Shown one piece after another: positions 1 through 64,000 of a DNA stretch of 64,000 nt. Source of the stretch: Actinomycetota bacterium. GTDB lineage: Bacteria > Actinomycetota > Actinomycetes > Mycobacteriales > JACQDL01. Within the stretch, counting starts at the first letter, position 1; each line of letters starts with the position of its first letter. The notes under the pieces were generated by a model that worked only from the letters and a program-made list of their open reading frames with translations, ran no database searches and was not told the origin of the DNA. Location of the stretch: assembly GCA_016201065.1 (NCBI GenBank), contig JACQDL010000011.1, positions 13,772 through 77,771 of the forward strand, written 5' to 3'. Made by a program: the position numbers and the translations under genes.

Positions 1-187
1 CGGGCACCCACAGTGAGCACCATGCCGTCAATCCGCAGGTGGTCGCCCAGGATCGCGGCGGCCAGCAGCACCCCCGCCAACCCGACCCCCACCGTCTTGG
101 GATGCAACAGGGTGCGGTCGCGCTCGTGGGCCAACAGCCAGAACTCCGCCACCACACCCAGGGCGGGTGGGCCACCCCTGGTGGAGG

Positions 188-622
188 TCACCGCCGCCTC
201 CCGGCCGGCCGGGAGCGTCCCGACGTTGATGGTGTGGTGGACCCACCGGGGCGTGGCAGGCCCACCACACTGTCACCCGCGACCCGGAGCCCCTTGGCGT
301 CCGGACCCGGGGAGTCACTCTGCATATCCGCCACCGGACCTGCCGGCTGGGGGTAGCGCGCCTGGGGTGGGCAGGTCAGCGGTTGCCGGCACACCGGGCA
401 GTCACACCACGACAACCCCACCAGCCCCGGCGGGATACCCAACCCGCAGGTGACACGGACCAGGACCGCATACGACCCGATCCGACGCCGCCCACGACTG
501 ATCTCCTCGACCTCCGGCGACGTCTGCCCGGTCAGGTCCGCAATCATCTGCCGGCTGTAGCCCCACCGCCGCAGCGCCCGATACACCGCACCAAAATCGT
601 GCCCGGCCAACGCCACCCGCAT
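188..622 (-). CDS. Putative XRE-type helix-turn-helix protein
   Basis: ORF 188..694. The internal Met at 622 gives MRVALAGHDFGAVYRALRRWGYSRQMIADLTGQTSPEVEEISRGRRRIGSYAVLVRVTCGLGIPPGLVGL, an HTH pattern typical of actinomycete XRE regulators. The C-terminal half is low complexity, so the extent is uncertain. Confidence 0.4.
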   Translation of the reverse strand: MRVALAGHDFGAVYRALRRWGYSRQMIADLTGQTSPEVEEISRGRRRIGSYAVLVRVTCGLGIPPGLVGLSWCDCPVCRQPLTCPPQARYPQPAGPVADMQSDSPGPDAKGLRVAGDSVVGLPRPGGSTTPSTSGRSRPAGRRR

Positions 623-748
623 CTCCGGCTCCTCCCACACCGACACGGGAGGACACCGGGGTGCGGTGCTACGGATACGCCGCTGGTCAGGCACCGGTCA
701 CCACCCACACCAATGGCGTGCGCGGACGCCACCTGACGGGAAGGACGG

Positions 749-961
749 TCACTGGATCCCACCCTCAGCGGGAAGCAGCACAGCGCGGACCTCGCGCGGC
801 GTCATGTGCAAGCCGTACGCGATGACGAACACCGACTCACCGGTTGTGTGGCGGGCCACGATCCGTTCGGCGACCTCCGGCGCGATCACCACCCGACCCG
901 GCGGAACCCGGTCCGGTGCCCGCCCGTGCTGGACCTGGGGTGGTGTCAAGTCCTCACCCAC
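749..961 (-). CDS. Small hypothetical protein (possible DNA-binding)
   Basis: 70-aa ORF directly upstream of and co-oriented with the 188..622 HTH ORF. No recognisable motif; called on position only. Confidence 0.25.
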   Translation of the reverse strand: MGEDLTPPQVQHGRAPDRVPPGRVVIAPEVAERIVARHTTGESVFVIAYGLHMTPREVRAVLLPAEGGIQ

Positions 962-1388
962 GCTGTCTCCTCACGTACCTGCGACCTCGTCCGCATGCCG
1001 GACGTCGGCGTGATCGTGGGGCGACCGCGTGTTCTGGGTTCGCCTCACGGTGCGTGTACTGGCCGGAAGTGTTGTTCGTGGACCAACGCCGCCGACATGG
1101 CGGGAAGGAGCCGTTGAACGGACCTATGGAGGCCATTTCGACAAGGATCTCGGCCACCTCGCTGCCTCCGCTCGCTGAGTCGATGGGCGGTACCCGGCGG
1201 TGGTGCCGCATGTGGGGAAGATCAATCCAGTTGTTGCCCGGTCCACGGCGGGTTGCCCCGAGTCGTGCGGTGTTGCGTGTTGCGTGACTACTGTGCAGCG
1301 GGGAGGCTGACCCACAGCAGGGCGCACAGGGGGGCGCATTTGTGCGTGGCCACGCCCACGTGCGCCTACCCCGACGAATAGGTGCCCG

Positions 1389-2744
1389 ATGACAACCAGC
1401 CGGCCCGGCGGCAACGACAGGCTCCGCCAGGCGATGCACGCGGCAGGCCTGTCGAACAAAGCCCTCGCACGGGCGGTACGACAGCTCGCCGCCCGGCACG
1501 GGGACCATCTGGCCACCGATCACACCACCGTCGCCCGCTGGTTGACCGGCACCAACCCACGCGAAAGCACCCTGGACTACATCCTTGAGGCCATCTCTGC
1601 GAGGCTGGGCACACCGCTGGACGCCGAGGACCTCGGCTTCCTCGTAGCCGAACGCGTCGCGGCCGACCTAGGGCTGCGGTACCTGCCGTCGCTGCACGAT
1701 TCGATCGGTGTGCTCGCGGAGCTCACCCGCCTGGACGCCACACAGCACCCCACCATCAGTGCCAGCACCTACTCAGCCGACGCGGTGCACGCCCTCTGCC
1801 TGGACTGGCTGTTCGGCGAGTCCACGAACGATCTCAACGAGAACCACAAGCCGGTTCGGGCTACGGACGTTGACGAACTGCGGATGATGACCGCGACGTT
1901 CGACCACCTCGACCGTCGGGGCGCCGGCGAAGAACACCGACAACTGGCGGTGCGCTACCTGCACGACATCGTGGTACCGAAACTGGGAAGGGCTGCCACC
2001 GACCCGGCTGGTCGCGACTTCCTCCAGGCGACCGCGATCCTGTGCGAACTCATCGGCTGGATGGCCTTCGACACCCTCCACCACGCGACCGCGCAACGCT
2101 ACTTCTCACAAGCCATCAGGTTCGCCGAGGCCGCCGGCGATCAGGGCTACGCGGCGTTCGCGGTGGCGAGCATGGCCGACCAGGCCCTTTTCGTCGGCCA
2201 ACCCACGCAGGCACTACGCCTCGCGCAGGTCGCTGGCGACCGAAGCGGACGCACCGGCCACCCAGTCACCACGACCGAGGCGCATGTGCTCCGGGCCCGC
2301 GCGTACGCCACGCTCGGCGAGGTCAAGTCCTGTTCAAGGGCGCTCACCCGTGCCGAGCGCACCTTCAACCAACTCGACGGCACCGACCACCCGACTTGGG
2401 CAGCCCACTGGACCGAGTACGTCCTGTCCAGCCACGCGGGCACCTGCTGGACCGATCTCGGGCAGGTCGACGAAGCCAGCCGGCAGATCGGGTTCGCGTG
2501 GCGGGCCGCTCAGCACCAACCCCGCCGCCTCGTCTACAACACGGTCCAACTCGGTCGTATCGCGTTACTGCGTCACGACGTGGAGGAAGCCTGTCACTAC
2601 CTCGGCCTCGCCGAGGAGAACAACAACGACCTCCTGTCCGAACGGTCCGCCTGGCACGTCACCCGGCTGCGCGACACGCTCACCACCGACCACGGCGGTC
2701 ACACCGCGGTGCGGCAACTCAGGGCCACGACCCCGCAGCCGTGA
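1389..2744 (+). CDS. HTH transcriptional regulator with C-terminal TPR-like helical repeat domain
   Basis: 451-aa ORF. N-terminal HTH (LRQAMHAAGLSNKALARAV...HTTVARWLTG). The C-terminal region is helical-repeat-like (YFSQAIRFAEAAGDQGYAAFAVASMADQALFVGQ..., LRARAYATLGEV...). The N-terminus resembles that of ORF 3792. Confidence 0.7.
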   Translation: MTTSRPGGNDRLRQAMHAAGLSNKALARAVRQLAARHGDHLATDHTTVARWLTGTNPRESTLDYILEAISARLGTPLDAEDLGFLVAERVAADLGLRYLPSLHDSIGVLAELTRLDATQHPTISASTYSADAVHALCLDWLFGESTNDLNENHKPVRATDVDELRMMTATFDHLDRRGAGEEHRQLAVRYLHDIVVPKLGRAATDPAGRDFLQATAILCELIGWMAFDTLHHATAQRYFSQAIRFAEAAGDQGYAAFAVASMADQALFVGQPTQALRLAQVAGDRSGRTGHPVTTTEAHVLRARAYATLGEVKSCSRALTRAERTFNQLDGTDHPTWAAHWTEYVLSSHAGTCWTDLGQVDEASRQIGFAWRAAQHQPRRLVYNTVQLGRIALLRHDVEEACHYLGLAEENNNDLLSERSAWHVTRLRDTLTTDHGGHTAVRQLRATTPQP

Positions 2745-2791
2745 ACAGGTGAGCCACCCGGGCACGCGGTGCGCCGTAGTACCGTGACCTG

Positions 2792-3328
2792 GTGAGCTTG
2801 GCCGAGGACCTGCTGGCCGACGGCGAGCCGGAGAAGGAACACCACGCAGGGATCGCCACCCGGCAACCCCGCAAGCGGGTCGCTGGCGGTGCCCTCATCC
2901 ACGACGGCTCCGGTCGGTTGCTGTTCGTGATCCCCAATTACAAGCCCGGCCTGGAGATCCCTGGTGGCATGGCCGAGGAGAACGAGTCACCAGCCGCCGC
3001 GTGCCGCAGAGAAATCCGTGAAGAACTCGGGCTTGAACTCGACATCGGCGAACTCCTCGTCGTCGACTGGCTCCCCGCCCACGGCGTCTGGCCCGACGGG
3101 CTCATGTTCCTCTTCAACGGCGGCGTGATCGACAGTGTTGCCGCCCCAGGTATCGCCGCGAGGGATCCCGAGCTCGACGGGACCGTCTTCATGCACCTCG
3201 CCGACGCGGCCCCCCGTCTGCGACCCTCCATGATGCGTCGCCTCACCACCGCACTCGACGCCCTCCGTGACGGACGTCCCCGCTACGCCGAATTCGGGCG
3301 GAGCGGCCTGACCCAGCCAACCGAGTGA
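2792..3328 (+). CDS. NUDIX hydrolase
   Basis: Nudix box GX5EX7REUXEEXGU seen as GGMAEENESPAAACRREIREELGL. 178 aa, GTG start. Confidence 0.85.
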   Translation: MSLAEDLLADGEPEKEHHAGIATRQPRKRVAGGALIHDGSGRLLFVIPNYKPGLEIPGGMAEENESPAAACRREIREELGLELDIGELLVVDWLPAHGVWPDGLMFLFNGGVIDSVAAPGIAARDPELDGTVFMHLADAAPRLRPSMMRRLTTALDALRDGRPRYAEFGRSGLTQPTE

Positions 3329-3791
3329 CGCTCCAAGATCATCGCCGCCAGGTGCCACAGCCACCGGGACGCATCTGCCGGTAGGTCGGCCACCGACGCC
3401 CGGGGCGGTCGTGCCGCATGCCGGGCCACGATGCGCGCGGGTCGCCACAGATGCGTCCGTCCGACCGCCAGGTCAGGCGCCGGCATCAGGCCGTGCCCTT
3501 GGTAGCCGCACCAGCCGAGACCGAGACGCCGCAAGGGTGCGAGCAGTAATTCGGTGGGGTGGAAGTCCTCACGGACTCGCGCACGGATCGGACAAATTGC
3601 CGTACGGTGCCGCGACCCTCGCGCCGATGCGTTGACCTTTTCAATGACACGCACCGGACATTGACCGGTCGTGTGCCGGACGTTGGAGGAGTCCGTCCCG
3701 GTTCCGTGGAAGCCGGTGACCGTGTGGTCCGGTTCGGTGGTCGTACCGTTCTCGCGCCCACGGGACCGGACCAACCCATGAGGAGGGGTGA

Positions 3792-4267
3792 ATGAGCGGA
3801 CCGGTGTCGTATACCACCCGTTTGGCCACCCTTCTCGCCGGTCGACATCAGACCCGTGAAGAGGTCCTGGCGGATTTCCACGAGTGCGCCCGGCAACTCG
3901 CCGGGGCGGCGACCCTGTCGCTGCGGCAGTTGGATCGGTGGCTGGCCGGGAGGATGACCGGCCTGCCCCGACCCACCGCCTGCCGGGTGGCCGAGGCCAT
4001 GTGGGGCGAGCCGATTCAACACCTGCTCGCGCCCCCGGAGCCCGAACCGTCGATCCACCCGGCCCCCCGGGTGTTGGACCGTTCGCGGAGCGGCCTGCCC
4101 TCCGGGCTGCTGCCGTTGACCCCGAGCTGGTGCCGCGCTGGCACAAGCTCGGGGTGTTCGCCGTGTCGGAGAACCTGTTCGGGCCGCAGCACCCGACCAG
4201 CACCGTCATGCGGGAGCTGGCCGTCATCCGCATTGAGTCGACCGCGATGTGCAGGAACTCGTCATGA
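3792..4267 (+). pseudogene. Truncated/frameshifted HTH regulator remnant (paralog of the N-terminus of the 1389..2744 protein)
   Basis: Strong SD (gaggagggg) lies before ATG 3792. The first ~85 aa look like an HTH (LSLRQLDRWLAGRMTGLPRPTACRVAEAMWG). The frame then degrades, and protein-like sequence continues in the frame of ORF 3884..4267 (AVDPELVPRWHKLGVFAVSENLFGPQHPTSTVMRELAVIRIE). It ends convergently against the E1 gene. Confidence 0.35.
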
Positions 4268-5737
4268 CGTGGAGTGTCGGTTGCGCCGTGCGCGGACGTC
4301 TTGGATGAGTTTGGCGTCGGTTTGACAGGTGCAGTTGTGTCTTGCGTTTCTTTTCTGGACCATGCCTGGCTGCGGTCCGTACAGGGTATCGTATTCGATG
4401 TCTCGGGAGATTGATTCTGGATGGGTGTTGTGTCGGATCAGGGCGCCGACAACGAGGGCTGCAGCTTGTTGCGCGGCGAAGACGATCGATGGCCGGAACT
4501 GCCCGGGATCTGGTCGAGCGGTGAGATCAAGAGCGCGAGCCAAGCCGCACACGGGTCGCCCTAGGTGGGCAGAGAGCAACCGCCGGCTGTTGGGCGACAG
4601 TTCACGGAGGTCATCCTTGGTGAGGGGTAGGTCGCCTCGGGCAATCCGGTCGAGGCGAAGTCCGGTAGCCTGGGCGAGGAGTTGTTCCGCCGATTGTCCT
4701 TTGCTGGATGGCTGTTGCGGGTAGTAGCAGCGCAGGCATGGCCCTGCAAAGGTTGCCTCGGAAAGGCCCACGGTGGTGCCAACGTTTCCGCCGGTGCTGC
4801 CGTCCAGAACCAAGTTGGCGTGCAGTCGGGCGATCTCGTGTCGCGCGTGGATGCTGTCGACCGCCCCGAGGACGGTCCGAGGTGGGGGCTCGTTGCCATT
4901 GTCGACTAGATTGAGGTATTCCAGAGCTCTGATCGGGTGGCGCCGGACGTCTATCCCCGGTAGGTGCTGGACGAGAATGTCCACTTTCGGAAGTCGCTTG
5001 GCTGCGGCGGCGAGGTCGCCGAGACTGTAGGTCGCGACATTCGGTTCCTCGAAGGATTCGGGATCCACGACAGCGAGGGTCCCAGTCGCAGATAGTTCGC
5101 GAAGGATCAACGCGACGGCGGTGCCGATGGCGCCAGCTCCGATAAGAACATGATGATCGAGAATCGATATTTCCGCGGCGACTCCCGGTTCGGCGAGAGT
5201 GACGGGGCATAGGTCGATGCGGTCCCGTTTGACGTGCCGGTTGGGCGCGAGGTCGATGATCTCCTTGAATACCTCCGCGGCGAGGACGGCGGCGGTGTAG
5301 ACCGACCCCAGTCCGGTGCCGCGGTGAACGGTTGGGAAGGGGTGGCCGGCCCGGCGCAGTCGCACACCGTGGCCGTCGGGAACACCGCTGATGCCAGCGC
5401 CTAAGGGCGTGGTCCCGACGTGGACGTGTAGGTCGGTGCCGGTACTGCGCCCGAACTGGAGTGGGCGGTCAGGGTCGATGCCGGCGGCAAGTGCGGCAAG
5501 GTCGTCCAAGACCGCTCCACGAAGGTTGGAAGCGCGCGGATCGAGGCGCACGGTGATCGGGAGCCGGCGAAGGTTGCCTATCAGGACCTGCAGACATGAC
5601 AGCTGTCCTGGATCCGCAGTAACACAGACGGTCGTGGATTTCAATCGCTCCTGTACATTGGAGGGCCGGTAGGTGCCTTGTGTGGCCAGCCGTAGCGGGC
5701 GACTGTAGTCAGTGGGCACGTACACCGCCCGCGTCAA
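4262..5737 (-). CDS. E1-like ThiF/MoeB-family adenylyltransferase (BilD-like)
   Basis: Rossmann nucleotide loop HHVLIGAGAIGTAVA. ThiF-like core with cysteine pairs GPCLRC and CTC. ~490 aa with an extra N-terminal domain. Last gene of the overlapping Ubl-E2-JAB-E1 operon. The annotated start is TTG at 5737; alternative GTG starts are at 5725 and 5719. Confidence 0.85.
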   Translation of the reverse strand: MTRAVYVPTDYSRPLRLATQGTYRPSNVQERLKSTTVCVTADPGQLSCLQVLIGNLRRLPITVRLDPRASNLRGAVLDDLAALAAGIDPDRPLQFGRSTGTDLHVHVGTTPLGAGISGVPDGHGVRLRRAGHPFPTVHRGTGLGSVYTAAVLAAEVFKEIIDLAPNRHVKRDRIDLCPVTLAEPGVAAEISILDHHVLIGAGAIGTAVALILRELSATGTLAVVDPESFEEPNVATYSLGDLAAAAKRLPKVDILVQHLPGIDVRRHPIRALEYLNLVDNGNEPPPRTVLGAVDSIHARHEIARLHANLVLDGSTGGNVGTTVGLSEATFAGPCLRCYYPQQPSSKGQSAEQLLAQATGLRLDRIARGDLPLTKDDLRELSPNSRRLLSAHLGRPVCGLARALDLTARPDPGQFRPSIVFAAQQAAALVVGALIRHNTHPESISRDIEYDTLYGPQPGMVQKRNARHNCTCQTDAKLIQDVRARRNRHSTS

Positions 5738-6194
5738 CGGTCAGGACGGCGACCGGACCGTCTATCAGAGTTGCCGATGGTGACGGGGCCCAGTCGGATC
5801 CGGTGAACGCCCACCATCCCCAGGAGGCCGGGTCGCCTGGCGGGCTTGCGAAGTCCGGGACGACCGCGGCGAGGAATCCACGCATTCGGATGCATCCTCG
5901 CCGGTCGGTCTCAGACAAGAACGCGGTCCGGGCGTGTGAGTGGAGGTGGGCGCGGACTTGGAGCTGGTGTTCCTCGGCGTAGGTGAACAGTCGGTCCAAT
6001 ACGGGCATGGCGAGGTGGAACTGGTCACGGCGCCTAGTGATTCCGGCGGTGCCGGCGAGTGCGACGGCGGTGACCTGCAGACCGCCGGGAGCGGTCATGA
6101 GCAGTGCCCCGGTCTCCAGTCCTAGCTCGCCGTAGCAGCGGATGTGCTCGGCGATGGCCGCTGTCGCCCCGCGCGGCAGGTCGAGGCGGCTCAT
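5709..6194 (-). CDS. JAB/MPN (JAMM) metalloprotease, deubiquitinase-like (BilC-like)
   Basis: JAMM motif HxHx7Sx2D seen as HLHSHARTAFLSETD, with an upstream Glu (LGLETGALL). 161 aa. The ATG overlaps the E2 stop (ATGA at 6191-6194). Confidence 0.85.
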   Translation of the reverse strand: MSRLDLPRGATAAIAEHIRCYGELGLETGALLMTAPGGLQVTAVALAGTAGITRRRDQFHLAMPVLDRLFTYAEEHQLQVRAHLHSHARTAFLSETDRRGCIRMRGFLAAVVPDFASPPGDPASWGWWAFTGSDWAPSPSATLIDGPVAVLTVDAGGVRAH

Positions 6195-6625
6195 GCTGCG
6201 CGTCGTCCTCCGGCCCGGTGGATGTCAGCGTGGAGGTTCTCCACCACGAAGAGGAAGGGGTTGCCAGTAGTTCGCCATACGTGTGGGCCGGACCGCCACT
6301 CGGGGTGCAGCCCTTGACCTTCGGCGGTGAACGGCTTGCACACATCGGTGGGCGCCCGATAACCCGGCGCCGACGGCCACGCCGAGGTATCGGTGGTAGC
6401 ACCGCCCGCCTCGACTGCGAATAGAACCGAGGGTGGCAGGTCGGGATAGAGGTTCCAGGCGATCCGGGCAACGAACGACGCGTGGCCATCGGGTCCGGCG
6501 ATCATCACCCAGTACAACCCGTCGGGGTCGCTGTCTCTGAGCACCAACCGTCCGCCGGCCCCGGCCAGGAAGTCCGCGACCTGGGTGGCATCCCGGTTCA
6601 GGCGCAGCTGGCTCTCCAGATCCAT
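6191..6625 (-). CDS. Prokaryotic E2/UBC-like protein (BilB-like)
   Basis: 144 aa, located between the Ubl and JAB genes. Candidate catalytic Cys in APTDVCKPF, followed by HPEW. An SD-like AGGTGA lies 7 nt upstream of the ATG. Confidence 0.7.
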   Translation of the reverse strand: MDLESQLRLNRDATQVADFLAGAGGRLVLRDSDPDGLYWVMIAGPDGHASFVARIAWNLYPDLPPSVLFAVEAGGATTDTSAWPSAPGYRAPTDVCKPFTAEGQGLHPEWRSGPHVWRTTGNPFLFVVENLHADIHRAGGRRAA

Positions 6626-6632
6626 GCCTACG

Positions 6633-6923
6633 TCACCTGGATCCAGAGATGGTCTCGGTCCGCAGCGCCAGTTTCACTTGGTGGCCGTGGCCGTGACCAC
6701 CTCTCAGGTCATCCAGAAATGTCCCGGCATCGACCTCGCTGCCGTCATGGAGCAGGTAGTACCGGGTCGTACCGTCGGCCGCAATCCCGAAGGCGGCCAG
6801 GGCGTCCGACAACACCTGTCCAACGGTCGTGGCCTTCGGGTACTCGTGCTCGTAGGGCCTGGCGGCTGCGGCGAAGGTGACGACCACCTCGACGTGGTGC
6901 TCTTCGTGGGCCTGCAGGGACAT
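6633..6923 (-). CDS. Ubiquitin-like beta-grasp protein (BilA-like / multiubiquitin-type, single domain)
   Basis: 96 aa, first gene of the operon, with strong SD ggaaggag. The pattern HVEVVVT...TTVGQVLSDALAAFGI...YYLLHDGSEVD...QVKLAL is typical of prokaryotic Ubl domains. The C-terminus is ...TETISGSR, with Gly two residues before the end. Confidence 0.65.
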   Translation of the reverse strand: MSLQAHEEHHVEVVVTFAAAARPYEHEYPKATTVGQVLSDALAAFGIAADGTTRYYLLHDGSEVDAGTFLDDLRGGHGHGHQVKLALRTETISGSR

Positions 6924-6940
6924 ATGACTCCTTCCGAGGG

Positions 6941-7031
6941 GCCGACAGCGTCGGCACTACTGCATCAGCGAAGTTGCAACGACACTTTGGCACGACGATC
7001 TGTTGCACGCAAGCGGCGCCGCACGTACTGT
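6941..7031. promoter_or_regulatory. Divergent promoter/operator region between the Ubl operon and the XRE gene
   Basis: Palindrome GCCGAC-agc-GTCGGC at 6941-6955. GTTGCAAC palindrome at 6973-6980. GTTGCACGCAA (TTGC-N2-GCAA) at 7002-7012. On the plus strand, -35 TTGCAC (7003-7008), a 17-nt spacer and -10 TACTGT (7026-7031) end 6 nt before ATG 7038, which suggests a leaderless transcript. Confidence 0.35.
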
Positions 7032-7037
7032 GCGTTC

Positions 7038-7562
7038 ATGCCGGTGGAGGGCACCGACGGGACGTCAGCAGACGACCGCGATGACTGGGTCGGGGAGGTG
7101 GAGCGCCTCGACATCGGTGCGCTCGGGCAGATGCTGCGTGAGCGCCGGGCGGGGCTTTCTATCCGGCAGGCCGCTCGGGACGCCGGGGTGAGCTTCAGCA
7201 CCTTCGCCCGGGTCGAAGGCGGCGCGCAGCCAGATCTGGCGACGTTCGCGAGACTGTGCGCCTGGCTGGGGGTGTCCCCGGCGAGGTTCTTCACCCCAGT
7301 CGTGGAGCGTGAGACATCTCCATTGGAGGACGCCATCACGCACCTGACGGGCGACCCCCGGTTGTCTGCGGTTACGGCGGGCAGGATCGCAGGAGTGTTG
7401 CGGGACATGTACGAGGCGCTCGCCCGTGACGCCGCACCACAGCCGATCATCGCCTGTCACCTCCGGGCTGCACCCCTCCTCCGCCCCGGGGTCGCCCCGC
7501 GCTTGGCTGCTCTCCTCACAGATCTGCATGACGAACTCCAGCGGCAGGTCGAGGCGCGGTAG
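7038..7562 (+). CDS. XRE-family HTH transcriptional repressor (CapH-like)
   Basis: Internal ATG at 7038 of ORF 6585..7562. HTH seen as LGQMLRERRAGLSIRQAARDAGVSFSTFARVEGG. Lies immediately upstream of an ImmA/IrrE peptidase gene (3-nt gap). Confidence 0.8.
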   Translation: MPVEGTDGTSADDRDDWVGEVERLDIGALGQMLRERRAGLSIRQAARDAGVSFSTFARVEGGAQPDLATFARLCAWLGVSPARFFTPVVERETSPLEDAITHLTGDPRLSAVTAGRIAGVLRDMYEALARDAAPQPIIACHLRAAPLLRPGVAPRLAALLTDLHDELQRQVEAR

Positions 7563-7564
7563 CT

Positions 7565-8122
7565 GTGACCCTCCCCCGAGGCTTCAAGGCCACTGCTGAG
7601 CGTGAAGCGACTCGTATCCGCCACGAAATGGGCGTATCAGAGGGTGACCCGGTCAATATCCTGTCCGTTGCGGAGCACGTCCAGGCCATAGTGGTGGGCG
7701 CCGACCGGCTGGTCGCCATCGAACGACTCGAAGAACTAGAGCGTCTTCAGGCATACGCTTTCTCGGCCGCAACATTCGACGTCAAGGGCAAGTCATACAT
7801 CGTCACCAATCCGCTCAGGTCTCGAGGGCGCCTAGCCAGCGACGTCGCCCACGAGATCGCGCACCTGCTCCTGCAACACGACCTCACTGAGATCCGCGAG
7901 ATCGAGGGCGTCCCATTTCGTACGTGCCGGCCAGATGAGGAAGAGCAGGCCACAGTGTTCGGCGGAACCCTCTTGTTGCCACGTCCCTTGCTCCTCAATG
8001 CCGCCAGGCGCGGCCTGGGTCCCGAACAGATCGCCGTCGCCTATGGTGTCACCACCGAAATGGCCCGATTTCGGTATACCACCACCGGCGTAGCCAAACA
8101 GGTTCTCCGCCGACCGCGGTAA
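7565..8122 (+). CDS. ImmA/IrrE-family zinc metallopeptidase (CapP-like)
   Basis: HExxH motif in VAHEIAHLLLQHDL. 185 aa. Paired with the upstream XRE gene. Confidence 0.85.
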   Translation: MTLPRGFKATAEREATRIRHEMGVSEGDPVNILSVAEHVQAIVVGADRLVAIERLEELERLQAYAFSAATFDVKGKSYIVTNPLRSRGRLASDVAHEIAHLLLQHDLTEIREIEGVPFRTCRPDEEEQATVFGGTLLLPRPLLLNAARRGLGPEQIAVAYGVTTEMARFRYTTTGVAKQVLRRPR

Positions 8123-8141
8123 TTACCCCACATGCTGCAAG

Positions 8142-9523
8142 CACGGGATCGGCAAGTTGGCGTTTTAGGGCGCGAAGATGCTTGTTATGGTCGCATGTCT
8201 TGTTTGACGTAGGGACGGCTTGCTGGTAGCGGTTTCTCTGATTCATGGGGATGGCCTCTAGCCCGGCATGATCACGGGTACCGAATCCTGATCTGACCGG
8301 AACAAGAGGCCATCCATGTCAGTGTCGCACGCCCGCGAGTCCGCCATGACCAACACCGACGGGGAGGCACCTGGCCTGCTGGATGTGCTCGCGCAGGTCC
8401 GGGACCCGCGTAAGAGGCGCGGGCGCAGGTTCGGCCTGGTGTTCCTGCTCGCGGTGGCGGTGGCGTGCGTGCTGGCCGGGGCGAAGAGCTTCCGGGAGAT
8501 CGGCGACCATGCCGCCGACCTGCCGCAGGACGTACTGGCCCGGCTCGATGGGAGGCCGCATCCGCTGCTGCGGCGGATCACCGTGCCCAGCGAGACACGG
8601 ATCCGCACCCTGGTCCACGCCATCGGCGCCGATGCCCTCGATGACCTGGTCGGGGGCTGGCTGCGGGCCCTGGTGGAGGCCGGCCGGTTGGACGGGCTGC
8701 TGAGGGCGATCGCGATCGACGGGAAGTGGCTGCGTGGTGTCGCCGACGGGCAGGTGAAGCTGTTCGCCGCGATGCTGCACGAGGAGAAGGTGATCATCGC
8801 CCAGCACCGCATCCCGGACGAGACGACCGAGACCACCCAGGTCAAGGAGTTGCTGGACGCCGTGGACCTGGACAACGCGGTGGTCACCGCCGACGCGGCC
8901 CACACCCAGCGCGAGACCGCCCAGTACATCGCGGGCAGCAAGGACGACGGGAACCGCGGTTGGCGACTACTTCCTGTTCCTCAAGGGAAACCAGCCGACC
9001 CTGCAGGCCGCGGTCTTCGACGCCATCCAACACGGCGGCCCCCGCGACCCGGACCACACGGAACTGGACCACGGCCATGGTCGGATCATCCGCCGCTCCA
9101 TCTGGGTCACCGACGCCGGGGACCTGGACTTCCCGCACGTGTCCCAGGTGGCGCGGATCCGCCGCGACCGCTACGACCTCGACGGCACCCTGATCAGCAA
9201 GGAAATCGTGCACGCCGTCACCAGCCTGAAAGAAGACCGCGCCACGGCCGTGGACCTCGCAAGGATCGCCCGCGGCCAGTGGGGCATCGAATCGGCGCAC
9301 TGGCTACGCGACACCACCTACGCCGAAGACGCCAATACCGGATATGCCGGGAATGGTCCGCAGGTCATGGCCACCTTCAGGAACATCGCGGTCAGCCTGC
9401 TCCACATCGCCGGCGTCACCGAGATCACCCGCACCCTCCAGGCCATCGGACGCGACCGAACCCGCCTACTCAACTACCTACCGATATGAGACCAGTATCA
9501 CAAACGACTTTACCGATCCCGTG
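8142..9523 (+). mobile_element. ISAs1-family insertion sequence (1382 bp) with 10-bp target site duplication
   Basis: Terminal inverted repeats are CACGGGATCGG(C/T)AA at 8142 and its reverse complement ending at 9523. Flanking direct repeats ATGCTGCAAG lie at 8132-8141 and 9524-9533. It encodes an ISAs1/H-repeat-type transposase. Confidence 0.85.
8316..9489 (+). pseudogene. ISAs1-family transposase, frameshifted
   Basis: The N-terminal part is in the frame of ORF 8316 (LLDVLAQVRDPRKRRGRRFGLVFLLAVAVACVLAGAKSF...TADAAHTQRETAQYIAG). The continuation (GDYFLFLKGNQPTLQAAVFDAIQ...WGIESAHWLRDTTYAEDA) is in the frame of ORF 9139..9489. A single-nt frame change lies near 8960. Confidence 0.8.
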
Positions 9524-9584
9524 ATGCTGCAAGCACCTCAACCTCACCGGCCCAACCGTCGCGACCTGTAGTGCCGGCACCGTC

Positions 9585-9614
9585 GCCGACCAAGCAGCGC
9601 AGTTGCCAGTCGGC
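9585..9614. terminator. Possible bidirectional hairpin between convergent ImmA-like and kinase genes
   Basis: GCCGAC...GTCGGC 6-bp stem plus 3 further pairs after a bulge. Lies between the IS end and the kinase stop. No U-tract. Confidence 0.25.
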
Positions 9615-9672
9615 ACCGACGCCCCGCCGGCGTGTCGCATCCTCACCGCTGGTCGTGTCGGAGCTCCCGACC

Positions 9673-11235
9673 TCATACTTGCCGGAGTCGTTCGATCTGC
9701 CGTTCGAGGTTGATCAGATGGGTGGAGTGCGGGCCGTAGGTGATGCGGAACGCGGGCCTGAGTTCCTCCAGTACGGCGCGGGCCTCGGCGGTGCGTTGCT
9801 CCGTCGCCAGCATCTGCGCGATGACGAACCTGCTCTCAAGCACCCGTTCGGCGTTGTCCGGGTCATCGGCCTCAACGTTGCTGGTGAAGTAACGAAGATG
9901 GGCGAGCGCGGGCGCGGGTGCCCCGATTTCGGCGTAGGCGTGCCCCGCGTGGTAGGCGCACTCCAGCACCCTCGGGTGCGACGCCACCAGACCCCCAGCA
10001 CGGTACCGTTTACCAGCCCCGGCTAGGAGGGCGGCAGCGCGCCGGTACTCGCCGACGTAGAACAGGGCCAGCCCGAGCAGTTGCTGGAGTTCCAGTTCGA
10101 AGAACGGGTTGGCTGAGGAGCGTCGCAGTCCCGCTTCGAGCAGTCGCACCGCGCCGGTGTTGTCGCCACTGTCCAGCAGTGCGGCGACCGAAACGCGGAT
10201 CTGCTCGAACTCGGCATCGGTCAACGGTGCGCCACCGCCAGCGGGTTGGCGCGGTGGAGGTGGGGCGAGCAATGGAGTTCGGAACGGCCGGGTCGGGTCC
10301 CGGTTCGCACCACCCACACCCGCCCCTGGGGTGTGGGTGAAGGTCACCAGCGTGCGGTAGACCTGCTCCGCCGACGGGCGGCTGTCGGGGTCCTTGGCGA
10401 GCATCGTGTGGAGGAGCTGCTCCACCGGTTCGGGAATGTCCGCCCGGGTGGCGCGCGCCGACGGGGCCGGGGACTGGATGTGGTGGGCGCGCAGCGAGGC
10501 GTTCGGTGTGTCCAGGAACGGTGGGTCACCAGTGAGCAACTCGAACATCAGGCAGCCGAGGGAGTAGATGTCTGAGGCGGCGGTGACGGCCCGCCCCAGG
10601 TGTTGCTCGGGCGACATGTAGGTCGGGGTGCCCACGGTGCGGTCCACTTGGGTCAGCCGCGGTAGCGCGCCCGCGCCGCGCAGGATCGCGATGCCGAAGT
10701 CGAGGACCTTCACCACGCCGCCGTCGATGACCATGATGTTGGCGGGTTTGATGTCGCGGTGGACGATGTCGACCCGGTGGACGTCTGCCAGCACGGCGGC
10801 GATCTGGGCGCCGATCGCGGCGGCCCAGGAGATCGGGGGCGGTGCGGCCTCGTAGTCGGTCCGGTCGAGGAGCCCTTCGAGGGTGGAGCCTCGCAGCAGT
10901 TGCATGACCAGCCAGATCCGGGTGGAGCCGTCGGGTTGCTCGTCAATGCCGGTGTCGTAGACCGCCGGGGTACCGGGGTGTTCCAACTGTGCCGCGGTTC
11001 GGATCTCCCGGAGGAAGCGGGCACGGTCGCGTTGTTGCGCGTCGAGTAGTTCCTGGGCCTCGGGTCCATCCCCGGTGCGGGCGTGGGTGGGTTGGCGGAG
11101 CATCTTGATGGCGATGGCTCGGTCGAGGCGCTCGTCGTGGCCGTGGTAGACCTCGCTCATCCCGCCGCGGCCGAGCAGCGCGTCGACACGGTAGCGGCCG
11201 CTGAGCAGGTGTTCCGGCTCGACCTCTGGCGTCAT
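9673..11235 (-). CDS. Hanks-type Ser/Thr protein kinase with C-terminal TPR-like domain
   Basis: Kinase motifs AIKML (VAIK), HRDIKPANIMV, DFGIA and GTPTYMSPEQ. A Pro-rich linker precedes helical repeats (LLGLALFYVGEYRRAAALL..., YHAGHAYAEIG...). The ATG overlaps the hsdR stop (ATGA at 11232-11235). Confidence 0.9.
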   Translation of the reverse strand: MTPEVEPEHLLSGRYRVDALLGRGGMSEVYHGHDERLDRAIAIKMLRQPTHARTGDGPEAQELLDAQQRDRARFLREIRTAAQLEHPGTPAVYDTGIDEQPDGSTRIWLVMQLLRGSTLEGLLDRTDYEAAPPPISWAAAIGAQIAAVLADVHRVDIVHRDIKPANIMVIDGGVVKVLDFGIAILRGAGALPRLTQVDRTVGTPTYMSPEQHLGRAVTAASDIYSLGCLMFELLTGDPPFLDTPNASLRAHHIQSPAPSARATRADIPEPVEQLLHTMLAKDPDSRPSAEQVYRTLVTFTHTPGAGVGGANRDPTRPFRTPLLAPPPPRQPAGGGAPLTDAEFEQIRVSVAALLDSGDNTGAVRLLEAGLRRSSANPFFELELQQLLGLALFYVGEYRRAAALLAGAGKRYRAGGLVASHPRVLECAYHAGHAYAEIGAPAPALAHLRYFTSNVEADDPDNAERVLESRFVIAQMLATEQRTAEARAVLEELRPAFRITYGPHSTHLINLERQIERLRQV

Positions 11236-14200
11236 GGGGTGCCTGTCTGTCTGGTCATCTCCTCGCGGAGCTTGGCCAACGCTTCATCGCGCGCCGGTTC
11301 GGTGATGATGCGGTAGGCGCGACGGCGGGCGGCCTCCTTGACGGTCGCCCGGAACTCTGGGTTGTCGAAGTAGTTCTTGGTGAAGGTGGTGTTGCGGTCG
11401 GCGTTCTCGGCGACGAGGTCGTCCAGGCGATCGTCTGCGACCTGCCCGAATCGGTCTTCGTCGTTCATCAACGCGATCTGCTGCATGCCGGTGTCTTGGA
11501 CCAGGCCGGTGATCTGCTGGTAGATGAGGATCTCATCGGAGGTGCCCAGGCCGAGGCCGAACCGGTCGTTGAGTTCGGCGATCACCTCCGCCAGGGGCGC
11601 CATCTCGGGTTCGTGGCGGCCACCGCCGTCGGCGGCGTGGCCCCGCACGTCACGGTCACCGACGGCGGTCAGAGACACATCGTGCTTGCCGGTGAACTCC
11701 AACCGGAAGTGGGTCAGGTCGGCGTCGCCGACGTCGACCGCGGTCGAGGGGCGCCCCGGCAGGCGGACCAGCAGGATCCGGCCGTACTGGTAGAGCCGCT
11801 CCAGGTCGGGATCACCCCAGTCGATGATCTGTGCGAGCAGGCTGTAGGCACGCAGATAGGTCTGCAGGGCGCTGCGGAAGCCCTCACGCTCGTCATCGGT
11901 GTCCAGTGCCCGGAACCGGTCGACCGCGGGGGTGAGGTACTGGTGCAGCCGGGCGTGGAGCTTCTTCTCCGCCGTGGCCGGCAGCCGGTCGGGTCCCGCT
12001 TCACCGAGGACCCGCAGGAACGCCTGCATTTCCGAGGCCGCCAGCAGCCCGTACTCCATGACTTCGCGTTGCTTGTCGTAGAGCAGGTTGGGGTCGGCGG
12101 GCTCGGTGATCGTCGTTTCGAACCAGTCCTTGAACGCCTCCTGGATGGTGGCGGCGTCGTTGACGAAGTCCAGGATCCGTACGTCGTCCTGGGCTTTCAA
12201 CGGGTGGATCCGGTTGAGGCGCGACAGGGTCTGCACCGCGGCGACACCTGTCAGGGGCTTGTCGACGTACATGCCACACAGCAGCGGCTGGTCGAACCCG
12301 GTCTGGTACTTCTCCGCCACGACCAGCAACCGGTACTCCTCCTGGTCGCGGGCAGGAGCCTGCGGGTCGTCGGCCTTGGTGTAGGCGAACCGGTCGGGTA
12401 GTTGCGTCTCCCCGAACCCGTTCAGCTGCGCCTCGGTGTACTCCACCCCGGTGGACTCCTCCGTCAGCGACCCCGAGAACGCCACCAGCACCCCTAGGTG
12501 GTGGCCGCGTTCGTGGACGTGCCGGCGGATCGCCTGGTACAGGTCCAGGGCGTCCTGCCGGCTGCCGGTGACGACCATCGCCTTCGCCCGCCCACCCAGC
12601 CGGGGCTCGATGTCCTCCTGGAAGTCCTCGACGATCAGCTTGGCCTTCTGCGCGAGGGAGTTGGGGTGCCGTAGCGCCATGCGCACCAGCTTGGCTTTCG
12701 CCTTGGCCTCATCGACGTCGGGGTTGCTGATCGCCGAATCAAGCTGGTCGAGGGCGGCATTGCGCAGCCGCCACTTGGTGTCGTAGGTGAGGTAGTTGGC
12801 CAGCACGTCGAGGATGTAGCCCTCCTCGATCGCCTGGCGCATCGAGTACACGTGAAACGGCACGTACATGCCTGGTGTCGCATCATGCGGGTTAACCCGG
12901 TCCGGGTCCCAGGTGCCGAACAGCTTCAGGGTTGGTGACTTCGGGGTGGCGGTGAACGCGAAGTAGGACAGGTTCGGTTGCCGGCCCCGCACCCGGGTGA
13001 GGTAGGTGGCCTCGTCCTCCTCCTCATCCGCTCGGGCAGCGTTGACGCCGAGGGCCTGCTTGAGGCGGGTCGCGGCGTCCCCACCCTGGGAGGTGTGTGC
13101 CTCGTCGATGATCACGGCGTAGCGGCGACCACCCAAACCCGCGCCGGCGATCTTGTCCAGGATGTAGGGGTACTTCTGCAGCGTGCTGACTACGATCTTG
13201 GATGTGGCGTCCTCCAACGCGGCGGCGAGCTGGGTCGAGTCATCGTCGATCGTCTTGACCACACCGGGTTCGTGGTCGAACTGGAATATCGTCCGCTGCA
13301 ACTGCCGGTCCAGCGCGGTCCGGTCGGTGATCACCACCGTCTTGTGGAACACCGGGTGATTGTCGTCGTCGAAGAGGCTCGACAACCGGTGGGCCAGCCA
13401 GGCGATCGTGTTGGACTTACCCGAACCTGCCGAGTGTTGGATCAGGTAGTTGCTGCCCGCGCCGTGCGTGCGGGCGTGCGCGACCATCTTCTGCACGGCG
13501 TCCCACTGGTGGTATCGGGGGAAGATCCGGGGCGTGGTGTGCGGGCTGACCCATACCCCCTTCTTCTCCGCTTCCTGGACGTGCACGAACCGTTGTAGGA
13601 TCTCCAACCAGTTGTCCCGCTGCCAGATCTGCTCCCACAGGTACCCCACCGCGTAGCTGCCGGGCTCCGCCGGCGGGTTCCCGGATCCCCCACTCACCCC
13701 GGGGCCGCGCGAACCAATGTTGAATGGCAGGAACTGCGTGTCCTCACCCGCAAGACGGGTCGCCACGTATGCACGGTCCGGGTCAGCCGCGAAGTGAACC
13801 ACCGCACGCTTGGCGAACAACAGCTCGTTCGGATCTCGGGAACGGTACTGCGCGATCGCATGATTCACGTTTGTTCCAGTATTGGGATTCTTTAGCTCCG
13901 CGGTCGCCACCGGAATACCATTCACGAACAGGACAACATCAACCGACTTCTTGCGATCCCGGGTACTGAAGTGCACCTGCCGCGCCACGGTCAGGATGTT
14001 CGCGCCGTATTCACGCAACGCATCCGCAGCGAGTGTGTGACCGGGGCGGAAGTAGGCCAGATCAACCAGGATCCCCCGATCCTTCACACCGTAGCGGAGC
14101 ACATCGAGCACACCACGAGCATCCACCTCGGACGCCACACGCTGCGCGAACCGTCCCCGCGCCTCGGCCGCACTCCCGTAGAGCTCGACCAGCCTGTCCC

Positions 14201-14360
14201 AGCTCTCTCGCTGGCTCCCCCCGATGAACCGGAACAGCTCAGTGATATCCAAACCCAGATCCGCCTGGTACGTACCCTGGGCCATCACCCAGCCGCGTGC
14301 AAGCAGCTCGTACTCTGCACGTCCCTCAAAGCCACGCTCCCAATGCGCACCGGGACTCAT
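11232..14360 (-). CDS. hsdR: Type I restriction enzyme R subunit
   Basis: 1042 aa. Walker A HSAGSGKSNTIAW, DEAH box VIIDEAHTSQ, and the N-terminal nuclease region typical of HsdR. The ATG overlaps the stop of the reconstructed hsdS. Confidence 0.95.
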   Translation of the reverse strand: MSPGAHWERGFEGRAEYELLARGWVMAQGTYQADLGLDITELFRFIGGSQRESWDRLVELYGSAAEARGRFAQRVASEVDARGVLDVLRYGVKDRGILVDLAYFRPGHTLAADALREYGANILTVARQVHFSTRDRKKSVDVVLFVNGIPVATAELKNPNTGTNVNHAIAQYRSRDPNELLFAKRAVVHFAADPDRAYVATRLAGEDTQFLPFNIGSRGPGVSGGSGNPPAEPGSYAVGYLWEQIWQRDNWLEILQRFVHVQEAEKKGVWVSPHTTPRIFPRYHQWDAVQKMVAHARTHGAGSNYLIQHSAGSGKSNTIAWLAHRLSSLFDDDNHPVFHKTVVITDRTALDRQLQRTIFQFDHEPGVVKTIDDDSTQLAAALEDATSKIVVSTLQKYPYILDKIAGAGLGGRRYAVIIDEAHTSQGGDAATRLKQALGVNAARADEEEDEATYLTRVRGRQPNLSYFAFTATPKSPTLKLFGTWDPDRVNPHDATPGMYVPFHVYSMRQAIEEGYILDVLANYLTYDTKWRLRNAALDQLDSAISNPDVDEAKAKAKLVRMALRHPNSLAQKAKLIVEDFQEDIEPRLGGRAKAMVVTGSRQDALDLYQAIRRHVHERGHHLGVLVAFSGSLTEESTGVEYTEAQLNGFGETQLPDRFAYTKADDPQAPARDQEEYRLLVVAEKYQTGFDQPLLCGMYVDKPLTGVAAVQTLSRLNRIHPLKAQDDVRILDFVNDAATIQEAFKDWFETTITEPADPNLLYDKQREVMEYGLLAASEMQAFLRVLGEAGPDRLPATAEKKLHARLHQYLTPAVDRFRALDTDDEREGFRSALQTYLRAYSLLAQIIDWGDPDLERLYQYGRILLVRLPGRPSTAVDVGDADLTHFRLEFTGKHDVSLTAVGDRDVRGHAADGGGRHEPEMAPLAEVIAELNDRFGLGLGTSDEILIYQQITGLVQDTGMQQIALMNDEDRFGQVADDRLDDLVAENADRNTTFTKNYFDNPEFRATVKEAARRRAYRIITEPARDEALAKLREEMTRQTGTP

Positions 14361-14552
14361 GCTACCCCTCGCCTCGCCGTAGTTGCGTCGAGCTGACCGG
14401 TCACGGCGGCAGTTATAACTGCCTGACGGCGTTCAGACAGAAGCTCTCGGAGACGGCCAACTTCATCGCGCAGCGGTCTCGTTACGCGAATCGCATTCCC
14501 GATTTCGCGCTGCTCCATCGGATGAACGCGGGGAACCGCTATGCTTCCGAAA

Positions 14553-16255
14553 GTAAGCAGTCAGGGGTAGGCGGTTTGGGTGGTTACGCTGCGAGAGCGG
14601 ATGCGGTGGTGTTGCGGGGTGGCATCCAGGCGGTGTTGTTGAGGGCGTCGCGGATCGCGTCGAGGGGCCGGCAGCCGTGGTTGCGGGCGGTGATGAGGTA
14701 GGACCGGATGCGGCAGTGGCGTTGCAGGGTGGCCAGGGTGCGCCAGCAGCCGGAGACCTTCTGGGCGAGCTTGAAGCCACGGATCGCGGCTTCGGATCCG
14801 TTGTTCGTGGGGGGCACGTCGGTGCGGGTGGTGAACAACCACACCTGGTCGGTTTTGCGTTTCAGGCGTCTGGCGAGGACCAGACCGGGGTGGTTGCCCT
14901 TGGGCCAGGGCCGGGAGGTGTTGATCGAGATCCCGCAGGCCACGGCCTGGTCGAACTTCTCGCGGGCCCGGGTGATGGCGTCGGCATCCAGGGCGGTGCC
15001 GTTGCGGCGGGTGTGGTTGACGGCGTGGATCGCCACCCGTAGGGCGTCGGCGGCCTGGATGCTCCAGGCCTGGGTGAGTGGGTCGATGTCGGTGACGTCC
15101 TGTAGGTGGCGGAGCATGTGAGCAAGGCATTGCTGCACGCCCGCCAGGCCGGTGTCATAGGACAGGTACCCACCGAAGTCGTCACGAACCAGGGTCCCGG
15201 TGTAGTTGTCCAGTATCGGCGAACGCGGTGATCTCCTTCTTGGTGCGGGTCCCGGCCGCACCGAACCACACCAGGTCCGCCCCACCACCGGTGTAGCCGT
15301 GCAGGGTCCGCACGGTGAACACGTGCGGGTTGCTGATGTCCGCACCCGTCGTGGCGGCCTGGGTGGTGGCGCCGGAGGTGCTGATCGGGGCGGGTGTCTC
15401 ATCGGTGCCCAGCACGTCGGCTTCGCACAGCGCCGCCTTCAACGCCTCCTCGAATCCGGCCCCGCTCAACGCGGCATCCAACCGGGCCAGGCAAGCCGAG
15501 ACGTACCCGGTGGAGACCGGCACCCCCAACAGCGCCGACATCATCTCCGCAGCCCGCTCGACGCCGATCACGTCCTGGGACGCCAGCCATGTCGAGGCCG
15601 CCGCGACCTGCGGGCCATAGCAGGCCGGACCACCCCGCACCCCGACCGGCAGCTCCGCGGTCGTGGCACACCCACACGCACAGACCCGCCGCATGATCAG
15701 GTACTCGGTCACCGTCACCGCCAACACGGGCAGGTCGAACACCTGCACATTGGAGGCGACCGACCCGCGCGCACCGACCAAACTGCCACCACAACCGGAG
15801 CACACGGCAGGCTCCACCGCGTCGGTCCGGTCCGCCTCCGCCACCCGCGCCAGACCACGACCCCGATGCCCCGGCTGCCCACCCTGCTTCCGCTTGACCA
15901 CACCCCGCCCGGGTGACCCCACCGCGTCCGACCCATCGGAGGAGTCGTCCCCGGACCCGGCGCTCCCACCGGGCTTGGCCCTCGCCCTCGACGCGGGCCC
16001 GTCCTGGCTCGGTGGCAGCGACGAGTTCGACGAATCCCGGCCCGCGGCCCGCCGCAACGCGACCAACTCCACCCGCATCGCCTCGATCAGCGCCGCCTGC
16101 TCAGCCAACTGCGCGCTCTGCACCGCGACCAGCGCCACCAACTCCTCATACGAGGCCGGCACGGGCGAATCAGACACGCCCCAGAGTCAAACATGATCAA
16201 ACCCCAGCCAGCAACACCGACCCACCCCAGCTCACCCGGGGGCCTGACTGCTTAC
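14553..16255 (-). mobile_element. IS66-family (single-ORF type) insertion sequence, 1703 bp, 8-bp target site duplication
   Basis: Terminal inverted repeats are GTAAGCAGTCAGG at 14553-14565 and its reverse complement CCTGACTGCTTAC at 16243-16255. Direct repeats TTCCGAAA lie at 14545-14552 and 16256-16263. Confidence 0.85.
14584..16177 (-). pseudogene. IS66-family transposase, frameshifted
   Basis: The N-terminal ORF 15182..16177 has a leucine-zipper-like LAEQAALIEAMRVELVALRR and zinc-finger CSGCGG. The C-terminal ORF 14584..15402 reads DNYTGTLVRDDFGGYLSYD...QQCLAHMLRHL. A single-nt frame change lies near 15213. Confidence 0.8.
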
Positions 16256-17275
16256 TTCCGAAACGCTCCCAATTTCGAAAGTCTATCGCCCGCTCACGAG
16301 CACTGCCACCGAAGAGACTTAGATACCCATCCAGAGCAAGGATACGAAGCAGTCGCCCATAGAATGCGGCATCGCCACTGTCTCGCGGAAGACACACGTG
16401 ATAGACTGGACTGCAGATGCCGCTAGATTCCGAGTCGCCGATAGAGCCAGCGAATCCATCTAATCCATGTACCACTACATCCCCGACCTCGACCCCCTGA
16501 ACATACGGATCAGACTTGGCCGATTCGGTGAATCCGTGCGTCCGCCGCTCGTCGCGCGCTACCACTTGACCGTCACGAAATTCTGACACAATCGAATCTT
16601 GGGTAGCTCGCCGCTGCAACTTCACAATTAGTCGCTTCAGCGGGACGAGATCAGACCCGTCAACGCTGGCAATCTTACTTCGACCGATCACCGTTCGCAC
16701 ACGCGCATCGACACGATCATTGTTTAGATCTACCAGTCGCCGATTGGCCTCTAGCAATCGGTCTATCGCGTCAACCTTGGCGTCAAGGAAGTCGACGATG
16801 CGCTGTTGCTCATCTAGTGGTGGGTGGAGCAGCGGGAGCAAACGAAGTGAGTCCCAAGGGACATCGAACTGAGACGGCGGCATGAACTTCGATATTCTCG
16901 TCAGTTCGGACAAATAAGGTCTCGAAAGAAGCAGATAATTCAGATATCGAGGAGACCAGCCAGAGTTCGGGCGACAGACGTAGTATGCGGGACTAACAAT
17001 TCCGTCTCGGGGAGAAACGCCGAGACCTCCCTGCCAAGTCCGTAGCTTGTTGAACACTACATCGCCGACCCGGACATATTGATACTTGCCGAGGTCCTCG
17101 CCGAGGTTATTGTGGTTGTCCGACCGAGATTCCCTGGGAATCACTCCAGCATTCAGAAATACGGACAGTGGTTCAGCTTCTGGCTTGCCAGTTTCTTGTA
17201 TCCTCCGAGTGGCCACGCAGAGTCGCATCCACCGCCAGCCATCGGGTAGATCAATTTCCTGCAGCACTCCTTGAC

Positions 17276-19252
17276 TCACCCTGTCACCTTGCCCAGCAGT
17301 TTCTGGATCTGCGCCTCCAGGTCCCGCAGTTCGACGTCGATCTCCGCCAGCGGCCGGGGCGGCGTGTAGACGTAGAAGTGACGGGTGAAGGGGATCTCGT
17401 AGCCAACCTTGGTCTTCTCGCGGTCGATCCACGCATCTGGGACATGCGGAGTCACCTCCCGCTGGAAGTACTCCTCGATGTCCTCGTCGAGCGGAATGTT
17501 CTCATAGTCGCGCAGGTCTGGGTCGGGCAGCACCTGGCCCTTGGCCCTTTGCACCTCGCCTTCGGGATCAGAGACTGCCACGGCGCCCCAGATTCCTTTG
17601 AGGATCGACTGGGTCGAAGGCCAGAACACACCGGCCCTACGCCCGGCGGCGCGTAGGGCGTCGCTAGCTTCGGCCTTCGTCCACCACGTCGTGCCAAGGA
17701 GGGGACGTACTGCCCCGAGAAAGGCGTCTCGCTGCTCCCATTTCCCGAGCGGTTTCGCGTGTTCGAGGGCAGCGAGGGTGTCCTCGGTGATCTCGAAGCG
17801 CTGCTTGAGAGGACGCTCAACGGTGATCCGGTGGTAGCCGAAGTCGCGAGTACGGAACACCTTGACCCTCCCGTGGTCGGGGTGTTCGGGGTCGGCCGCG
17901 ATGGCGAGCGCGTTGCCGTAGACGGTGGTGATGTGATCGATCTGGGCGTCGCTGATGAGTTTGCGCTTGTCGCCCAGTGATTTGCGCATCTTTTCCCACT
18001 GGTCCCGGGCATCGAGCAGGATCACCTTGTCGCGCAACACTGGGGATTTGCGGTTGGAGAGGATCCAGAAGTAGGTGGAGATGCCTGTGTTGTAGAACAG
18101 CTGGTCGGGCAGGGCGACGATGCCTTCCAGGAGATCGTTCTCAAGGATCCACTGTCTGATGCGTGACTCGCCTGAGCCAGCGGCCCCGGTGAACAGGGGT
18201 GATCCGTTGAAGACGATGGCGAGACGGCAGCCCTTGCCCTCGATCGGCTCCATCTTGGAGATCATGTGTTGGAGGAAGAGGAACGACCCGTCGTTGATCC
18301 GCGGCAATCCGGCCCCGAACCGACCCGCATGGCCCTGTTCCGCCTCGCGTTCGACAGTGTCCTTGACCTTCTTCCACTCCACCCCGAAAGGTGGATTGGC
18401 GAGCATGTAATCGAACGTCTTGCCCTGGTGCGCGGGCGCGCTGAAGGTGTTACCGAAGGCGATCGTGCCGCGGTGTTCGCTGATCAACATGTCTGCCTGA
18501 CAGATCGCCCACGACTCCCCGTTAACCTCCTGTCCGAACAGGTACACCTCCGCCTTCGGGTTGATCTCCTTGATGCGGTCCTCGGCCGCGGTGAGTATCC
18601 CACCGGTCCCGCAGGCCGGGTCCAGGATGTTGATTACCTGCCCGTCTCCGGCCACCGTGTCCGAGTCCGGTGCGATGAGGAGGTTCACCATGAGCTTGAT
18701 GACCTCGCGGGGGGTGAAGTGCTCACCGGCGGTCTCGTTGGAGTCCTCAGCGAACTTGCGGATCAGGTGCTCGAAGACATACCCCATGTCGTGGTTGGAC
18801 AGCTTGTCCAGGTCCCGCATCGCGGCGAACCGCCCCACGACCTGATAGAGGAGTTTCGCCCCCATCAGGCGTGTGATCTGTTCATCCAGCTGGAACCGCT
18901 TCAGGATGTCCTGGACGTTCGGGGAGAAACCGTTGACGTAGTCGCGGAGGTTCTTCGCGGTTCGGGCCGCATCCGCCGCGATCGACTCGAAGTCCTGGCT
19001 GGAGACGTTGTAGAAGGGTAGCTTCGCCGCGCGGGTCAGGAGCGGATGCTTGTTCTCGATGCCGGCGCTGTGCTTGTTGCGTTCGTGGACCGCATCCCGG
19101 GTCGGCGCCATCACCGAGTCCAGGCGACGCAGCAGCGTGAACGGCAAGATGGCCTGACCGTACTCGTGGCGCTTGTAGTCACCACGCAGCAGGTCGGCAA
19201 CGGCCCAGATCTCGCTGGCCATCCGAGTGTGGCTCGGACCGGAACTGGTCAC
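17276..19252 (-). CDS. hsdM: Type I R-M DNA methyltransferase subunit
   Basis: 658 aa. Motif I ILDPACGTGGIL and motif IV DYMLANPPFGVEW, with an HsdM N-terminal domain. The start overlaps the upstream gene's stop (ATGA at 19249-19252). Confidence 0.95.
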   Translation of the reverse strand: MTSSGPSHTRMASEIWAVADLLRGDYKRHEYGQAILPFTLLRRLDSVMAPTRDAVHERNKHSAGIENKHPLLTRAAKLPFYNVSSQDFESIAADAARTAKNLRDYVNGFSPNVQDILKRFQLDEQITRLMGAKLLYQVVGRFAAMRDLDKLSNHDMGYVFEHLIRKFAEDSNETAGEHFTPREVIKLMVNLLIAPDSDTVAGDGQVINILDPACGTGGILTAAEDRIKEINPKAEVYLFGQEVNGESWAICQADMLISEHRGTIAFGNTFSAPAHQGKTFDYMLANPPFGVEWKKVKDTVEREAEQGHAGRFGAGLPRINDGSFLFLQHMISKMEPIEGKGCRLAIVFNGSPLFTGAAGSGESRIRQWILENDLLEGIVALPDQLFYNTGISTYFWILSNRKSPVLRDKVILLDARDQWEKMRKSLGDKRKLISDAQIDHITTVYGNALAIAADPEHPDHGRVKVFRTRDFGYHRITVERPLKQRFEITEDTLAALEHAKPLGKWEQRDAFLGAVRPLLGTTWWTKAEASDALRAAGRRAGVFWPSTQSILKGIWGAVAVSDPEGEVQRAKGQVLPDPDLRDYENIPLDEDIEEYFQREVTPHVPDAWIDREKTKVGYEIPFTRHFYVYTPPRPLAEIDVELRDLEAQIQKLLGKVTG

Positions 19253-20952
19253 GTCGTTCCCCTTAGCTTCTTATCGGTCTCAGTATCGATAGTCTCGCCC
19301 GGGCCCACCGCTGCCGGCATCAGGGCTCCGGTGGTCAAGCCGTATATAGTCTGGTCCAGGATCGCTCGGGTCACCCCAGCCAGACGGTCCGCCACCATCT
19401 CCAACTGCTCCAGCAGCCGGAAGGCGTCTCCGTAGCGACGCTGCTCGGCCAGGGTCAACCGTGGTATCCGGCAGCGTCGCACGTCGTCGCGGGTCAGCGC
19501 GCCGTGGGTGTTCGCCACCGGCGCCGCCAACGCGTCGGTCCGCACGAACCGTGCAACAAAATGCGGATCCAGGCGGTCGGTGTCGATTCCGATCACTTGG
19601 GCGATGCCCCGTTCGTCCTCCGGCGTCCCGCGGGCCACGACCGGTTCGCGCCCCATGGTGCGAAACAGCAGATCACCCGCCCGGGGAGTGGCATCCCGTG
19701 GCAGGATCGTGAGCGCCTTGGACCGTTCCAGCTCACCCAACGTCACCTCAGGAAATCGTGGTGGCACGCCCGGCGCCACTGGCCTCGGTAGTGCCTGTCC
19801 GAGCTTGGCGTGCAGCCTCGCCACCCGATGGGTGAACTGCCCGAGGTCGGCGACCGACTCACCGAACCGGGCCCGCAGGTACCGCGACGGCACCAGCGGC
19901 ACCTCACCATCCAACAGCTCCGCCTGCGGCACCACCCGCGCCACCGGCGCGTGATCCCCGGCCCACAGCGCGTGCCAGGCCGCGTGCACCTGCGGCACGT
20001 CCGCAGCAGCACCGACCCCGGTCAGATCCACCATCCGCACACCCCGTGCGACACCGCCACGCTGTAGCACCCACAGGTGCACCGCACCCGCACCGGAGGG
20101 TGTCAAGCCCTCCGGCAATGCGATGACCGCACGTAGCACCCCAGCCCGCACCAACGCATCCCGCACGTGACGGCCGGAAGGACGCACCCCCGTCACCGCC
20201 GGCACCATCACCACAGCCATCCCACGCGGACGCAGGTGCCCCAGGCAGTGCTGCACCCACGCCAACTCCGGATCGGCCGGATCGGGCAGGCCGTACCGCC
20301 ACCGTGGATCGGCGGCAAGGTCCGGCGCGGGCCACTGCCGCACCGATGGCGGCGGGATGCACACCACCGCGCGTGCGGTCGCGCGGGACGCGGCGAACCG
20401 GTCCGCCTGCAGCGCATCACCCACCCGAACATCCGCATCGAGGCCAGACAGCGATCGGCGCACCGCCTCGGCGTGGACCTCATCCGGGGCCTGCCCAGCA
20501 AGGCGCACATGGTCACCGAACCGCTCGGCTACCGCCGTGAGGACAATCGCGTCCCGGCACGCCGGATCCAACACGACTGGGGGGTCCACCTCGTCGCCGG
20601 GACGATCGGTATCACCCAGGCGGGGCAACAGGGACACCACCACGCGCGCTAGCAGCTCCGGCGGGGTCAACGCTGTCGGGCCACGATCGGGATTCCCTGG
20701 CGGCGATGCGTCACCGAGCTGCTGCGTCCCGGTGCTGGTACGGCCCTCCGCCGCAAGCTGCTCCGCCTTCCCCGTGTCCACGAGCCACTGCTGCACAGCG
20801 GCCCAGGAGAACAACGGGCTGTTGGGCCCACCCGCGACGGGCTGCGGGAATTCGGGATACCGCCTGCGCCAGTTCGCCACCGCCGCTCGGCCAACACCGA
20901 CCCGCCGGGCGATCCATGCGGCGGTGACGGCGCCCGAGACCTCACTGTTCAC
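19249..20952 (-). CDS. HTH + N6-methyltransferase-like (degenerate motifs) + HsdS-like TRD fusion protein
   Basis: 567 aa, GTG start. N-terminal HTH (VTAAWIARRVGVGRAAVANWRRRYPEFPQP). The central gamma-class MTase-like fold has motif I as VLDPACRDAIVL (no GxG) and motif IV as VVCIPPPSV (no NPPF/Y). The C-terminal half-TRD with conserved helix reads CRIPRLTLAEQRRYGDAFRLLEQL. Confidence 0.7.
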   Translation of the reverse strand: MNSEVSGAVTAAWIARRVGVGRAAVANWRRRYPEFPQPVAGGPNSPLFSWAAVQQWLVDTGKAEQLAAEGRTSTGTQQLGDASPPGNPDRGPTALTPPELLARVVVSLLPRLGDTDRPGDEVDPPVVLDPACRDAIVLTAVAERFGDHVRLAGQAPDEVHAEAVRRSLSGLDADVRVGDALQADRFAASRATARAVVCIPPPSVRQWPAPDLAADPRWRYGLPDPADPELAWVQHCLGHLRPRGMAVVMVPAVTGVRPSGRHVRDALVRAGVLRAVIALPEGLTPSGAGAVHLWVLQRGGVARGVRMVDLTGVGAAADVPQVHAAWHALWAGDHAPVARVVPQAELLDGEVPLVPSRYLRARFGESVADLGQFTHRVARLHAKLGQALPRPVAPGVPPRFPEVTLGELERSKALTILPRDATPRAGDLLFRTMGREPVVARGTPEDERGIAQVIGIDTDRLDPHFVARFVRTDALAAPVANTHGALTRDDVRRCRIPRLTLAEQRRYGDAFRLLEQLEMVADRLAGVTRAILDQTIYGLTTGALMPAAVGPGETIDTETDKKLRGTT

Positions 20953-20990
20953 ACTTAGACCGTATCACGTCGTTAGTTGGTCTGTGAACA
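20946..20990. promoter_or_regulatory. Inverted repeat spanning the start codon of the HTH-methylase-like gene
   Basis: TGTTCACA at 20946-20953 and TGTGAACA at 20983-20990 form a perfect 8-bp inverted repeat. Extra GACC/GGTC pairing lies in the AT-richer divergent intergenic region. The GTG start (20952) sits inside the left arm. Confidence 0.3.
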
Positions 20991-21122
20991 TCTTACAAAC
21001 GCTCACATGATGCTACGGTGTCTCCGTCGTTGCACGCGGTCCTCCCGCCATCCGGGCCGCGAAGCACGGCCCCATCAGGACCGGAGCTGATCCGGTTCGA
21101 GACCACGAAAGGAACCCACGCC

Positions 21123-22829
21123 ATGCCAAACAGCAGCTCGCACCAGCGCCATCGGGTGCGCCACAAGCAGCGGCGCACGGCCGTCGCGCCCACCCGCCCG
21201 GTCACCCTGCACCGGCTGCTTGAGGGCAGCAGCTTCGACGACGCACTGGACTACCTCGAAGACCAAGCGCTGGAGGACCTCGATGCGAACGTGGACTTCG
21301 TGGAACTGCCCGGATCGCGTGCACTGTTCGTGCATGCCCAGGAGCCCGCCCGACCGGCGGAGTGGTGCGCCCAGGCGAGCATCACGACCGGGATCGACGT
21401 TCGCTATGCCACCCGCGGCGCCGGAGGTCTCCTGATCTTCCAGCTCGACGGCGACGTGTACGCCCTCGGCTACGGCAAGGGCCACCTCTGGCTCAGCGAC
21501 GCGGTGAAGGACCCGCGTTTCGGCCTCCACTACGCCATCCGCAGCGTGGACGCCGACCAGATCCTCGACGTAGTGCGTCGACTACCCGGCGCACGAGGCC
21601 GCACCGACAGCACCCTCGTTCCCGGTGGCACCACAGTCTGGCAGCTTGGGATCGAGCGCCATGCCGAGATCGTCCGCCGGATCGGCGGCCTGGTCGAGAA
21701 CAGCTCCTTGACCTTCGCGCGGGCCCGCGGGCGCTCGGTCAAGGTCGCCGGTGCCTGCGGGCTACATCTGCGCCTGGGCGTGAAGCCGGCGGACCTCGTA
21801 TCGGACGTACGCGAGATCGCCGCCGTATGCCTCCGCCAGGTCCCACACCCCGACCTTGCATTCGTGGAGAACGTCACGCCCGTCACCAGCCAGGCCCTCA
21901 TCGCGGACCTGAACACGCAGCTCGACACGCTCCTCGGCGAGGTCACCCCCGCTGTGGACCGGCTCACGGTCACAGTCCCCGATGCCGCCCTGCCACACCT
22001 GGCGGACGCCCACGGGTTCGCTGTGCGCATCGGCAGCGCCACCAGGAGGCTCACCGATCTACACCGCGAAGACGTACTCGACCGGACCCGGCTGCAGCCG
22101 CCTGGTCGGCGCATCGACGGCCTACGAGCAGGGTGGATCGGCCTGTTGGCTGAGGACACGGGCACCCGGTCCCTGGGCAGATCATCGGCGTTGAAGTGGA
22201 TCGAAGCCACCGCGTCAGTGGGCCCGCGCCGGTTCTTCCTGCTGGAGGGCCAGTGGTACGAGTTCGGTGCCACCTATCTTGAGGAGGTCCGCGACTACAT
22301 CGGCGGCCTGCTGAATCGCGGCGCCCCCACCCTCGACCTGCCCGCCTGGCGCCCCGATATGAAGGAGAAGGACTACAACCTTTACGTAGCCGACGTGCGG
22401 CGCAGCCAGTATCTCTGCCTCGACCGGCGCGGAGTTACCACTCGCCTACACCGCACACACGGCGTCGAAATCTGCGATCTACTCGGCCCGAACGACGAAC
22501 TCATCCACGTCAAGCGCGCCAGCGGATCTCCGCCGCTCAGCCATCTCTTCGCGCAAGGCCAAGTCGCCGCCGAGACTCTGATCAACTCGCCCGAGGCCCG
22601 GCGTTCCTTCTCCAAGCTCGTGGGCACCGCTGGCCGGGGCCGCACGATCCCGGAAGACTTCACCCCCAAGAAGATCGTCTACGCCATCCTGCTCAAGAAC
22701 GGCGAGGCCCTGACACCGGATACCCTGTTCCCGTTCTCACAGGTCGCTCTCCGCCAAGCCAGCATCTCCCTCCGGGGAAAGACCGAGGTGGAGATCATCC
22801 CGATCCACTTGGCGCAGCCCGGCCCATGA
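21123..22829 (+). CDS. TIGR04141/DUF6119-like sporadically distributed protein with putative PD-(D/E)xK-like C-terminal core
   Basis: ATG at 21123 is preceded by gaaagga. The C-terminal signature is YNLYVADVRRSQYLCLDRRGV...GVEICDLLGPNDELIHVKRASGSPPLSHLFAQGQVAAETL, matching the pattern I recall for TIGR04141. It lies divergent to the R-M operon. Confidence 0.65.
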   Translation: MPNSSSHQRHRVRHKQRRTAVAPTRPVTLHRLLEGSSFDDALDYLEDQALEDLDANVDFVELPGSRALFVHAQEPARPAEWCAQASITTGIDVRYATRGAGGLLIFQLDGDVYALGYGKGHLWLSDAVKDPRFGLHYAIRSVDADQILDVVRRLPGARGRTDSTLVPGGTTVWQLGIERHAEIVRRIGGLVENSSLTFARARGRSVKVAGACGLHLRLGVKPADLVSDVREIAAVCLRQVPHPDLAFVENVTPVTSQALIADLNTQLDTLLGEVTPAVDRLTVTVPDAALPHLADAHGFAVRIGSATRRLTDLHREDVLDRTRLQPPGRRIDGLRAGWIGLLAEDTGTRSLGRSSALKWIEATASVGPRRFFLLEGQWYEFGATYLEEVRDYIGGLLNRGAPTLDLPAWRPDMKEKDYNLYVADVRRSQYLCLDRRGVTTRLHRTHGVEICDLLGPNDELIHVKRASGSPPLSHLFAQGQVAAETLINSPEARRSFSKLVGTAGRGRTIPEDFTPKKIVYAILLKNGEALTPDTLFPFSQVALRQASISLRGKTEVEIIPIHLAQPGP

Positions 22830-23259
22830 TCCGCACTCACCAGTTCGCGAAGCCCGTTCAACCAGGCAGCACGAAGCACTCGTCGACGACCAATACGCCC
22901 CGCGATGCCTGCTCAACAGCCATTTCCCTTGTCGCGCTACCCCTGCCGGGGGCACTCACCTGCGCGCTGGGGCGAGCTGCCTGGCTGACCGCGAATCCTG
23001 GTCATCCAGTCCTCGATCTGAAGGCTCCCACCGGCGATCCATCCAGGATGGTCTAGGCGACCCGCCATCCTACGAGCGCGCGACGTGGCGTTCGCGGGCC
23101 ACGGGAAGTCGCAGCTCAGGGCCGCGCACCACGGGTAGGGTGTTCTTATGCCGTAACCTCGTCTCCACCGATTGAACCGTCTGGCGATCCGTTGGTCTCC
23201 GGTGGTCGTGGGAGTTGGGGCGTCGCGCAGCGCGGCGCGCCATGCGACGATCAGCGGCG

Positions 23260-24081
23260 ATGATGCCGCCTGACAACCACGTCCACTCCGAGTGGTCGTA
23301 CGACGCCGCCGCCTGGGGGTCGATGGATCGGACCTGCGCTCGGGCGATCGAGCTGGGTCTGCCGTCCGTCGCGTTCACCGAGCATGTTGACTTCACCGCA
23401 TGGGGGGCGGGTGACCGGCCCCGTACGCCGGCGCCGTCCATCGACGAGCGCGACTCGGTCCGCCCGCTCGACATCGTCGGCTATCACGAATCAGTGCGGC
23501 ACTGCCGCGACCGATATCCAGATTTGCGAATCCTGTCCGGTATCGAGGCCGGTGAGCCGCACCTCTTCGCGGGCAGCGTCGCGGCGGTGCTCGGTGCCGG
23601 GCCATTCGACCGGGTCCTCGGTTCGTTGCACTCGGTCCACCACGAGGGACTGCTGATCGATCCTCCGCCGCTGTTTCGGGTCCTCGCCCCCGAGGTCGGG
23701 ATGCGCCGCTACCTCACCGAGATGATCGACATGATCGAGGGTAGCGACGTGTTCGAGATCCTGGCTCATGTTGACTAACCGCGCCGGTACTGGCCAGCCG
23801 GTGCCACGCCGTTCGACGAGCGGGACTACGAGGAGGAATACCGCATGGTGTTCCGTACCCTCGCCGGGACCGGTCGGGTGCTGGAGATCAACACCTGCGG
23901 CCCGCTGGCGTCTGTGCGGCTGGTGCGCTGGTGGCGGGAGGAAGGAGGAGACGCCGTGTCGTTCGGCAGCGACGCCCACTCCCCCACACGGGTGGGTGCC
24001 GATTTCGACGTTGCGGTGGCCGTCGTGGAGCAGGTCGGATTCCGGCCCGGCCGCGACCCGTTCGACTTCTGGTACCGGTAG
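23260..24081 (+). pseudogene. PHP-family (histidinol-phosphatase-like) phosphoesterase with in-frame TAA stop
   Basis: N-terminal HVHSEWSYD, and later EILAHVD followed by TAA at 23776-23778. The same frame then continues PRRYWPAGATPFDE...VLEINTCG...VSFGSDAHSP to 24081. ORFs 23215..23778 and 23845..24081 share one frame. Confidence 0.75.
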
Positions 24082-24165
24082 CGCCCTCGCGTGGGCAGCA
24101 CCCCGCCCCACCCGAGGTCGCCTAGGCTGTCGCTGCTCATCCGGATCGTCACCCGAGGAGTGGTC

Positions 24166-24840
24166 GTGCGGCTCGGTCCCGCGTTGCCGGCGCTTGTCAC
24201 CGTGGCCCTGTTCGGCGGTTGCGCGAACACCGCGCAGCGGCCCAGCCTCATCGAGGCCAGCCCGACGTCGGTGGCCACGTCGCCCTCGCCGGCGCCGCGC
24301 GCGACCCGCTCCGAGCCGGTGGTCACTCGGGACGGACCATGCCCCTACTTCGACATCGACTTCGCCGCGCAGACCATCGGTCAGCACCTCGGTCGAAGCA
24401 CGGTGACCACCGCACGCCCGTACCCCGGCTGCACGCTCTACCGACCGGACGGCGCGCCCGCGGTCCGGATACAACTGCGGGCCATGCCGACCATCGCCCA
24501 GGCCCAGGAGCTGGCCGTCGCCGGTCTCGGGCCCGGCGCGAACCCGGTCAGCGGAGTCGGCGACCGGGGCACCGTCCTTGTCGTACCGGACGGCACGCGG
24601 CTGCTCGTCAGCAGGGGGCGGGTCCTGGTCGATCTCTGGATCAACCAGCAGAGCTCGCTGCAAGCGAGCGACCTGGCCGCGGCCGCGCTCAGGTGGCTCG
24701 GCCAGGGCTGGACCCGTCGGGTCGTCGGGCTCGCTCATCGTGAGAGGATGGGCAGGATCGACGGTAATGACGCCGGACCGAGGAGCTGGAGTGGCGCAGT
24801 ACGGGATCTTGCACACCAACCGTGGCGACATCCGTCTTGA
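24166..24840 (+). CDS. Putative lipoprotein
   Basis: A GTG at 24166 lies 5 nt after gaggag. Signal peptide with lipobox: LPALVTVALFGGCAN. The C-terminal ~25 codons overlap the ppiA start, so the end is uncertain. Confidence 0.5.
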   Translation: MRLGPALPALVTVALFGGCANTAQRPSLIEASPTSVATSPSPAPRATRSEPVVTRDGPCPYFDIDFAAQTIGQHLGRSTVTTARPYPGCTLYRPDGAPAVRIQLRAMPTIAQAQELAVAGLGPGANPVSGVGDRGTVLVVPDGTRLLVSRGRVLVDLWINQQSSLQASDLAAAALRWLGQGWTRRVVGLAHRERMGRIDGNDAGPRSWSGAVRDLAHQPWRHPS

Positions 24841-25315
24841 GCTGTTCCCTGATCACGCGCCCAAGACGGTGCGCAACTTCGTCGAGCTCGCCGAGGGTGG
24901 GCGCGAGTGGACAGACCCCCGTACCGGCGCGAAGAGCACGGAACGGCTCTACGACGGCACCGTGTTCCATCGGGTCATCAAGGGATTCATGATCCAGGGT
25001 GGTGACCCGACCGGGACCGGCCGGGGCGGTCCCGGGTACCGGTTCGCTGACGAGATCCACCCCGATCTCGCCTTCACCCGGCCGTACCTGCTCGCCATGG
25101 CGAACTCGGGTCCGGGCACCAACGGCTGCCAGTTCTTCATCACGCTCGCGCCGACGAGCTGGCTCAACACCCGGCACACCATCTTCGGTGAGGTCGCCGA
25201 CTCCGCCGGGCGGGCCGTGGTCGACGCGATCGGGGTAACCGACACCGACGGCAATGACCGGCCGGTGGAGGACGTGGTCATCAACTCGGTGACCATCGAG
25301 AGTTCCGCCGGCTGA
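24767..25315 (+). CDS. ppiA: Peptidyl-prolyl cis-trans isomerase (cyclophilin type)
   Basis: Cyclophilin motifs HTNRGDIRLELF, FHRVIKGFMIQGGDPTGTGRGGPGY and MANSGPGTNGCQFFIT. The start is ATG 24767, or GTG near 24791. Confidence 0.9.
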   Translation: MTPDRGAGVAQYGILHTNRGDIRLELFPDHAPKTVRNFVELAEGGREWTDPRTGAKSTERLYDGTVFHRVIKGFMIQGGDPTGTGRGGPGYRFADEIHPDLAFTRPYLLAMANSGPGTNGCQFFITLAPTSWLNTRHTIFGEVADSAGRAVVDAIGVTDTDGNDRPVEDVVINSVTIESSAG

Positions 25316-25350
25316 CCGACGGCTGACCGTCGCGAATCGCGGATCCGAGG

Positions 25351-26208
25351 GTGGACGGCGAGCAGCCCGCGCTGACCCGATGTTACCGGCATCGGGACCG
25401 GGAGACGGGCGTCCGGTGCACCCACTGTGACCGGCCGATCTGTCCGGACTGCTTGAGGTCGGCGTCGGTGGGGTACTGGTGCCCCGAGTGCGTACGCGAG
25501 GCGGAGGCGCGCGTACGGTCGGCGAAGGCACCGTATGGGGGGGCGCTGGTCGAGGGCGCTCTGGTCACCATGTCGTTGATCACGATGAACGTCGTGGCGT
25601 ATGTGCTCACCGCGCTGAACAGTGCCGGCGGCTTCGCCAGCAACTATGCCTCGAGCATGTTCGGGCAGCTCGCGTTGTGGACCCCGGCGATCGCCGCTCA
25701 CCAGCAGTACTGGCGCCTGCTGACCTCGATGTTCCTGCATTTCGGCCCGTTCCACCTGCTGGTGAACATGATCGCTCTGGCGGTCGTCGGGAACCAGCTC
25801 GAAGTGATCTTCGGCAGGGCTCGGTACCTCGCGGTGTATCTCGTCGCCGGTCTCGGCGGCTCGGTCGCGGTGTACCTGCTCCAGGCGCCGGGAGCGGTGA
25901 CGGCGGGTGCCTCTGGCGCTCTGTTCGGGTTGTTCGGCGCGGTCCTGGTGGTGGTCCGTCGCCTTCGGGCGAACCCGCGGCCGATCTTGTTCACCATCGT
26001 CCTGAACCTGGTCGTGACGTTCCTGATCCCCAACATCAGCAAGTGGGCGCACATCGGCGGCCTCGTGACCGGCGTGGCGCTGGCGGCGGTGATCGTCTAC
26101 GCGCCGGCCGGGAAGAACCGTTCGGCGCTGCAGGTCTCTGGTGTCGGCGTCATCGTCGCCGTCCTCGCCACGCTGGTCGTGCTGCGCACAGGTCAGCTGG
26201 TCGGGTGA
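25351..26208 (+). CDS. Rhomboid-family intramembrane serine protease with N-terminal zinc ribbon
   Basis: Zinc ribbon CYRHRDRETGVRCTHCDRPICPDC. Rhomboid motifs GASGALFGLFG and HIGGL. Multiple TM segments. Confidence 0.9.
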   Translation: MDGEQPALTRCYRHRDRETGVRCTHCDRPICPDCLRSASVGYWCPECVREAEARVRSAKAPYGGALVEGALVTMSLITMNVVAYVLTALNSAGGFASNYASSMFGQLALWTPAIAAHQQYWRLLTSMFLHFGPFHLLVNMIALAVVGNQLEVIFGRARYLAVYLVAGLGGSVAVYLLQAPGAVTAGASGALFGLFGAVLVVVRRLRANPRPILFTIVLNLVVTFLIPNISKWAHIGGLVTGVALAAVIVYAPAGKNRSALQVSGVGVIVAVLATLVVLRTGQLVG

Positions 26209-26654
26209 TCGTCCGGCGGCGTTCCCTGGCGCGGAATCTGGCTGCCATGCGCAAGGTGCGCGCGATGAGCCTGCTCGATCGCCGTCGCGACGTCGCGGGG
26301 ATCGGCGCCGAGCGACCGCCTACCGAAGATGACCAGCTCGGTCCCGGAGTCGATCTCCAAGGTCCGCGTCGTCATCCCGAATCGCGGATGCTCATCGAGC
26401 CTGACCTCGCGGATCTCGGCCCAGCCGAGGTCCAGACGGCGGGCGGGCGTGCGGATCAGGAGACCAGCGGGCCCGACCGCCAGCCGGGGACGCCAGAGCA
26501 GGTCGCCACCGGCGAGCACGGCGAGGCCGGCAGCGCCGACCGATCCCAGCAACCTGCCGGCGGGATCGCTCATCAGCGCGAGGGTCAGCAGCGCTGCGGC
26601 AGCTCCCGCGCTCAGCACCGTTTCCGCACGGCGGACCGACCACTGAGTCGTCAT
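26193..26654 (-). CDS. Membrane protein with PH-like domain (Rv0010c-like position)
   Basis: Start at MTTQWSV (ATG 26654). Two N-terminal TM segments, then LLIRTPARRLDLGWAEIREVRLDE...RTLEIDSGTELVIF. Conserved position next to crgA. Confidence 0.6.
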   Translation of the reverse strand: MTTQWSVRRAETVLSAGAAAALLTLALMSDPAGRLLGSVGAAGLAVLAGGDLLWRPRLAVGPAGLLIRTPARRLDLGWAEIREVRLDEHPRFGMTTRTLEIDSGTELVIFGRRSLGADPRDVATAIEQAHRAHLAHGSQIPRQGTPPDDHPTS

Positions 26655-26750
26655 GCAGTCCCCACTGTGATCATCCACAGCTGTGGATAGTGGCTGTTGA
26701 TGAATGACAGTGATGTAGTACCACTCGTCGTCCGGAGGCGTGACCGTTGG

Positions 26751-27023
26751 TCAGCGCCAACGGACGGCCATCCCCAGACCGCCGACGAGCAGCCCGAAGC
26801 CGATCGCGAAGTTCCAGCCTCCAAGGTCCTTCATGACCGGGACCCGCTCACCGGCGAGGTAGTTGACCACGATGTAGATCAACCCCAGCAGTAGCACCAC
26901 CCCCATGGCGGCCGGGTACCAGGCCGGGCTGGGGCCCTTCTTGCGGGCCACCGTCGCGCTGGAGGGCAGCACATCGCTGGGCGGGGTGTAGACGGCTTTC
27001 TTGCGGACACGAGACTTGGGCAC
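26751..27023 (-). CDS. crgA: Cell division protein CrgA
   Basis: 90 aa. MPKSRVRKKAVYTPP... plus two TM segments and a C-terminal VRWR; the classic CrgA pattern. Confidence 0.9.
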   Translation of the reverse strand: MPKSRVRKKAVYTPPSDVLPSSATVARKKGPSPAWYPAAMGVVLLLGLIYIVVNYLAGERVPVMKDLGGWNFAIGFGLLVGGLGMAVRWR

Positions 27024-27086
27024 GGTGGCTCTCCTGTAACCAGTACGTCCGGGCTAGCGTAGACACCACGGACAGAAGGGGGAGCG

Positions 27087-27845
27087 ATGGGCGCACGGAT
27101 CGGCGAACGGGTCTGGGCTGGCCTCGTGCCGACGACCTTCCTGCTCGCCGGCTTGCTGTTCGGGACCAGTGCGGAGACCGCCCACGGCACCGACCTGCGC
27201 CCCAGCGGGCGCCCCGACCTGTCCAGCCTGATCGCTGCCACAGAGCGTCGGGTCGGCAGCGACACCAGGCTTGTCACCAGCCTAGAGGACGAGGTCGACC
27301 GGTTGGACCGGGTCAGCGCCAGGAACGACACCCGGGTGGCCTCGGTGCAGGCCGGGTCCGACGCGCTGGCGGGGCCGGTCGGTCTGAACCCGGTGCACGG
27401 CCCTGGCCTGACCGTCGTGCTCAACGACGCGCCTCGGCGGCCGGACGGGAGCCTCCCGCCGAACGCCCGCAACGTCGACGACGTCGTCGTGCACCAGCAG
27501 GATGTCCAGGCTGTGGTCAACGCGCTGTGGGCAGGTGGAGCGGACGCGATGACGATCCAGGACCTGCGGGTCATCTCGACCGGCGCGGTCAAGTGTGTGG
27601 GCAACACCCTGTTGCTGTATGGGCACGTCTACTCGCCACCATTCCGGATCACCGCGATCGGCGACCCGGCGCGTCTTCGGGCCAGCCTGGAGGCCTCCAA
27701 CGGGGTCCAGCAGTACCGTCTCGCCGTGGAGTATTTCGGGCTCGGCTACCGGGTGACCAGCGAGCGCGATGTCGTGCTCGTCGGGTACGACGGACCGGTA
27801 CGGCTCGGGTACGCCGAGACCATCGCGGGACCGGGCGGCAACTAG
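27087..27845 (+). CDS. DUF881-domain membrane protein
   Basis: N-terminal TM followed by a coiled segment. Motifs GPGLTVVLNDAP and VVHQQDVQAVVNALWAGGADAM. Conserved neighbour of crgA. Confidence 0.8.
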   Translation: MGARIGERVWAGLVPTTFLLAGLLFGTSAETAHGTDLRPSGRPDLSSLIAATERRVGSDTRLVTSLEDEVDRLDRVSARNDTRVASVQAGSDALAGPVGLNPVHGPGLTVVLNDAPRRPDGSLPPNARNVDDVVVHQQDVQAVVNALWAGGADAMTIQDLRVISTGAVKCVGNTLLLYGHVYSPPFRITAIGDPARLRASLEASNGVQQYRLAVEYFGLGYRVTSERDVVLVGYDGPVRLGYAETIAGPGGN

Positions 27846-27887
27846 CTCGGGATCGGGCACGAACGAGCAGGACTGGGAGACGAGCAG

Positions 27888-28952
27888 GTGCCGAAGGACG
27901 ACCTCGTCGAGCAATTGCACCGGTTCCGCGACGAGCAGCGAGCCGTCCGCGCCGGCCGGCAGGCCGCTGGCCATCGCCCGGCGGCGCGGCAGCCGGCGAT
28001 GTCCCTGGCTGGCAGGCCCGACCAGGAGCCGGCGACGGAGGTCGGGGAGTGGCTCGATCCCGGGACCGACCGACTCGCGGACGGGCCGCAACCTGCGGGT
28101 GACGGTGATCCCGCGGGCCCGACCGGATCGGGCGGTGACCCTCCGATCGGACCCGGCGACGGCGAGCCGGGCGACGGCGGCTCCGGCGGTGGGGATGGCG
28201 CCGGCTCGGGTGAGGTGTGGATCGAGCGGCTCCGTACCGGCGTGCGGGGCGTCGGCCAGGCCTTCATCACCCTCGGCGTGGTGATCCTGCTCTTCGTCGC
28301 CTACGAGCTGTGGATCACCGGCCTGTTCACCCAGCACAAGCAGGGCCAGCTCAAGACCAGGCTGGCCCAGGAGTGGAACAGTGGTGAGGATCCGACCGTC
28401 GCGGAACCTGGCGCCAAGGCGCGCGAGATCCCCCTCGGCCAGGGCATCGCGCTGATCAGGATTCCGGCGTTGGGCCTGGACTATGCCCGGGCGGTCGTGG
28501 AGGGTACCGGCGAGGCTGCGCTCGCCGAGGGGCCCGGGCACTACGTGTCCACCGCCATGCCCGGACAGATCGGGAACTTCTCGGTTGCCGGCCACCGGGT
28601 GGGCAAGGGATCGCCGTTCCTCGACCTGGACCGCCTCCGGGCTGGTGACTCGATCGTCGTCGAGACGCGGCAGTACTACTACCTCTACCGAGTTCTCGGC
28701 GACCAGCGGACCGGCAATCCCGGCACGCCCGGCCCGGCCGGGGTTCCCGGGTTGGAGATCGTCAGACCGACCGACGTCGGTGTGATCGCTCCGGTACCGA
28801 ACCATCCGGGCATCACCCCGGATCGCCGGCTGCTGACGCTGACGACCTGCCACCCGAAGTTCTCCGCCGAGCAGCGGCTGATCATCCACGCGGAGCTGCA
28901 GGGCGTGCCCTGGCCGAAGTCCAAGGGGCTGCCGCCAGCGCTCACCGGCTGA
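27888..28952 (+). CDS. Class E sortase
   Basis: TLTTCHP catalytic motif, HRVGKGSPF, a TM anchor and a long Gly/Pro/Asp-rich N-terminal region. The start (GTG 27888) is uncertain. Confidence 0.85.
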   Translation: MPKDDLVEQLHRFRDEQRAVRAGRQAAGHRPAARQPAMSLAGRPDQEPATEVGEWLDPGTDRLADGPQPAGDGDPAGPTGSGGDPPIGPGDGEPGDGGSGGGDGAGSGEVWIERLRTGVRGVGQAFITLGVVILLFVAYELWITGLFTQHKQGQLKTRLAQEWNSGEDPTVAEPGAKAREIPLGQGIALIRIPALGLDYARAVVEGTGEAALAEGPGHYVSTAMPGQIGNFSVAGHRVGKGSPFLDLDRLRAGDSIVVETRQYYYLYRVLGDQRTGNPGTPGPAGVPGLEIVRPTDVGVIAPVPNHPGITPDRRLLTLTTCHPKFSAEQRLIIHAELQGVPWPKSKGLPPALTG

Positions 28953-28992
28953 CCCGCCAACCACACACCCGTCCCCGGAGGAGCCTCGCGTC

Positions 28993-29151
28993 GTGTACAG
29001 CTGGATTTGGCGGAAGCTGCCGGGCGGCATGCCGGCCAAGGTCGTCGGTTGTGCGATCCTGTTCCTGGCCGCGGTCGCGCTGCTGTTCCTTGTCGTCTTT
29101 CCGTGGGCGGAGCCGAGATTGCCGTTCAACAACGTGACGGTGGACGGATGA
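28993..29151 (+). CDS. Small membrane protein (52 aa)
   Basis: Not in the ORF track (<60 aa). GTG 28993 gives VYSWIWRKLPGGMPAKVVGCAILFLAAVALLFLVVFPWAEPRLPFNNVTVDG, with one TM segment. Its TGA overlaps the trpG/pabA ATG (ATGA at 29148-29151). Confidence 0.5.
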   Translation: MYSWIWRKLPGGMPAKVVGCAILFLAAVALLFLVVFPWAEPRLPFNNVTVDG

Positions 29152-29825
29152 CCGCCCTGGGGTCGGGCCGCCCGGCGAGGGTGCTGGTCATCGACAACTA
29201 CGACAGCTTCGTCTACAACCTGGTCCAGTACCTGGCCCAGCTCGGTGCCGAGTGCGTCGTCCGGCGCAACGACGCGGTCTCCGCCGGCGAGCTCGGTGAC
29301 CTGGCCGTGGACGGGGTCTTGATCAGCCCCGGGCCCGGCGCCCCGGCGGGCGCCGGGGTGAGCATGTCGATGGTGTCGGCCTGTGCGGAGCGGCGTCTGC
29401 CGCTGCTCGGCGTCTGCCTCGGGCACCAGGCGATCGGCGCGGTCTTCGGCGGTGTCGTGGGGCAGGGACCGGAGCTGGTGCACGGCAAGACCAGTCTCGT
29501 CGAGCACGCCGGCGTCGGCGTGCTCGACGGCCTGCCGCAGCCGTTCCAGGCGACCCGGTACCACTCGCTGGTGGTGGCGGAGTCATCGCTGCCGGCAGAG
29601 ATCGAGGTGACCGGGCGGACCGGTGGCGGAGTGGTCATGGCATTGCGGCACCGGTCGCTGCCGATCGAGGGCGTGCAGTTCCACCCGGAGTCGGTACTCA
29701 CCGAGGGCGGCCACCTGCTGCTCGCGAACTGGTTGGCGAGCTGTGGCGACCCGACGGCCCGCGATCGGGTGCCGGAGCTGGCCGCCCCCTACGACGCCCT
29801 GCGCGAGGCGGCCTTCTCCGGCTGA
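29148..29825 (+). CDS. trpG: Anthranilate/aminodeoxychorismate synthase component II (glutamine amidotransferase)
   Basis: VLVIDNYDSFVYNLVQYL, GVCLGHQAIG (catalytic Cys) and GVQFHPES. Start at internal ATG 29148 of ORF 29007..29825. Confidence 0.9.
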   Translation: MTALGSGRPARVLVIDNYDSFVYNLVQYLAQLGAECVVRRNDAVSAGELGDLAVDGVLISPGPGAPAGAGVSMSMVSACAERRLPLLGVCLGHQAIGAVFGGVVGQGPELVHGKTSLVEHAGVGVLDGLPQPFQATRYHSLVVAESSLPAEIEVTGRTGGGVVMALRHRSLPIEGVQFHPESVLTEGGHLLLANWLASCGDPTARDRVPELAAPYDALREAAFSG

Positions 29826-29849
29826 ACCCTTGGTGGAGCCCCGGTGGAG

Positions 29850-31664
29850 CTACGGTGTCACGGTCGGGCTGGGAGTCGGCGTGGGTGTGGGCGTCGGTGG
29901 CGGTGTCGTGGTGGGTGGCGGCGTCGTCGCCGTGGGCTTCGGAGGTGTCGTGAACACGGTGATCGTCGTGTCGAGGCTCTTCCGGCTCCCGGTGTCGGGC
30001 TTGCTCCCCCAGACATAGCCTCTCGGCAGGTCACTGCCGTCCGTCGGTGCGCTCTCGACGAACTTGTAGGAGCTGAATCCGGCGGTCCTGAGCAGCTGAA
30101 TGGCCTCGGTGACGGTCTTGCCCGCCAGGTCCGGCACCGCGTTGAACCCGCTGGCGACGTACACGGTCACCGTGGCGTTCGGCTTGACGGCGGCACCCGC
30201 CGCCGGATCGGAACCGAGCACGCTGCCCTTCGGCTTCGCACTGTCCTGCTCGGTCCGTACCGCCTGGAGGCCGAGCTGTTCCAGAGCCTGCCGAGCGGCA
30301 TCGAAGCTGGTGAAGTTCCGTACGTCCGGCACGGCGACCGTGTCCGGTGGCGCGCCAACCCACAGGGTGACCGTGGCGCCCTTCGTCACCTGGCTCGACG
30401 TGCGGGGGTCCGTCCGGGTCACCTTGCCGACCATGTCCGTGGAGGCGGTCATGTCCTGCTGGACGACCCCGACGTTGAGGCCGGCCTCGGTGAGGGTCTT
30501 GCGAGCGTCGGCCTCGCTCATGCCGACGACGTTCGGCAGCGCGAAGGTGCCCGGCCCGGCCTGCGGCGTGAGCAGCTTCGTGGTGAGGAGGGCGGCAAGC
30601 CCGAACACGGCCACCACGGCCAGGCCGAGCAGGACCATCGCCACCACCCGCCGGTTGCCGTCGCGGCCGTCCGGGCCGCCTGGGGGCCGCGGCAGACCGG
30701 TCCGGGTCGTTGCCGCCCCGTGCCAGTCGGCGGCGTTCATCCGGCTGGTGGCGGTGCCGCCGAGCACGGTGGTGTGCTCCTCCTCGTCCATCACCGGCTC
30801 CGCCTGCACCGGCCGGCCGGTCATCGCGCGGACCAGGTCGGCGCGCATCTCACCGGCCGACTGGTACCGGTTGAGCGGGTTCTTGGCCAGCGCCTTCATC
30901 ACGATCGCGTCGAGTGACCGCGGCAGGTCCCGGTTGATCTGCGAGGGCGGCGGCGCCTGCTCCCGCACGTGCTGGTAGGCGACCGCGACCGGCGAGTCAC
31001 CCGTGAATGGCGGCTGCCCGGTGAGGAGTTCGTACAGCATGCAGCCGAGCGAGTACACGTCGCTGCGCGCGTCGACCGGTACGCCCCGGGCCTGCTCCGG
31101 CGAGAGGTACTGGGCCGTGCCGATCACCGCCGCGGTGGCCGTGACGGTTGCGGCGTTGTCGGCCACCGCGCGGGCGATGCCGAAGTCCATCACCTTCACG
31201 GCGCCGTTCCGGGTGATCATCACGTTGCCCGGCTTCACGTCCCGGTGCACGATCCCGGCACGGTGCGAGAAGTCCAGTGCGGCGCAGACCTCAGCAGCGA
31301 TCTCCATCGCGCGCTGTGGGTGCAGCCGGCCCTCGGACTTCAGGACCTCGCGAAGTGTGTGTCCGTCGACATACTCCATCACGATGTACGGCGTGTGCCC
31401 ATTGACCCCCGTGACGCTGACGCTGTCCTCGCCGGTGTCGTAGACCGACACGATCGATGGGTGGTTCAGCGATGCGGCAGCCTGCGCCTCACGCTTGAAC
31501 CTCGCCTGGAACGACGGGTCGCGGGCAAGGTCGGCGCGCAGCACCTTGATGGCGATCTCGCGGCCCAGCCGTACGTCGCGGCCGTGGTGCACCTCGGCCA
31601 TGCCGCCGTAACCCAGGGTGTCTCCCACCTGGTAGCGGCCTCCCAGCAGGCGTGGCTGTGTCAT
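29850..31664 (-). CDS. pknB: Ser/Thr protein kinase PknB with PASTA repeats
   Basis: Kinase motifs AIKVL, HRDVKPGNVMI, DFGIA and GTAQYLSPEQ. A TM segment, repeated PASTA-like modules and a (TP)n tail follow. Confidence 0.95.
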   Translation of the reverse strand: MTQPRLLGGRYQVGDTLGYGGMAEVHHGRDVRLGREIAIKVLRADLARDPSFQARFKREAQAAASLNHPSIVSVYDTGEDSVSVTGVNGHTPYIVMEYVDGHTLREVLKSEGRLHPQRAMEIAAEVCAALDFSHRAGIVHRDVKPGNVMITRNGAVKVMDFGIARAVADNAATVTATAAVIGTAQYLSPEQARGVPVDARSDVYSLGCMLYELLTGQPPFTGDSPVAVAYQHVREQAPPPSQINRDLPRSLDAIVMKALAKNPLNRYQSAGEMRADLVRAMTGRPVQAEPVMDEEEHTTVLGGTATSRMNAADWHGAATTRTGLPRPPGGPDGRDGNRRVVAMVLLGLAVVAVFGLAALLTTKLLTPQAGPGTFALPNVVGMSEADARKTLTEAGLNVGVVQQDMTASTDMVGKVTRTDPRTSSQVTKGATVTLWVGAPPDTVAVPDVRNFTSFDAARQALEQLGLQAVRTEQDSAKPKGSVLGSDPAAGAAVKPNATVTVYVASGFNAVPDLAGKTVTEAIQLLRTAGFSSYKFVESAPTDGSDLPRGYVWGSKPDTGSRKSLDTTITVFTTPPKPTATTPPPTTTPPPTPTPTPTPSPTVTP

Positions 31665-31799
31665 CGTGTCCTCGATGGTTGTGGTCCGGTTGGTGGACTC
31701 GCCGGGCTGGCGCGTCCTCGGTCCGGTGGCACCGCGATCCGGTTGACCAGCCGGTAGCGGCCACCTAGGGGGACGTCACGGGTCTGTGTGGCCACCGAC

Positions 31800-33284
31800 T
31801 CACCCTCCCCCCTGGATGCCGAGCACGGCCTTCATGACGTCGCGGGCGATCGGCGCCGCGGCCCTGCCGCCCGTCGTCTCGTTCCCGGCCACGCCCCCAT
31901 TCTCGATGAGAACCGCCACCGCCACCTTCGGGGCGCTGTCCTGCATCGCGTACCCCACGAACCATGCGTGCGGCGGCTTGCCCGGTGCGTTGTCCGCCGT
32001 GCCGGTCTTGCCGCCGACCGTGTAGCCCGGGATCTGGGCGAGGGTGCCCGTACCGTTTTGCACGACGCTGGCCATCATCGTGCCGAGCTGGTCCGCGACG
32101 TCGGATGACAACACCCGGCGCTCGTCGCCCTGGGTCGTGCCCCCCACCACGGTGAGATCGGGCGCGCGCACCTGGCTGACCAGGTACGGCTGCGCCAACG
32201 TGCCCCGGTTGGCCACCACGGCCGCGATCATGGCGCCCTGCAGCGGTGTCATCTTCACGTTCATCTGCCCGATGCCGGTCAGCTTCAGCGCGGGTTCGTC
32301 GGGGACCTCGCCGATCGTGCTCGCGCTGACCGGCAGTGGCACCGCGGAGGCTTCGCCGGTGAGGCCGAAGGCCTCCGCCTGCTGCCGGATCGCGTCCTCG
32401 CCGAGGGTGTTGGCCAGCTGCCCGAACGCGGTGTTGCACGAGATGGTGAGCGCGTGGATGAGGGTGTCGGGGCCACCACCGGCGCAGCTCTCGCCGTCGA
32501 AGTTGTGCAGTGACCGCGTCGTCGTCGCAGGGGTCGAGGTGGACAGCGGCAGCGAGTCGGGAGCCGGGATCTGGGTTTCTGGGTGGTAGCTGCCGGTGCC
32601 GAGAGCCGCGGCGGCCACGATCACCTTGAAGACGCTGCCCGGTGGGTAGTTCTGGTTGACCGCCCGGTTGAGCACCGGACTGGCCGGATCGGTGATCAGT
32701 TTCTGATAGGCGGCGCTGATCTTCTTGGGGTCGTGCCCGGACAGCACCGTCGGGTCGTACGAGGGAGTGCTGACCATGGCCAGGATCGCGCCGGTGCTGG
32801 GGTCGAGGGCGACGACCGCGCCACGGTGGCCCGCCATCGACTGGTAGGCCACCTGCTGCGCGTGGGCGTTGATGGTCAGCACGACGCTGCCGCCCCGCGG
32901 GTCGCGCCCGGTGAACAGATCGGTGAGCCTGCTGGTGAACAGCCGAGGATCCTCACCGGACAGGATCGGTGCCTCGGCCTGCTCCAGGCCGCTCTTGCCG
33001 TAGATCAGCGAGTAGAAGCCGGTGAGTGTCCCGTACGCCGGGCCTCCCGGGTACTGCCGCAGGTAGCGCAACCGGTCGTCGGTCGCCCTGGAGGACGCGA
33101 TCGCCCTGCCATCCACCACGATCTCCCCACGCTGCCGCTGGTACTCGCTCAGGAGCGGGCGGAGGTTGCTCGGGTCGTTGCGCAGCGCGTCGGCGTTGAT
33201 CACCTGCACGTAGTTCGCGTTGGCAATCAGGAGGCCGAAGAGCACCATCACCGCGATGGCGACCCGGCGGACCGGCGCGTTCAT
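31800..33284 (-). CDS. pbpA: Penicillin-binding protein A (D,D-transpeptidase)
   Basis: Motifs PGSVFK (SxxK), SCN and GKTGTA (KTG). 494 aa. The ATG overlaps the rodA stop (ATGA at 33281-33284). Confidence 0.9.
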   Translation of the reverse strand: MNAPVRRVAIAVMVLFGLLIANANYVQVINADALRNDPSNLRPLLSEYQRQRGEIVVDGRAIASSRATDDRLRYLRQYPGGPAYGTLTGFYSLIYGKSGLEQAEAPILSGEDPRLFTSRLTDLFTGRDPRGGSVVLTINAHAQQVAYQSMAGHRGAVVALDPSTGAILAMVSTPSYDPTVLSGHDPKKISAAYQKLITDPASPVLNRAVNQNYPPGSVFKVIVAAAALGTGSYHPETQIPAPDSLPLSTSTPATTTRSLHNFDGESCAGGGPDTLIHALTISCNTAFGQLANTLGEDAIRQQAEAFGLTGEASAVPLPVSASTIGEVPDEPALKLTGIGQMNVKMTPLQGAMIAAVVANRGTLAQPYLVSQVRAPDLTVVGGTTQGDERRVLSSDVADQLGTMMASVVQNGTGTLAQIPGYTVGGKTGTADNAPGKPPHAWFVGYAMQDSAPKVAVAVLIENGGVAGNETTGGRAAAPIARDVMKAVLGIQGGG

Positions 33285-34708
33285 TGCGTCACCACCTCGG
33301 TGACCGCCTCGGCGAGCGGTGGCGGCGGCGCGGCCGGCGGAGGGGCCGGTCGGCGGGCCCCGTCAGAGATCCGCAAGAGTAGCCCGACCAGTGCGAAGTT
33401 GGCGACCAGGGAAGAGCCGCCGTAGGACAGGAACGGCGAGGTGAGTCCGGTCAGCGGGACCAGCTTGGTGACTCCGCCGACGACCACGAACACCTGCCAC
33501 GCCAGCGAGAACGCCAACCCGGCGGCGAGCAGCTTGCCGAAGGCGTCACGCACCTGCAGCGAGGTCCGGAATCCCCGCTCGACGATGATCGCGTATACCA
33601 GGAGCACTGCGACCAGCCCGAACATGCCGAGCTCCTCACCGATCGCGGCGAAGATGAAGTCGGTCTTCGCGAACGGCACCATCTCGGGGTGGCCGTTGCC
33701 GAGCCCGGTCCCCAACACGCCGCCGGTGGCCAGGCCGAAGAGCGCCTGCAGGATCTGGGTGGCGTTCGCCCGGTGCCCGAACGGGTCGAGCCAGTAGTCG
33801 AACCGGACCCGCACGTGCGGGATGGTGTGGTAGGCGAGGAAGGCGCCGCCAGCGAACAGCAGGACGCCGATCAGCACCCAACTTGTGCGCTCGGTGGCGA
33901 TGTAGAGCATGGCCACGAAGATGCCGAAGAAGAGCAGCGAGGTACCCAGGTCGCTCTCGCCCACCAGGACCAGCAGGGACAGCGCCCAGGCCATGATCAC
34001 CGGGCCGAGGTCGCGACCGCGGGGCAGGTCGATCCCGAGCACGCTGCGGCTGGCGAGGCTGAGCACGTCGCGTTTGGCCACCAGATACGCCGCGAAGAAC
34101 ACCATCAGCGCCAGCTTGGCGAACTCCCCCGGCTGGATCGTGAAGCCGAAGAGCTTGATCCAGATTTTGGCGCCGTTCACCTCGGAGTAGCGAGCGGGCA
34201 GCAGCGCAGGGAGGGCCAGGAACGTCAGGCCCGCGAACGCGAGCGTGTAGGCGTAGCGGGCCAGGGCCTTGTGGTTCCGGACGATCAGCAGGGTCGCGGT
34301 GAACAGCGCGAGCCCCAGTCCGGTCCACACGATCTGCACGCTGGCGTCGCCGCGGGGGATCGGATCGCCGCTTTGCCGGGCGCGTTCGATGACCGCGACG
34401 TCGAGTCGGCGGATGAGCACCAGTCCCAGCCCGTTGAGCAGCGCCGCGCTGGGCAGGAGCAGCGGATCGGCGTACGGCGCGAGCACCCGGACCACGATGT
34501 GCGCGGCCAGCCAGAGCAGCGTGAACCCGGCCCCGTAGGTGACGACGTCGGCACCGACCGAGTTGGTGGTGTTGAGGTCGACGATCGCGTCGGCGGCGGT
34601 CACCGTGAGGATGGCGAAGACGAGCAGGGCGAGCTCAAGGCCACGGCCGGTCCGGAGTGCTTCGTCCTGGGACGGGACGCCACGCATGCCAGCGGTCGCC
34701 TCGGTCAT
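33281..34708 (-). CDS. rodA: FtsW/RodA/SpoVE-family peptidoglycan polymerase
   Basis: Polytopic membrane protein. Start chosen at MTEATAGMRG (ATG 34708), which overlaps the pstP stop. The longer ORF to 34930 is an out-of-frame read through the pstP 3' end. Confidence 0.9.
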   Translation of the reverse strand: MTEATAGMRGVPSQDEALRTGRGLELALLVFAILTVTAADAIVDLNTTNSVGADVVTYGAGFTLLWLAAHIVVRVLAPYADPLLLPSAALLNGLGLVLIRRLDVAVIERARQSGDPIPRGDASVQIVWTGLGLALFTATLLIVRNHKALARYAYTLAFAGLTFLALPALLPARYSEVNGAKIWIKLFGFTIQPGEFAKLALMVFFAAYLVAKRDVLSLASRSVLGIDLPRGRDLGPVIMAWALSLLVLVGESDLGTSLLFFGIFVAMLYIATERTSWVLIGVLLFAGGAFLAYHTIPHVRVRFDYWLDPFGHRANATQILQALFGLATGGVLGTGLGNGHPEMVPFAKTDFIFAAIGEELGMFGLVAVLLVYAIIVERGFRTSLQVRDAFGKLLAAGLAFSLAWQVFVVVGGVTKLVPLTGLTSPFLSYGGSSLVANFALVGLLLRISDGARRPAPPPAAPPPPLAEAVTEVVTQ

Positions 34709-36129
34709 CACCCCACCGTCCGGCAGTCCCGGCCGGGAACCTGAGGAACCGTCGAGGGCGGTTCGGTGGTGGTCGGGGGCTGGGTCGACCGAGCCGCCCT
34801 CGGTGTGGTGGTCGCGGCGGCGGCGGTCGGGGCCTTGGTCCGGCCGGCTGCCGGTGCGCTGGTTGACGGAACACCGATCGATGGTGCGATGGTTGACGGA
34901 ACACCGATCGATGGGGTCGGTTCGGAACATTCGGGAAGCATCTGGTCCTGCTCCAGACGACCGATGATGTCCGACGCTTCGGCCTGGCTGGAGGCGGTGA
35001 GGCTGCCGTCACGAACCTTGTCGCGGGCCAGCTGCTGAAGGTCGGCCAGCGCCAGCGAGCTGGTGTCGACCAGGTCGAAGAGATGAACCGGTCCGACGCT
35101 CGCGTTGATCCCGCGGTAGACACCCACCCGCTCGCCCGCAGCGCCCACGTAGTACTGGCTCTGGATCCACTGCCAGACCCCGTAGCCGGCTCCGGCGAGC
35201 ATCAGCAGCGCGACGAACCCGAAGACCAGCCGGCGGCCCGTGCGGCGGGGGCGCGGTGGCGGCGTAGCAGTCGGTTCGACGTCTGACCCGGCTCGCTGGC
35301 GGGAGGTCGGTGCGGCGATCGCGGCCCTGCCGGCGGCACTGTTCGGGCGCACCTCCCGCCGGCCGTTGTGCAGGCCGGCCGCGCCGGCAACAACCGGGAT
35401 GTCGTCGCCGTAGGCGCGGTCGATCACGTCCGCCACGATCACGGTGACGTTGTCCGGGCCACCCCCCCGCAGCGCCAGCTCGACCAGCCGGTCGGCGGCG
35501 GCGCGCGGATCGTTGGTCCGCAGCGCCTCGTGCAGGGTGTCGTTGGAGAGCACGTCGGTCAGGCCGTCCGAGCACAGCAGGTACCGGTCTCCTGGTCGAA
35601 CCTCCCGCACCGAGAGATCGGGCACCAGGTCGCCACCGTTGACGGCACGCAGCAGCAGGGAGCGCTGCGGATGGTTGCTCGCCTCGGCGAGCGTGATCTG
35701 GCCCTCGTCCACGAGCGCCTGCACGTAGGTGTCGTCGTGGGTGATCTGGGCGAACTGGCTGCCACGCAGGAGGTAGCAGCGCGAGTCGCCGACATGGACC
35801 AGGCCGAGGCGGTTTCCGGCGAACAGCAGGGCGGTCAGGGTGGTGCCCATGCCTTCGAGGCCGGGGTCGGCCTCGACCAGCTCGCGCAGGTGTTGGTTGG
35901 CCGAGTCGGTGGCGTCGCGGAGGGCCCCGATCAGGTCCGGGCTCGGTGCGTCGTCGTCGAGATGGGCCAGCGCCGAGATTGCCACCTTGCTCGCCACCTC
36001 GCCGCCGACATGCCCCCCCATCCCGTCGGCGAGCGCGAGCAGCCTCGGGCCGGCGTACACCGAGTCCTCGTTGTTGCCGCGGATCAGCCCGCGGTCGGAG
36101 CGCACGGCGTAGCGCAACGCCAGGCTCAT
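34708..36129 (-). CDS. pstP: PP2C-family Ser/Thr phosphatase PstP
   Basis: MSLALRYAVRSDRGLIRGNNEDSVYAG, ALADGMGGH and DNVTVIVADV, then a TM segment and a Pro/Thr-rich extracellular tail. Start at ATG 36129. Confidence 0.9.
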   Translation of the reverse strand: MSLALRYAVRSDRGLIRGNNEDSVYAGPRLLALADGMGGHVGGEVASKVAISALAHLDDDAPSPDLIGALRDATDSANQHLRELVEADPGLEGMGTTLTALLFAGNRLGLVHVGDSRCYLLRGSQFAQITHDDTYVQALVDEGQITLAEASNHPQRSLLLRAVNGGDLVPDLSVREVRPGDRYLLCSDGLTDVLSNDTLHEALRTNDPRAAADRLVELALRGGGPDNVTVIVADVIDRAYGDDIPVVAGAAGLHNGRREVRPNSAAGRAAIAAPTSRQRAGSDVEPTATPPPRPRRTGRRLVFGFVALLMLAGAGYGVWQWIQSQYYVGAAGERVGVYRGINASVGPVHLFDLVDTSSLALADLQQLARDKVRDGSLTASSQAEASDIIGRLEQDQMLPECSEPTPSIGVPSTIAPSIGVPSTSAPAAGRTKAPTAAAATTTPRAARSTQPPTTTEPPSTVPQVPGRDCRTVG

Positions 36130-36184
36130 CGCCGTCTCCAGTCTGCGGCGTCCGCTCGGGAGCGCACGCACCAGTTGTGGTCGG

Positions 36185-36658
36185 TCATGAGCGAAGCTCG
36201 AGGACGGTCTTGCCGATGCGGATCGGCACGCCAGGGGGTACCTGCGTTGGTCCCGTTACCTTCGCTCGGTCGAGGTATGTGCCATTGGTCGAGCCGAGGT
36301 CCTCGACGTACCAGTCGCCCTCTCGCTGGGTCAGCCTGGCATGCCGTGAGCTGGCGTAGTCGTCGGTGAGCACCAGGGTGGAGTCGTTGGCACGGCCGAT
36401 CATGATGGGCTGCTCGCCCAGCGCGATCTTCGTGCCAGTCAGGGCGCCGTCGACGACGAGCAGCTGGTGCGGTGCCTTGCCGCGACGCCTGGGTGTCGAG
36501 GGCCTCGGGGCCGTCCGGGCCGGGACGGTCGCCATCCGCGGTTGGTTGGAACCGAACAGATCGGCACGGATGACGCGCAATGCCGCGAAAACGAACAGCC
36601 ACAGCACGATCAAGAACCCGACGCGTGTGGCCTGGACCACAACGAAGGGTGTGTTCAT
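36185..36658 (-). CDS. fhaB: FHA-domain protein FhaB
   Basis: N-terminal TM plus C-terminal FHA (IGRANDSTLVLTDDYASSRHARL...DLGSTNGTYL). Confidence 0.85.
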   Translation of the reverse strand: MNTPFVVVQATRVGFLIVLWLFVFAALRVIRADLFGSNQPRMATVPARTAPRPSTPRRRGKAPHQLLVVDGALTGTKIALGEQPIMIGRANDSTLVLTDDYASSRHARLTQREGDWYVEDLGSTNGTYLDRAKVTGPTQVPPGVPIRIGKTVLELRS

Positions 36659-37809
36659 GCGGGTCCTTGCCGGTACACGACGACGCTGTGGCCAATCCGG
36701 ATGACGTCACCGTCGACGAGCTGCCAGCTCTGCACCCGGTGGCCGTTGACGATAGTGCCGTTGGTCGATCCGAGGTCGTTCAGGGTCGCGACGTGCCCGT
36801 CAAATCGGATCTCGACGTGCCGGCGCGATACCCCGGTGTCGGCAAGGCGGAGGCGGGCATCCTGGCCGCGACCGACGACGTTCGGACCGACCTCCAGGGC
36901 GACCCGGCGTTCGGTGCCGTCCACCACCAGCCAGTGCCGGATCGGCGGTCCGCCCGGCGCCGGGTACGGCGGCTGCCGACCGGGGTACCCGTTCTGGTCA
37001 TGGCTCTGCTGGTACTGGTCGTGTGGGGCCTGGTCGCCGCCGTATCCCGGCACGCCGTACCCGTCGCTGCGGTTTGGCTCCTCACCGTAGCCGGGACCGG
37101 TACCCCCAGGGCCGGCCGGATAACCCGGTCCGCCGCCGGGATGCGGTGGGTACTCGGGCTCCGGGTAACCACCCTGGTCGGGGTAACTACCCTGGTCGGG
37201 GTAACCGCCCTGGTCGGGGTAACCGCCTTGCTGGTAACCGCCTTGCTGGTAACCGCCTTGCTGGTAACCGCCGTATCCGCCCTGGTCGGGGTATCCGCCC
37301 TGGTCGGCGTAGCCGCCTTGCTGGTGGCCGCCGTAGTCGGCGTAGCCGCCCTGGTCCGGGTAGCCGTCCTGTTGGTAGCCGCGCTGGTCGGAGTAGCCAC
37401 GGTCCCCGCCGTAGACCGGGCGGCGGCGCGGCCCGGCATCGGGGTCCACCCTGCTGTTGATCCGGAACATCCCGGTGGGGAGGTCGTGAGCCTGGGTCAG
37501 CGACACCTCGATGTCACCGAACGTCGACCAACCCTCGGCGTCGATGTGTTCCTGGACCATCTCGGCCAGAGTCTGGGTGAGCTGCCCCTCCCAGGGAGCC
37601 AGCCGCTCGTAGTCCGTGATCCCGAGCTGAACCTCATACCGGTTCGGCACCAGCACCCGGCCGGCGCCGACGATCGCCCGCTTCTCCTCGGCCTCGCGCT
37701 GGAGCGCCTTCGCGACCTCCACCGGTTCGACCTGGCCCTTGAAGAGGCGCGCGAAAGCGTTGCCGACCAGTCCCTCGAGTCGGCGCTCGAAGCGCTGCAA
37801 CACACCCAC
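36655..37809 (-). CDS. fhaA: FHA-domain protein FhaA (DUF3662 + FHA)
   Basis: N-terminal MGVLQRFERRLEGLVGNAFARLFKG (DUF3662), a GGY/PDQ-rich linker, and a C-terminal FHA (VGRGQDARLRLADTGVSRRHVEI...DLGSTNGTIVNG). Confidence 0.9.
   Translation of the reverse strand: MGVLQRFERRLEGLVGNAFARLFKGQVEPVEVAKALQREAEEKRAIVGAGRVLVPNRYEVQLGITDYERLAPWEGQLTQTLAEMVQEHIDAEGWSTFGDIEVSLTQAHDLPTGMFRINSRVDPDAGPRRRPVYGGDRGYSDQRGYQQDGYPDQGGYADYGGHQQGGYADQGGYPDQGGYGGYQQGGYQQGGYQQGGYPDQGGYPDQGSYPDQGGYPEPEYPPHPGGGPGYPAGPGGTGPGYGEEPNRSDGYGVPGYGGDQAPHDQYQQSHDQNGYPGRQPPYPAPGGPPIRHWLVVDGTERRVALEVGPNVVGRGQDARLRLADTGVSRRHVEIRFDGHVATLNDLGSTNGTIVNGHRVQSWQLVDGDVIRIGHSVVVYRQGPA
37218..37272. repeat. 15-bp tandem repeat (3.7 copies) inside fhaA linker
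   Basis: GGTAACCGCCTTGCT is repeated head to tail, encoding (QQGGY)n on the minus strand. It is embedded in a broader degenerate GGYPDQ-coding repeat at ~37140-37345. Confidence 0.9.
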
Positions 37810-37905
37810 GACTGACCCTCCTTGGACGTCCAGTTCCGATCGTATCCATCCCCATGCCCGAACGGGTCGTCAGTGCGCGACCGTGCTACCCTCCCCTGGC
37901 TGCTT

Positions 37906-37988
37906 GGGCGAGTGGCGGAATGGCAGACGCGCACGGTTCAGGTCCGTGTGTCCGCAAGGACGTGAGGGTTCAACTCCCTCCTCGCCCA
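37906..37988 (+). tRNA. tRNA-Leu (anticodon CAG)
   Basis: Acceptor GGGCGAG/CTCGCCC plus discriminator A. D-arm GCGGAATGGCAGACGC. Anticodon stem-loop cacgg-TTCAGGT-ccgtg. Long variable arm. T-arm GAGGG-TTCAACT-CCCTC. CCA is not encoded. Confidence 0.85.
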
Positions 37989-38114
37989 CTCGATAGTGTG
38001 CTATTGGTCATTCACCTCCGTCCGTGCGCGTCGCTCTAGGTTGTCACGTCCGGGCCGTCAGGTGACAGGCAGATCCGTCGGGGCGTTTCTGGAGCAGCCA
38101 CCGCGACCGTTCGC

Positions 38115-38954
38115 CTAGCCGGTCGCCGCGAGCAGGAGTACGCCCGTCACCGCGGTGAACGCCCCCACCCGTTGCGCCGGGCGCAACCGCTCGCGGAGCA
38201 GGCTGCGCGCGAGCAATGCGGTGACCAGGGGGTAGAGGGACGCCAGGACCGCCACCACCGACAGCAGCCCGTTCCGGGTGGCCAGCCCGTAGGCGGCGTT
38301 CGCGGCGACGTCACCCAAGCCGATCGCGGCCGCCAACGCGAGGTCCTTGCCGGAGAAGCCGACCGAGATCCGGCTGCGGAGCAACAGCGGGCCGACGATG
38401 AGCAGGCCGCTGATCCGTTGTGTGACCAGCACCATCGTGAGGTCGTGCTGGGCGCCGCCGGCCATCGCTGTGTAGTACCCGCCGAAGCCGACGGCCGCCA
38501 CGAGCGAGAGCAGGATCGTGCTCCAGGCAGCGCGTTGGCCGCCGCGGAGCTGCGCTCCGCTGGCCAGCACGATGCCGAGGATGGTCAGCGCGATGGCGAC
38601 GAACCGCAGCGTCCCGGGTCGCTCACCGTGGCCGACGCCGACCAGTACGGGAAGCAGCACGGCGGTGGATGCGATGGCCGCCACCAGGCCCATCGGGCCG
38701 GCGGCCAGGGCCCAGTAGAAGGCCACGAGTCCCGCCGTACCCAGCACGCCGGCGGCCACGCCGTAGGGCAGGTACCCGTGCGGAGCACCCCACGACCACC
38801 GCACGCTGGCGAGCCCGACCAGCACGATCAGGGCCGCGAGCTAGGATATCAGGACGACCGCCAGCACTGGTCGGCGCCGGCTGAGGACCCCGCCACCGAA
38901 GTCCGAGGAGCCCCACAGGACGCTCGCCCCGAGCGCCATCAAGGCCGCCGCCAT
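38115..38954 (-). pseudogene. EamA/DMT-family transporter with in-frame TAG stop
   Basis: Start at MAAALMALGASVLWGSSDFGGG (ATG 38954). TAG on the minus strand at 38841-38843. The same frame continues LAALIVLVGLASVRW... through ORF 38115..38825. 10-TM-like EamA pattern. Confidence 0.75.
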
Positions 38955-39142
38955 ACCCCTCCCTTCCCGTGCGCCACCACGCCGTCCGACCGGCTCACGG
39001 TAACGCCTGCCGGCAGCCTGCTGGCGCGATGTGATTGACGGCGGCTTGCCGTCCTGTGGACACACCGGGGAATCTGCTCCCGACCGGACTACTGTCAATG
39101 CCACCATATGGTGCAATGCCGGGCGTGGAAGGTTGGGTGGGA

Positions 39143-39529
39143 ATGGATCGGCACGATCGTGTTGAGGTGCAGCGGCAGCAGATCGAGCGTCGGATCGAGC
39201 GTTACGAGGAGCTCCGAGAGAAGATCGCGAAGCTCGCGGCCACGGTGACCTCCGCCGACGGATCGGTGTCCGTCACGGCCCGACCTGGTGGCGCGGTGAC
39301 CCACCTCACGCTCTCGGCGCAGGCCATGCGGCGTGGCCCAGAGGGTCTCGCGGCACTGCTGCTGGCGACGATCCAGCAGGCCAACGCCGAGGTCGCAGCG
39401 CTCCTGACGGCCGAGACCAAGGAGTTCGTCTCTGACCGCACCGATCTGGCCGGGCTGCTCGGCGCGCGCCTGCCGGTGGTCGATCGCGCGGGCGGCGCTC
39501 CGCTTCCGCCTCGACCGGCGGGGCGGTAG
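39143..39529 (+). CDS. YbaB/EbfC-like (EspL-like) protein
   Basis: Start at ATG 39143. A coiled N-terminus is followed by SADGSVSVTARPGGAVTHLTLSAQAMRRGPEGLAALLLATIQQANAEV, typical of the YbaB-like fold. First of three tightly linked genes. Confidence 0.5.
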   Translation: MDRHDRVEVQRQQIERRIERYEELREKIAKLAATVTSADGSVSVTARPGGAVTHLTLSAQAMRRGPEGLAALLLATIQQANAEVAALLTAETKEFVSDRTDLAGLLGARLPVVDRAGGAPLPPRPAGR

Positions 39530-39531
39530 TC

Positions 39532-39867
39532 GTGGCCGGCGAGTTCCACGTTCCGCTGGCCAGCCTGAGCGGGCTTGCCGACCAGCTGGCGGCTCTCGCC
39601 CGACGGGCCGCCGGCACGCGGGACCAGGCCATGGTCGCCGAGGTCAGGCCGGACGAATGGGGACTGCTGGGGTACGCCTGCGGACTCCCCATGAGCTATC
39701 ACGCGCTCGCCGACGCGATCCATCGCGAACTCGACCTCTCGGTGTCATTTCTGGACGGCGCGGCGCAGCGGCTGGCGGTGACGGTCGACAGCTATCGGCG
39801 CGCGGACCAGGCGTCGGTCGGGCGAACCGACATCCTTGAGCGGCGGATCGGCGGGTCTGCTCAGTGA
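39532..39867 (+). CDS. Small helical protein, EspC/DUF2580-like (type VII secretion-associated-like)
   Basis: 111 aa, GTG start 3 nt after the upstream stop. The helical pattern LSGLADQLAALARRAA...LDGAAQRLAVTVDSYRRAD resembles ESX-associated small proteins; the assignment is from memory only. Confidence 0.4.
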   Translation: MAGEFHVPLASLSGLADQLAALARRAAGTRDQAMVAEVRPDEWGLLGYACGLPMSYHALADAIHRELDLSVSFLDGAAQRLAVTVDSYRRADQASVGRTDILERRIGGSAQ

Positions 39868-40802
39868 GCTACGCCCCGGCGGACGGCCAGATCATCGACA
39901 CGCAGGACGTGCTCGGTCGGGCACCCGTGGTCGGGAACCTCATCGCCGACTGCACCGCGGCGGCCCATGGCGACTACCAGACGGTGATCGCGCAGTGTCT
40001 CGATCTGGGTATCCAGGGGTGGCAGCTCGGGGAGGACCCTCTTGGCTGGTTGATCGGCGCCGGGCTGAGCTGGCTGGTCGGGGTCTTCCAGCCGCTGGAG
40101 GACGGGCTCGGTCTGGTCACCGGCAATGGTGATCGGATCAAGCGGGACGCCGAGCAGTGGCACGAGGTCGCCCGCCAGCTCAAGGCGCTCTCGGTCGACC
40201 TGACGGGGTCCTGGGAGCGTGGTGTCGAGGACTGGCACGGGGATGCCGCAGACAGGGCGAACGCTCGGACGAGCCGGTTTCTGGACGGCGTCCACGGCGT
40301 CGGGGCGCAGATCGAGGCGCTTGGCTCGGTACTCGGCGCGAGCCAGCTGCTCATGGAGGTCGCCCGCGGCCTGGTGCTTTCGATCATCGCCGAGGTGGTG
40401 GAGAAGGTCGTCGTCACCTGGATCGCCGCTCAGGCCGTCGCGGTGGCGACGTTTGGTGCATCCGAGGCGTTGGCGATGGATCTCACCGTCATCGAGGTCG
40501 AGCTCGCCGAGGTCCGGGTCACGGCAGTTGTCGCGCGCTGCGAGCGTGCCCTCGTCTCGGTGGAGTCGGCGTTCGCCACGATGGCCGAGCGCGTCCTGCA
40601 CGGCGCCGTCAGCGAGGGGATCCACGATGGCACCCGGGAGGCGTTGGCGGAGTTCGCGAGGGACGGCGTCAGGGAGGGCGTCAAGTCCGGCTATGTGGCG
40701 GCGGTGCCGGCGGTCGTCGGCGGTGTGCGGCCTGGCCCGGGTGAGCCGCCCGACTCAGGTCTGATCGAGAGCGAGCTCAACCCCGGGCAACCGCTGACCT
40801 AG
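39864..40802 (+). CDS. Hypothetical protein with WXG-like helical N-terminal region
   Basis: 312 aa, with the start overlapping the upstream stop (GTGA). Contains WHEVARQLKALSVDLTGSWERGVEDWHGDAADRANARTSRFL (W-x-G motif in a helical hairpin context). No recognisable C-terminal toxin domain. Confidence 0.4.
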   Translation: MSYAPADGQIIDTQDVLGRAPVVGNLIADCTAAAHGDYQTVIAQCLDLGIQGWQLGEDPLGWLIGAGLSWLVGVFQPLEDGLGLVTGNGDRIKRDAEQWHEVARQLKALSVDLTGSWERGVEDWHGDAADRANARTSRFLDGVHGVGAQIEALGSVLGASQLLMEVARGLVLSIIAEVVEKVVVTWIAAQAVAVATFGASEALAMDLTVIEVELAEVRVTAVVARCERALVSVESAFATMAERVLHGAVSEGIHDGTREALAEFARDGVREGVKSGYVAAVPAVVGGVRPGPGEPPDSGLIESELNPGQPLT

Positions 40803-41188
40803 CCGGCCGCGCTGGCCAGCCGGCTCCAGGTGCGCACGATGTCGCGGACCGACACGATCCCGCATGCCTCGCCGTCCTCGAGCACGATGAGGTGCCGGAA
40901 CCCGCCCCGGACCATGGCCTCGGCCGCCTGATCGACCGTCCACTCGGTGCCCGCGAAGACCAGATCACTGGTGAGGTGGTCCGCGGCGAGTTCCAGGTCC
41001 GGGTTCTGGCCGGCCCCGAGAGAGCGGAGGATGTCCCGCTCGGTGAGGATTCCGATGCCCGATGTGTCGGGGTCGATGACGGCGGCCGCACCGACGTTGC
41101 GCGCGGCCATCAGCCTTGCTGCCGCACGAAGGGTGTGGTGTGGGCCGACCGATAAGACTGGTGCGTTCATTGCTTCACGGACCCGCAT
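40799..41188 (-). CDS. CBS-domain pair protein
   Basis: 129 aa with two CBS-like repeats (VREAMNAPVLSVGPHHTLRAAARLMAARNVGAAAV; GILTERDILR; FRHLIVLEDGEACGIVSVRDIV). Confidence 0.85.
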   Translation of the reverse strand: MRVREAMNAPVLSVGPHHTLRAAARLMAARNVGAAAVIDPDTSGIGILTERDILRSLGAGQNPDLELAADHLTSDLVFAGTEWTVDQAAEAMVRGGFRHLIVLEDGEACGIVSVRDIVRTWSRLASAAG

Positions 41189-41329
41189 GTGGGGTCACCT
41201 CCGCACGGCCAAGGGTGTCTCCCCATGGTGACCTCGATGTGTGCTGGGTCACAAGCACCCGGTCCGACTACCTTCGATCATCGCGGGTGCAAGAGTGCAC
41301 GATCACGGTGATTCCGCCGGGCGATCGTG

Positions 41330-41368
41330 GACCGGGCGGTGCCGCTTCGACGACGGCACCGCCCGGTC
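41330..41368 (-). terminator. Strong GC hairpin downstream of the cytochrome b-like operon
   Basis: A 15-bp perfect stem (GACCGGGCGGTGCCG / CGGCACCGCCCGGTC) with a 9-nt loop lies 12 nt beyond the stop at 41380 (minus strand). No U-tract, consistent with an actinobacterial I-shaped terminator. Confidence 0.55.
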
Positions 41369-41379
41369 GGCGGGTGTGC

Positions 41380-42339
41380 TCAGCCGGTCGGGCGGCGGTA
41401 GTGGGCCCGCCAGATGAGCCGGTACACCGGGATCGCCCGGGGAATCGAGCGGATTCCCGGGATGAACGGTACGAAGACCATCACCAGCGTCAGGACCGCC
41501 ATCAGCCCCCACACCAGGGCGTCGGCGTTGTCCGAGGTGGAGAACGGCGGGACCTGGTACCAGAACGTGTACAGCCACAGCCACGCCTGGCCCGGGTAGT
41601 TGCCGGTCTCGTTCATCATTCCCCACTGGTCGCCGCCGAGATGCTGCGCGCGGGCCTGGTCCTCCAGGTAGCCGCTATCGGCGAGGAACAGCAGCGGCTT
41701 GGTGAAGTCGCTGGCGTAGAACTGGCTGCCCTCGCTGACCAGCGCACCATCGAGCCCACCGCTCTGCGCCAGGGTGAGCAGCCGCCCGGTGAGCACCGGC
41801 ACCGGCCCGTACTCGCCCGCGGCCACCTTGGCCGGGTCACCGTCCGGGGCGTTGGTGAGCGCGTCACCGTAGCTCGTCGCCCAACTGGTCTGCTGATCCG
41901 CGCTGGCAGCCGCGTAGGTCGCCATGGCGGTGCTCAGCTCCGTGTCACCGGGCACCGAGCGGAGCGGCGTGAGCACGAAGTCGCTCGCCGTATCCACCGG
42001 GGTACGGACCCCGCCCCACTTCTGCAGGACCAGCGGGCCGATCTTCTGCCCGTCGGCGGCCGTGTTGTACGGCGGACCGTACTCGGCGGTGCCGCTGCTG
42101 CCGTTGAGCTCGGAGACGGCGGTGGCCACGAAGTCGTTGGGATCTGCCTGGGCCCAACCCTGCAGCGTGATGGGCTTCTCGTCCGGTGAGGAGAAGACGG
42201 CGGCGAACCCGACCGTGAGGAGGGTCATCGCGAGCAGCGCGACGACGAACTCCTTGACCAGGTCGTAGCTGCGCCAGGGACCGGCCCAACCTTGGGCGGC
42301 CGGGCTGGCGGCGCGGCTGCGGCGCGTTGCGGTGGTCAT
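41380..42339 (-). CDS. Membrane protein with large extracytoplasmic domain and cytochrome b C-terminal/subunit IV-like tail
   Basis: Start at MTTATRRSR (ATG 42339), overlapping the upstream stop (ATGA). An N-terminal TM, a ~220-aa soluble region, then C-terminal WLWLYTFWYQVPPF...LVWGLMAVLTLVMVFVPFIPG, which resembles the PEWY/helix F-G region of cytochrome b or subunit IV. Confidence 0.55.
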   Translation of the reverse strand: MTTATRRSRAASPAAQGWAGPWRSYDLVKEFVVALLAMTLLTVGFAAVFSSPDEKPITLQGWAQADPNDFVATAVSELNGSSGTAEYGPPYNTAADGQKIGPLVLQKWGGVRTPVDTASDFVLTPLRSVPGDTELSTAMATYAAASADQQTSWATSYGDALTNAPDGDPAKVAAGEYGPVPVLTGRLLTLAQSGGLDGALVSEGSQFYASDFTKPLLFLADSGYLEDQARAQHLGGDQWGMMNETGNYPGQAWLWLYTFWYQVPPFSTSDNADALVWGLMAVLTLVMVFVPFIPGIRSIPRAIPVYRLIWRAHYRRPTG

Positions 42340-43031
42340 GAGGTTGCCTCCTCCGCCGCCGCGGGGGCGGCGACCTCGAACGGCGGTACGACGCCCCGCA
42401 GCCGTACCAGCAGGACATGCAGCACCACGATGGCGCCGAGCACCAGCGGCAGCAGCACGACGTGCCACAGCAGCATCTGCCCGGTGTTCAACACGTTGAA
42501 CCAGGCGCCGACGCCGACCGAGTTCAGACCGTCCCTGGCCTGCGTGGAGATCCACTGCGAGTCGAAGTTCTGCTGCACGAGGTAGCCGGTGAACGCCGTG
42601 CCGATCGACCCGAGGAAGGCGACCATCCCGGTGATCCAGGTCAGGGCGCGGCGGCCCCGCCAGGCGGCCATGAAGAACTTGCCCCACAGGTGGATCACCA
42701 TGACAAAGAAGAACAGCTCCACGCTCCACAGGTGAAGCGAGTTGACGAAGAGGCCCACCGGCGAGCTGTGCCACCACGCGGCGCCGGCCAGCGCGAGCCA
42801 GCTGCCAGTCCCCACTACGACGATCAGGGCGGTCAGGCTCAGCATGCCGAAGACATAGATCCAGCTCGCCACGTAGGACGGCTGGTAGTCGGGAAGCAGC
42901 TGGTCGGGTGGCAGGGTGCGGACGGCGCGGCGGCGGACGGCCGCGGTCCATCCGGTCGCCGGCGGGTCGTCCGGCCGTACGTCGGCCGGAGGCACGTTGG
43001 TCGGAGGCACGTTGGTCGGAGGCGTGGTCAT
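42336..43031 (-). CDS. Cytochrome b N-terminal (b6-like) domain protein
   Basis: 231 aa with four TM helices. His pairs lie 14 residues apart (SLHLWSVELFFFVMVIHLW) and 15 apart (WHVVLLPLVLGAIVVLH), i.e. b6-type heme-ligand spacing. Confidence 0.8.
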   Translation of the reverse strand: MTTPPTNVPPTNVPPADVRPDDPPATGWTAAVRRRAVRTLPPDQLLPDYQPSYVASWIYVFGMLSLTALIVVVGTGSWLALAGAAWWHSSPVGLFVNSLHLWSVELFFFVMVIHLWGKFFMAAWRGRRALTWITGMVAFLGSIGTAFTGYLVQQNFDSQWISTQARDGLNSVGVGAWFNVLNTGQMLLWHVVLLPLVLGAIVVLHVLLVRLRGVVPPFEVAAPAAAEEATS

Positions 43032-43201
43032 GGCTTCTGCCTTCCCTTCGGGAAGGGCAGCAGCAGGGCGACCGCGAACACGGCGATCATCACGAGGATG
43101 ACCACGAAGTTCGCCAGGGAGATCTGGACGACCCCCCAGTGCAGGTAGTGCCCCGGTTGGTTCAGGTCAACCGGGGCCGAGAGAATGGTCACGGGCACCT
43201 T
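43028..43201 (-). CDS. Small single-TM protein (57 aa), first gene of cytochrome b-like operon
   Basis: A GTG at 43201 lies 6 nt after the SD ggaaaggaagg. The TM segment is ISLANFVVILVMIAVFAVALLL. The stop overlaps the cytochrome b start (ATGA). Confidence 0.4.
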   Translation of the reverse strand, partial: KVPVTILSAPVDLNQPGHYLHWGVVQISLANFVVILVMIAVFAVALLLPFPKGRQKP

Positions 43202-43473
43202 CCTTTCCGTGCCGGCCACTGCCGCCCGGATTGTCGGGCAGTCTGAGCCAGGGAACCGGCTGAGCAGCAGTGACGGTAGGGCATTACGGCCGTCCGGCGA
43301 CGGCCGTAGTCCCTGCCGGGAGGCGCCGCCGTGGGCCCCCGCCACGGCGGCGACCCGGCCGGCGAGCATCCAGGTTGGTGGAATTTGCAGTAATTATCGC
43401 CGTCCGGGCCGGTTGTCCGCCGACGATCACCCGATCGTGGCTCGTCAGGTTACCGAGGCGCTAGGTTGCACCC

Positions 43474-45264
43474 GTGTTCACTACCCGCCCGGAGCTGGCC
43501 GGCACGTTCGGCATGGTGGCCTCCACCCACTGGCTGGCCACGGCCGCCGGCATGGCGGTCCTGGAGGACGGCGGCAACGCCTTCGACGCCGCGGTCGCGG
43601 CGGGCTTCGTCCTGCAGGTGGTGGAGCCGCACCTCAACGGTCCGGGTGGCGAGGTGCCGGCGGTCTTCGTCACCGCCCAGGATCAGGCGCCGAAGGTGCT
43701 CTGCGGCCAGGGAACGGCACCGGCGGGAGCGACCTCCGCCCACTTCCGGGAGCTTGGGCTGGAGCTCGTTCCCGGGACCGGTTTCCTGCCCGCCACGGTG
43801 CCGGGCGCGTTCGGTGCCTGGCTGGCGCTGCTGCGAGATCACGGGACGAAGCGGCTGCGGGATGTGCTCCGCTTCGCCATCGACTACGCCGGGGCGGGGC
43901 ATCCGCTGTCGCCGAGCGCGGCGGCAGCCATCGCCTCGGTGGAGCCGATGTTCCGGGAGCACTGGCTGACGTCAGCGCCGGTGTGGTTGCCGTCGGGTCG
44001 CGTTCCGGAAGCCGGACGGTTGTTCCGGAACCCGGTGCTCGCCACGACCTACCGGCACATCCTCATCGAGGCCGAGTCGGCCGGCGCCGATCGCGAGACG
44101 CAGATCGAGGCCGCGCTCAGTTCCTGGTACGCGGGCTCGGTCGCCGCTGCGATCGAGAAGTTCTGCCAGCTTCCGGTGCTCGACGACTCCGGCCGCCGCC
44201 ATGCCGGCGTGCTCACCGGAGCGGATCTGGCCGGCTGGCGGGCGTCGTACGAGGAACCGGTCCGGCTGGACTTTCGAGGCTGGACGGTGTGCAAGGTCGG
44301 CGGGTGGAGCCAGGGGCCGACGCTGCTCGCCCAGCTCGGCATGCTCGATGCCCTGGGTGAGCTTCCGCCGCTCGGCAGCGCCGACCTCGTGCATCGGGTC
44401 GTCGAGGTGGCGAAGCTCGCGTTTGCCGACCGGGAGGCCTGGTACGGCGATGTCCCTGATGTCCCGCTCGCCGGGTTGCTGTCCCGGCAGTACGCGGCGC
44501 GGCGGGCCGGGCTGGTCGGCGACACGGCGTCCCTTGAGCTGCGTCCCGGCGCGCCGGCCGGGCGGGCGCCACGCCTGCCGGAGTACCTGCGCCGCGGCAT
44601 GGTGCCGGGCGGGCGGGCCGGGACGGCCGGTGCGCCCGGACTCGGCGAGCCGACGGTCTCGCCGCGGGGCACCACGCGGGGCGACACCTGCCACGTCGAC
44701 GTGGTGGACCGATGGGGCAACATGATCTCGGCGACACCGTCCGGGGGATGGTTGCAGAGTTCCCCGGTCGTGCCGGGACTCGGCTTCTGTCTGGGCACCC
44801 GGGCGCAGATGTTCTGGCTGGAGGAGGGGCTGCCGAACTCGCTGGCCCCCGGCAAGCGGCCACGGAGCACCCTGTCGCCGACGCTGGCGCTGCGGGGCGG
44901 TAGCCCGGTGCTCGCCTTCGGCACGCCCGGTGGAGACCAGCAGGACCAGTGGCAGCTCGGCTTCTTCCTCAACCATGCCGTGTTCGGGCTGAACCTGCAG
45001 GCCGCGATCGACGCGCCGACCTGGCACACCACCGCGTTCCCGTCGTCGTTCTGTCCGCGCCGGACGGCGCTCGGCGAGGTCGTGGTCGAGGACCGGTTGG
45101 GACCGCGGGTCATCGAGGATCTCGCCAAGCGAGGCCACCGGGTCGTCCGGTCCGGTCCGTGGTCGCTCGGCCGGCTCTCCGCGGTGAGCCGGGACCCGGA
45201 CAGTGGCCTGCTCCGCGCCGCGGCCAACCCCCGTGGCATGTTCGGCTACGCCGCCGGCCGCTGA
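43474..45264 (+). CDS. ggt: Gamma-glutamyltransferase family protein
   Basis: 596 aa. N-terminal GMVASTHWLATAAGMAVLEDGGNAFDAAVA and an autoprocessing-site-like RGDTCHVDVVDRWGNMIS. GGDQQDQ lies near the C-terminus. Confidence 0.85.
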   Translation: MFTTRPELAGTFGMVASTHWLATAAGMAVLEDGGNAFDAAVAAGFVLQVVEPHLNGPGGEVPAVFVTAQDQAPKVLCGQGTAPAGATSAHFRELGLELVPGTGFLPATVPGAFGAWLALLRDHGTKRLRDVLRFAIDYAGAGHPLSPSAAAAIASVEPMFREHWLTSAPVWLPSGRVPEAGRLFRNPVLATTYRHILIEAESAGADRETQIEAALSSWYAGSVAAAIEKFCQLPVLDDSGRRHAGVLTGADLAGWRASYEEPVRLDFRGWTVCKVGGWSQGPTLLAQLGMLDALGELPPLGSADLVHRVVEVAKLAFADREAWYGDVPDVPLAGLLSRQYAARRAGLVGDTASLELRPGAPAGRAPRLPEYLRRGMVPGGRAGTAGAPGLGEPTVSPRGTTRGDTCHVDVVDRWGNMISATPSGGWLQSSPVVPGLGFCLGTRAQMFWLEEGLPNSLAPGKRPRSTLSPTLALRGGSPVLAFGTPGGDQQDQWQLGFFLNHAVFGLNLQAAIDAPTWHTTAFPSSFCPRRTALGEVVVEDRLGPRVIEDLAKRGHRVVRSGPWSLGRLSAVSRDPDSGLLRAAANPRGMFGYAAGR

Positions 45265-45295
45265 AGGTCGGGCCGGCTCGCTCGGGTCGACCGGG

Positions 45296-48365
<3,070 letters not shown>

Positions 48366-48450
48366 GGCCCGACCTTACAAGTACGTGACGGCCAATCCGG
48401 ACGTTGCCGTGGTGGCGTCATCGGGTGTGCGGAGGTCCTACCCTGGCGGG

Positions 48451-49098
48451 ATGTTCTCCGCACGTTCCATGCCGGTGATGCCCGCCCGCGAGTCGGCCCT
48501 ACCGGGCCGGTCGACCCCGTTGACCGCGTCGACCTCCCACCTCGTCAGCGGCAACCGGACCGTGCCGCCGTTCCCATCGGGACTGGCCACGGCGGTGTTC
48601 GGGCTGGGCTGCTTCTGGGGTGCGGAGCGCGCCTTCTGGCAGCTGCCCGGCGTCCACTCCACGGCGGTCGGGTACGCCGGCGGCTACACCCCGAACCCGA
48701 CGTACGAGGAGGTCTGCTCGGGGCGGACCGGGCACGCCGAGGTGGTCCTCGTGGTCTTCGACCCCGAGGTCGTCAGCTACGAGGTGCTGCTGTCGGCATT
48801 CTGGGAGAATCACGACCCGACGCAGGGCATGCGGCAGGGCAACGATGTCGGGACCCAGTACCGGTCGGCGATCTACCACGCCGACGAGGCACAGCACGCG
48901 GCCGCCGTCCGCAGCCGGGACGGCTATGCGGCGCGGCTGGCCGACGCCGGGTACGGCGCCGTCACCACCGAGATCGCGGCGGCCGGGCCGTTCTACTACG
49001 CCGAGGACTACCACCAGCAGTACCTGGCCCGGAACGTCGACGGCTACTGCGGCCTCGGTGGTACGGGTGTGTCCTGCCCGGTCGGCCTCGGCGTCTGA
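48451..49098 (+). CDS. msrA: Peptide-methionine (S)-S-oxide reductase
   Basis: GLGCFWGAE active site, [26 protein letters not shown] and YHQQYL. Start at ATG 48451 inside ORF 48187..49098. Confidence 0.95.
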
Positions 49099-49102
49099 GC
49101 GG

Positions 49103-49130
49103 ACGAGCGCCCAGCGCTGCGGGCGCTCGT
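49103..49130 (+). terminator. Hairpin terminator after msrA
   Basis: Perfect 10-bp stem ACGAGCGCCC / GGGCGCTCGT with an 8-nt loop, starting 5 nt after the msrA stop. No U-tract. Confidence 0.5.
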
Positions 49131-49363
49131 GGGCGAGGAGTGGGTAGAGCAGGCCGTCCCGCCAGGCGCCATTCGTGAACACGTGGTCGCGTGCCGTTCG
49201 GAGACACCTCAGGTCGGGGGACGGCGGGCCGATGACTCCGTTGCGGGCGTGGGCCGCAGGTTGCGTGCCACCTGGACAGGCGTGGGATGTGCACGCCTGG
49301 TGCCAGGTGCCGCGCGATGGATGGGCCCGTGGTCGCGTGCCGACCCGATCAGGAGGAAACATC

Positions 49364-49906
49364 GTGGGCGATGTGGCGACTACCGCGTTCGATCAGCTTG
49401 GGGTCCCGCTCGAACGGGACCTGTTCCTGCGCAGCCTCATCCGCGAGCTGGCCGGCACCCTTGAGGACGTCGTCGGGCTCGCCGAGGCGTCCGGCTTCAT
49501 CAGCGTCGTCGGGCAGCGCATCGGCGAGATCATCAACAACGACTACAAGGCGGCGCTCGACCAGTCCACGCTGAGCCGCGAGCAGGTGTCGGCGGCGCTG
49601 GTGGACCTCAAGGCGCGGATCCAGGGTGACTTCTACGTCGTTCACGAGGACGAGGACAAGATCGTCTACGGCAACCGGGTCTGCCCGTTCGCCGAGAAGG
49701 TGTTGGACCGGACCTCGATGTGCATGATGACGTCCAACGTCTTCGGCACGATCGCGGCTGACAACCTCGGCTACGCCAAGGTCGAGCTCCAGCAGACGAT
49801 CGCCGCTGGCGACGCCGGCTGCCGGGTCGTCGTCCACCTCACGCAGACCGCCGAGGCGGAGCTTGCCGAGGGGCGCGAATACTTCGGGAGCATCACGCCA
49901 GCATGA
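49364..49906 (+). CDS. Methanogen-output-domain-1-like signalling protein
   Basis: A GTG at 49364 follows the SD aggagga. [19 protein letters not shown]...[37 protein letters not shown]... matches the pattern I recall for this domain. The stop overlaps the downstream kinase ATG (ATGA). Confidence 0.55.
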
Positions 49907-51630
49907 TCGACGCACTGCGCGCGGTGATCCGGACCCTCCCCGAGCCGGCGGTGGTTGTCTCAGGGGAGGGTGCGGTGCTCGTCGCGAATCCAGCGCTGGC
50001 CAAGCTGCTCGACCGGCCAGCTGCGGAGCTGGAGTCCACGCAGTTCGGCGGCTACGTCGATGCCGAGCCCGCCCGGTTCGCCGGGTACCTCCGGGCCTGC
50101 GTGCGCAGCAGTGACCCGACGCCCGGCCGGCTGCTGGTACGCACCCGCGACGGACAGGTCGTGGACCTGCGGTGCACCGGTGCGGCGGTGCGGGGACGGG
50201 CGGCCGCTGGCCCGCCCGCGGTGCTGATCCGGCTGGAGCCGGCCGAGCAGGCCGGCTCCGTCTTCGCCGAGCTCAACACGCGGATGACCGAGCTGGCCGC
50301 GGGCTACACCGCTCTCGAGGCCGAGAAGCTGCAGCTCGAGTTCCGGGTCGCGAGCCGAACGGCGGCGCTTCGGGCGCGGACCACGCAGCTGGAGGAGAGC
50401 GAGGCCCGCACCCGAGCGATTGTCGAGGCCGCAGCCGACGGCATCGTCACGCTCAGTGACGAGGGCCTGGTCGAATCGTTCAACGGGGCAGCGGCCCGGA
50501 TGTTCGGATACCCGTCGCATGACGCGGTCGGCATGCCCATCTCGACCCTCTTCCCGGCCCTCCACACCCCAGCACGGTCGGACCGGCAGTTCGGCGACCG
50601 CTTCGGTCGGGACGGCCGCGGTGATGACTACCGCGAGCTCGCCGCCCAGCGGCGGGACGGCGAGAACTTCCCGGTGGAGCTGGCGCTGTCCGAGGTCAAA
50701 CTCGCCGATCGGGTGATCTACAGCGGAATCATCCGGGACATCACGGCCCGGCGCCTCGCGGCCCAGCAGGTCGACGCCCTGACCAAGCAGCTCATGGACG
50801 CCTCGCGGCGGGCCGGGATGGCCGAGATCGCGACCGGCGTCCTGCACAACGTCGGCAACGTGCTCAACAGTGTCAACGTCTCAACCGGCGTGCTCACCGA
50901 CGGTATTCGCAAGTCGAAGGTCTCGTCGCTGGCAAAGGTCGTCGAGCTCCTTGACACGCACGCGGACGAGATCGGGACATTCCTCACCGAGGACGACGCC
51001 GGTCGGCGGATCCCCAGCTACCTCGCGGACCTGGCGAAACATCTGGAGGCGGAGAAGGCGCGCCTGCTCGGCGAGCTTCAGTCACTCACCGCGAGCGTCG
51101 ATCACATCAAGGCGATCGTCACGCTCCAGCATTCCTACGTCGGCACGATGGGGGTCAGCGAGCTGATCTCGGTCCAGGCGGTCATGGACGACGCGCTGCG
51201 CATCAACTCGGCGGCACTCGACCGGCACGTGATCACGGTCGTCAAGGAATACGACGACCTGGCGCCGATCATGGTCGACAGGCATCGGCTGTTGCAGATA
51301 CTCGTCAACCTGGTGCGGAACGCGAAGCACGCGATAGCGGATCACGAGATGGACCCGCGAGTGCTCACCCTGTCCGTCGCCAAGGGTGAGCAGGCGACCA
51401 TCCGGATCGCGGTCGCCGACACGGGTGTGGGCATCCCCGCGGACATCATGGACAAGATCTTCGCGCACGGTTTCACGACCCGACCGGATGGGCACGGCTT
51501 CGGCCTGCACCACAGCGCGAACGCCGCGACCGAGATGGCCGGATCGCTCACCGCGCACAGCGACGGGCTCGGCACCGGAGCGACCTTCACCCTGGTCCTC
51601 CCGGCGACCACGGACGAGGCCGGGTCGTGA
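49903..51630 (+). CDS. PAS-domain sensor histidine kinase
   Basis: Two PAS-like regions, an H-box [18 protein letters not shown], and an HATPase N-box [11 protein letters not shown] with G-boxes DTGVGI and GHGFGLH. Confidence 0.85.
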
Positions 51631-53060
51631 TCGGCGGGGATCGGTACGAGACCAGGCGGGTCCTCGTCATCGACGACAACGAGGCGATCCACCAGGATTT
51701 CGCGAAGATTCTGGGCGGCAGTTCCGGGCCGGACGGCGGTCTCGCCGAGGTCGAGGCCGCGCTGTTCGGCGACGAGCCGACCATGAAACCGCTCGGTACC
51801 TTCGAGATGGACTCGGCCTTCCAGGGGCGTGACGGGTTCCGGATGGCTCGGGTGGCCCGCGAGGAAGGGCGACCCTACGCGCTGGCCTTCGTCGATGTTC
51901 GGATGCCGCCGGGATGGGACGGGATCACGACCATCGAGCATCTCTGGAGCGAGGATCCGACGCTCCAGGTGGTGATCTGCACCGCCTACTCCGACTACGG
52001 CTGGGATGAGACGCTCCAGCGCCTCGGGAGCCCGCAGAACCTGCTGATCCTCAAGAAACCGTTCGACAGCGCTGAGGCGCTCCAGCTCGCGTACGCGTTG
52101 AGCGAGAAGTGGCGGCTGGAGCTGCTCATCCAGAAGAAGATCGACGAGTTGGACCGTGCGGTGGCCAGCCAGGCCGAGAAGCTCAGCGAGCAGCGTCGTG
52201 AGCTTCAGACCGCGCATTCCCAGCTACTCCAGTCCCAGAAGCTCGAGGCGATCGGGCAGCTGGCGGCGGGCATAGCGCACGAGATCAACACGCCGGTCCA
52301 GTTCGTCGCCGACAACCTGCTCTTCCTGCAGGACGCGTTCGGCGGGTTGACCAATCTCATCACGGCTCACCAGCGGTTGCTGGGCGCCAGCCGTGCGGGG
52401 CCGGCGCCGGCCGAGGCGCTCGCCGACGTCGACTCGGTTGTCGCCGGGATGGATCTCGAGTTCTTGATGAGCGAGGCGCCGCAGGCGATCGAGCAGGCAG
52501 GCGACGGTGTGCAGCGCATCTCCAAGATCGTCAGATCGCTGAAGAACTTCTCCCATCCAGGGGGCGAGGCATTGCGACTGTCGGACCTGAACGAGGCGAT
52601 CGAGAGCACCATCACGGTCGCCGGCAGCGAGTGGAAGTACGTCGCTGAGGTGGTCGCCCGCTACGACCCGAACCTTCCACTCGTGTCCTGCGTGCTGGGG
52701 GAGTTCAACCAGGTGATCCTCAACATGGTGGTGAATGCCGCGCACGCGATCAAGGACGTCGTCGGAGACAGCGGCGAGAAGGGAACCATCACGGTCACCA
52801 CCCGGGCGGACGGCCAGTGGGTGGAGATCACGATCCAGGACACCGGCGCCGGGATCCCCCCGGACGTTCGGGCGAAGATCTTCGACCCCTTCTTCACCAC
52901 CAAGGAGGTTGGTCGGGGGACCGGGCAGGGGTTGGCCATCGCGCACTCGGTGGTGGTGAGCAGCCACCACGGCAAGATCGATGTGGAGAGCGAGGTCGGT
53001 CACGGCACGGTGTTCACGATCCGGTTGCCGATCGAGCAGGACTCCGCACTCGCCGGGTAG
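51627..53060 (+). CDS. Hybrid response regulator / histidine kinase
   Basis: N-terminal receiver (RVLVIDDNEAIH...AFVDVRMPPGWDG...LKKPF). H-box LAAGIAHEINTP. HATPase NAAHAI, DTGAGIP and GTGQGLAI. The GTG start overlaps the upstream stop (GTGA). Confidence 0.85.
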   Translation: MIGGDRYETRRVLVIDDNEAIHQDFAKILGGSSGPDGGLAEVEAALFGDEPTMKPLGTFEMDSAFQGRDGFRMARVAREEGRPYALAFVDVRMPPGWDGITTIEHLWSEDPTLQVVICTAYSDYGWDETLQRLGSPQNLLILKKPFDSAEALQLAYALSEKWRLELLIQKKIDELDRAVASQAEKLSEQRRELQTAHSQLLQSQKLEAIGQLAAGIAHEINTPVQFVADNLLFLQDAFGGLTNLITAHQRLLGASRAGPAPAEALADVDSVVAGMDLEFLMSEAPQAIEQAGDGVQRISKIVRSLKNFSHPGGEALRLSDLNEAIESTITVAGSEWKYVAEVVARYDPNLPLVSCVLGEFNQVILNMVVNAAHAIKDVVGDSGEKGTITVTTRADGQWVEITIQDTGAGIPPDVRAKIFDPFFTTKEVGRGTGQGLAIAHSVVVSSHHGKIDVESEVGHGTVFTIRLPIEQDSALAG

Positions 53061-53069
53061 CGGGCCCCG

Positions 53070-53594
53070 TCACCCCGCGGAGACGTCGTCGATGTGGTGG
53101 ATCACGTCGTGGACGAGGTAGCGGGCCAGCGTGTCGATGGTGAACCGGGCGCCGTCGCTACGGCCACCGGTGCGTTGCCACTGCTCGCCGGTGACCCCAT
53201 CGAAGGTCGCGGCGATCTGCTCGGCGGCCTCCGCGAGCTGCGCGGCGACCTCGGCCGGGTCCTGATCGGTGTAGTGCTCCGCCACAGCGGTCGCGTCCTG
53301 GTCCCAGTTGGGGAACTCCGGGTCGTCCTCGACGAGCATCAGCCGGAGGCGCTCGTCGTACCGGCGGAACACGTCACGCACGTGGCAGCCGTACTCCAGC
53401 GGCGACCAGACGTCCGGTGCAGGTCGCTGGCGCACGTCACCCGAACCGGTCAGCACGGCACGCCAGTCGGTTGCGTTGGCGCGGATCATGGCGGGCACCG
53501 CCTGCCGGTCCAGCGCACGGGTGTCAAGGCCGCACTCCGCGCAGGGGCGGTCCAGCACCCAGGTCCAGTCCTTGGTGTCCGGGACGATGGTCAC
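53070..53594 (-). CDS. DinB-family protein
   Basis: 174 aa. WSPLEYGCHVRDV and a C-terminal LVHDVIHHIDDV, a His-rich four-helix DinB_2-like pattern. Confidence 0.7.
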   Translation of the reverse strand: MTIVPDTKDWTWVLDRPCAECGLDTRALDRQAVPAMIRANATDWRAVLTGSGDVRQRPAPDVWSPLEYGCHVRDVFRRYDERLRLMLVEDDPEFPNWDQDATAVAEHYTDQDPAEVAAQLAEAAEQIAATFDGVTGEQWQRTGGRSDGARFTIDTLARYLVHDVIHHIDDVSAG

Positions 53595-53679
53595 GCCCCA
53601 GAGGGTAGCGGCCGCGCTCGCGGTGGCGGCAGTGATCTCGGCGCCGTCGCCTGGGTTGCTGGAGCACTAGGGTGCCGGC

Positions 53680-55071
53680 GTGCGCCCTGATGCCCGTGCC
53701 GTTGAGGACGCCCCACCGGTCGGGGCGGTCTACCTGGTCGGCGACATCGGGTCGACGTACACCAAGCTGGTGGCCGTCGAGGCGGGTACCGGCCGGCTGC
53801 TGGCGACCGCTGCGCACCCGACGACCGTCGGCGGTGACGTGCTCGACGGCTACGACGCGGCCAGGACCGCGCTGCTGGACGCCATCGGCGGCCCGCCAGA
53901 GATCACCGAGATGGCCTGCTCCAGTGCGGGCGGTGGGCTCCGGCTCGCGGTGGTCGGCCAGGAGCGGCTGATCTCGGCCGAGGCCGGCCACCGGGTCGCC
54001 CTGTCGGCCGGTGCCCGCGTGGTCGCGGTGACGTCGGGTCGGCTCGATGCCGACCGGCTTCGCGAGCTGCGGGCCGCCAGTCCGGACGTGATCCTGCTGG
54101 TGGGCGGCACGGACGGCGGTGATGAGTTGGTGCTGCGGCACAACGCGGGTCGGCTGGCCGGCGCGCGGCTGGCTGGCGCGCGGCTGGCGGTTCCGCTCGT
54201 CGTGGCCGGCAACGTGGCGGCCCGCGATGACCTGGTCGCGATGCTCCGTGCCCGCGGTCGGCTGGCGTTGCCGACCGCGAACGTGCTCCCCGACATCGGC
54301 GTGCTGGACCCGCAGCCGGCCCGCGCGGTGATCCGGCAGGTCTTCCTCGACCACGTCATCGGTGGCAAGCGGTTGTCCCGCCAGCCGCGGTTCGGCGAGC
54401 TCGTCCGGGCCGTCACGCCGGACGCGGTGCTGGACGGCGTGACCCTGCTGGCCCGAACCGTGGCAGCCGCCGACGAGACCGCCGGCGACGTCCTCGTCGT
54501 CGACGTCGGCGGGGCGACCACCGACGTCTACTCGGCGGTCAACCACCCCGGCGAGGAGTTCGGACCCGCCCGGCAGGCCGTCGCGGAGCTACCGGACCGG
54601 CGCACCGTGGAGGCCGATCTCGGGGTGCGCTGGTCCGCGCCGGGTGTGCTCGACGCGGCGGCGGCCGGCGGGCTGGCCGTCGACGATCTGGCCGGACCCG
54701 CCGCGCGGCGGGCGGCCGATCCCGCGTTGCTGCCCCTCGATCCGGGCGAGGCGTCGGTTGACCTGCGGTTGGCGACCCTGGCCGCGACGATCGCGGTGCG
54801 CCGGCACCACCGTCAGGTCGCCGGCCACGGCCTGCACGGGGTGACCCATGTCGTGATCTCCGGTGGTGTGTTCCGGCACGCCCCGGCGGAGGCCCGGCAG
54901 GCGGCCCTGGCCAGCCTGCGGACCGACCCCGTGGTCGGGACGCTCCTCGGCTCCGCCGGGCAGGCGATCGACGGGCACTATGTCCTTGCTGCGGCCGGTT
55001 TGCTCGCCCGGGTCGATCCCCGAACCGGCGGTCGGCTGCTGCGGCGGTACCTGATCCGCCCCGGCCCATGA
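53680..55071 (+). CDS. GlmL/MutL-like (glutamate mutase accessory, ASKHA-fold) protein
   Basis: N-terminal phosphate-1-like VYLVGDIGSTYTKLVAV, and later VLVVDVGGATTDVYS, i.e. two actin-like ATPase motifs. The family assignment is from memory. Confidence 0.55.
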   Translation: MRPDARAVEDAPPVGAVYLVGDIGSTYTKLVAVEAGTGRLLATAAHPTTVGGDVLDGYDAARTALLDAIGGPPEITEMACSSAGGGLRLAVVGQERLISAEAGHRVALSAGARVVAVTSGRLDADRLRELRAASPDVILLVGGTDGGDELVLRHNAGRLAGARLAGARLAVPLVVAGNVAARDDLVAMLRARGRLALPTANVLPDIGVLDPQPARAVIRQVFLDHVIGGKRLSRQPRFGELVRAVTPDAVLDGVTLLARTVAAADETAGDVLVVDVGGATTDVYSAVNHPGEEFGPARQAVAELPDRRTVEADLGVRWSAPGVLDAAAAGGLAVDDLAGPAARRAADPALLPLDPGEASVDLRLATLAATIAVRRHHRQVAGHGLHGVTHVVISGGVFRHAPAEARQAALASLRTDPVVGTLLGSAGQAIDGHYVLAAAGLLARVDPRTGGRLLRRYLIRPGP

Positions 55072-55075
55072 CACC

Positions 55076-55420
55076 ATGCGTGGCATGCAGCAGGTCCCAC
55101 ACATCCCGTACGTCGAGGTCCCCGCCGTCCCCGGTGACGCGCTCCTGCTTGACGTCCGCGAGCCCGACGAATGGTCCGCCGGACGGGTCAAGGATTCACT
55201 GCATGTCCCGATGGGGCAGGTCCCGGCCCGGCTCGCGGACATCCCGGCGGACCGTCGGATCGTGGTCGTGTGCCGCAGCGGCGGCCGGTCGGCCCGGGTC
55301 ACCGAGTTCCTCCGCCAGCACGGATACGACGCGGTCAACCTGAACGGGGGTCTGCAGGCCTGGGATCGGGCCGGCCGCAGCCTGGTGAGCGACAACGCCG
55401 GGGTTGGTCAGCTCCGCTGA
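55076..55420 (+). CDS. Rhodanese-like domain protein
   Basis: LLDVREPDEWSAGRV and the active-site loop VVVCRSGGRSARV, then NLNGGLQAW. Confidence 0.85.
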   Translation: MRGMQQVPHIPYVEVPAVPGDALLLDVREPDEWSAGRVKDSLHVPMGQVPARLADIPADRRIVVVCRSGGRSARVTEFLRQHGYDAVNLNGGLQAWDRAGRSLVSDNAGVGQLR

Positions 55421-55917
55421 TCCGGCCGGGTCAGCCGTAGCGAGCCGGACTCGTGATCGAGAAGCCAGCGTTTCACCGGGAGGCCGTAGGCGTATCCGCC
55501 GAGGCTACTGTCGGTCCTGACCACCCGGTGGCACGGCACGACCGGCGCGATGACGTTGCGCGCGCAGGCCTGTCCGGCGGCCCGCACCGCCCTCGGTGAG
55601 CCGGCCCGCGCGGCCAGGTCGGCGTAGCTGATCGGGTGTCCCGGTGGCACCGTGCGCAGCACCTTCCACGCCTGCTGCATGAACGGGCCGCCCGGCTGCT
55701 CGACCGGCAGCTCGTCCAGCGCCGTCAGGTCACCGGCGAGGTAGGCGCGCACCGCCTGGGTGATGGCGCCGAGGTCGCTCCGCTGCCGCACGGCTGGCGT
55801 GCCGAGCCGGGCGAGCAGTCCCGCGGCGGACCCGAAGCCGGCGCCACGCAGCGCCCCGGCGTCGTCGGCGACCAGGGTTAGCGGCCCGGTCGGGGTGTCG
55901 ACGGTGGACAGGTGCAT
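55408..55917 (-). CDS. ogt: Methylated-DNA--protein-cysteine methyltransferase
   Basis: The active site VVPCHRVV lies in the last 170 codons of ORF 55408..57171. Start at MHLSTVDTPTG (ATG 55917). Confidence 0.9.
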   Translation of the reverse strand: MHLSTVDTPTGPLTLVADDAGALRGAGFGSAAGLLARLGTPAVRQRSDLGAITQAVRAYLAGDLTALDELPVEQPGGPFMQQAWKVLRTVPPGHPISYADLAARAGSPRAVRAAGQACARNVIAPVVPCHRVVRTDSSLGGYAYGLPVKRWLLDHESGSLRLTRPDQRS

Positions 55918-57404
55918 CGCGCCTCCCGGCGTTCGTGGTCGAGGTTGGGCAGGTTCCACAGGTACATGGCCGCGTAGGCCCGCCACGGCCGCCACCGCTC
56001 CGCGCAGCCGGCCAGGTCGGTGATCCCGAGCGTGGCGGCGGCCCGGCGCAGCCCGAGATCGCCGGCCGGCAGCGCGTCCGGATCGCCCAGGGCCCGCATG
56101 GCGACGTAGCCGGCCGTCCACGGTCCGATGCCGGGCAGCGCGCGCAGCGCCAGGTCGGTGGCGTGCCGGTCCGCTCCCGGGTCCAGCGTGACCGCCCCGG
56201 ACCCGACCGCCGCGGCGAGCGCGCGCAGCGTGCCCTGCCGCGTCCTCGGCAGCCCCAGCTGCGACAGGTCCGCCTCGGCCACGACCCCGGCGGTCGGGAA
56301 CAGCCGCCACACCGCCGCCTCGCCGGTCTCCCCCATCGTCCCGGCGGGCGCGAACGCGGGCGCGGGCAGCGGCTCGCCGAGCGCGCTGACCAGCCGGCCG
56401 CAGATCGTGCGTGCCCCGGCGACGGTCACCTGCTGGCCGAGCACCGCACGGACGGCCAGCTCGAAGCCGTCGGCCGCGCCCGGCACCCGCAGGCCCGGCC
56501 CGGCGGCGATCAGCGGCGCGAGCCTCCGGTCGGTGCCGAGGATGCTCGCGACCGCGTCCGGGTCCGCGTCGGTGTCCAGCAGCCGCCGGCAGCGCTGCAC
56601 GGCCGGGGTCAGGTCGCGCAGGTCGGTGAGGTACAGCCGGACCTGGCTGGCGTCGGTGTCCGGGGTGAGCTCGGCGAACGCGGCGCCGTGCGGCAGGCGG
56701 AGCGTACGCCGGTAGCTTCCGCCGGACACCGTCTCCAGGCCGGGCACGGCCCGCGCCGCGTACCACCGCAGCAGCGCCCCGACCTGGTACGGCGGGCGGT
56801 GCCGGAGCCGCAGGGTGATCGGCCCGCCGGCCTCGGGCCCGGCCGGTGCGGCGAGCCGGGCCTGCGACGGGGTACGGCCGAAGGCCGCCCGGAACTCGTC
56901 GTTGAACTGCCGGATGCTGCCGAACCCGGCGGCGAAGGCGACGTCCGCCAGCGGCATCGCGCTCGACTCGACCAGCAGCCGGGCCGTCTGCGCACGCCGG
57001 GTCCGAGCCAGCGCCAGCGGCCCGGCGCCGACCTCCGCGACCAGGGTCCGGTGCAGGTGCCGCTCGCTCACCGCCAACCGGCGGGCGACCTCGGTCACCC
57101 CGCCGGCGTCGGCGGCACCATCCGCGATCAGGCGCAGCGCACGGGCCGCGAGGTCGGCCCGCACGTCCCACTCCGGCGATCCGGGGGTGGCGTCTGGCAG
57201 GCAGCGGCGGCAGGCCCGGAACCCGGCCGCCTGCGCCGCCCCGGGCACCCGGTAGAACCGGACGTTCGCCGGCTTCGGGGTCTGCGCGGGGCAGCTCGGC
57301 CGGCAGTAGATCCCGGTCGAGGTGACCGCCGTCACGAATCGGCCGTCGAACCGGCGGTCCCGGCTGGCCACCGCCCGGTAGCAGCTCTCGAAGTCCTCCA
57401 GCAC
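55878..57404 (-). CDS. alkA: Ada regulatory domain + AraC HTH + AlkA DNA-3-methyladenine glycosylase II fusion
   Basis: N-terminal Ada Zn domain (FVTAVTSTGIYCRPSCP...FRACRRCLPD), an AraC-type HTH (FGSIRQFNDEFRAAFGRTPS), and a C-terminal HhH-GPD (LPGIGPWTAGYVAMRALGDPD). Overlaps ogt by 40 nt, as in mycobacterial ada-alkA/ogt. Confidence 0.85.
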   Translation of the reverse strand: MLEDFESCYRAVASRDRRFDGRFVTAVTSTGIYCRPSCPAQTPKPANVRFYRVPGAAQAAGFRACRRCLPDATPGSPEWDVRADLAARALRLIADGAADAGGVTEVARRLAVSERHLHRTLVAEVGAGPLALARTRRAQTARLLVESSAMPLADVAFAAGFGSIRQFNDEFRAAFGRTPSQARLAAPAGPEAGGPITLRLRHRPPYQVGALLRWYAARAVPGLETVSGGSYRRTLRLPHGAAFAELTPDTDASQVRLYLTDLRDLTPAVQRCRRLLDTDADPDAVASILGTDRRLAPLIAAGPGLRVPGAADGFELAVRAVLGQQVTVAGARTICGRLVSALGEPLPAPAFAPAGTMGETGEAAVWRLFPTAGVVAEADLSQLGLPRTRQGTLRALAAAVGSGAVTLDPGADRHATDLALRALPGIGPWTAGYVAMRALGDPDALPAGDLGLRRAAATLGITDLAGCAERWRPWRAYAAMYLWNLPNLDHERREARCTCPPSTPRPGR

Positions 57405-57420
57405 GGGTCCAGTCTGCGCC

Positions 57421-57454
57421 GGGTCCGGTCCCGCTGCTGGCGGGATTCGGACCC
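57421..57454 (-). terminator. Hairpin downstream of acyl-CoA ligase gene
   Basis: GGGTCCG-G-TCCCGC-tgctg-GCGGGA-tt-CGGACCC gives 13 paired positions. It lies between the ligase stop (57469) and the ada-alkA start (57404). Confidence 0.45.
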
Positions 57455-57468
57455 GGCCGTGGGGCGGG

Positions 57469-59088
57469 CTACCCGGTCGGCAACGTGTAGCCGGCGAACC
57501 TCGTCCGGAGGTCCTTCTTCGAGAACTTCCCGACCGAGGTCTTCGGCACCTCGTCGATGAACACGACGTCGTCCGGCAGCCACCACTTCGCCACCCTCGG
57601 CGTGAGGAACTCGATCAGCTCCTCCTTGGTCGCCGTCGCACCCGCCGCGAGCACGACGCAGGCCAGCGGCCGTTCCTGCCACTTCGGGTGCGCGACCCCG
57701 ATCACCGCTGCCTCGGCCACCGCGGGGTGCGCCATCAGGTGGTTCTCCAGGTCCACGGAGCTGATCCACTCGCCGCCGGTCTTGATCAGATCCTTGGTGC
57801 GGTCGACGAGCCGGATGCTGCCGGAGCGGTCGACCGCGGCCACGTCACCGGTGCGGAGCCAGCCGTCCGCGGTGAACTGCTCGGCGCCATCGCCCCGGTA
57901 GTACGCCGAGGCGATCCACGGACCCCGGACCTGGAGCTCACCGGTGACCTCGTCGTCCCAGGGCAGCTCGTCGGTGGTGTCCGGTTCGACGATGCGCACA
58001 TCGACGCCGACCGGCGGGTAGCCCTGCCGCGACCGGATCTCCGCCAGCTCCTCCTCGGGTCGGCCGGCCAGCTCGGGGGGGAGGTTGTTCATCGACCCGA
58101 GTGGGCTGGTCTCCGTCATCCCCCAGGCCTGGGTGATCGGCAGTCCCAGCTTCGCGCGGTAGGCCTCCGACAGCGCCGTGGGCACCGCCGACCCGCCGCA
58201 CACGATCAGCCGGAGGCTCGACAGGTCGCGCCCCTCCAGCATGGGCAGCGCGGCCATCCAGATCGTCGGTACGCCCGCGGCGAGGGTGACCCGCTCCGAC
58301 TCGATCAGCTCGGCCAGCGGTCCGGGCTGCATCCGCGGGCCGGGCAGCACCAGCGCCGCGCCGGACATCACCGGCGCCTGGGCGAGTCCCCAGGCGTTGG
58401 CGTGGAACATCGGCACGATCGGGAGCACCACATCGCTCTGCCGGATCGCCATCACCTGCTCGGTCATGATCGACAATGAGTGCAGGTACAGCGACCGGTG
58501 GGAGTACAGCACGCCCTTCGGGTTGCCGGTGGTGCCGCTCGTGTAGCACATCGCGGCGGCCAGGTTCTCGTCCTCGATCCGGTACCGCATCGGTGCCGCG
58601 CCGGCCAGCAGGTCGGCGAAGTGCACGATCCGTGGGTCGTCCGGGATCTCGGCCGGCGCCCCGTCGTCCATCACGACGATGTGCCGGACCGTGGCGAACG
58701 TCGGCACCAGCGGCCACAGCAGCGGCAGCAGCGACCGGTCGACGAAGATCACCTCGTCCTCGGCGTGGTTGACCACGAAGGTGAGCTGCTCGGGGAAGAG
58801 CCGGATGTTCAGCGTGTGCAGGACGCGCCCGCTGCACGGCGCCGCCCAGTACAGGGCGAGGTGCCGTGCGGTGTTCCACGCGAACGTGCCGATCCGGGCC
58901 CGCTCGGACAGGCCGAGTGACTCGAACGCGCTGCCGAGCCGGCGGACCAGGCCCGCCCACTCGCCGTACGTCGTGCGTTCGACTCCGGTCGCTGTCGCGG
59001 TGACCAGCTGCCGGTCGGCGTACATCCGTTCGGCCCGATCGAGAACAGGGGGCAGCGTCAGCGGATAGGACTGCATCAGGCCATCCAT
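57469..59088 (-). CDS. Long-chain acyl-CoA synthetase (AMP-binding family)
   Basis: AMP-binding motif YTSGTTGNPKGV, TGD and a C-terminal PKTSVGKFSKK. Start at ATG 59088 after the SD gaggag. Confidence 0.9.
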   Translation of the reverse strand: MDGLMQSYPLTLPPVLDRAERMYADRQLVTATATGVERTTYGEWAGLVRRLGSAFESLGLSERARIGTFAWNTARHLALYWAAPCSGRVLHTLNIRLFPEQLTFVVNHAEDEVIFVDRSLLPLLWPLVPTFATVRHIVVMDDGAPAEIPDDPRIVHFADLLAGAAPMRYRIEDENLAAAMCYTSGTTGNPKGVLYSHRSLYLHSLSIMTEQVMAIRQSDVVLPIVPMFHANAWGLAQAPVMSGAALVLPGPRMQPGPLAELIESERVTLAAGVPTIWMAALPMLEGRDLSSLRLIVCGGSAVPTALSEAYRAKLGLPITQAWGMTETSPLGSMNNLPPELAGRPEEELAEIRSRQGYPPVGVDVRIVEPDTTDELPWDDEVTGELQVRGPWIASAYYRGDGAEQFTADGWLRTGDVAAVDRSGSIRLVDRTKDLIKTGGEWISSVDLENHLMAHPAVAEAAVIGVAHPKWQERPLACVVLAAGATATKEELIEFLTPRVAKWWLPDDVVFIDEVPKTSVGKFSKKDLRTRFAGYTLPTG

Positions 59089-59269
59089 GGGGGTTCTCCT
59101 CGCTCCGGGTTCCGCACCCGCCGACACTGCCGGGCACACCATCGCAGCACAAGGCCCGCTCGGCCGCTCGGACCGGTGCTTTTTCCGGAGATCCACGGCC
59201 GGCGGCCGGGGCCGCAGGTACCGTCACGGTGGCCGCGCCGCCGCGCCGCGCGGGTCCGGGGAGGCTCAG

Positions 59270-60085
59270 ATGAGTGGGTCCGTGCTGGTGGTCGCCCACC
59301 GCGGTTCGTCGCACCGGCGGCCCGAGCACACGCTGGCGGCGTATGTCGCCGCGGTCGAGGAGGGTGCCGACGCGCTGGAGTGCGATGTGCGGCTGACCAG
59401 GGACGGGCACCTCGTGTGTGTCCACGACCGCAGGGTGAACCGCACCTCCGACGGCCGCGGCGTGGTCAGCGAGAAGTCCCTCGCCGACCTGGCCACGCTC
59501 GACTTCGGCTCCTGGCACGGCGGGCTGCCCGACGCCGCCGACGAGCTGGTCGCGCCGGACTTCGACGACGACGGAGCGGACCGCCGGGTGCTCACCCTGT
59601 CCCGGCTGCTGGAGTTCGTGGTCGACGCCGGGCGACCGGTGCGGCTGTTCGTGGAGACCAAGCACCCGACCCGGTACGGGGGTCTCGTCGAGCAGCAGCT
59701 CGTCCAGGTGCTGCGGTACTTCGGGCTGGACCGGCCGGACGACCGGGACGGGTCCCCGGTGGTCATGATGAGCTTCGCCGCCGCGGCCGTCCGGCGGGTC
59801 CGGACCCTCGCCCCGGGCCTGCCGACGATGGTGCTCCTCGACCGGCTCCTGGCGGTACGGCGATCCGGCCGGCTGCCCACCGGCGTGGTCTGGTCCGGAC
59901 CCGGTCTGCACGTCGTGCGGGCGGTACCGGACTACGTGCAGCGGGTGAAGGCCCGCGGTGGTCGGGTGTACGTGTGGACCGTCGACGAGGCACCCGACAT
60001 CGAGCTGGTGCGGTCGCTCGGCGTTGACGCCATCGCGACGAACCGTCCCACCGAGGTGCTGGCCCGGCTGGCCGGATACGGCTGA
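59270..60085 (+). CDS. Glycerophosphodiester phosphodiesterase
   Basis: VVAHRGSSHRRPEHTLAAY, ALECDVRLTRDGHLVCVHD and a C-terminal VWTVDE...GVDAIATNRP. Start at ATG 59270. Confidence 0.85.
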   Translation: MSGSVLVVAHRGSSHRRPEHTLAAYVAAVEEGADALECDVRLTRDGHLVCVHDRRVNRTSDGRGVVSEKSLADLATLDFGSWHGGLPDAADELVAPDFDDDGADRRVLTLSRLLEFVVDAGRPVRLFVETKHPTRYGGLVEQQLVQVLRYFGLDRPDDRDGSPVVMMSFAAAAVRRVRTLAPGLPTMVLLDRLLAVRRSGRLPTGVVWSGPGLHVVRAVPDYVQRVKARGGRVYVWTVDEAPDIELVRSLGVDAIATNRPTEVLARLAGYG

Positions 60086-60118
60086 CATCGGGCCGGGAAA
60101 GCGGTCCAGGGTTGAGGG

Positions 60119-60637
60119 GTGCCGACCGATGGGTACTCCATGGGTTCGAGGTGCTGCCCGACCAGGCAGGGCGCGGGGGTGACAGACGTGCTGAGGTCCG
60201 TCTCGGTGCCGCACGACGTGGCCAGCGCCGTCCAGGTCCGCCGGCAGCTCGCCGCGGACCTGCGGGAGTGCGGGCTGGCCGAGGACTCGGTGCGGGACGC
60301 TGTGCTGCTCGGCAGCGAGCTGGTGGGCAACGCGGTACGGCATGCCCGGCCGCTACCGGACGGCACGGTCCGGGTTAGTTGGCAGATCACCGGCGGCCGG
60401 CTGCGGCTGACCGTGACCGATGGCGGAACCGGCACCGGCACCGGTGCGCCGCACCTGGTGTCCGCCGACCCGACCGCCACGGCGGGCCGCGGGCTGTCCA
60501 TCGTGGACGCGATCGCCTCCCTCTGGGGGGTCGAGACGACCGACGGCAGCACGCAGGTGTGGGTGGCCCTGCCGGCCCGGTCCGGCGCCGCCGCGGGGTC
60601 GCCGCGGGCGCTGGCTAGGCTGGCGGCGCCGACCTGA
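60119..60637 (+). CDS. ATP-binding anti-sigma-factor-like (HATPase_c_2) protein
   Basis: LGSELVGNAVRHA (N-box-like) and GRGLSIVDAIA (G-box-like). The start is ambiguous (60119, ATG 60140 or GTG 60179). Confidence 0.6.
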   Translation: MPTDGYSMGSRCCPTRQGAGVTDVLRSVSVPHDVASAVQVRRQLAADLRECGLAEDSVRDAVLLGSELVGNAVRHARPLPDGTVRVSWQITGGRLRLTVTDGGTGTGTGAPHLVSADPTATAGRGLSIVDAIASLWGVETTDGSTQVWVALPARSGAAAGSPRALARLAAPT

Positions 60638-60682
60638 GCACCCGGAGCGTTCCCGGGGCCGATCCGTCCACTGGAGCATGCC

Positions 60683-61609
60683 GTGAGCCGACGTCGCCGT
60701 CCCGTCACCGCTGGATCGCCGGCCGGCGACTCGCGCCGCCGGCCCTGCCCCTGCGGCTCGGGCAAGCGCTACAAGAACTGCCACGGCTCGGCCACCGACG
60801 TGCTGGTGGCCCGGCCGTTCGCGGGGCGGGTGGACGAGTGCGACTGGGTCGCGTTGCGCGAGCTGGTACCGGCGGCCACCGCGCCGCTCCGGATGGCCGA
60901 CCCGGCCCATGCCGGCCGGTCCGTGCTGCTCGCGACGGTGCTGCCGGTGGCGCTGCCGGCGATCGTGCGGGCCGACGGGACGATCCTGGTCGGGCTCCAG
61001 GTGCCCGTTCGCTCCGGTGACGTGAGCCGGGACATCGGGCGCGCACTACAGCGGGCGTTGGACGCCGAGCCCGGCACGATGCTGTCGTCGGCGGAACTGC
61101 CCGGGGCCGGCCCCCGGATCCAGGAGCTGCTCGACCCGGCGCCGCTGGAGATCACCGTGCGCCAGGACTTCGGGTTCTGGATGGACGACCCGGAGCTGGC
61201 CGGGGCCGAGGTCCAGGCATCGCTGGAGCGGGCGAACGCGGCGGCGCTGCCGACCGAACGGCTGGCCTCCGTGGACGCGGCGTACTGGATCGACGCCGGA
61301 GAGCGGGCGCACCTGCGATGGGTCCTGCCGCAGGAGGAGGACGCGGTGCTGGATGCGCTGGCCCGCCTCTCCGCGGTGGGCGAGCTGGGGTTGGGTCAGC
61401 GCACCCGGTACGCCGGATCGTTCCGGACCCACGGCCTGATGGCTCCGGTGTGGGACCTGCCACCCGACGTACCCGCCACCGAATGGGAGGCGCCGGCGAA
61501 GGAGTTCGCCGGCCGGCTCGCCGAGGCCCTCGCCGATCCGGCGCCGCTCACCGACCGTCAGCGGCGTGCCCGCGACGGCATCCGGTCCCGCCAGCTCACG
61601 CTGCGCTGA
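60683..61609 (+). CDS. SEC-C metal-binding motif protein (DUF5926-like)
   Basis: The N-terminal CPCGSGKRYKNCHG is a SEC-C motif. 308 aa. Confidence 0.7.
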   Translation: MSRRRRPVTAGSPAGDSRRRPCPCGSGKRYKNCHGSATDVLVARPFAGRVDECDWVALRELVPAATAPLRMADPAHAGRSVLLATVLPVALPAIVRADGTILVGLQVPVRSGDVSRDIGRALQRALDAEPGTMLSSAELPGAGPRIQELLDPAPLEITVRQDFGFWMDDPELAGAEVQASLERANAAALPTERLASVDAAYWIDAGERAHLRWVLPQEEDAVLDALARLSAVGELGLGQRTRYAGSFRTHGLMAPVWDLPPDVPATEWEAPAKEFAGRLAEALADPAPLTDRQRRARDGIRSRQLTLR

Positions 61610-61629
61610 GGGCAGTCGGGTATAGCTGC

Positions 61630-62172
61630 TCACCGTGGCGACAGGTGCTCGCGGAGGAACGCAGGCGGTGGCCTTCCGTGCTGGCGGGCCAGGTTACGCA
61701 CGGTGAGGGCGTCGGTGAGCCTCGGTCGGTCATCTGTGAGGTCGGCTTCGCGCAGGCGGCCGTCGTCATCGAAGCGGAGGGTCAGCACACGGGCCTCGTC
61801 GAGCAGCCAGAAATCCTCCATGGGTATGTCGAGCTGGGCGGCATCTGCCCGGTCGATGTAGGTGATCCGTTCGCCGGCGGCGACGGCGAGGGCCACCATC
61901 TGCATCCCGAACAGGGCGTAGTCCGAGGGGGGCCAGGTGACGACCCTCAGCCGCTCGAACCGGATGCCATTGGTGTGGCGGTCGGCGATGAAGTCTGGCC
62001 AGTGGCGATACCAGCGGTGGTCGGTGTCGGGTTCGCCAGCGAGGAACCGGGCGAGGTGCTCGGTCTCGTCCGGCTCCTCGTACCGTTCGCGGGTCTCCAG
62101 GCGGAACGCGGAGTGTTCGACGCCCATGACCAGGGCGTCGAACTCCTCCCGCGTGGTGATGGTTCGAGTCAC
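61630..62172 (-). CDS. DUF6879-like protein
   Basis: 180 aa. FDALVMGVEHSAFRLETRERYEEPDE...FLAGEPD...W matches the pattern I recall for DUF6879. The start overlaps the upstream gene's stop. Confidence 0.5.
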   Translation of the reverse strand: MTRTITTREEFDALVMGVEHSAFRLETRERYEEPDETEHLARFLAGEPDTDHRWYRHWPDFIADRHTNGIRFERLRVVTWPPSDYALFGMQMVALAVAAGERITYIDRADAAQLDIPMEDFWLLDEARVLTLRFDDDGRLREADLTDDRPRLTDALTVRNLARQHGRPPPAFLREHLSPR

Positions 62173-62375
62173 TGCGCCGTCGGGAAGTGCCGCACGAGGC
62201 CGGCGGGGATCTCGATGGCGTCCTCGTGCTCGGGTAGGCCACGTTCCCGCAACGTGGTGAGCGCGTCGGGGTCGGCGATCTTCCAGCCTTGAACGACATA
62301 GGTGCCGTGGTCGGTGGCATAGACCGACGGGCAGCCAGTCCCGATGGACTCGGTGCCGAGGTGGGTCAGCTTCAC
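62169..62375 (-). CDS. Small hypothetical protein (68 aa)
   Basis: A GTG at 62375 lies 9 nt after GGGAG. Sequence: VKLTHLGTESIGTGCPSVYATDHGTYVVQGWKI... Translationally coupled to the DUF6879-like gene. Confidence 0.4.
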   Translation of the reverse strand: MKLTHLGTESIGTGCPSVYATDHGTYVVQGWKIADPDALTTLRERGLPEHEDAIEIPAGLVRHFPTAQ

Positions 62376-62617
62376 GATGATCAACTCCCGTTCATGCGGC
62401 CGGAATGCTGCCGTCGTCCCGCAATGCGGGCGTTGTTCTTCCGGAGCCAGGGTAGGGCAGCAACACCAGCCACGCAGCACGGAGGCAGCGCTTGCGGGCA
62501 GGTGACCTGGTACGTTCGGATGGCCCGAACGAGTTGTTCCAGCGACCGGTCCCCATGGTCGCCTACGTGGCCGCTACCACGCGATGGGCATGGTCGCATG
62601 CGCGGGGACGACAACAG

Positions 62618-63859
62618 TCAGGTAACTACGTTGCGGATTTCTCCGTACAGGTCGTTGGCACTCGCGGCACCGTGGAACGGCGCCGCGCGAAGTAGACTGC
62701 CAAGTCGGTCGAGGCGCTTTTTGATCCAGGAAATCTGTCGTTCTGGTGGTAGATCAAGAATCGGGCGCACCGCTATCGCTGCGGCGTCCAGGTCGCCGAG
62801 CTGGAGATGTGCCGTGCCCTGGTAGACCTGGGCAAGAGCCTCGTCGTCGAGTGACCGGGTCTCGGGCGGTTCCGACTTCCACCTCGTGATCGCCTCGGTT
62901 GCCTCTTGCGCCGCGCGTTCGGCGTTACCCTTGCCGTCGAGCCAGATGAGACTGCTACTCGCGTAGTAGTGCTGTTTGGCAACAGAGAACTCAAATATGC
63001 CACCGAGGGTATCGGGTGTGGAGAGACGATCGCGTTCGTCCCGGGCGGTATCGAGCGCGCTGTTCGTTCCCGCTGAGTCGCCGAGGTTGGCGTGGCACTG
63101 CGCCATGCCGCACAACAGCCTTATCCGTCCGGCGCCCGACGCGGGATATCGTAGGCCATCTCGCACGTATTCTAGAGCTTGTCCGTAGTTGGCCTGGAAG
63201 CGTGCGACAAGGCTTTGTGTGCCGCGCACCCATGAACGTAGCGCGTCGTCGTCGGCACGTTCCGCGCAAGTCCAAGCAGCCTCGATGTGGGTTGAGGCGG
63301 CGTCCGCGTTTCCGAGATCAAGTGCAGCGTACGCAAGTACACCCTGCACATGGCCGAGCGCAACGTAAAGGCCAGCGAGATCGTGTGACTGATAGTTCTG
63401 GTACCGCAAGCGGTGAAGGATTTCGCTACGCAGCGAAACTGCTTCTTGAAGCATCGGGGCTGGCGCATTCCCCATATAGGCTATGGCTAGCCTATCGACT
63501 TCAATATCGATGTCATTCGACGTAAGTCGTTCGTCAGTGGTGGCGATCAAGCGAAGCGAATCCGTCACCGACGCGGTGAGCAGCCTGCCGACCAGTTCGG
63601 ACCGTTTCCGATCTTCTGCCTCAAGTTCCCATACTTCGGTCAACGTGCCGCTGCACCCGAGCGCGCTGTCCGCAAGTTCGGCGAACCGGCGGTGCGGAAA
63701 CTTCTCCCCTTTTTCCACGTGACCAATGTAGCCACGATTGAAACGGATGTTGTCGCCGAGATCCCTGAGCGACCATCCTTGTTCGCGACGCTTCTGGCGT
63801 ACAAGCGCACCGAACGGCTGCGTAGAACCGGAGCCGGCGGGCTCTGAAGGCTGAGGCAC
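62618..63859 (-). CDS. XRE-family HTH regulator with C-terminal TPR domain
   Basis: A GTG at 63859 lies 7 nt after ggaaggagg. HTH: LVRQKRREQGWSLRDLGDNIRFNRGYIGHVEKGEKFP. The C-terminal TPR-like repeats read LGHVQGVLAYAALDLGNADAA and CGMAQCHANLGDSAG. GC is noticeably lower than in the flanks. Confidence 0.75.
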   Translation of the reverse strand: MPQPSEPAGSGSTQPFGALVRQKRREQGWSLRDLGDNIRFNRGYIGHVEKGEKFPHRRFAELADSALGCSGTLTEVWELEAEDRKRSELVGRLLTASVTDSLRLIATTDERLTSNDIDIEVDRLAIAYMGNAPAPMLQEAVSLRSEILHRLRYQNYQSHDLAGLYVALGHVQGVLAYAALDLGNADAASTHIEAAWTCAERADDDALRSWVRGTQSLVARFQANYGQALEYVRDGLRYPASGAGRIRLLCGMAQCHANLGDSAGTNSALDTARDERDRLSTPDTLGGIFEFSVAKQHYYASSSLIWLDGKGNAERAAQEATEAITRWKSEPPETRSLDDEALAQVYQGTAHLQLGDLDAAAIAVRPILDLPPERQISWIKKRLDRLGSLLRAAPFHGAASANDLYGEIRNVVT

Positions 63860-64000
63860 GGCGCGGCCTCCTTCCTGTCGCCTGATGATGCCTGGCTGCG
63901 GTGGGCGACACCTGAAGTATCGACGGCATCCCAACGTCCGAGGAAGCTGGAGTCATGCCAGGAACGATATTGGTCGGCTCATCTCCACGTCGAGTCCGTG

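Follow-up and report, generated by a model that had tools for sequence, protein, structure and literature searches.

A soluble Hanks-type kinase with a TPR-like domain is a co-inherited component of an actinobacterial Type I restriction-modification operon

Why should the start of a eukaryotic-like Ser/Thr kinase gene overlap the stop codon of a restriction gene? Type I restriction-modification (R-M) is the oldest known phage defence, and its control and back-up are understood only for a few E. coli cases, namely ClpXP-dependent alleviation and PrrC. The locus studied here lies in the window, by which we mean the whole 64,000-nt stretch of actinobacterial DNA that was analysed. The initial annotation described the kinase gene as coupled to the hsdR stop codon, and the sequence CCATGACG bears this out: the kinase ATG (11235–11233) overlaps the hsdR TGA (11234–11232). 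The features of the kinase gene are as follows.

9673–11235, minus strand: gene for the soluble Ser/Thr kinase of Hanks type, C-terminal domain TPR-like (ORF and translation)
11232–11235, minus strand: ATGA shared by the end of hsdR and the beginning of the kinase gene (read in the sequence)
10354–11193, minus strand: kinase catalytic domain, aa 15–294 (Pfam Pkinase, residue conservation, Foldseek)
10228–10353, minus strand: low-complexity Pro-rich linker, aa 295–336 (pLDDT < 50)
10267–10305, minus strand: conserved linker motif RDPTRPFRTPLLA, aa 311–323 (invariant residues in homologs)
9676–10227, minus strand: TPR-like helical-repeat domain, aa 337–520 (AlphaFold2 model, NCBIfam)

The ORF starts with ATG and encodes 520 aa, and homologs of 59–78% identity at full length are widespread in Actinomycetota. 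Pfam Pkinase (PF00069) matched aa 15–294 with an E-value of 1.1e-41 (143.5 bits; cut-off 31.7), which identifies the protein as a Hanks kinase. We located the Gly-rich loop GRGGMS (22–27), the αC Glu (E77), AIKML (K44), HRDIKPAN (159–166), DFG (179–181), and SPE (208–210), and all of the Hanks catalytic residues were found (K44, E77, H159-R160-D161, N166, D179-F180-G181, and S208-P209-E210). The motifs AIKML, HRDIKPAN, DFG, and SPE had already been pointed out in the initial annotation, and all of them are there. Across 28 homologs (59–77% identity), no variation occurs at K44, at E77, or in HRDIKPxN, DFG, and SPE. The activation loop holds T195, T200, and T203. The best Foldseek matches to the kinase part of the model were the M. 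tuberculosis PknB kinase domains (E = 1.8e-16; target-normalised TM score = 0.76), indicating a bilobal kinase fold in a part of the model that has only moderate confidence. The mean pairwise identity of the kinase domain is 76%.

No transmembrane (TM) segment was found in the kinase by a 19-residue Kyte-Doolittle scan; its highest mean (1.94) falls within the kinase core β-strands around DFG. The PknB-like protein encoded at 29850–31664, in contrast, peaks at 2.81 (aa 340–358), so the difference in TM content claimed for the two proteins stands. This housekeeping PknB is encoded 19 kb from the kinase gene. From these sequence features, the gene product is predicted to be an RD-type Hanks Ser/Thr kinase that is cytoplasmic and competent for catalysis.

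The C-terminal part had been described as TPR-like repeats following a Pro-rich linker, and the model agrees. The Pro-rich stretch of the linker (LLAPPPPRQPAGGGAP) spans aa 322–337, and the AlphaFold2 model displays nine helices arranged in hairpins over aa 340–519 (pLDDT ~80–97). Within the linker, the motif RDPTRPFRTPLLA contains D313, P314, P317, F318, P321, and L322, which are invariant in the 28 homologs; its mean pairwise identity is 84%, versus 48% for the linker overall. NCBIfam FxSxx_TPR matched aa 357–506 at 2.5e-5. Pfam TPR gave no match at E ≤ 0.01 on the query kinase alone, and many kinase homologs matched PF13424 or PF13428 (TPR_12, TPR_14). The FxSxx_TPR match and the Pfam TPR matches in the homologs justify the label “TPR-like”. 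The hairpin solenoid and these profile matches place the domain among the TPR repeats, and the missing Pfam TPR match on the query alone marks it as a divergent one.

A search with the TPR domain against 1.84 billion representatives yielded 125 matches at E ≤ 1e-3. Ten of the stronger matches were scanned, and nine of them were kinase-TPR proteins or fragments, with one lacking a Pfam match; the weakest of the 125, outside the ten scanned, were long, TPR-sized proteins. Going by the ten scanned matches, the TPR domain is specific to the kinase family. We also considered a swappable sensor fused to other effectors and rejected it, as the search returned the kinase family and weak generic TPR matches. 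Mean pairwise identity is lower in the TPR domain (55%) than in the kinase domain (76%); this faster evolution is compatible with a sensor role and no proof of one. No arms race is clearly recorded in these values, given the strong conservation of the kinase domain and the only moderate variability of the TPR domain, which evolves no faster than the pseudo-methyltransferase described below.

Upstream of the kinase gene, the operon comprises the following features.

11232–14360, minus strand: hsdR, 1042 aa, intact (Pfam HSDR_N, ResIII/SWI2_SNF2, T1R_D3-like)
14357–14544, minus strand: hsdS 3' fragment encoding the C-terminal conserved helix (frame restored by removing the IS)
14545–16263, no strand assigned: IS66-family element inside hsdS (21-nt terminal inverted repeats, Pfam DDE_Tnp_IS66)
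16264–17279, minus strand: hsdS 5' part, GTG at 17279 (PADLOC Specificity_I, 4.9e-33)
17276–19252, minus strand: hsdM, 658 aa (Pfam N6_Mtase, 2.5e-57; HsdM_N, 9.7e-20)
19249–20952, minus strand: gene for a 567-aa protein, first in the operon (Pfam N6_Mtase, 5.4e-16)

The cassette encodes HsdM, HsdS, and HsdR with intact catalytic motifs, as a Type I R-M system does. HsdR contains the nuclease motif D...ELK, the Walker A motif GSGKS, and DEAH, and its orthologs share 52–85% identity. HsdM carries the canonical motifs DPACGTGG and NPPF and matched the PADLOC model MTase_I PDLC03029 over its full length at 4.5e-248. Both proteins fell below the respective TIGRFAM cut-offs (hsdR, 194.5 versus 284.55; hsdM, 84.8 versus 242.75), indicating a divergent Type I family. 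HsdS varies between loci (28–64% identity along part of the protein), a variability expected of target recognition domains (TRDs). The GC content dips to 0.58–0.62 around hsdS and hsdM (16–19 kb).

All four gene junctions of the cassette in the window are 4-nt overlaps when hsdS is read across the IS. The 567-aa gene and hsdM share GTGA, the hsdS GTG at 17279 overlaps the hsdM stop, and the hsdS TGA overlaps the hsdR ATG. At other loci, the gap between hsdR and the kinase gene ranges from -21 to ~+100 nt, extending to ~1 kb where RhuM intervenes. A scan for sigma-70-like promoters upstream of hsdR and the kinase gene found no site, a negative result that is uninformative in actinobacteria.

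The 567-aa protein, present in all complete cassettes, couples a degenerate N6-methyltransferase fold to an HTH-like segment at the N-terminus and an HsdS-like helix at the C-terminus. Its listed motif-I variants, together with those of 54 homologs, read DPAC-x-x-A, missing the Gly loop, and motif IV is IPPPS in the window and EPPF in most variants. The protein is a conserved HTH-bearing methyltransferase paralog and, judged by these motifs, probably catalytically dead. A function as a second specificity module was rejected: its TRD-like part is evenly conserved, not hypervariable, and has no similarity to HsdS.

In the window, the three Type I genes are not all uninterrupted, as hsdS is split by the IS66-family element. 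The 21-nt inverted repeats (14545–14565 and 16243–16263) are the two matches in the window, where none would be expected, and the transposase is encoded in two overlapping frames on the minus strand (15182–16177 and 14584–15402). In silico removal of the element restored a single in-frame hsdS ending in ...AVITAAVTGQLDATTARRGVA*. The mechanically listed ORF 16197–17432 corresponds to the 5' part of hsdS running on into the IS. Because the element splits hsdS and parts hsdR and the kinase gene from the upstream portion of the operon, the R-M copy in the window is probably defective or inactive.

To what extent the kinase belongs to the R-M genes was assessed at 80 kinase-seeded genome loci, all from Actinomycetota except for one on an 872-bp contig. 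An HsdR ortholog is encoded directly upstream on the same strand at 72 of these 80 loci, across many actinobacterial orders. This number decisively rejects the proposition, raised earlier as one that would refute a role in defence, that the orthologs are never linked to R-M or defence genes. The gene order is fixed as HTH-pseudo-methyltransferase, HsdM, HsdS, HsdR, and kinase, and the kinase was recovered when seeding from HsdR (3/3) and from HsdM (18/19). Members of the clade with the kinase cassette come from Streptomyces, Pseudonocardia, Nocardia, Nonomuraea, Frankia, and other genera; S. lydicus CP029042 (7,242,292–7,263,441) and S. anthocyanicus CP109571 (4,374,251–4,395,837) are examples with the cassette intact. 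In a sister Type I clade (HsdM ~45% identical), neither the kinase nor the pseudo-methyltransferase was seen in the available, often short, sequence.

Distance-matrix (mirror-tree) correlations among the cassette proteins were at least 0.73 for all pairs, and the kinase correlated best with the C-terminal domain of HsdR (r = 0.90). We do not take the latter value as a sign of kinase–HsdR binding, as it is confounded by adjacency, recombination, and rate similarity. The kinase and R-M genes decay jointly in most cases; intact kinases beside degraded or missing R-M genes occur at L011, L014, L044, and L045, the first of which is a RhuM–kinase remnant without R-M genes. At 12 loci, RhuM (PADLOC candidate PDC-S05) lies between hsdR and a retained kinase gene. 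By the linkage counts from the three kinds of seed, the kinase gene is an accessory gene that resides in, and is inherited with, a Type I hsd operon. We conclude that the kinase belongs to this distinct actinobacterial Type I operon as its fifth component, dedicated to it and passed on with it. We found no description of a kinase-linked Type I cassette in the published literature searched.

The flanks of the cassette vary between loci, where other defence genes, e.g., AIPR and CHAT-TPR, adjoin it, and none of six window neighbours checked against other loci recurs (0/6). The neighbour on the far side of the operon was inspected as a candidate sixth component.

21124–22829, plus strand: DUF6119/TIGR04141 gene, divergent (Pfam, 1.2e-114; NCBIfam, 2.8e-111)

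This gene likely starts at the ATG at 21124, with the mechanical ORF starting at 21018. It lies divergently upstream of 36 of 66 cassettes, a frequency at which we rejected it as an obligatory component; unrelated DUF2397, NYN, GIY-YIG, and SWIM genes take its place elsewhere. In Micromonospora, DUF6119 is paired with a homolog of the 567-aa protein beside an SNF2 and MmeI-like system. Its AF2 model (pLDDT 87.7) gave no meaningful fold match in the PDB, and the published literature searched held no description of a DUF6119/TIGR04141 function.

What the kinase contributes to this operon can be explained in several ways. An ordinary cellular signalling kinase outside defence, located beside R-M genes by chance or local synteny, would accord with the dozens of Hanks kinases encoded by Actinobacteria, several of which have TPR or other repeats, and with the housekeeping PknB 19 kb away. 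However, linkage and gene order are kept across orders and flanks are not, the distribution is patchy and island-like with the GC dip (0.58–0.62) around hsdS/hsdM, and the start codon overlaps the hsdR stop. The neighbourhood statistics effectively refute this very improbable explanation, and the 45–78% identity spread excludes a single recent clonal transfer. An autonomous kinase of the Stk2/PD-T4-6 type that hitch-hikes in the operon, senses a phage protein with its TPR domain, and causes R-M-independent killing or arrest is less far-fetched but still improbable. It would account for the 12 loci at which RhuM was inserted without displacing the kinase, and for the RhuM–kinase remnant in L011. 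The PADLOC PD-T4-6 models also match the kinase (best match 4.5e-82, kinase domain only), but this match is non-specific because the same model set scores the housekeeping PknB of the window far higher (1e-186). Furthermore, context shuffling is expected of an autonomous module, and this family is essentially never found away from the R-M clade of the cassette: in addition to its absence from the available sister-clade sequence, the plasmids of PLSDB gave no kinase-family match covering 80% or more, and the family was not found among the viruses of IMG/VR.

The remaining two explanations tie the kinase to restriction itself. The kinase might dock via its TPR domain on HsdR or M2S1 and phosphorylate HsdR, HsdM, or the pseudo-methyltransferase, thereby licensing or shutting restriction, as a restriction-alleviation, establishment, or phase-control device comparable to PglW in Pgl/BREX type 2. 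We consider this possible, if somewhat doubtful. It is consistent with production of the kinase alongside HsdR (ATGA here, gaps of up to ~100 nt in most loci), with its best co-divergence being with the HsdR C-terminal domain, and with its confinement to one R-M clade, where it was gained along with a second accessory protein. The high conservation of the kinase domain suggests a conserved substrate, and intact kinases are tolerated beside decayed R-M genes, as a harmless regulator would be. Precedents exist as well: Hoskisson reportedly found in 2015 that Pgl needs the kinase activity of PglW, and EcoKI HsdR is threonine-phosphorylated in vivo according to the passage of PMC3874165 that cites Cajthamlova 2007. 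On the other hand, sister Type I systems do without the kinase, and we identified no conserved clade-specific Ser/Thr-rich segment in HsdR. Neither a cognate phosphatase nor an FHA reader was found among the cassette genes, and the missing phosphatase means that a one-way effector fits slightly better than a reversible switch. We favour, tentatively, a guard-type effector over phospho-regulation of HsdR or the complex. The intact kinases at decayed loci and in the window count against this choice, too, since release upon loss of the complex should be toxic unless the kinase is transcriptionally silent or depends on a positive trigger.

The kinase would thus be a restriction-coupled, second-line effector, for which we infer target, trigger, and outcome. 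It would be produced together with HsdR, and its family-specific TPR domain may tether it to the restriction complex or monitor that complex or an interfering phage product. Sensing by TPR domains is known from Avs and Detocs. Should restriction be blocked or overwhelmed, the kinase might trans-autophosphorylate its conserved activation-loop threonines and then phosphorylate cellular or cassette proteins. Growth arrest, abortive infection, or a similar second-line response would follow, making the kinase a putative functional analogue of PrrC in the EcoprrI locus. At not quite even chances, the whole cassette represents a previously undescribed, widespread actinobacterial Type I-based defence, in which two dedicated accessory proteins, a pseudo-methyltransferase that binds DNA and a Hanks kinase whose TPR domain is private to it, add a phosphorylation-based layer of sensing or decision. 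Conceivably, the dead methyltransferase is a decoy to anti-restriction proteins and the kinase provides the output.

If the cassette is such a defence, eukaryotic-like kinase signalling would be built into a Type I R-M system for the first time. A kinase that equals HsdR itself in its conservation within the operon would mean that a whole actinobacterial clade of Type I systems uses Ser/Thr phosphorylation. Phosphorylation that gates restriction, or that turns failed restriction into arrest, would connect R-M to Pgl/BREX type 2, Stk2, and MADS, and the cassette would offer a tractable system for what bacterial Hanks kinases sense. Automated annotation would split the locus into “RM type I” and a spurious “PD-T4-6”.

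Among known systems, PrrC and PARIS are guardians of R-M (PMC12707154, PMC3874165). The kinase resembles PrrC of EcoprrI (Type IC) in being an accessory enzyme, distinct from the R-M proteins, whose gene lies within a Type I hsd operon and shares its inheritance. PrrC is believed to answer to the restriction complex and to step in as a second line once a phage neutralises restriction. However, PrrC is an ATPase-anticodon nuclease and not a kinase, prrC sits between the M and S genes while the kinase gene follows hsdR, and no homology between the two proteins was detected. The trigger of PrrC and its masking by the complex have been demonstrated; for the kinase, both would be putative.

PglW of Streptomyces Pgl/BREX type 2 is likewise a Hanks-type kinase in an actinobacterial, methyltransferase-based anti-phage system. 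It differs in its size (~1,400 aa), its other domains, and its partners PglX, PglY, and PglZ (a phosphatase), all absent here, where the partner is a complete Type I HsdMSR set. Membership was rejected by NCBIfam NF033442 (41.6 bits, cut-off 990), and no PglZ or PglY domains occur among the kinase neighbours (hsdR, hsdS, hsdM, and the methyltransferase paralog). Stk2 of Staphylococcus epidermidis and PD-T4-6 of E. coli are also soluble Hanks kinases, and both are implicated in phage defence; Stk2 is an abortive-infection kinase, making a kinase as such an effector an established concept. Their genes, however, stand alone, without such a TPR domain and without obligatory R-M linkage. Assignment to the PknB/Stk1 PASTA kinases (NF033483) was rejected at 249.7 bits against a cut-off of 450, with only the kinase core matching and the TM segment absent. 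The comparisons with Stk2 and PglW are analogies, not memberships.

MAD6 of MADS (methylation-associated defence) resembles the kinase in that its multi-gene defence locus also encodes a DNA methyltransferase (MAD2). The kinase was rejected as a MAD6 protein (NF047741, antiphage_MADS6; 131.7 bits, cut-off 460), NCBIfam MADS2 scored 45 bits against a cut-off of 720, and the PADLOC mad6 and mad2 matches were partial, covering generic kinase and methyltransferase cores only; other mad-family models gave no match to cassette proteins. PknG, a soluble kinase with a C-terminal TPR domain in mycobacteria and corynebacteria, shares the cytoplasmic, actinobacterial kinase-then-TPR architecture. It is ~750 aa long with an N-terminal rubredoxin-like region and is a conserved regulator of metabolism (GarA/OdhI) whose housekeeping context is fixed, whereas the TPR domain here is family-specific and the kinase gene sits in an R-M cassette that is mobile. 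The cassette shares with canonical Type I systems (IA–IE) the NPPF and DPACGTGG motifs of HsdM, the variable TRDs of HsdS, and the PD-(D/E)xK nuclease, DEAH motor, and helical C-terminal domains of HsdR. Unlike them, it carries two extra conserved genes, for the HTH-pseudo-methyltransferase in front and the kinase-TPR protein behind.

The kinase gene was identified as the last of five genes on the minus strand, ordered 5' to 3' as the 567-aa gene, hsdM, hsdS, hsdR, and the kinase gene, which together we call the cassette. The features of this region are as follows.

21124-22829 (likely), plus strand: DUF6119/TIGR04141 gene, divergent from the operon
19249-20952, minus strand: 567-aa protein with an N6-MTase fold (Pfam)
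17276-19252, minus strand: HsdM, with canonical DPACGTGG and NPPF motifs
17279 to 14357, minus strand: HsdS, interrupted
11232-14360, minus strand: HsdR, with D...ELK, GSGKS, and DEAH motifs
9673-11235, minus strand: kinase (ORF and translation)
8316-9524: second insertion sequence (IS; DDE_Tnp_1) just downstream of the kinase gene (Pfam)

The initial annotation had coupled the kinase to the hsdR stop codon, and its ATG indeed shares bases with the TGA that ends the preceding 1042-aa ORF, in CCATGACG. Each of the four junctions is a 4-nt overlap (GTGA, GTGA, ATGA, and ATGA), the hallmark of a single, tightly coupled operon, in which the kinase is co-expressed with HsdR. By their predicted domain content HsdR and HsdM are Type I proteins, and neither reaches its TIGRFAM hsdR or hsdM cut-off in the window. 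The GC content is 0.58-0.62 across 16000-19000 (the IS end, hsdS, and hsdM), compared with about 0.68-0.71 around it, consistent with horizontally acquired DNA.

We detected a 1.7-kb IS66-family element inside hsdS (14545-16263), about 60 codons short of the end of the gene, bounded by 21-nt terminal inverted repeats (14545-14565 and 16243-16263; two matches, none expected). Its transposase is split over two overlapping frames, and the mechanically called 'hsdS' ORF (16197-17432) runs into it. With the element removed in silico, hsdS reads in frame through to a stop that overlaps the hsdR ATG. Because the insertion interrupts hsdS, the window copy of the restriction-modification (R-M) system is probably non-functional; the hsdR and kinase ORFs are still intact.

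The features initially read from the translation of this genuine 520-aa ORF all held. The kinase domain (aa 15-294; Pfam, 1.1e-41) contains AIKML with K44, HRDIKPAN (159-166), DFG (179-181), and SPE (208-210), to which we add a Gly-rich loop and the αC glutamate E77. A Pro-rich linker (aa 322-337) precedes the TPR-like C-terminus, for which AlphaFold2 gave a confident model of nine helices (aa 340-519, pLDDT about 80-97). The window kinase misses the Pfam TPR thresholds and matches an NCBIfam TPR model at 2.5e-5; many of its relatives match TPR_12 or TPR_14. There is no transmembrane segment, the hydropathy maximum of 1.94 lying inside the kinase core, whereas the PknB-like housekeeping kinase (29850-31664, minus strand) has a clear one at aa 340-358. 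By Foldseek, the kinase part of the model most resembles M. tuberculosis PknB (E 1.8e-16). Across 28 aligned full-length homologs (59-77% identity), the catalytic motif residues and the activation-loop threonines T195, T200, and T203 are invariant. An active, cytoplasmic kinase is predicted.

The mean pairwise identity is 76% in the kinase domain but 55% in the TPR domain. Within the disordered Pro-rich linker, otherwise variable, the motif RDPTRPFRxPLL (aa 311-323; 10267-10305) is nearly invariant and may serve in docking, in autoinhibition, or as a phosphorylation site (T315). A search of 1.84 billion representative proteins with the TPR domain returned only 125 matches at E ≤ 1e-3. Of ten stronger matches that were scanned, nine proved to be kinase-TPR proteins or pieces of such proteins, and the tenth (P0243, 455 aa) matched no Pfam family; the weakest of the 125 include long TPR-sized proteins. 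The TPR domain thus appears, from these searches, to be private to this kinase family.

The 567-aa protein, encoded by the first gene, comprises an N-terminal HTH-like segment, the N6-MTase fold, and a C-terminal helix resembling a conserved HsdS region; HsdS similarity was not found for the protein. Motif I lacks the Gly loop (DPAC-x-x-A) in the variants listed for the window protein and 54 homologs, while motif IV reads EPPF in most variants and IPPPS in the window protein. The family is evenly conserved rather than hypervariable. These features suggest a paralog that is probably inactive as an enzyme and binds DNA or protein.

The linkage to R-M genes proposed for the kinase extends to its orthologs. 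Three looked-up homologs (Streptomyces anthocyanicus, Marinactinospora rubrisoli, and a soil metagenome) share the arrangement, with DUF6119 divergent, followed by N6_Mtase, HsdM, HsdS, HsdR, and the kinase. A kinase-seeded scan with one genome per species yielded 80 loci (numbered L below), 79 from Actinomycetota, in genera including Streptomyces, Pseudonocardia, Nonomuraea, Nocardia, Frankia, Kribbella, Glycomyces, and Mycobacterium, and the last, a contig of 872 bp, binned as Phycisphaerales. In 72 of the 80, the kinase gene is preceded by that of an HsdR ortholog (52-82% identical), at -21 to about +100 nt or at about 1 kb. The longer gap holds a RhuM-family gene (PF13310; PADLOC candidate PDC-S05) in 12 loci, mostly of a Pseudonocardia-type subclade (L004, at 8958-9986, L005, L024, L033, L036, L042, L045, L047, L049, L062, L078, and L079). 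The other eight loci comprise the 872-bp contig, another short one (L038, with only 1.7 kb upstream), loci with a truncated kinase gene, and remnants. In L011, a truncated RhuM gene and an intact kinase gene persist with the R-M genes gone; L014 carries an insertion of about 8 kb.

Seeding with HsdR recovered the full cassette in 3/3 genomes outside the first set, and seeding a metagenome scan with HsdM recovered the kinase in 18 of the 19 close-clade loci whose sequence extended far enough past hsdR. The sole exception (L106, 13143-21968) has an intact HsdR and no kinase within 5.7 kb downstream. In a sister clade (HsdM 44-48% and HsdR 38-48% identical), the available sequence, short in several loci, showed no kinase and no 567-aa protein; for this reason, the two genes were probably gained together by the present clade. 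In a separate group, L136-L139 (HsdM about 69% identical), the 567-aa gene is missing; a search of the sequence on the downstream side, which reaches 8 kb in L137 and 5.7 kb in L138, found neither hsdR nor a kinase gene.

The flanks show no conserved gene content among the loci and often include other defence genes (AIPR, CHAT-TPR proteases). The kinase family was not found in PLSDB plasmids or IMG/VR. Where the kinase is intact and upstream sequence suffices (55 loci), HsdR and HsdM are both intact in 48, and degraded kinases mostly accompany degraded R-M genes. The distance matrices of all cassette proteins correlate at r ≥ 0.73 (68 cassettes); the kinase tracks the C-terminal domain of HsdR most closely (r 0.90; partial r 0.75 with HsdM controlled for), a result confounded by adjacency and recombination. 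The kinase is co-inherited with one Type I clade, and comparative genomics strongly supports a functional link to the R-M system.

DUF6119 (also at L169, 10001-11689, and L170, 10001-11686) lies upstream in 36 of 66 cassettes and is a frequent companion rather than a core component. Its AF2 model is confident (pLDDT 87.7) and gave no meaningful PDB fold match. We observed an invariant cluster near its C-terminus (E434, D437, H447, K449, S458-H459, and Q463), which could form a nuclease-like site. In Micromonospora, its partner is a protein homologous to the 567-aa protein (30% identity, E 2e-45), and the two adjoin a system with OGG, SNF2-helicase, and MmeI-like components. Convergent with the kinase gene, and separated from it by the IS at 8316-9524, is a CapH/CapP-like regulator pair (6585-8122, plus strand) made up of an HTH_31 protein and a peptidase of the M78 (ImmA/IrrE) type; its PADLOC matches, to capP and RmrA, are weak. 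No sequence-level homologs of this pair were found in the other loci; L002 has a fused HTH_31-M78 gene directly after the kinase. Further along (3283-5737, minus strand), a ThiF/E1-like 491-aa protein with weak PADLOC E1-E2 and BilD matches adjoins a 316-aa protein without a Pfam or PADLOC family (weak PHROGs DNA-binding match, 2.5e-5). These two may constitute another ubiquitin-like defence module in the island.

We tentatively prefer to regard the kinase as a restriction-coupled second-line effector, a reading to which we give somewhat less than an even chance. The TPR domain would tether the kinase to the restriction complex, or keep watch on that complex or on a phage factor that targets it; activation-loop trans-autophosphorylation would switch the kinase on, and phosphorylation of cellular targets would lead to growth arrest or abortive infection. 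Stk2 is a functional parallel for such a kinase effector, and PrrC in EcoprrI is one for the second-line role (PMC3874165, PMC12707154). As a speculation, the dead methyltransferase could act as a decoy for anti-restriction DNA mimics.

A close rival, to which we give only a slightly lower chance, is that the kinase phospho-regulates HsdR or the complex. The coupling of its gene with hsdR, the high conservation of the kinase domain, the survival of intact kinases next to broken R-M genes, the threonine phosphorylation of EcoKI HsdR, and the PglW precedent all point in this direction. The neighbourhood statistics argue against both an autonomous kinase defence hitch-hiking in the operon, which is improbable, and an unrelated cellular kinase, which is highly improbable.

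PADLOC assigned the kinase to PD-T4-6 (4.5e-82) and mad6 (5.5e-66) through the kinase domain only. The housekeeping PknB scored higher on the same models (1e-186 and 4.4e-78), so these labels are uninformative for the kinase, and the models are not specific for defence kinases. Identity with MAD6 (NCBIfam 131.7 vs a cut-off of 460), PglW (41.6 vs 990), and PknB-PASTA (249.7 vs 450) was rejected. The literature searched, incomplete in coverage, yielded no published description of a kinase-linked Type I cassette and no function for DUF6119/TIGR04141. Gao_RL/MANTIS, also considered, is without a kinase. As a whole, the cassette is a Type I R-M system that has two accessory proteins of its own, a Hanks kinase among them.

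Follow-up and report, generated by a model that had tools for sequence, protein, structure and literature searches.

The window, a 64,000-nucleotide stretch of DNA from an Actinomycetota bacterium, contains a gene, psiM, whose product is well supported as a methylase paralog that has lost catalysis but can still read sequence. The earlier note on this DNA had proposed such a protein, and the proposal is upheld because four cofactor and catalytic elements are altered, the positions formerly occupied by the motif I GxG are hypervariable, and the helix-turn-helix (HTH), target recognition domain (TRD) and conserved helix are all conserved. As to function, the reading favoured here, with slightly less than even confidence, is that psiM is a methyltransferase-derived, dimeric DNA-binding controller of a restriction/kinase operon, acting via a palindrome conserved at the psiM promoter. 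The family-wide decay series, the conserved operon, the IS-broken hsdS and the candidate operator described below all go beyond the earlier note.

The gene and its domains are laid out as follows.
19249..20952, minus strand: psiM, an HTH / pseudo-N6-methyltransferase / half-HsdS protein of 567 aa with a GTG start (ORF, Pfam, AF2, Foldseek)
20773..20952, minus strand: N-terminal winged HTH, aa 1–60 (AF2 elements; sub-threshold HTH_28, HTH_23, HTH_17 and MerR matches)
20581..20772, minus strand: low-confidence linker, aa 61–124 (pLDDT <50 at residues 68–90)
19948..20580, minus strand: HsdM-type methyltransferase fold with degenerate cofactor and catalytic motifs, aa 125–335 (Pfam, phmmer, Foldseek)
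19768..19947, minus strand: helical connector, aa 336–395, with a long helix at 366–387 (AF2 secondary structure)
19462..19767, minus strand: single HsdS-like TRD, aa 396–497 (hhalign)
19318..19461, minus strand: HsdS-like conserved-region helix, aa 498–545, CRIPRLTLAEQRRYGDAFRLLEQL... (AF2, hhalign)

The central region had been read by eye as a gamma-class methylase fold, and the profiles agree. Pfam N6_Mtase covers residues 126–309 (E 5.4e-16, 59 bits against a cut-off of 20.4 bits), and PDLC03037, a REBASE-derived Type I MTase model of PADLOC, matches at E 3e-58. The best Foldseek matches of the AF2 model (pLDDT 76) are PacII M1 (E 3e-17), the V. vulnificus intact MTase (503 alignment columns) and M.TaqI. 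The N-terminus of the model consists of H11–18, H22–31, E46–49 and H50–60, forming a helix-turn-helix and wing. All Pfam HTH scores are sub-threshold (HTH_28 at 0.0085 for the psiM of the window; HTH_17 at 0.031 and MerR_1 at 0.11 for one ortholog), and profile searches returned no XRE/HTH_3 match. An HTH is therefore supported, while the HTH_17/excisionase-like type first assigned to it is suggestive. The linker carries a clade-invariant motif, TGKxxQLxxxGRTxTGTQ (invariant columns T60, G61, Q65, L66, G70, T72, T74 and G75), followed by an LTPxxLLARV helix that is a remnant of motif X. The HsdS-like TRD and conserved helix noticed earlier at the C-terminus are confirmed by hhalign against both TRD1 and TRD2 of the operon-family HsdS (95.6% probability, E 1e-8), although Pfam Methylase_S does not match this region. 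The match takes in the start of the ...IPxLPLxEQxR... helix, and the conserved-region helix is modelled as 40 residues (H501–541). From the same model, the long helix at 366–387 is proposed to be the first coiled-coil helix of the half-HsdS. Like psiM, the V. vulnificus YJ016 'intact MTase' (PDB 7eew, its domain-level equivalence being read from the length of the fold alignment and the title of the entry), the engineered EcoR124I-NT half-S dimers (PMC2877798) and M.TaqI-type enzymes have an MTase followed by a single TRD and coiled-coil helices, an arrangement that implies a symmetric dimer reading a palindromic bipartite site. Unlike psiM, these M-S fusion and half-HsdS methylases are active and lack an HTH.

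The degenerate motifs, and the intact gene next to them, are located as follows.
20539..20574, minus strand: psiM motif I, VLDPACRDAIVL, in which RDA replaces GxG (aligned to VYDPACGTGGML of 7vru_A)
20341..20367, minus strand: psiM motif IV, VVCIPPPSV, in which IPPP replaces NPPF (aligned to VIANPPFSL of 7vru_A)
17276..19252, minus strand: hsdM, canonical (DPACGTGG, NPPF), its start overlapping the psiM stop by 4 nt

A phmmer search against the PDB places both psiM motifs opposite those of PacII M1 (7vru_A), at the positions picked by eye. The pattern [DNS]PP[FYW] occurs nowhere else in psiM, whose PP sites are SPPG, TPPE, DPPV, IPPP and VPPR. The motif II acid is also gone (GQA, versus GQE in relatives). 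The four elements altered in the window's psiM are thus the motif X aromatic, the motif I GxG, the motif II acid, and the D/N and aromatic of motif IV. The neighbouring hsdM had been described as canonical, and indeed retains ILDPACGTGGIL (DPACGTGG) and LANPPFGV (NPPF).

This degenerate state is family-wide, with a reconstructable decay series. The same positions are degenerate in more than 100 psiM homologs, and so the pattern is not due to chance. The psiM clade is actinobacterial and monophyletic, and the motif I GxG is absent from 18 of its 19 sequences. Motif IV is mostly EPPF or EPPL, becoming [IVL]PPx in a Pseudonocardia subclade. The clade is nested among relatives that retain DPACGxG, GQE and often D/NPPF; the more distant of these keep DPACGxG, often keep DPPF, and are paired with a kinase and a PP2C phosphatase. 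Within the clade, the four residues following DPAC are hypervariable, between flanking structural residues that are invariant. Identity across genera is 50–73% with no disruptions, and by domain it averages 67% for the HTH, 62% for the MTase-like region, 65% for the TRD and 61% for the conserved helix. Between clades, too, conservation is highest in the HTH (55% between tiers). METTL14, from the METTL3-METTL14 m6A writer (PMC5023411), is comparable: its active paralog is likewise an N6-adenine methyltransferase, its own site is degenerate, with EPPL where METTL3 has DPPW, and it is kept as a non-catalytic nucleic-acid-binding partner. METTL14 differs in being a eukaryotic RNA enzyme of another MTase subclass and in lacking the additional HTH and TRD domains of psiM. 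It also forms a heterodimer with its active paralog, whereas no sign of a psiM-HsdM pairing emerged here.

The genomic context of psiM is well conserved. It is the first gene of a psiM-hsdM-hsdS-hsdR-Ser/Thr kinase operon in 18 of 18 related loci and is translationally coupled; in the window, successive genes overlap by 4 nt. The other members in the window, and the divergent gene, are listed here.
16256..17279, minus strand: 5' part of hsdS (TRD1, central helix and most of TRD2), cut by an IS
14553..16255, minus strand: IS66-family element of 1703 bp, with terminal inverted repeats GTAAGCAGTCAGG and an 8-bp target duplication TTCCGAAA
14357..14552, minus strand: 3' part of hsdS (C-terminal conserved helix ...ERRQAVITAAVTGQLDATT; tblastn)
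11232..14360, minus strand: hsdR
9673..11235, minus strand: Ser/Thr protein kinase with a TPR-like C-terminus, its start overlapping the hsdR stop by 4 nt
21120..22829, plus strand: DUF6119 / TIGR04141 protein, divergent from a shared promoter region (ORF open from 21018)

Among the close loci, hsdM and hsdR follow psiM in all 18 and the kinase in 17. An hsdS between hsdM and hsdR is detected by tblastn in 11 of the 18, and in 14 loci this interval yielded ORFs of 388–444 aa that carry the conserved C-terminal HsdS helix. The HsdS proteins of psiM operons are full length and have both conserved helices in addition to two TRDs. The gene for the DUF6119 protein lies divergently upstream of psiM in 13 of the 18 and is also found away from psiM operons. 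In the window, hsdS is split by the IS66 element, whose transposase is itself split over two frames. This insertion looks recent: neither the inverted repeats nor the 8-bp duplication has decayed, and removing the element in silico restores an hsdS ORF of 403 aa. The R-M genes also look interrupted in three other loci (L004, L012 and L014).

The region upstream of psiM carries a conserved, operator-like palindrome.
20983..21007, minus strand: candidate palindromic operator TGTGAGC-N11-GTTCACA, its right arm forming the -35-like TTCACA of the psiM promoter
20959..20964, minus strand: -10-like TACGGT, 6 nt before the psiM GTG start (a leaderless-type arrangement)
20947..20953, minus strand: third half-site, TGTGAAC, overlapping the psiM GTG start codon

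The clade form of the palindrome, TGTGAAC-N11-13-GTTCACA, is found within 300 nt upstream of psiM in 17 of 19 loci, compared with 10 matches elsewhere in 1.75 Mb. The half-site TGTG[AT]AC occurs at 8.9 per kb upstream of psiM versus 0.087 per kb elsewhere in the clade (~100-fold), and at 3.3 versus 0.071 per kb in distant relatives, an enrichment that tracks the HTH. Only two exact half-sites are present in the 64-kb window, both in the psiM promoter region. A TAnnnT element lies 6–8 nt before the start codon in 18 of 19 aligned upstream sequences, including that of the window. The -35 and -10 assignments are a reading of these aligned regions, and a simple scan for promoters detected none of the sigma-70 consensus type at psiM. 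The palindrome overlaps the -35-like hexamer and falls within the region common to psiM and the divergent DUF6119 gene.

These features would fit a controller of the following kind. Judging from its motifs, the HsdM-type fold is probably unable to bind SAM or to methylate, and is fused to a winged HTH and a half-HsdS, that is, one TRD flanked by coiled-coil helices. By analogy with half-HsdS methylases, psiM is expected to dimerise through these helices; the resulting DNA-binding body would be two-fold symmetric and carry two HTHs along with two TRDs. The HTHs would bind TGTGAAC-N11-13-GTTCACA over the -35-like hexamer of the gene's own leaderless-type promoter, and binding would set expression of the restriction/kinase module, perhaps with some cross-talk between psiM and the kinase. 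Control of this sort would resemble that by M.SsoII and M.Ecl18kI, with methylation activity discarded. A C-protein-like controller had been suggested earlier, and the palindrome and half-site enrichment indirectly favour the controller part of that suggestion. C proteins are small (~80 aa), with an XRE-type HTH and C-boxes. They resemble the proposed psiM in being dimeric HTH proteins that sit on an R-M promoter palindrome and time expression; with 567 aa, an HTH that is not XRE-type and a site that is not a C-box, psiM differs from them in each respect. Its nearer analogues are autoregulating methylases such as M.SsoII, M.Ecl18kI, M.EcoRII and M.MspI (PMC2760811, PMC3978073), which likewise carry an N-terminal HTH on a methyltransferase body. 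In M.Ecl18kI and M.SsoII this HTH binds a palindromic operator between divergent genes (PMC2760811), distinct from the methylation site and lying over the methylase promoter, as at the psiM locus, and operator binding by M.Ecl18kI needs the methylase body. However, the M.SsoII group are active C5-cytosine Type II enzymes with a compact 15-bp repeat, whereas psiM is a dead gamma N6A HsdM-type fold with a half-HsdS, sits in a Type I and kinase operon, and has a candidate operator of two 7-bp arms 11–13 bp apart.

Several observations weigh against a controller, or at least a pure one. A factor other than psiM, such as the DUF6119 protein or a host regulator, could bind the operator. The half-sites lie ~19 bp apart centre to centre, a spacing at odds with both a classical HTH dimer and a Type I TRD pair unless a large dimer is assumed. 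Conservation of the TRD and MTase-like core at 62–65% seems to exceed what a dimerisation scaffold needs if regulation is the sole task, which hints at a further ligand or partner, and the tight link to the kinase even where R-M genes are absent is left unexplained. It is conceivable, though unlikely, that psiM is not primarily a transcription factor but belongs to a composite defence machine, as a structural or sensor subunit. The conserved groove of a dead (M-S)2 clamp would take up DNA, or an anti-restriction protein by which a phage mimics DNA, and the clamp would then signal to the co-operonic kinase, and perhaps to DUF6119, as a backup for an inhibited Type I enzyme, in a manner reminiscent of PrrC or Ronin. 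Ocr and ArdA are known to target Type I MTase cores, and 7eew and 7bst are among the psiM fold matches. The TRD is conserved rather than diversifying, as a fixed ligand would predict, the genes are translationally coupled, the catalytic motifs of the kinase (VAIK/HRD/DFG-type) are intact, and the invariant Thr-rich GRTxTGTQ of the disordered linker is a candidate phospho-site. The basis of this reading is synteny, as for the kinase link proposed earlier: the kinase follows psiM in nearly all close loci (17 of 18) and in about half of the distant loci without R-M genes, where a PP2C phosphatase is often divergent upstream. Against it, DUF6119 also occurs outside psiM operons, and a sensor alone leaves the promoter palindrome unexplained, although the two roles are compatible.

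The controller reading is also to be set against three less probable ones. The idea of an R-M targeting subunit, raised in the earlier note, is disfavoured: psiM as an alternative specificity or assembly subunit, replacing one HsdM or supplying a TRD in an asymmetric complex with HsdM, HsdS and HsdR, is improbable. The 4-nt overlap with hsdM directly downstream and the PDLC03037 match would suit it, as would PacII M1M2S (PMC9613975; PDB 7vru/7vs4), in which two HsdM-type genes are likewise neighbours within a Type I locus and whose M1 and M2 are the best structural and sequence matches of psiM, M1 foremost. Both PacII-type M subunits, however, are active and keep NPPF (m6A) or NPPY (m4C), without an HTH or TRD (PMC9613975), whereas psiM is motif-less and has its own TRD, which with its helices would clash with normal M2S assembly. 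The operon HsdS is missing no TRD, and relatives of psiM exist without any hsdM, hsdS or hsdR. The psiM TRD does not co-diversify with HsdS, its mean identity in the clade being 65% as against 23–29% for the HsdS TRDs of the same loci. A still-active methyltransferase with non-canonical motifs (for example E or I/V for D/N, and SAM binding that needs no GxG turn) is very improbable. Outside Pseudonocardia, GQE and EPPF are retained by most of the clade, and the conserved DPAC, GD(S/A)L, motif IV PP, ADPRWxFGxP and ELAWVQH blocks indicate that the fold survives along with much of the pocket wall. Yet four elements have changed at once in the window, the residues at the former GxG are bulky or charged and unconstrained across the clade, motif IV of the Pseudonocardia subclade has neither polar residue nor aromatic, and the EPPL-type site of METTL14 is inactive by experiment (PMC5023411). 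Least credible is a decaying relic without function, as the interrupted R-M genes of the window and of the three other loci might suggest; psiM is full length, with invariant blocks in every domain across many genera, its degenerate state is older than the split of these genera, and the IS element seems to have inserted recently.

In MADS (methylation-associated defence system) and in Pgl/BREX type 2, too, one defence locus combines a methyltransferase-like gene with a Hanks-type kinase. NCBIfam matches to MADS profiles at the psiM locus are weak (MAD2 at 45 bits for hsdM, cut-off 720; MAD6 at 132 bits, cut-off 460), and no other MADS, PglY or PglZ component is present there. Unlike in those systems, the nuclease/ATPase of the psiM locus is a classical HsdR.

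The analysis concerns psiM, the first gene of a Type I restriction operon (psiM-hsdM-hsdS-hsdR-Ser/Thr kinase). The features discussed are as follows.

19249–20952, minus strand: psiM, GTG start, 567 aa
20983–21007, strand of the psiM gene: candidate operator palindrome, TGTGAGC-N11-GTTCACA
14553–16255, 1703 bp: IS66-family element in hsdS, with 13-bp terminal inverted repeats GTAAGCAGTCAGG
21120–22829, plus strand: DUF6119/TIGR04141 protein (AlphaFold model pLDDT 81, pTM 0.74)

The central portion of PsiM is matched by the Pfam family N6_Mtase (PF02384) over residues 126–309 (E 5.4e-16, 59.2 bits against a cut-off of 20.4 bits). This match above the gathering score, together with Foldseek matches to HsdM and PacII structures (E 1e-17 to 1e-13), supports an HsdM-type gamma N6-adenine methyltransferase fold, in line with the gamma-class similarity seen in the earlier note. 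In a phmmer comparison with PDB sequences, VLDPACRDAIVL of PsiM is paired with VYDPACGTGGML of PacII M1 (7vru_A). Motif I of PsiM, DPACRDAI, sits on DPACGTGG and therefore lacks the (D/E)xxxGxG SAM-binding turn, and VVCIPPPSV pairs with VIANPPFSL, so that motif IV reads IPPP rather than NPPF. The placement of both motifs, originally made by eye, agrees with this independent alignment. A search of the rest of the protein for (D/N/S)PP(F/Y/W) found no such motif, and the degenerate reading stands. The neighboring hsdM (17276–19252) does carry the canonical motifs (ILDPACGTGGIL and LANPPFGV), as previously described. The acid of motif II (GQE), which binds the SAM ribose, is replaced in the window's PsiM and its subclade, where the motif reads GQA; most clade members outside this subclade retain GQE. 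In motif X a leucine replaces the aromatic residue before 'TP' (PTALTPPEL versus AGEHFTPREV of HsdM). The HsdM equivalog TIGR00497 (NCBIfam) scores only 16.3 bits on PsiM against a cut-off of 242.75. Judged by these motifs, PsiM is very probably catalytically dead. The well-preserved fold might speak for an enzyme that is still active, but with four cofactor and catalytic motifs altered together such activity is highly improbable.

Homologs of psiM number more than 1000, are actinobacterial wherever named, and are nearest in Pseudonocardia. When one genome was scanned for each GTDB species, relatives turned up in at least 568 species. In the best 120 of the >1000 homologs, motif I consists of VLDPAC, four hypervariable residues (RDAI, FNAT, SEGT, GEAT and HDPA among others) and LL. 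The GxG is missing from nearly all of these 120 and from 18 of the 19 sequences compared in the clade of psiM and its close actinobacterial relatives; the exception, locus L014, keeps GTG. For motif IV, most of the best 120 have EPPF or EPPL, and the Pseudonocardia subclade that includes the window's gene has [IVL]PPx. Relatives at ~30–35% identity retain DPACGxG and GQE, often with DPPF, NPPF or HPPF. In a neighbor-joining tree every sequence of at least 43% identity falls in a single clade in which GxG is gone from all but L014, and the Pseudonocardia subclade nested within it has further lost GQE and the E and F of motif IV. Read from its sequences, the family is a stepwise decay series, running from intact DPACGxG with D/NPPF, through GxG-less EPPF, to GQA with [IVL]PPx. 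Such a series would represent the conversion of a DNA methyltransferase into a DNA-binding protein without catalysis, and a bacterial equivalent of pseudoenzymes such as METTL14. The EPPF/EPPL state of the clade parallels the EPPL site of METTL14, an inactive site that is structurally occluded (PMC5023411).

Within the clade, pairs of sequences are on average 67% identical in the HTH, 62% in the methylase-like domain, 65% in the target recognition domain (TRD) and 61% in the conserved helix, and by this measure the gene as a whole is not decaying. That psiM is a relic is the least likely of the readings considered. Motif IV is also labile in the wider family (loci L034–L084), where some distant lineages carry DPPA/DPPV (a large Streptomyces group), QPPT/S, APPF, I/VPPF or HPPF while DPACGxG and GQE stay intact. 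This combination suggests that adenine methylation was lost several times independently while SAM binding was retained.

The AlphaFold2 model of PsiM, built with 40 homologs, has a mean pLDDT of 76 and exceeds 85 in the methylase core. Its leading Foldseek matches in the PDB are PacII M1 (E 3e-17), 7eew, HsdM structures and M.TaqI; 7eew, an 'intact MTase' from V. vulnificus YJ016, aligns across 503 columns. The N-terminus is modeled as a helix-turn-helix plus wing, a topology compatible with an HTH_17/excisionase-MerR-like winged HTH, and Pfam HTH matches there are sub-threshold only (HTH_28, 0.0085; HTH_17, 0.031 in the ortholog L002). No match to Methylase_S (PF01420) or any other Pfam family was found on residues 336–567 at E up to 5. 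The C-terminal alignment of the family does, however, match 14 HsdS proteins encoded in these operons in hhalign (95.6%, E 1e-8), at both TRD1 and TRD2 and including the start of the conserved helix (...IPRLxLxEQRR...). The HsdS-like TRD and helix claimed for the C-terminus were thus recovered by comparison with HsdS halves, and not by the Pfam family itself. This half-HsdS consists of a helix (366–387), the TRD and a 40-residue helix (501–541). From the model, Pfam and hhalign together, PsiM is therefore composed of an HTH, a pseudo-HsdM and a half-HsdS. Half-HsdS proteins act as dimers, the engineered EcoR124I-NT reportedly being a case for comparison, and for this reason we infer by analogy that PsiM would form a two-fold symmetric dimer, with helices 366–387 and 501–541 as the predicted contacts.

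The clade-invariant sequence TGKxxQLxxxGRTxTGTQ falls within the low-confidence residues 68–90 of the model. Its Thr-rich part, GRTxTGTQ (aa 70–77, window 20722–20745), lies in a predicted disordered linker and does not occur in distant relatives. Speculatively, the Ser/Thr kinase of the operon might phosphorylate this motif.

Aligned upstream regions reveal a palindrome, TGTGAAC-N11–13-GTTCACA, upstream of psiM across genera. Counted over the 300 nt preceding the HTH-coding anchor and with up to 2 mismatches, it is present at 17 of 19 clade loci and 2 of 66 distant loci, with 10 matches elsewhere in 1.75 Mb. The half-site TGTG[AT]AC occurs upstream at 8.9 per kb in the clade versus 0.087 per kb elsewhere (~100-fold), and at 3.3 versus 0.071 per kb (~46-fold) in distant relatives. 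Exact half-sites in the 64-kb window are limited to this promoter region, where a third half-site overlaps the psiM start codon. In the window the right arm of the palindrome supplies a -35-like TTCACA, 18 nt before TACGGT, which in turn precedes the GTG start by 6 nt. In 18 of 19 aligned loci (all but L015) a TAnnnT is found 6–8 nt ahead of the start codon, pointing to a promoter of the leaderless type and favoring the start as annotated. These -10 and -35 elements were read from the aligned upstream regions; a generic sigma-70 scan of the psiM upstream region found nothing. The half-site contains TGTGA, and a CRP/GlxR site was considered. However, the arms here are TGTGA-N16-TCACA, and the CRP consensus has a spacing of N6, so this assignment was rejected.

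Between the clades the HTH is 55% identical and the TRD 29%. The half-site and the HTH are therefore common to both clades and the TRD is not, which points to the HTH as the probable reader of the operator and to autoregulation, in which the HTH of PsiM would bind the palindrome at its own promoter. The closest documented mechanism is that of M.SsoII and M.Ecl18kI, whose N-terminal HTH occupies a palindromic operator in the region separating divergent genes and blocks the promoter of the methylase (PMC2760811). At the sequence level psiM shares both the fusion of an N-terminal HTH to a methylase and the palindrome between divergent genes.

Four annotated contigs, from Microbispora, Streptomyces, Kineosporiaceae and a metagenome, show the order DUF6119 (divergent), psiM, hsdM, hsdS, hsdR, Ser/Thr kinase. 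With the window's proteins as tblastn queries, hsdM and hsdR follow psiM in all 18 close loci, the kinase is next in 17 (the exception being a truncated contig), and DUF6119 lies upstream in 13. The psiM/hsdM, hsdM/hsdS and hsdR/kinase pairs overlap by 4 nt in the window, implying that their translation is coupled. In the kinase the catalytic motifs are intact, and the protein ends in a TPR-like tail. In most distant relatives the kinase follows directly and a PP2C phosphatase is divergent upstream, without restriction-modification (R-M) genes; some adjoin DUF6119 or McrBC. A few relatives with intact motifs (L041, L057) have the complete hsdM-hsdR-kinase arrangement, and another, L046, opens in the same way before its contig stops inside hsdM. 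The operon architecture is therefore older than the loss of catalysis.

The triad of divergent PP2C, HTH-MTase-TRD and kinase recurs among distant relatives, at ~9.0–12.7 kb in each of the loci L026, L033, L038, L065 and others; the psiM-family motifs are intact, R-M genes are lacking, and the promoters carry related half-sites (TTCACAAG...CTTGTGAAC). In L079 (Streptomyces antibioticus, 11634–16824) a DPPA-type family gene lies between DUF6119 and a UvrD-like helicase, McrC and McrB (AAA_5 with DUF4357), a different defense island. NUDIX and HTH_31 genes occur near some loci but are inconsistently placed, and were not counted as operon parts.

In the window, the IS66 element splits hsdS. It is flanked by an 8-bp target-site duplication, TTCCGAAA (14545–14552 and 16256–16263), and its transposase is divided over two overlapping frames (15182–16177 and 14584–15402). 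When the element is taken out in silico, the reading frame again gives a 403-aa HsdS, which has the family helix ERRQAVITAAVTGQLDATT at its end and abuts hsdR. A recent insertion has therefore probably inactivated the window's Type I enzyme, with psiM, hsdM, hsdR and the kinase intact. The GC content is 0.595 at 16001–18000 (hsdS and the 3' end of hsdM) compared with 0.65–0.70 around it, consistent with horizontally exchanged TRD sequence. Elsewhere in the clade, hsdR of L004 (13686–16900) is split into 164-aa and 911-aa products with a gap, and HsdR matches are only partial in L012 and L014. The restriction genes of the operon may often be inactivated.

The HsdS TRDs of the same loci are only 23–29% identical, as expected for diversifying specificity, versus 65% for the PsiM TRD. 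PsiM therefore appears to recognize something constant, and this argues for a DNA site or a protein partner that does not vary. The same contrast argues against a targeting or specificity subunit for restriction, one of two roles the earlier note had offered. The other, a C-protein-like controller, does not apply in the strict sense of a small XRE-type HTH protein, since PsiM has 567 aa and no HTH_3 or HTH_31 match. A controller acting through the operator is nevertheless the best single explanation, if a tentative one. It leaves unexplained the linkage to the kinase and why the TRD and methylase-like core are so strongly conserved, and for these reasons a sensor or subunit coupled to the kinase is a serious rival; compatible with the controller role, it is a possibility of distinctly lower probability. 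A PacII-like second M subunit agrees with the leading structural match. However, two-M (M1M2S) Type I systems have NPPF or NPPY in both M subunits and one shared HsdS (PMC9613975), unlike PsiM with its IPPP and its own TRD, and this role is quite unlikely.

The six-gene unit of the operon with its divergent DUF6119 gene could, together with its R-M-less relatives (PP2C, HTH-MTase-TRD, kinase), form an undescribed actinobacterial defense or signaling architecture. A clamp derived from a methyltransferase, still active in some lineages but dead here, would sense DNA or a DNA mimic, a Hanks-type kinase/phosphatase pair would read the state of the clamp, and the Type I enzyme would be nested as one effector, with PsiM also autoregulating. 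This broader scheme is unlikely. Membership of the MADS systems was rejected on equivalog scores (MAD2, 45 versus 720 bits; MAD6, 132 versus 460 bits), and a PADLOC scan found no further mad genes.

Separately, there is precedent for HTH-methylase regulators, for Type I systems with two M subunits and for pseudoenzymes derived from methyltransferases. In the searchable literature no description was found of a clade-wide dead HTH-HsdM-half-HsdS heading a Type I and kinase operon with its own operator. Public annotation gives the psiM family as N-6 DNA methylase, and annotation pipelines and defense finders give that or Type I methyltransferase. R-M inventories and methylome-to-gene assignments will over-count active methylases in Streptomyces, Pseudonocardia, Nocardia and relatives. 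The operon would be an unstudied module that firmly links Type I restriction to a Ser/Thr kinase and to a dedicated regulator of methylase origin, for which a candidate operator is defined. In actinomycetes that produce antibiotics, regulation or signaling connected with Type I restriction thereby becomes directly testable, which bears on improving their transformability.

The DUF6119 protein has no sequence match in the PDB and no model in PADLOC, and its sole PHROG match is an entry of unknown function. Foldseek comparison of its confident AlphaFold2 model with the PDB gave nothing better than E 4e-3 (TM <0.15). An invariant block (E450, D453 ... V464, K465 ... S474, H475; EICDLL..ELIHVKR..LSHLF) could be an active site; a resemblance of EICDLL...ELIHVKR... 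to PD-(D/E)xK nucleases would be a guess and is not claimed. DUF6119 is also found away from psiM operons (L085 and L087). Past the kinase, the window contains a DDE transposase (8316–9524, plus strand), a pair encoding an HTH_31 protein and an IrrE-like Peptidase_M78 (6585–7562 and 7565–8122, plus strand), and a ThiF-family protein (4262–5737, minus strand). In L003, too, the kinase is followed by an HTH_31+M78 gene.
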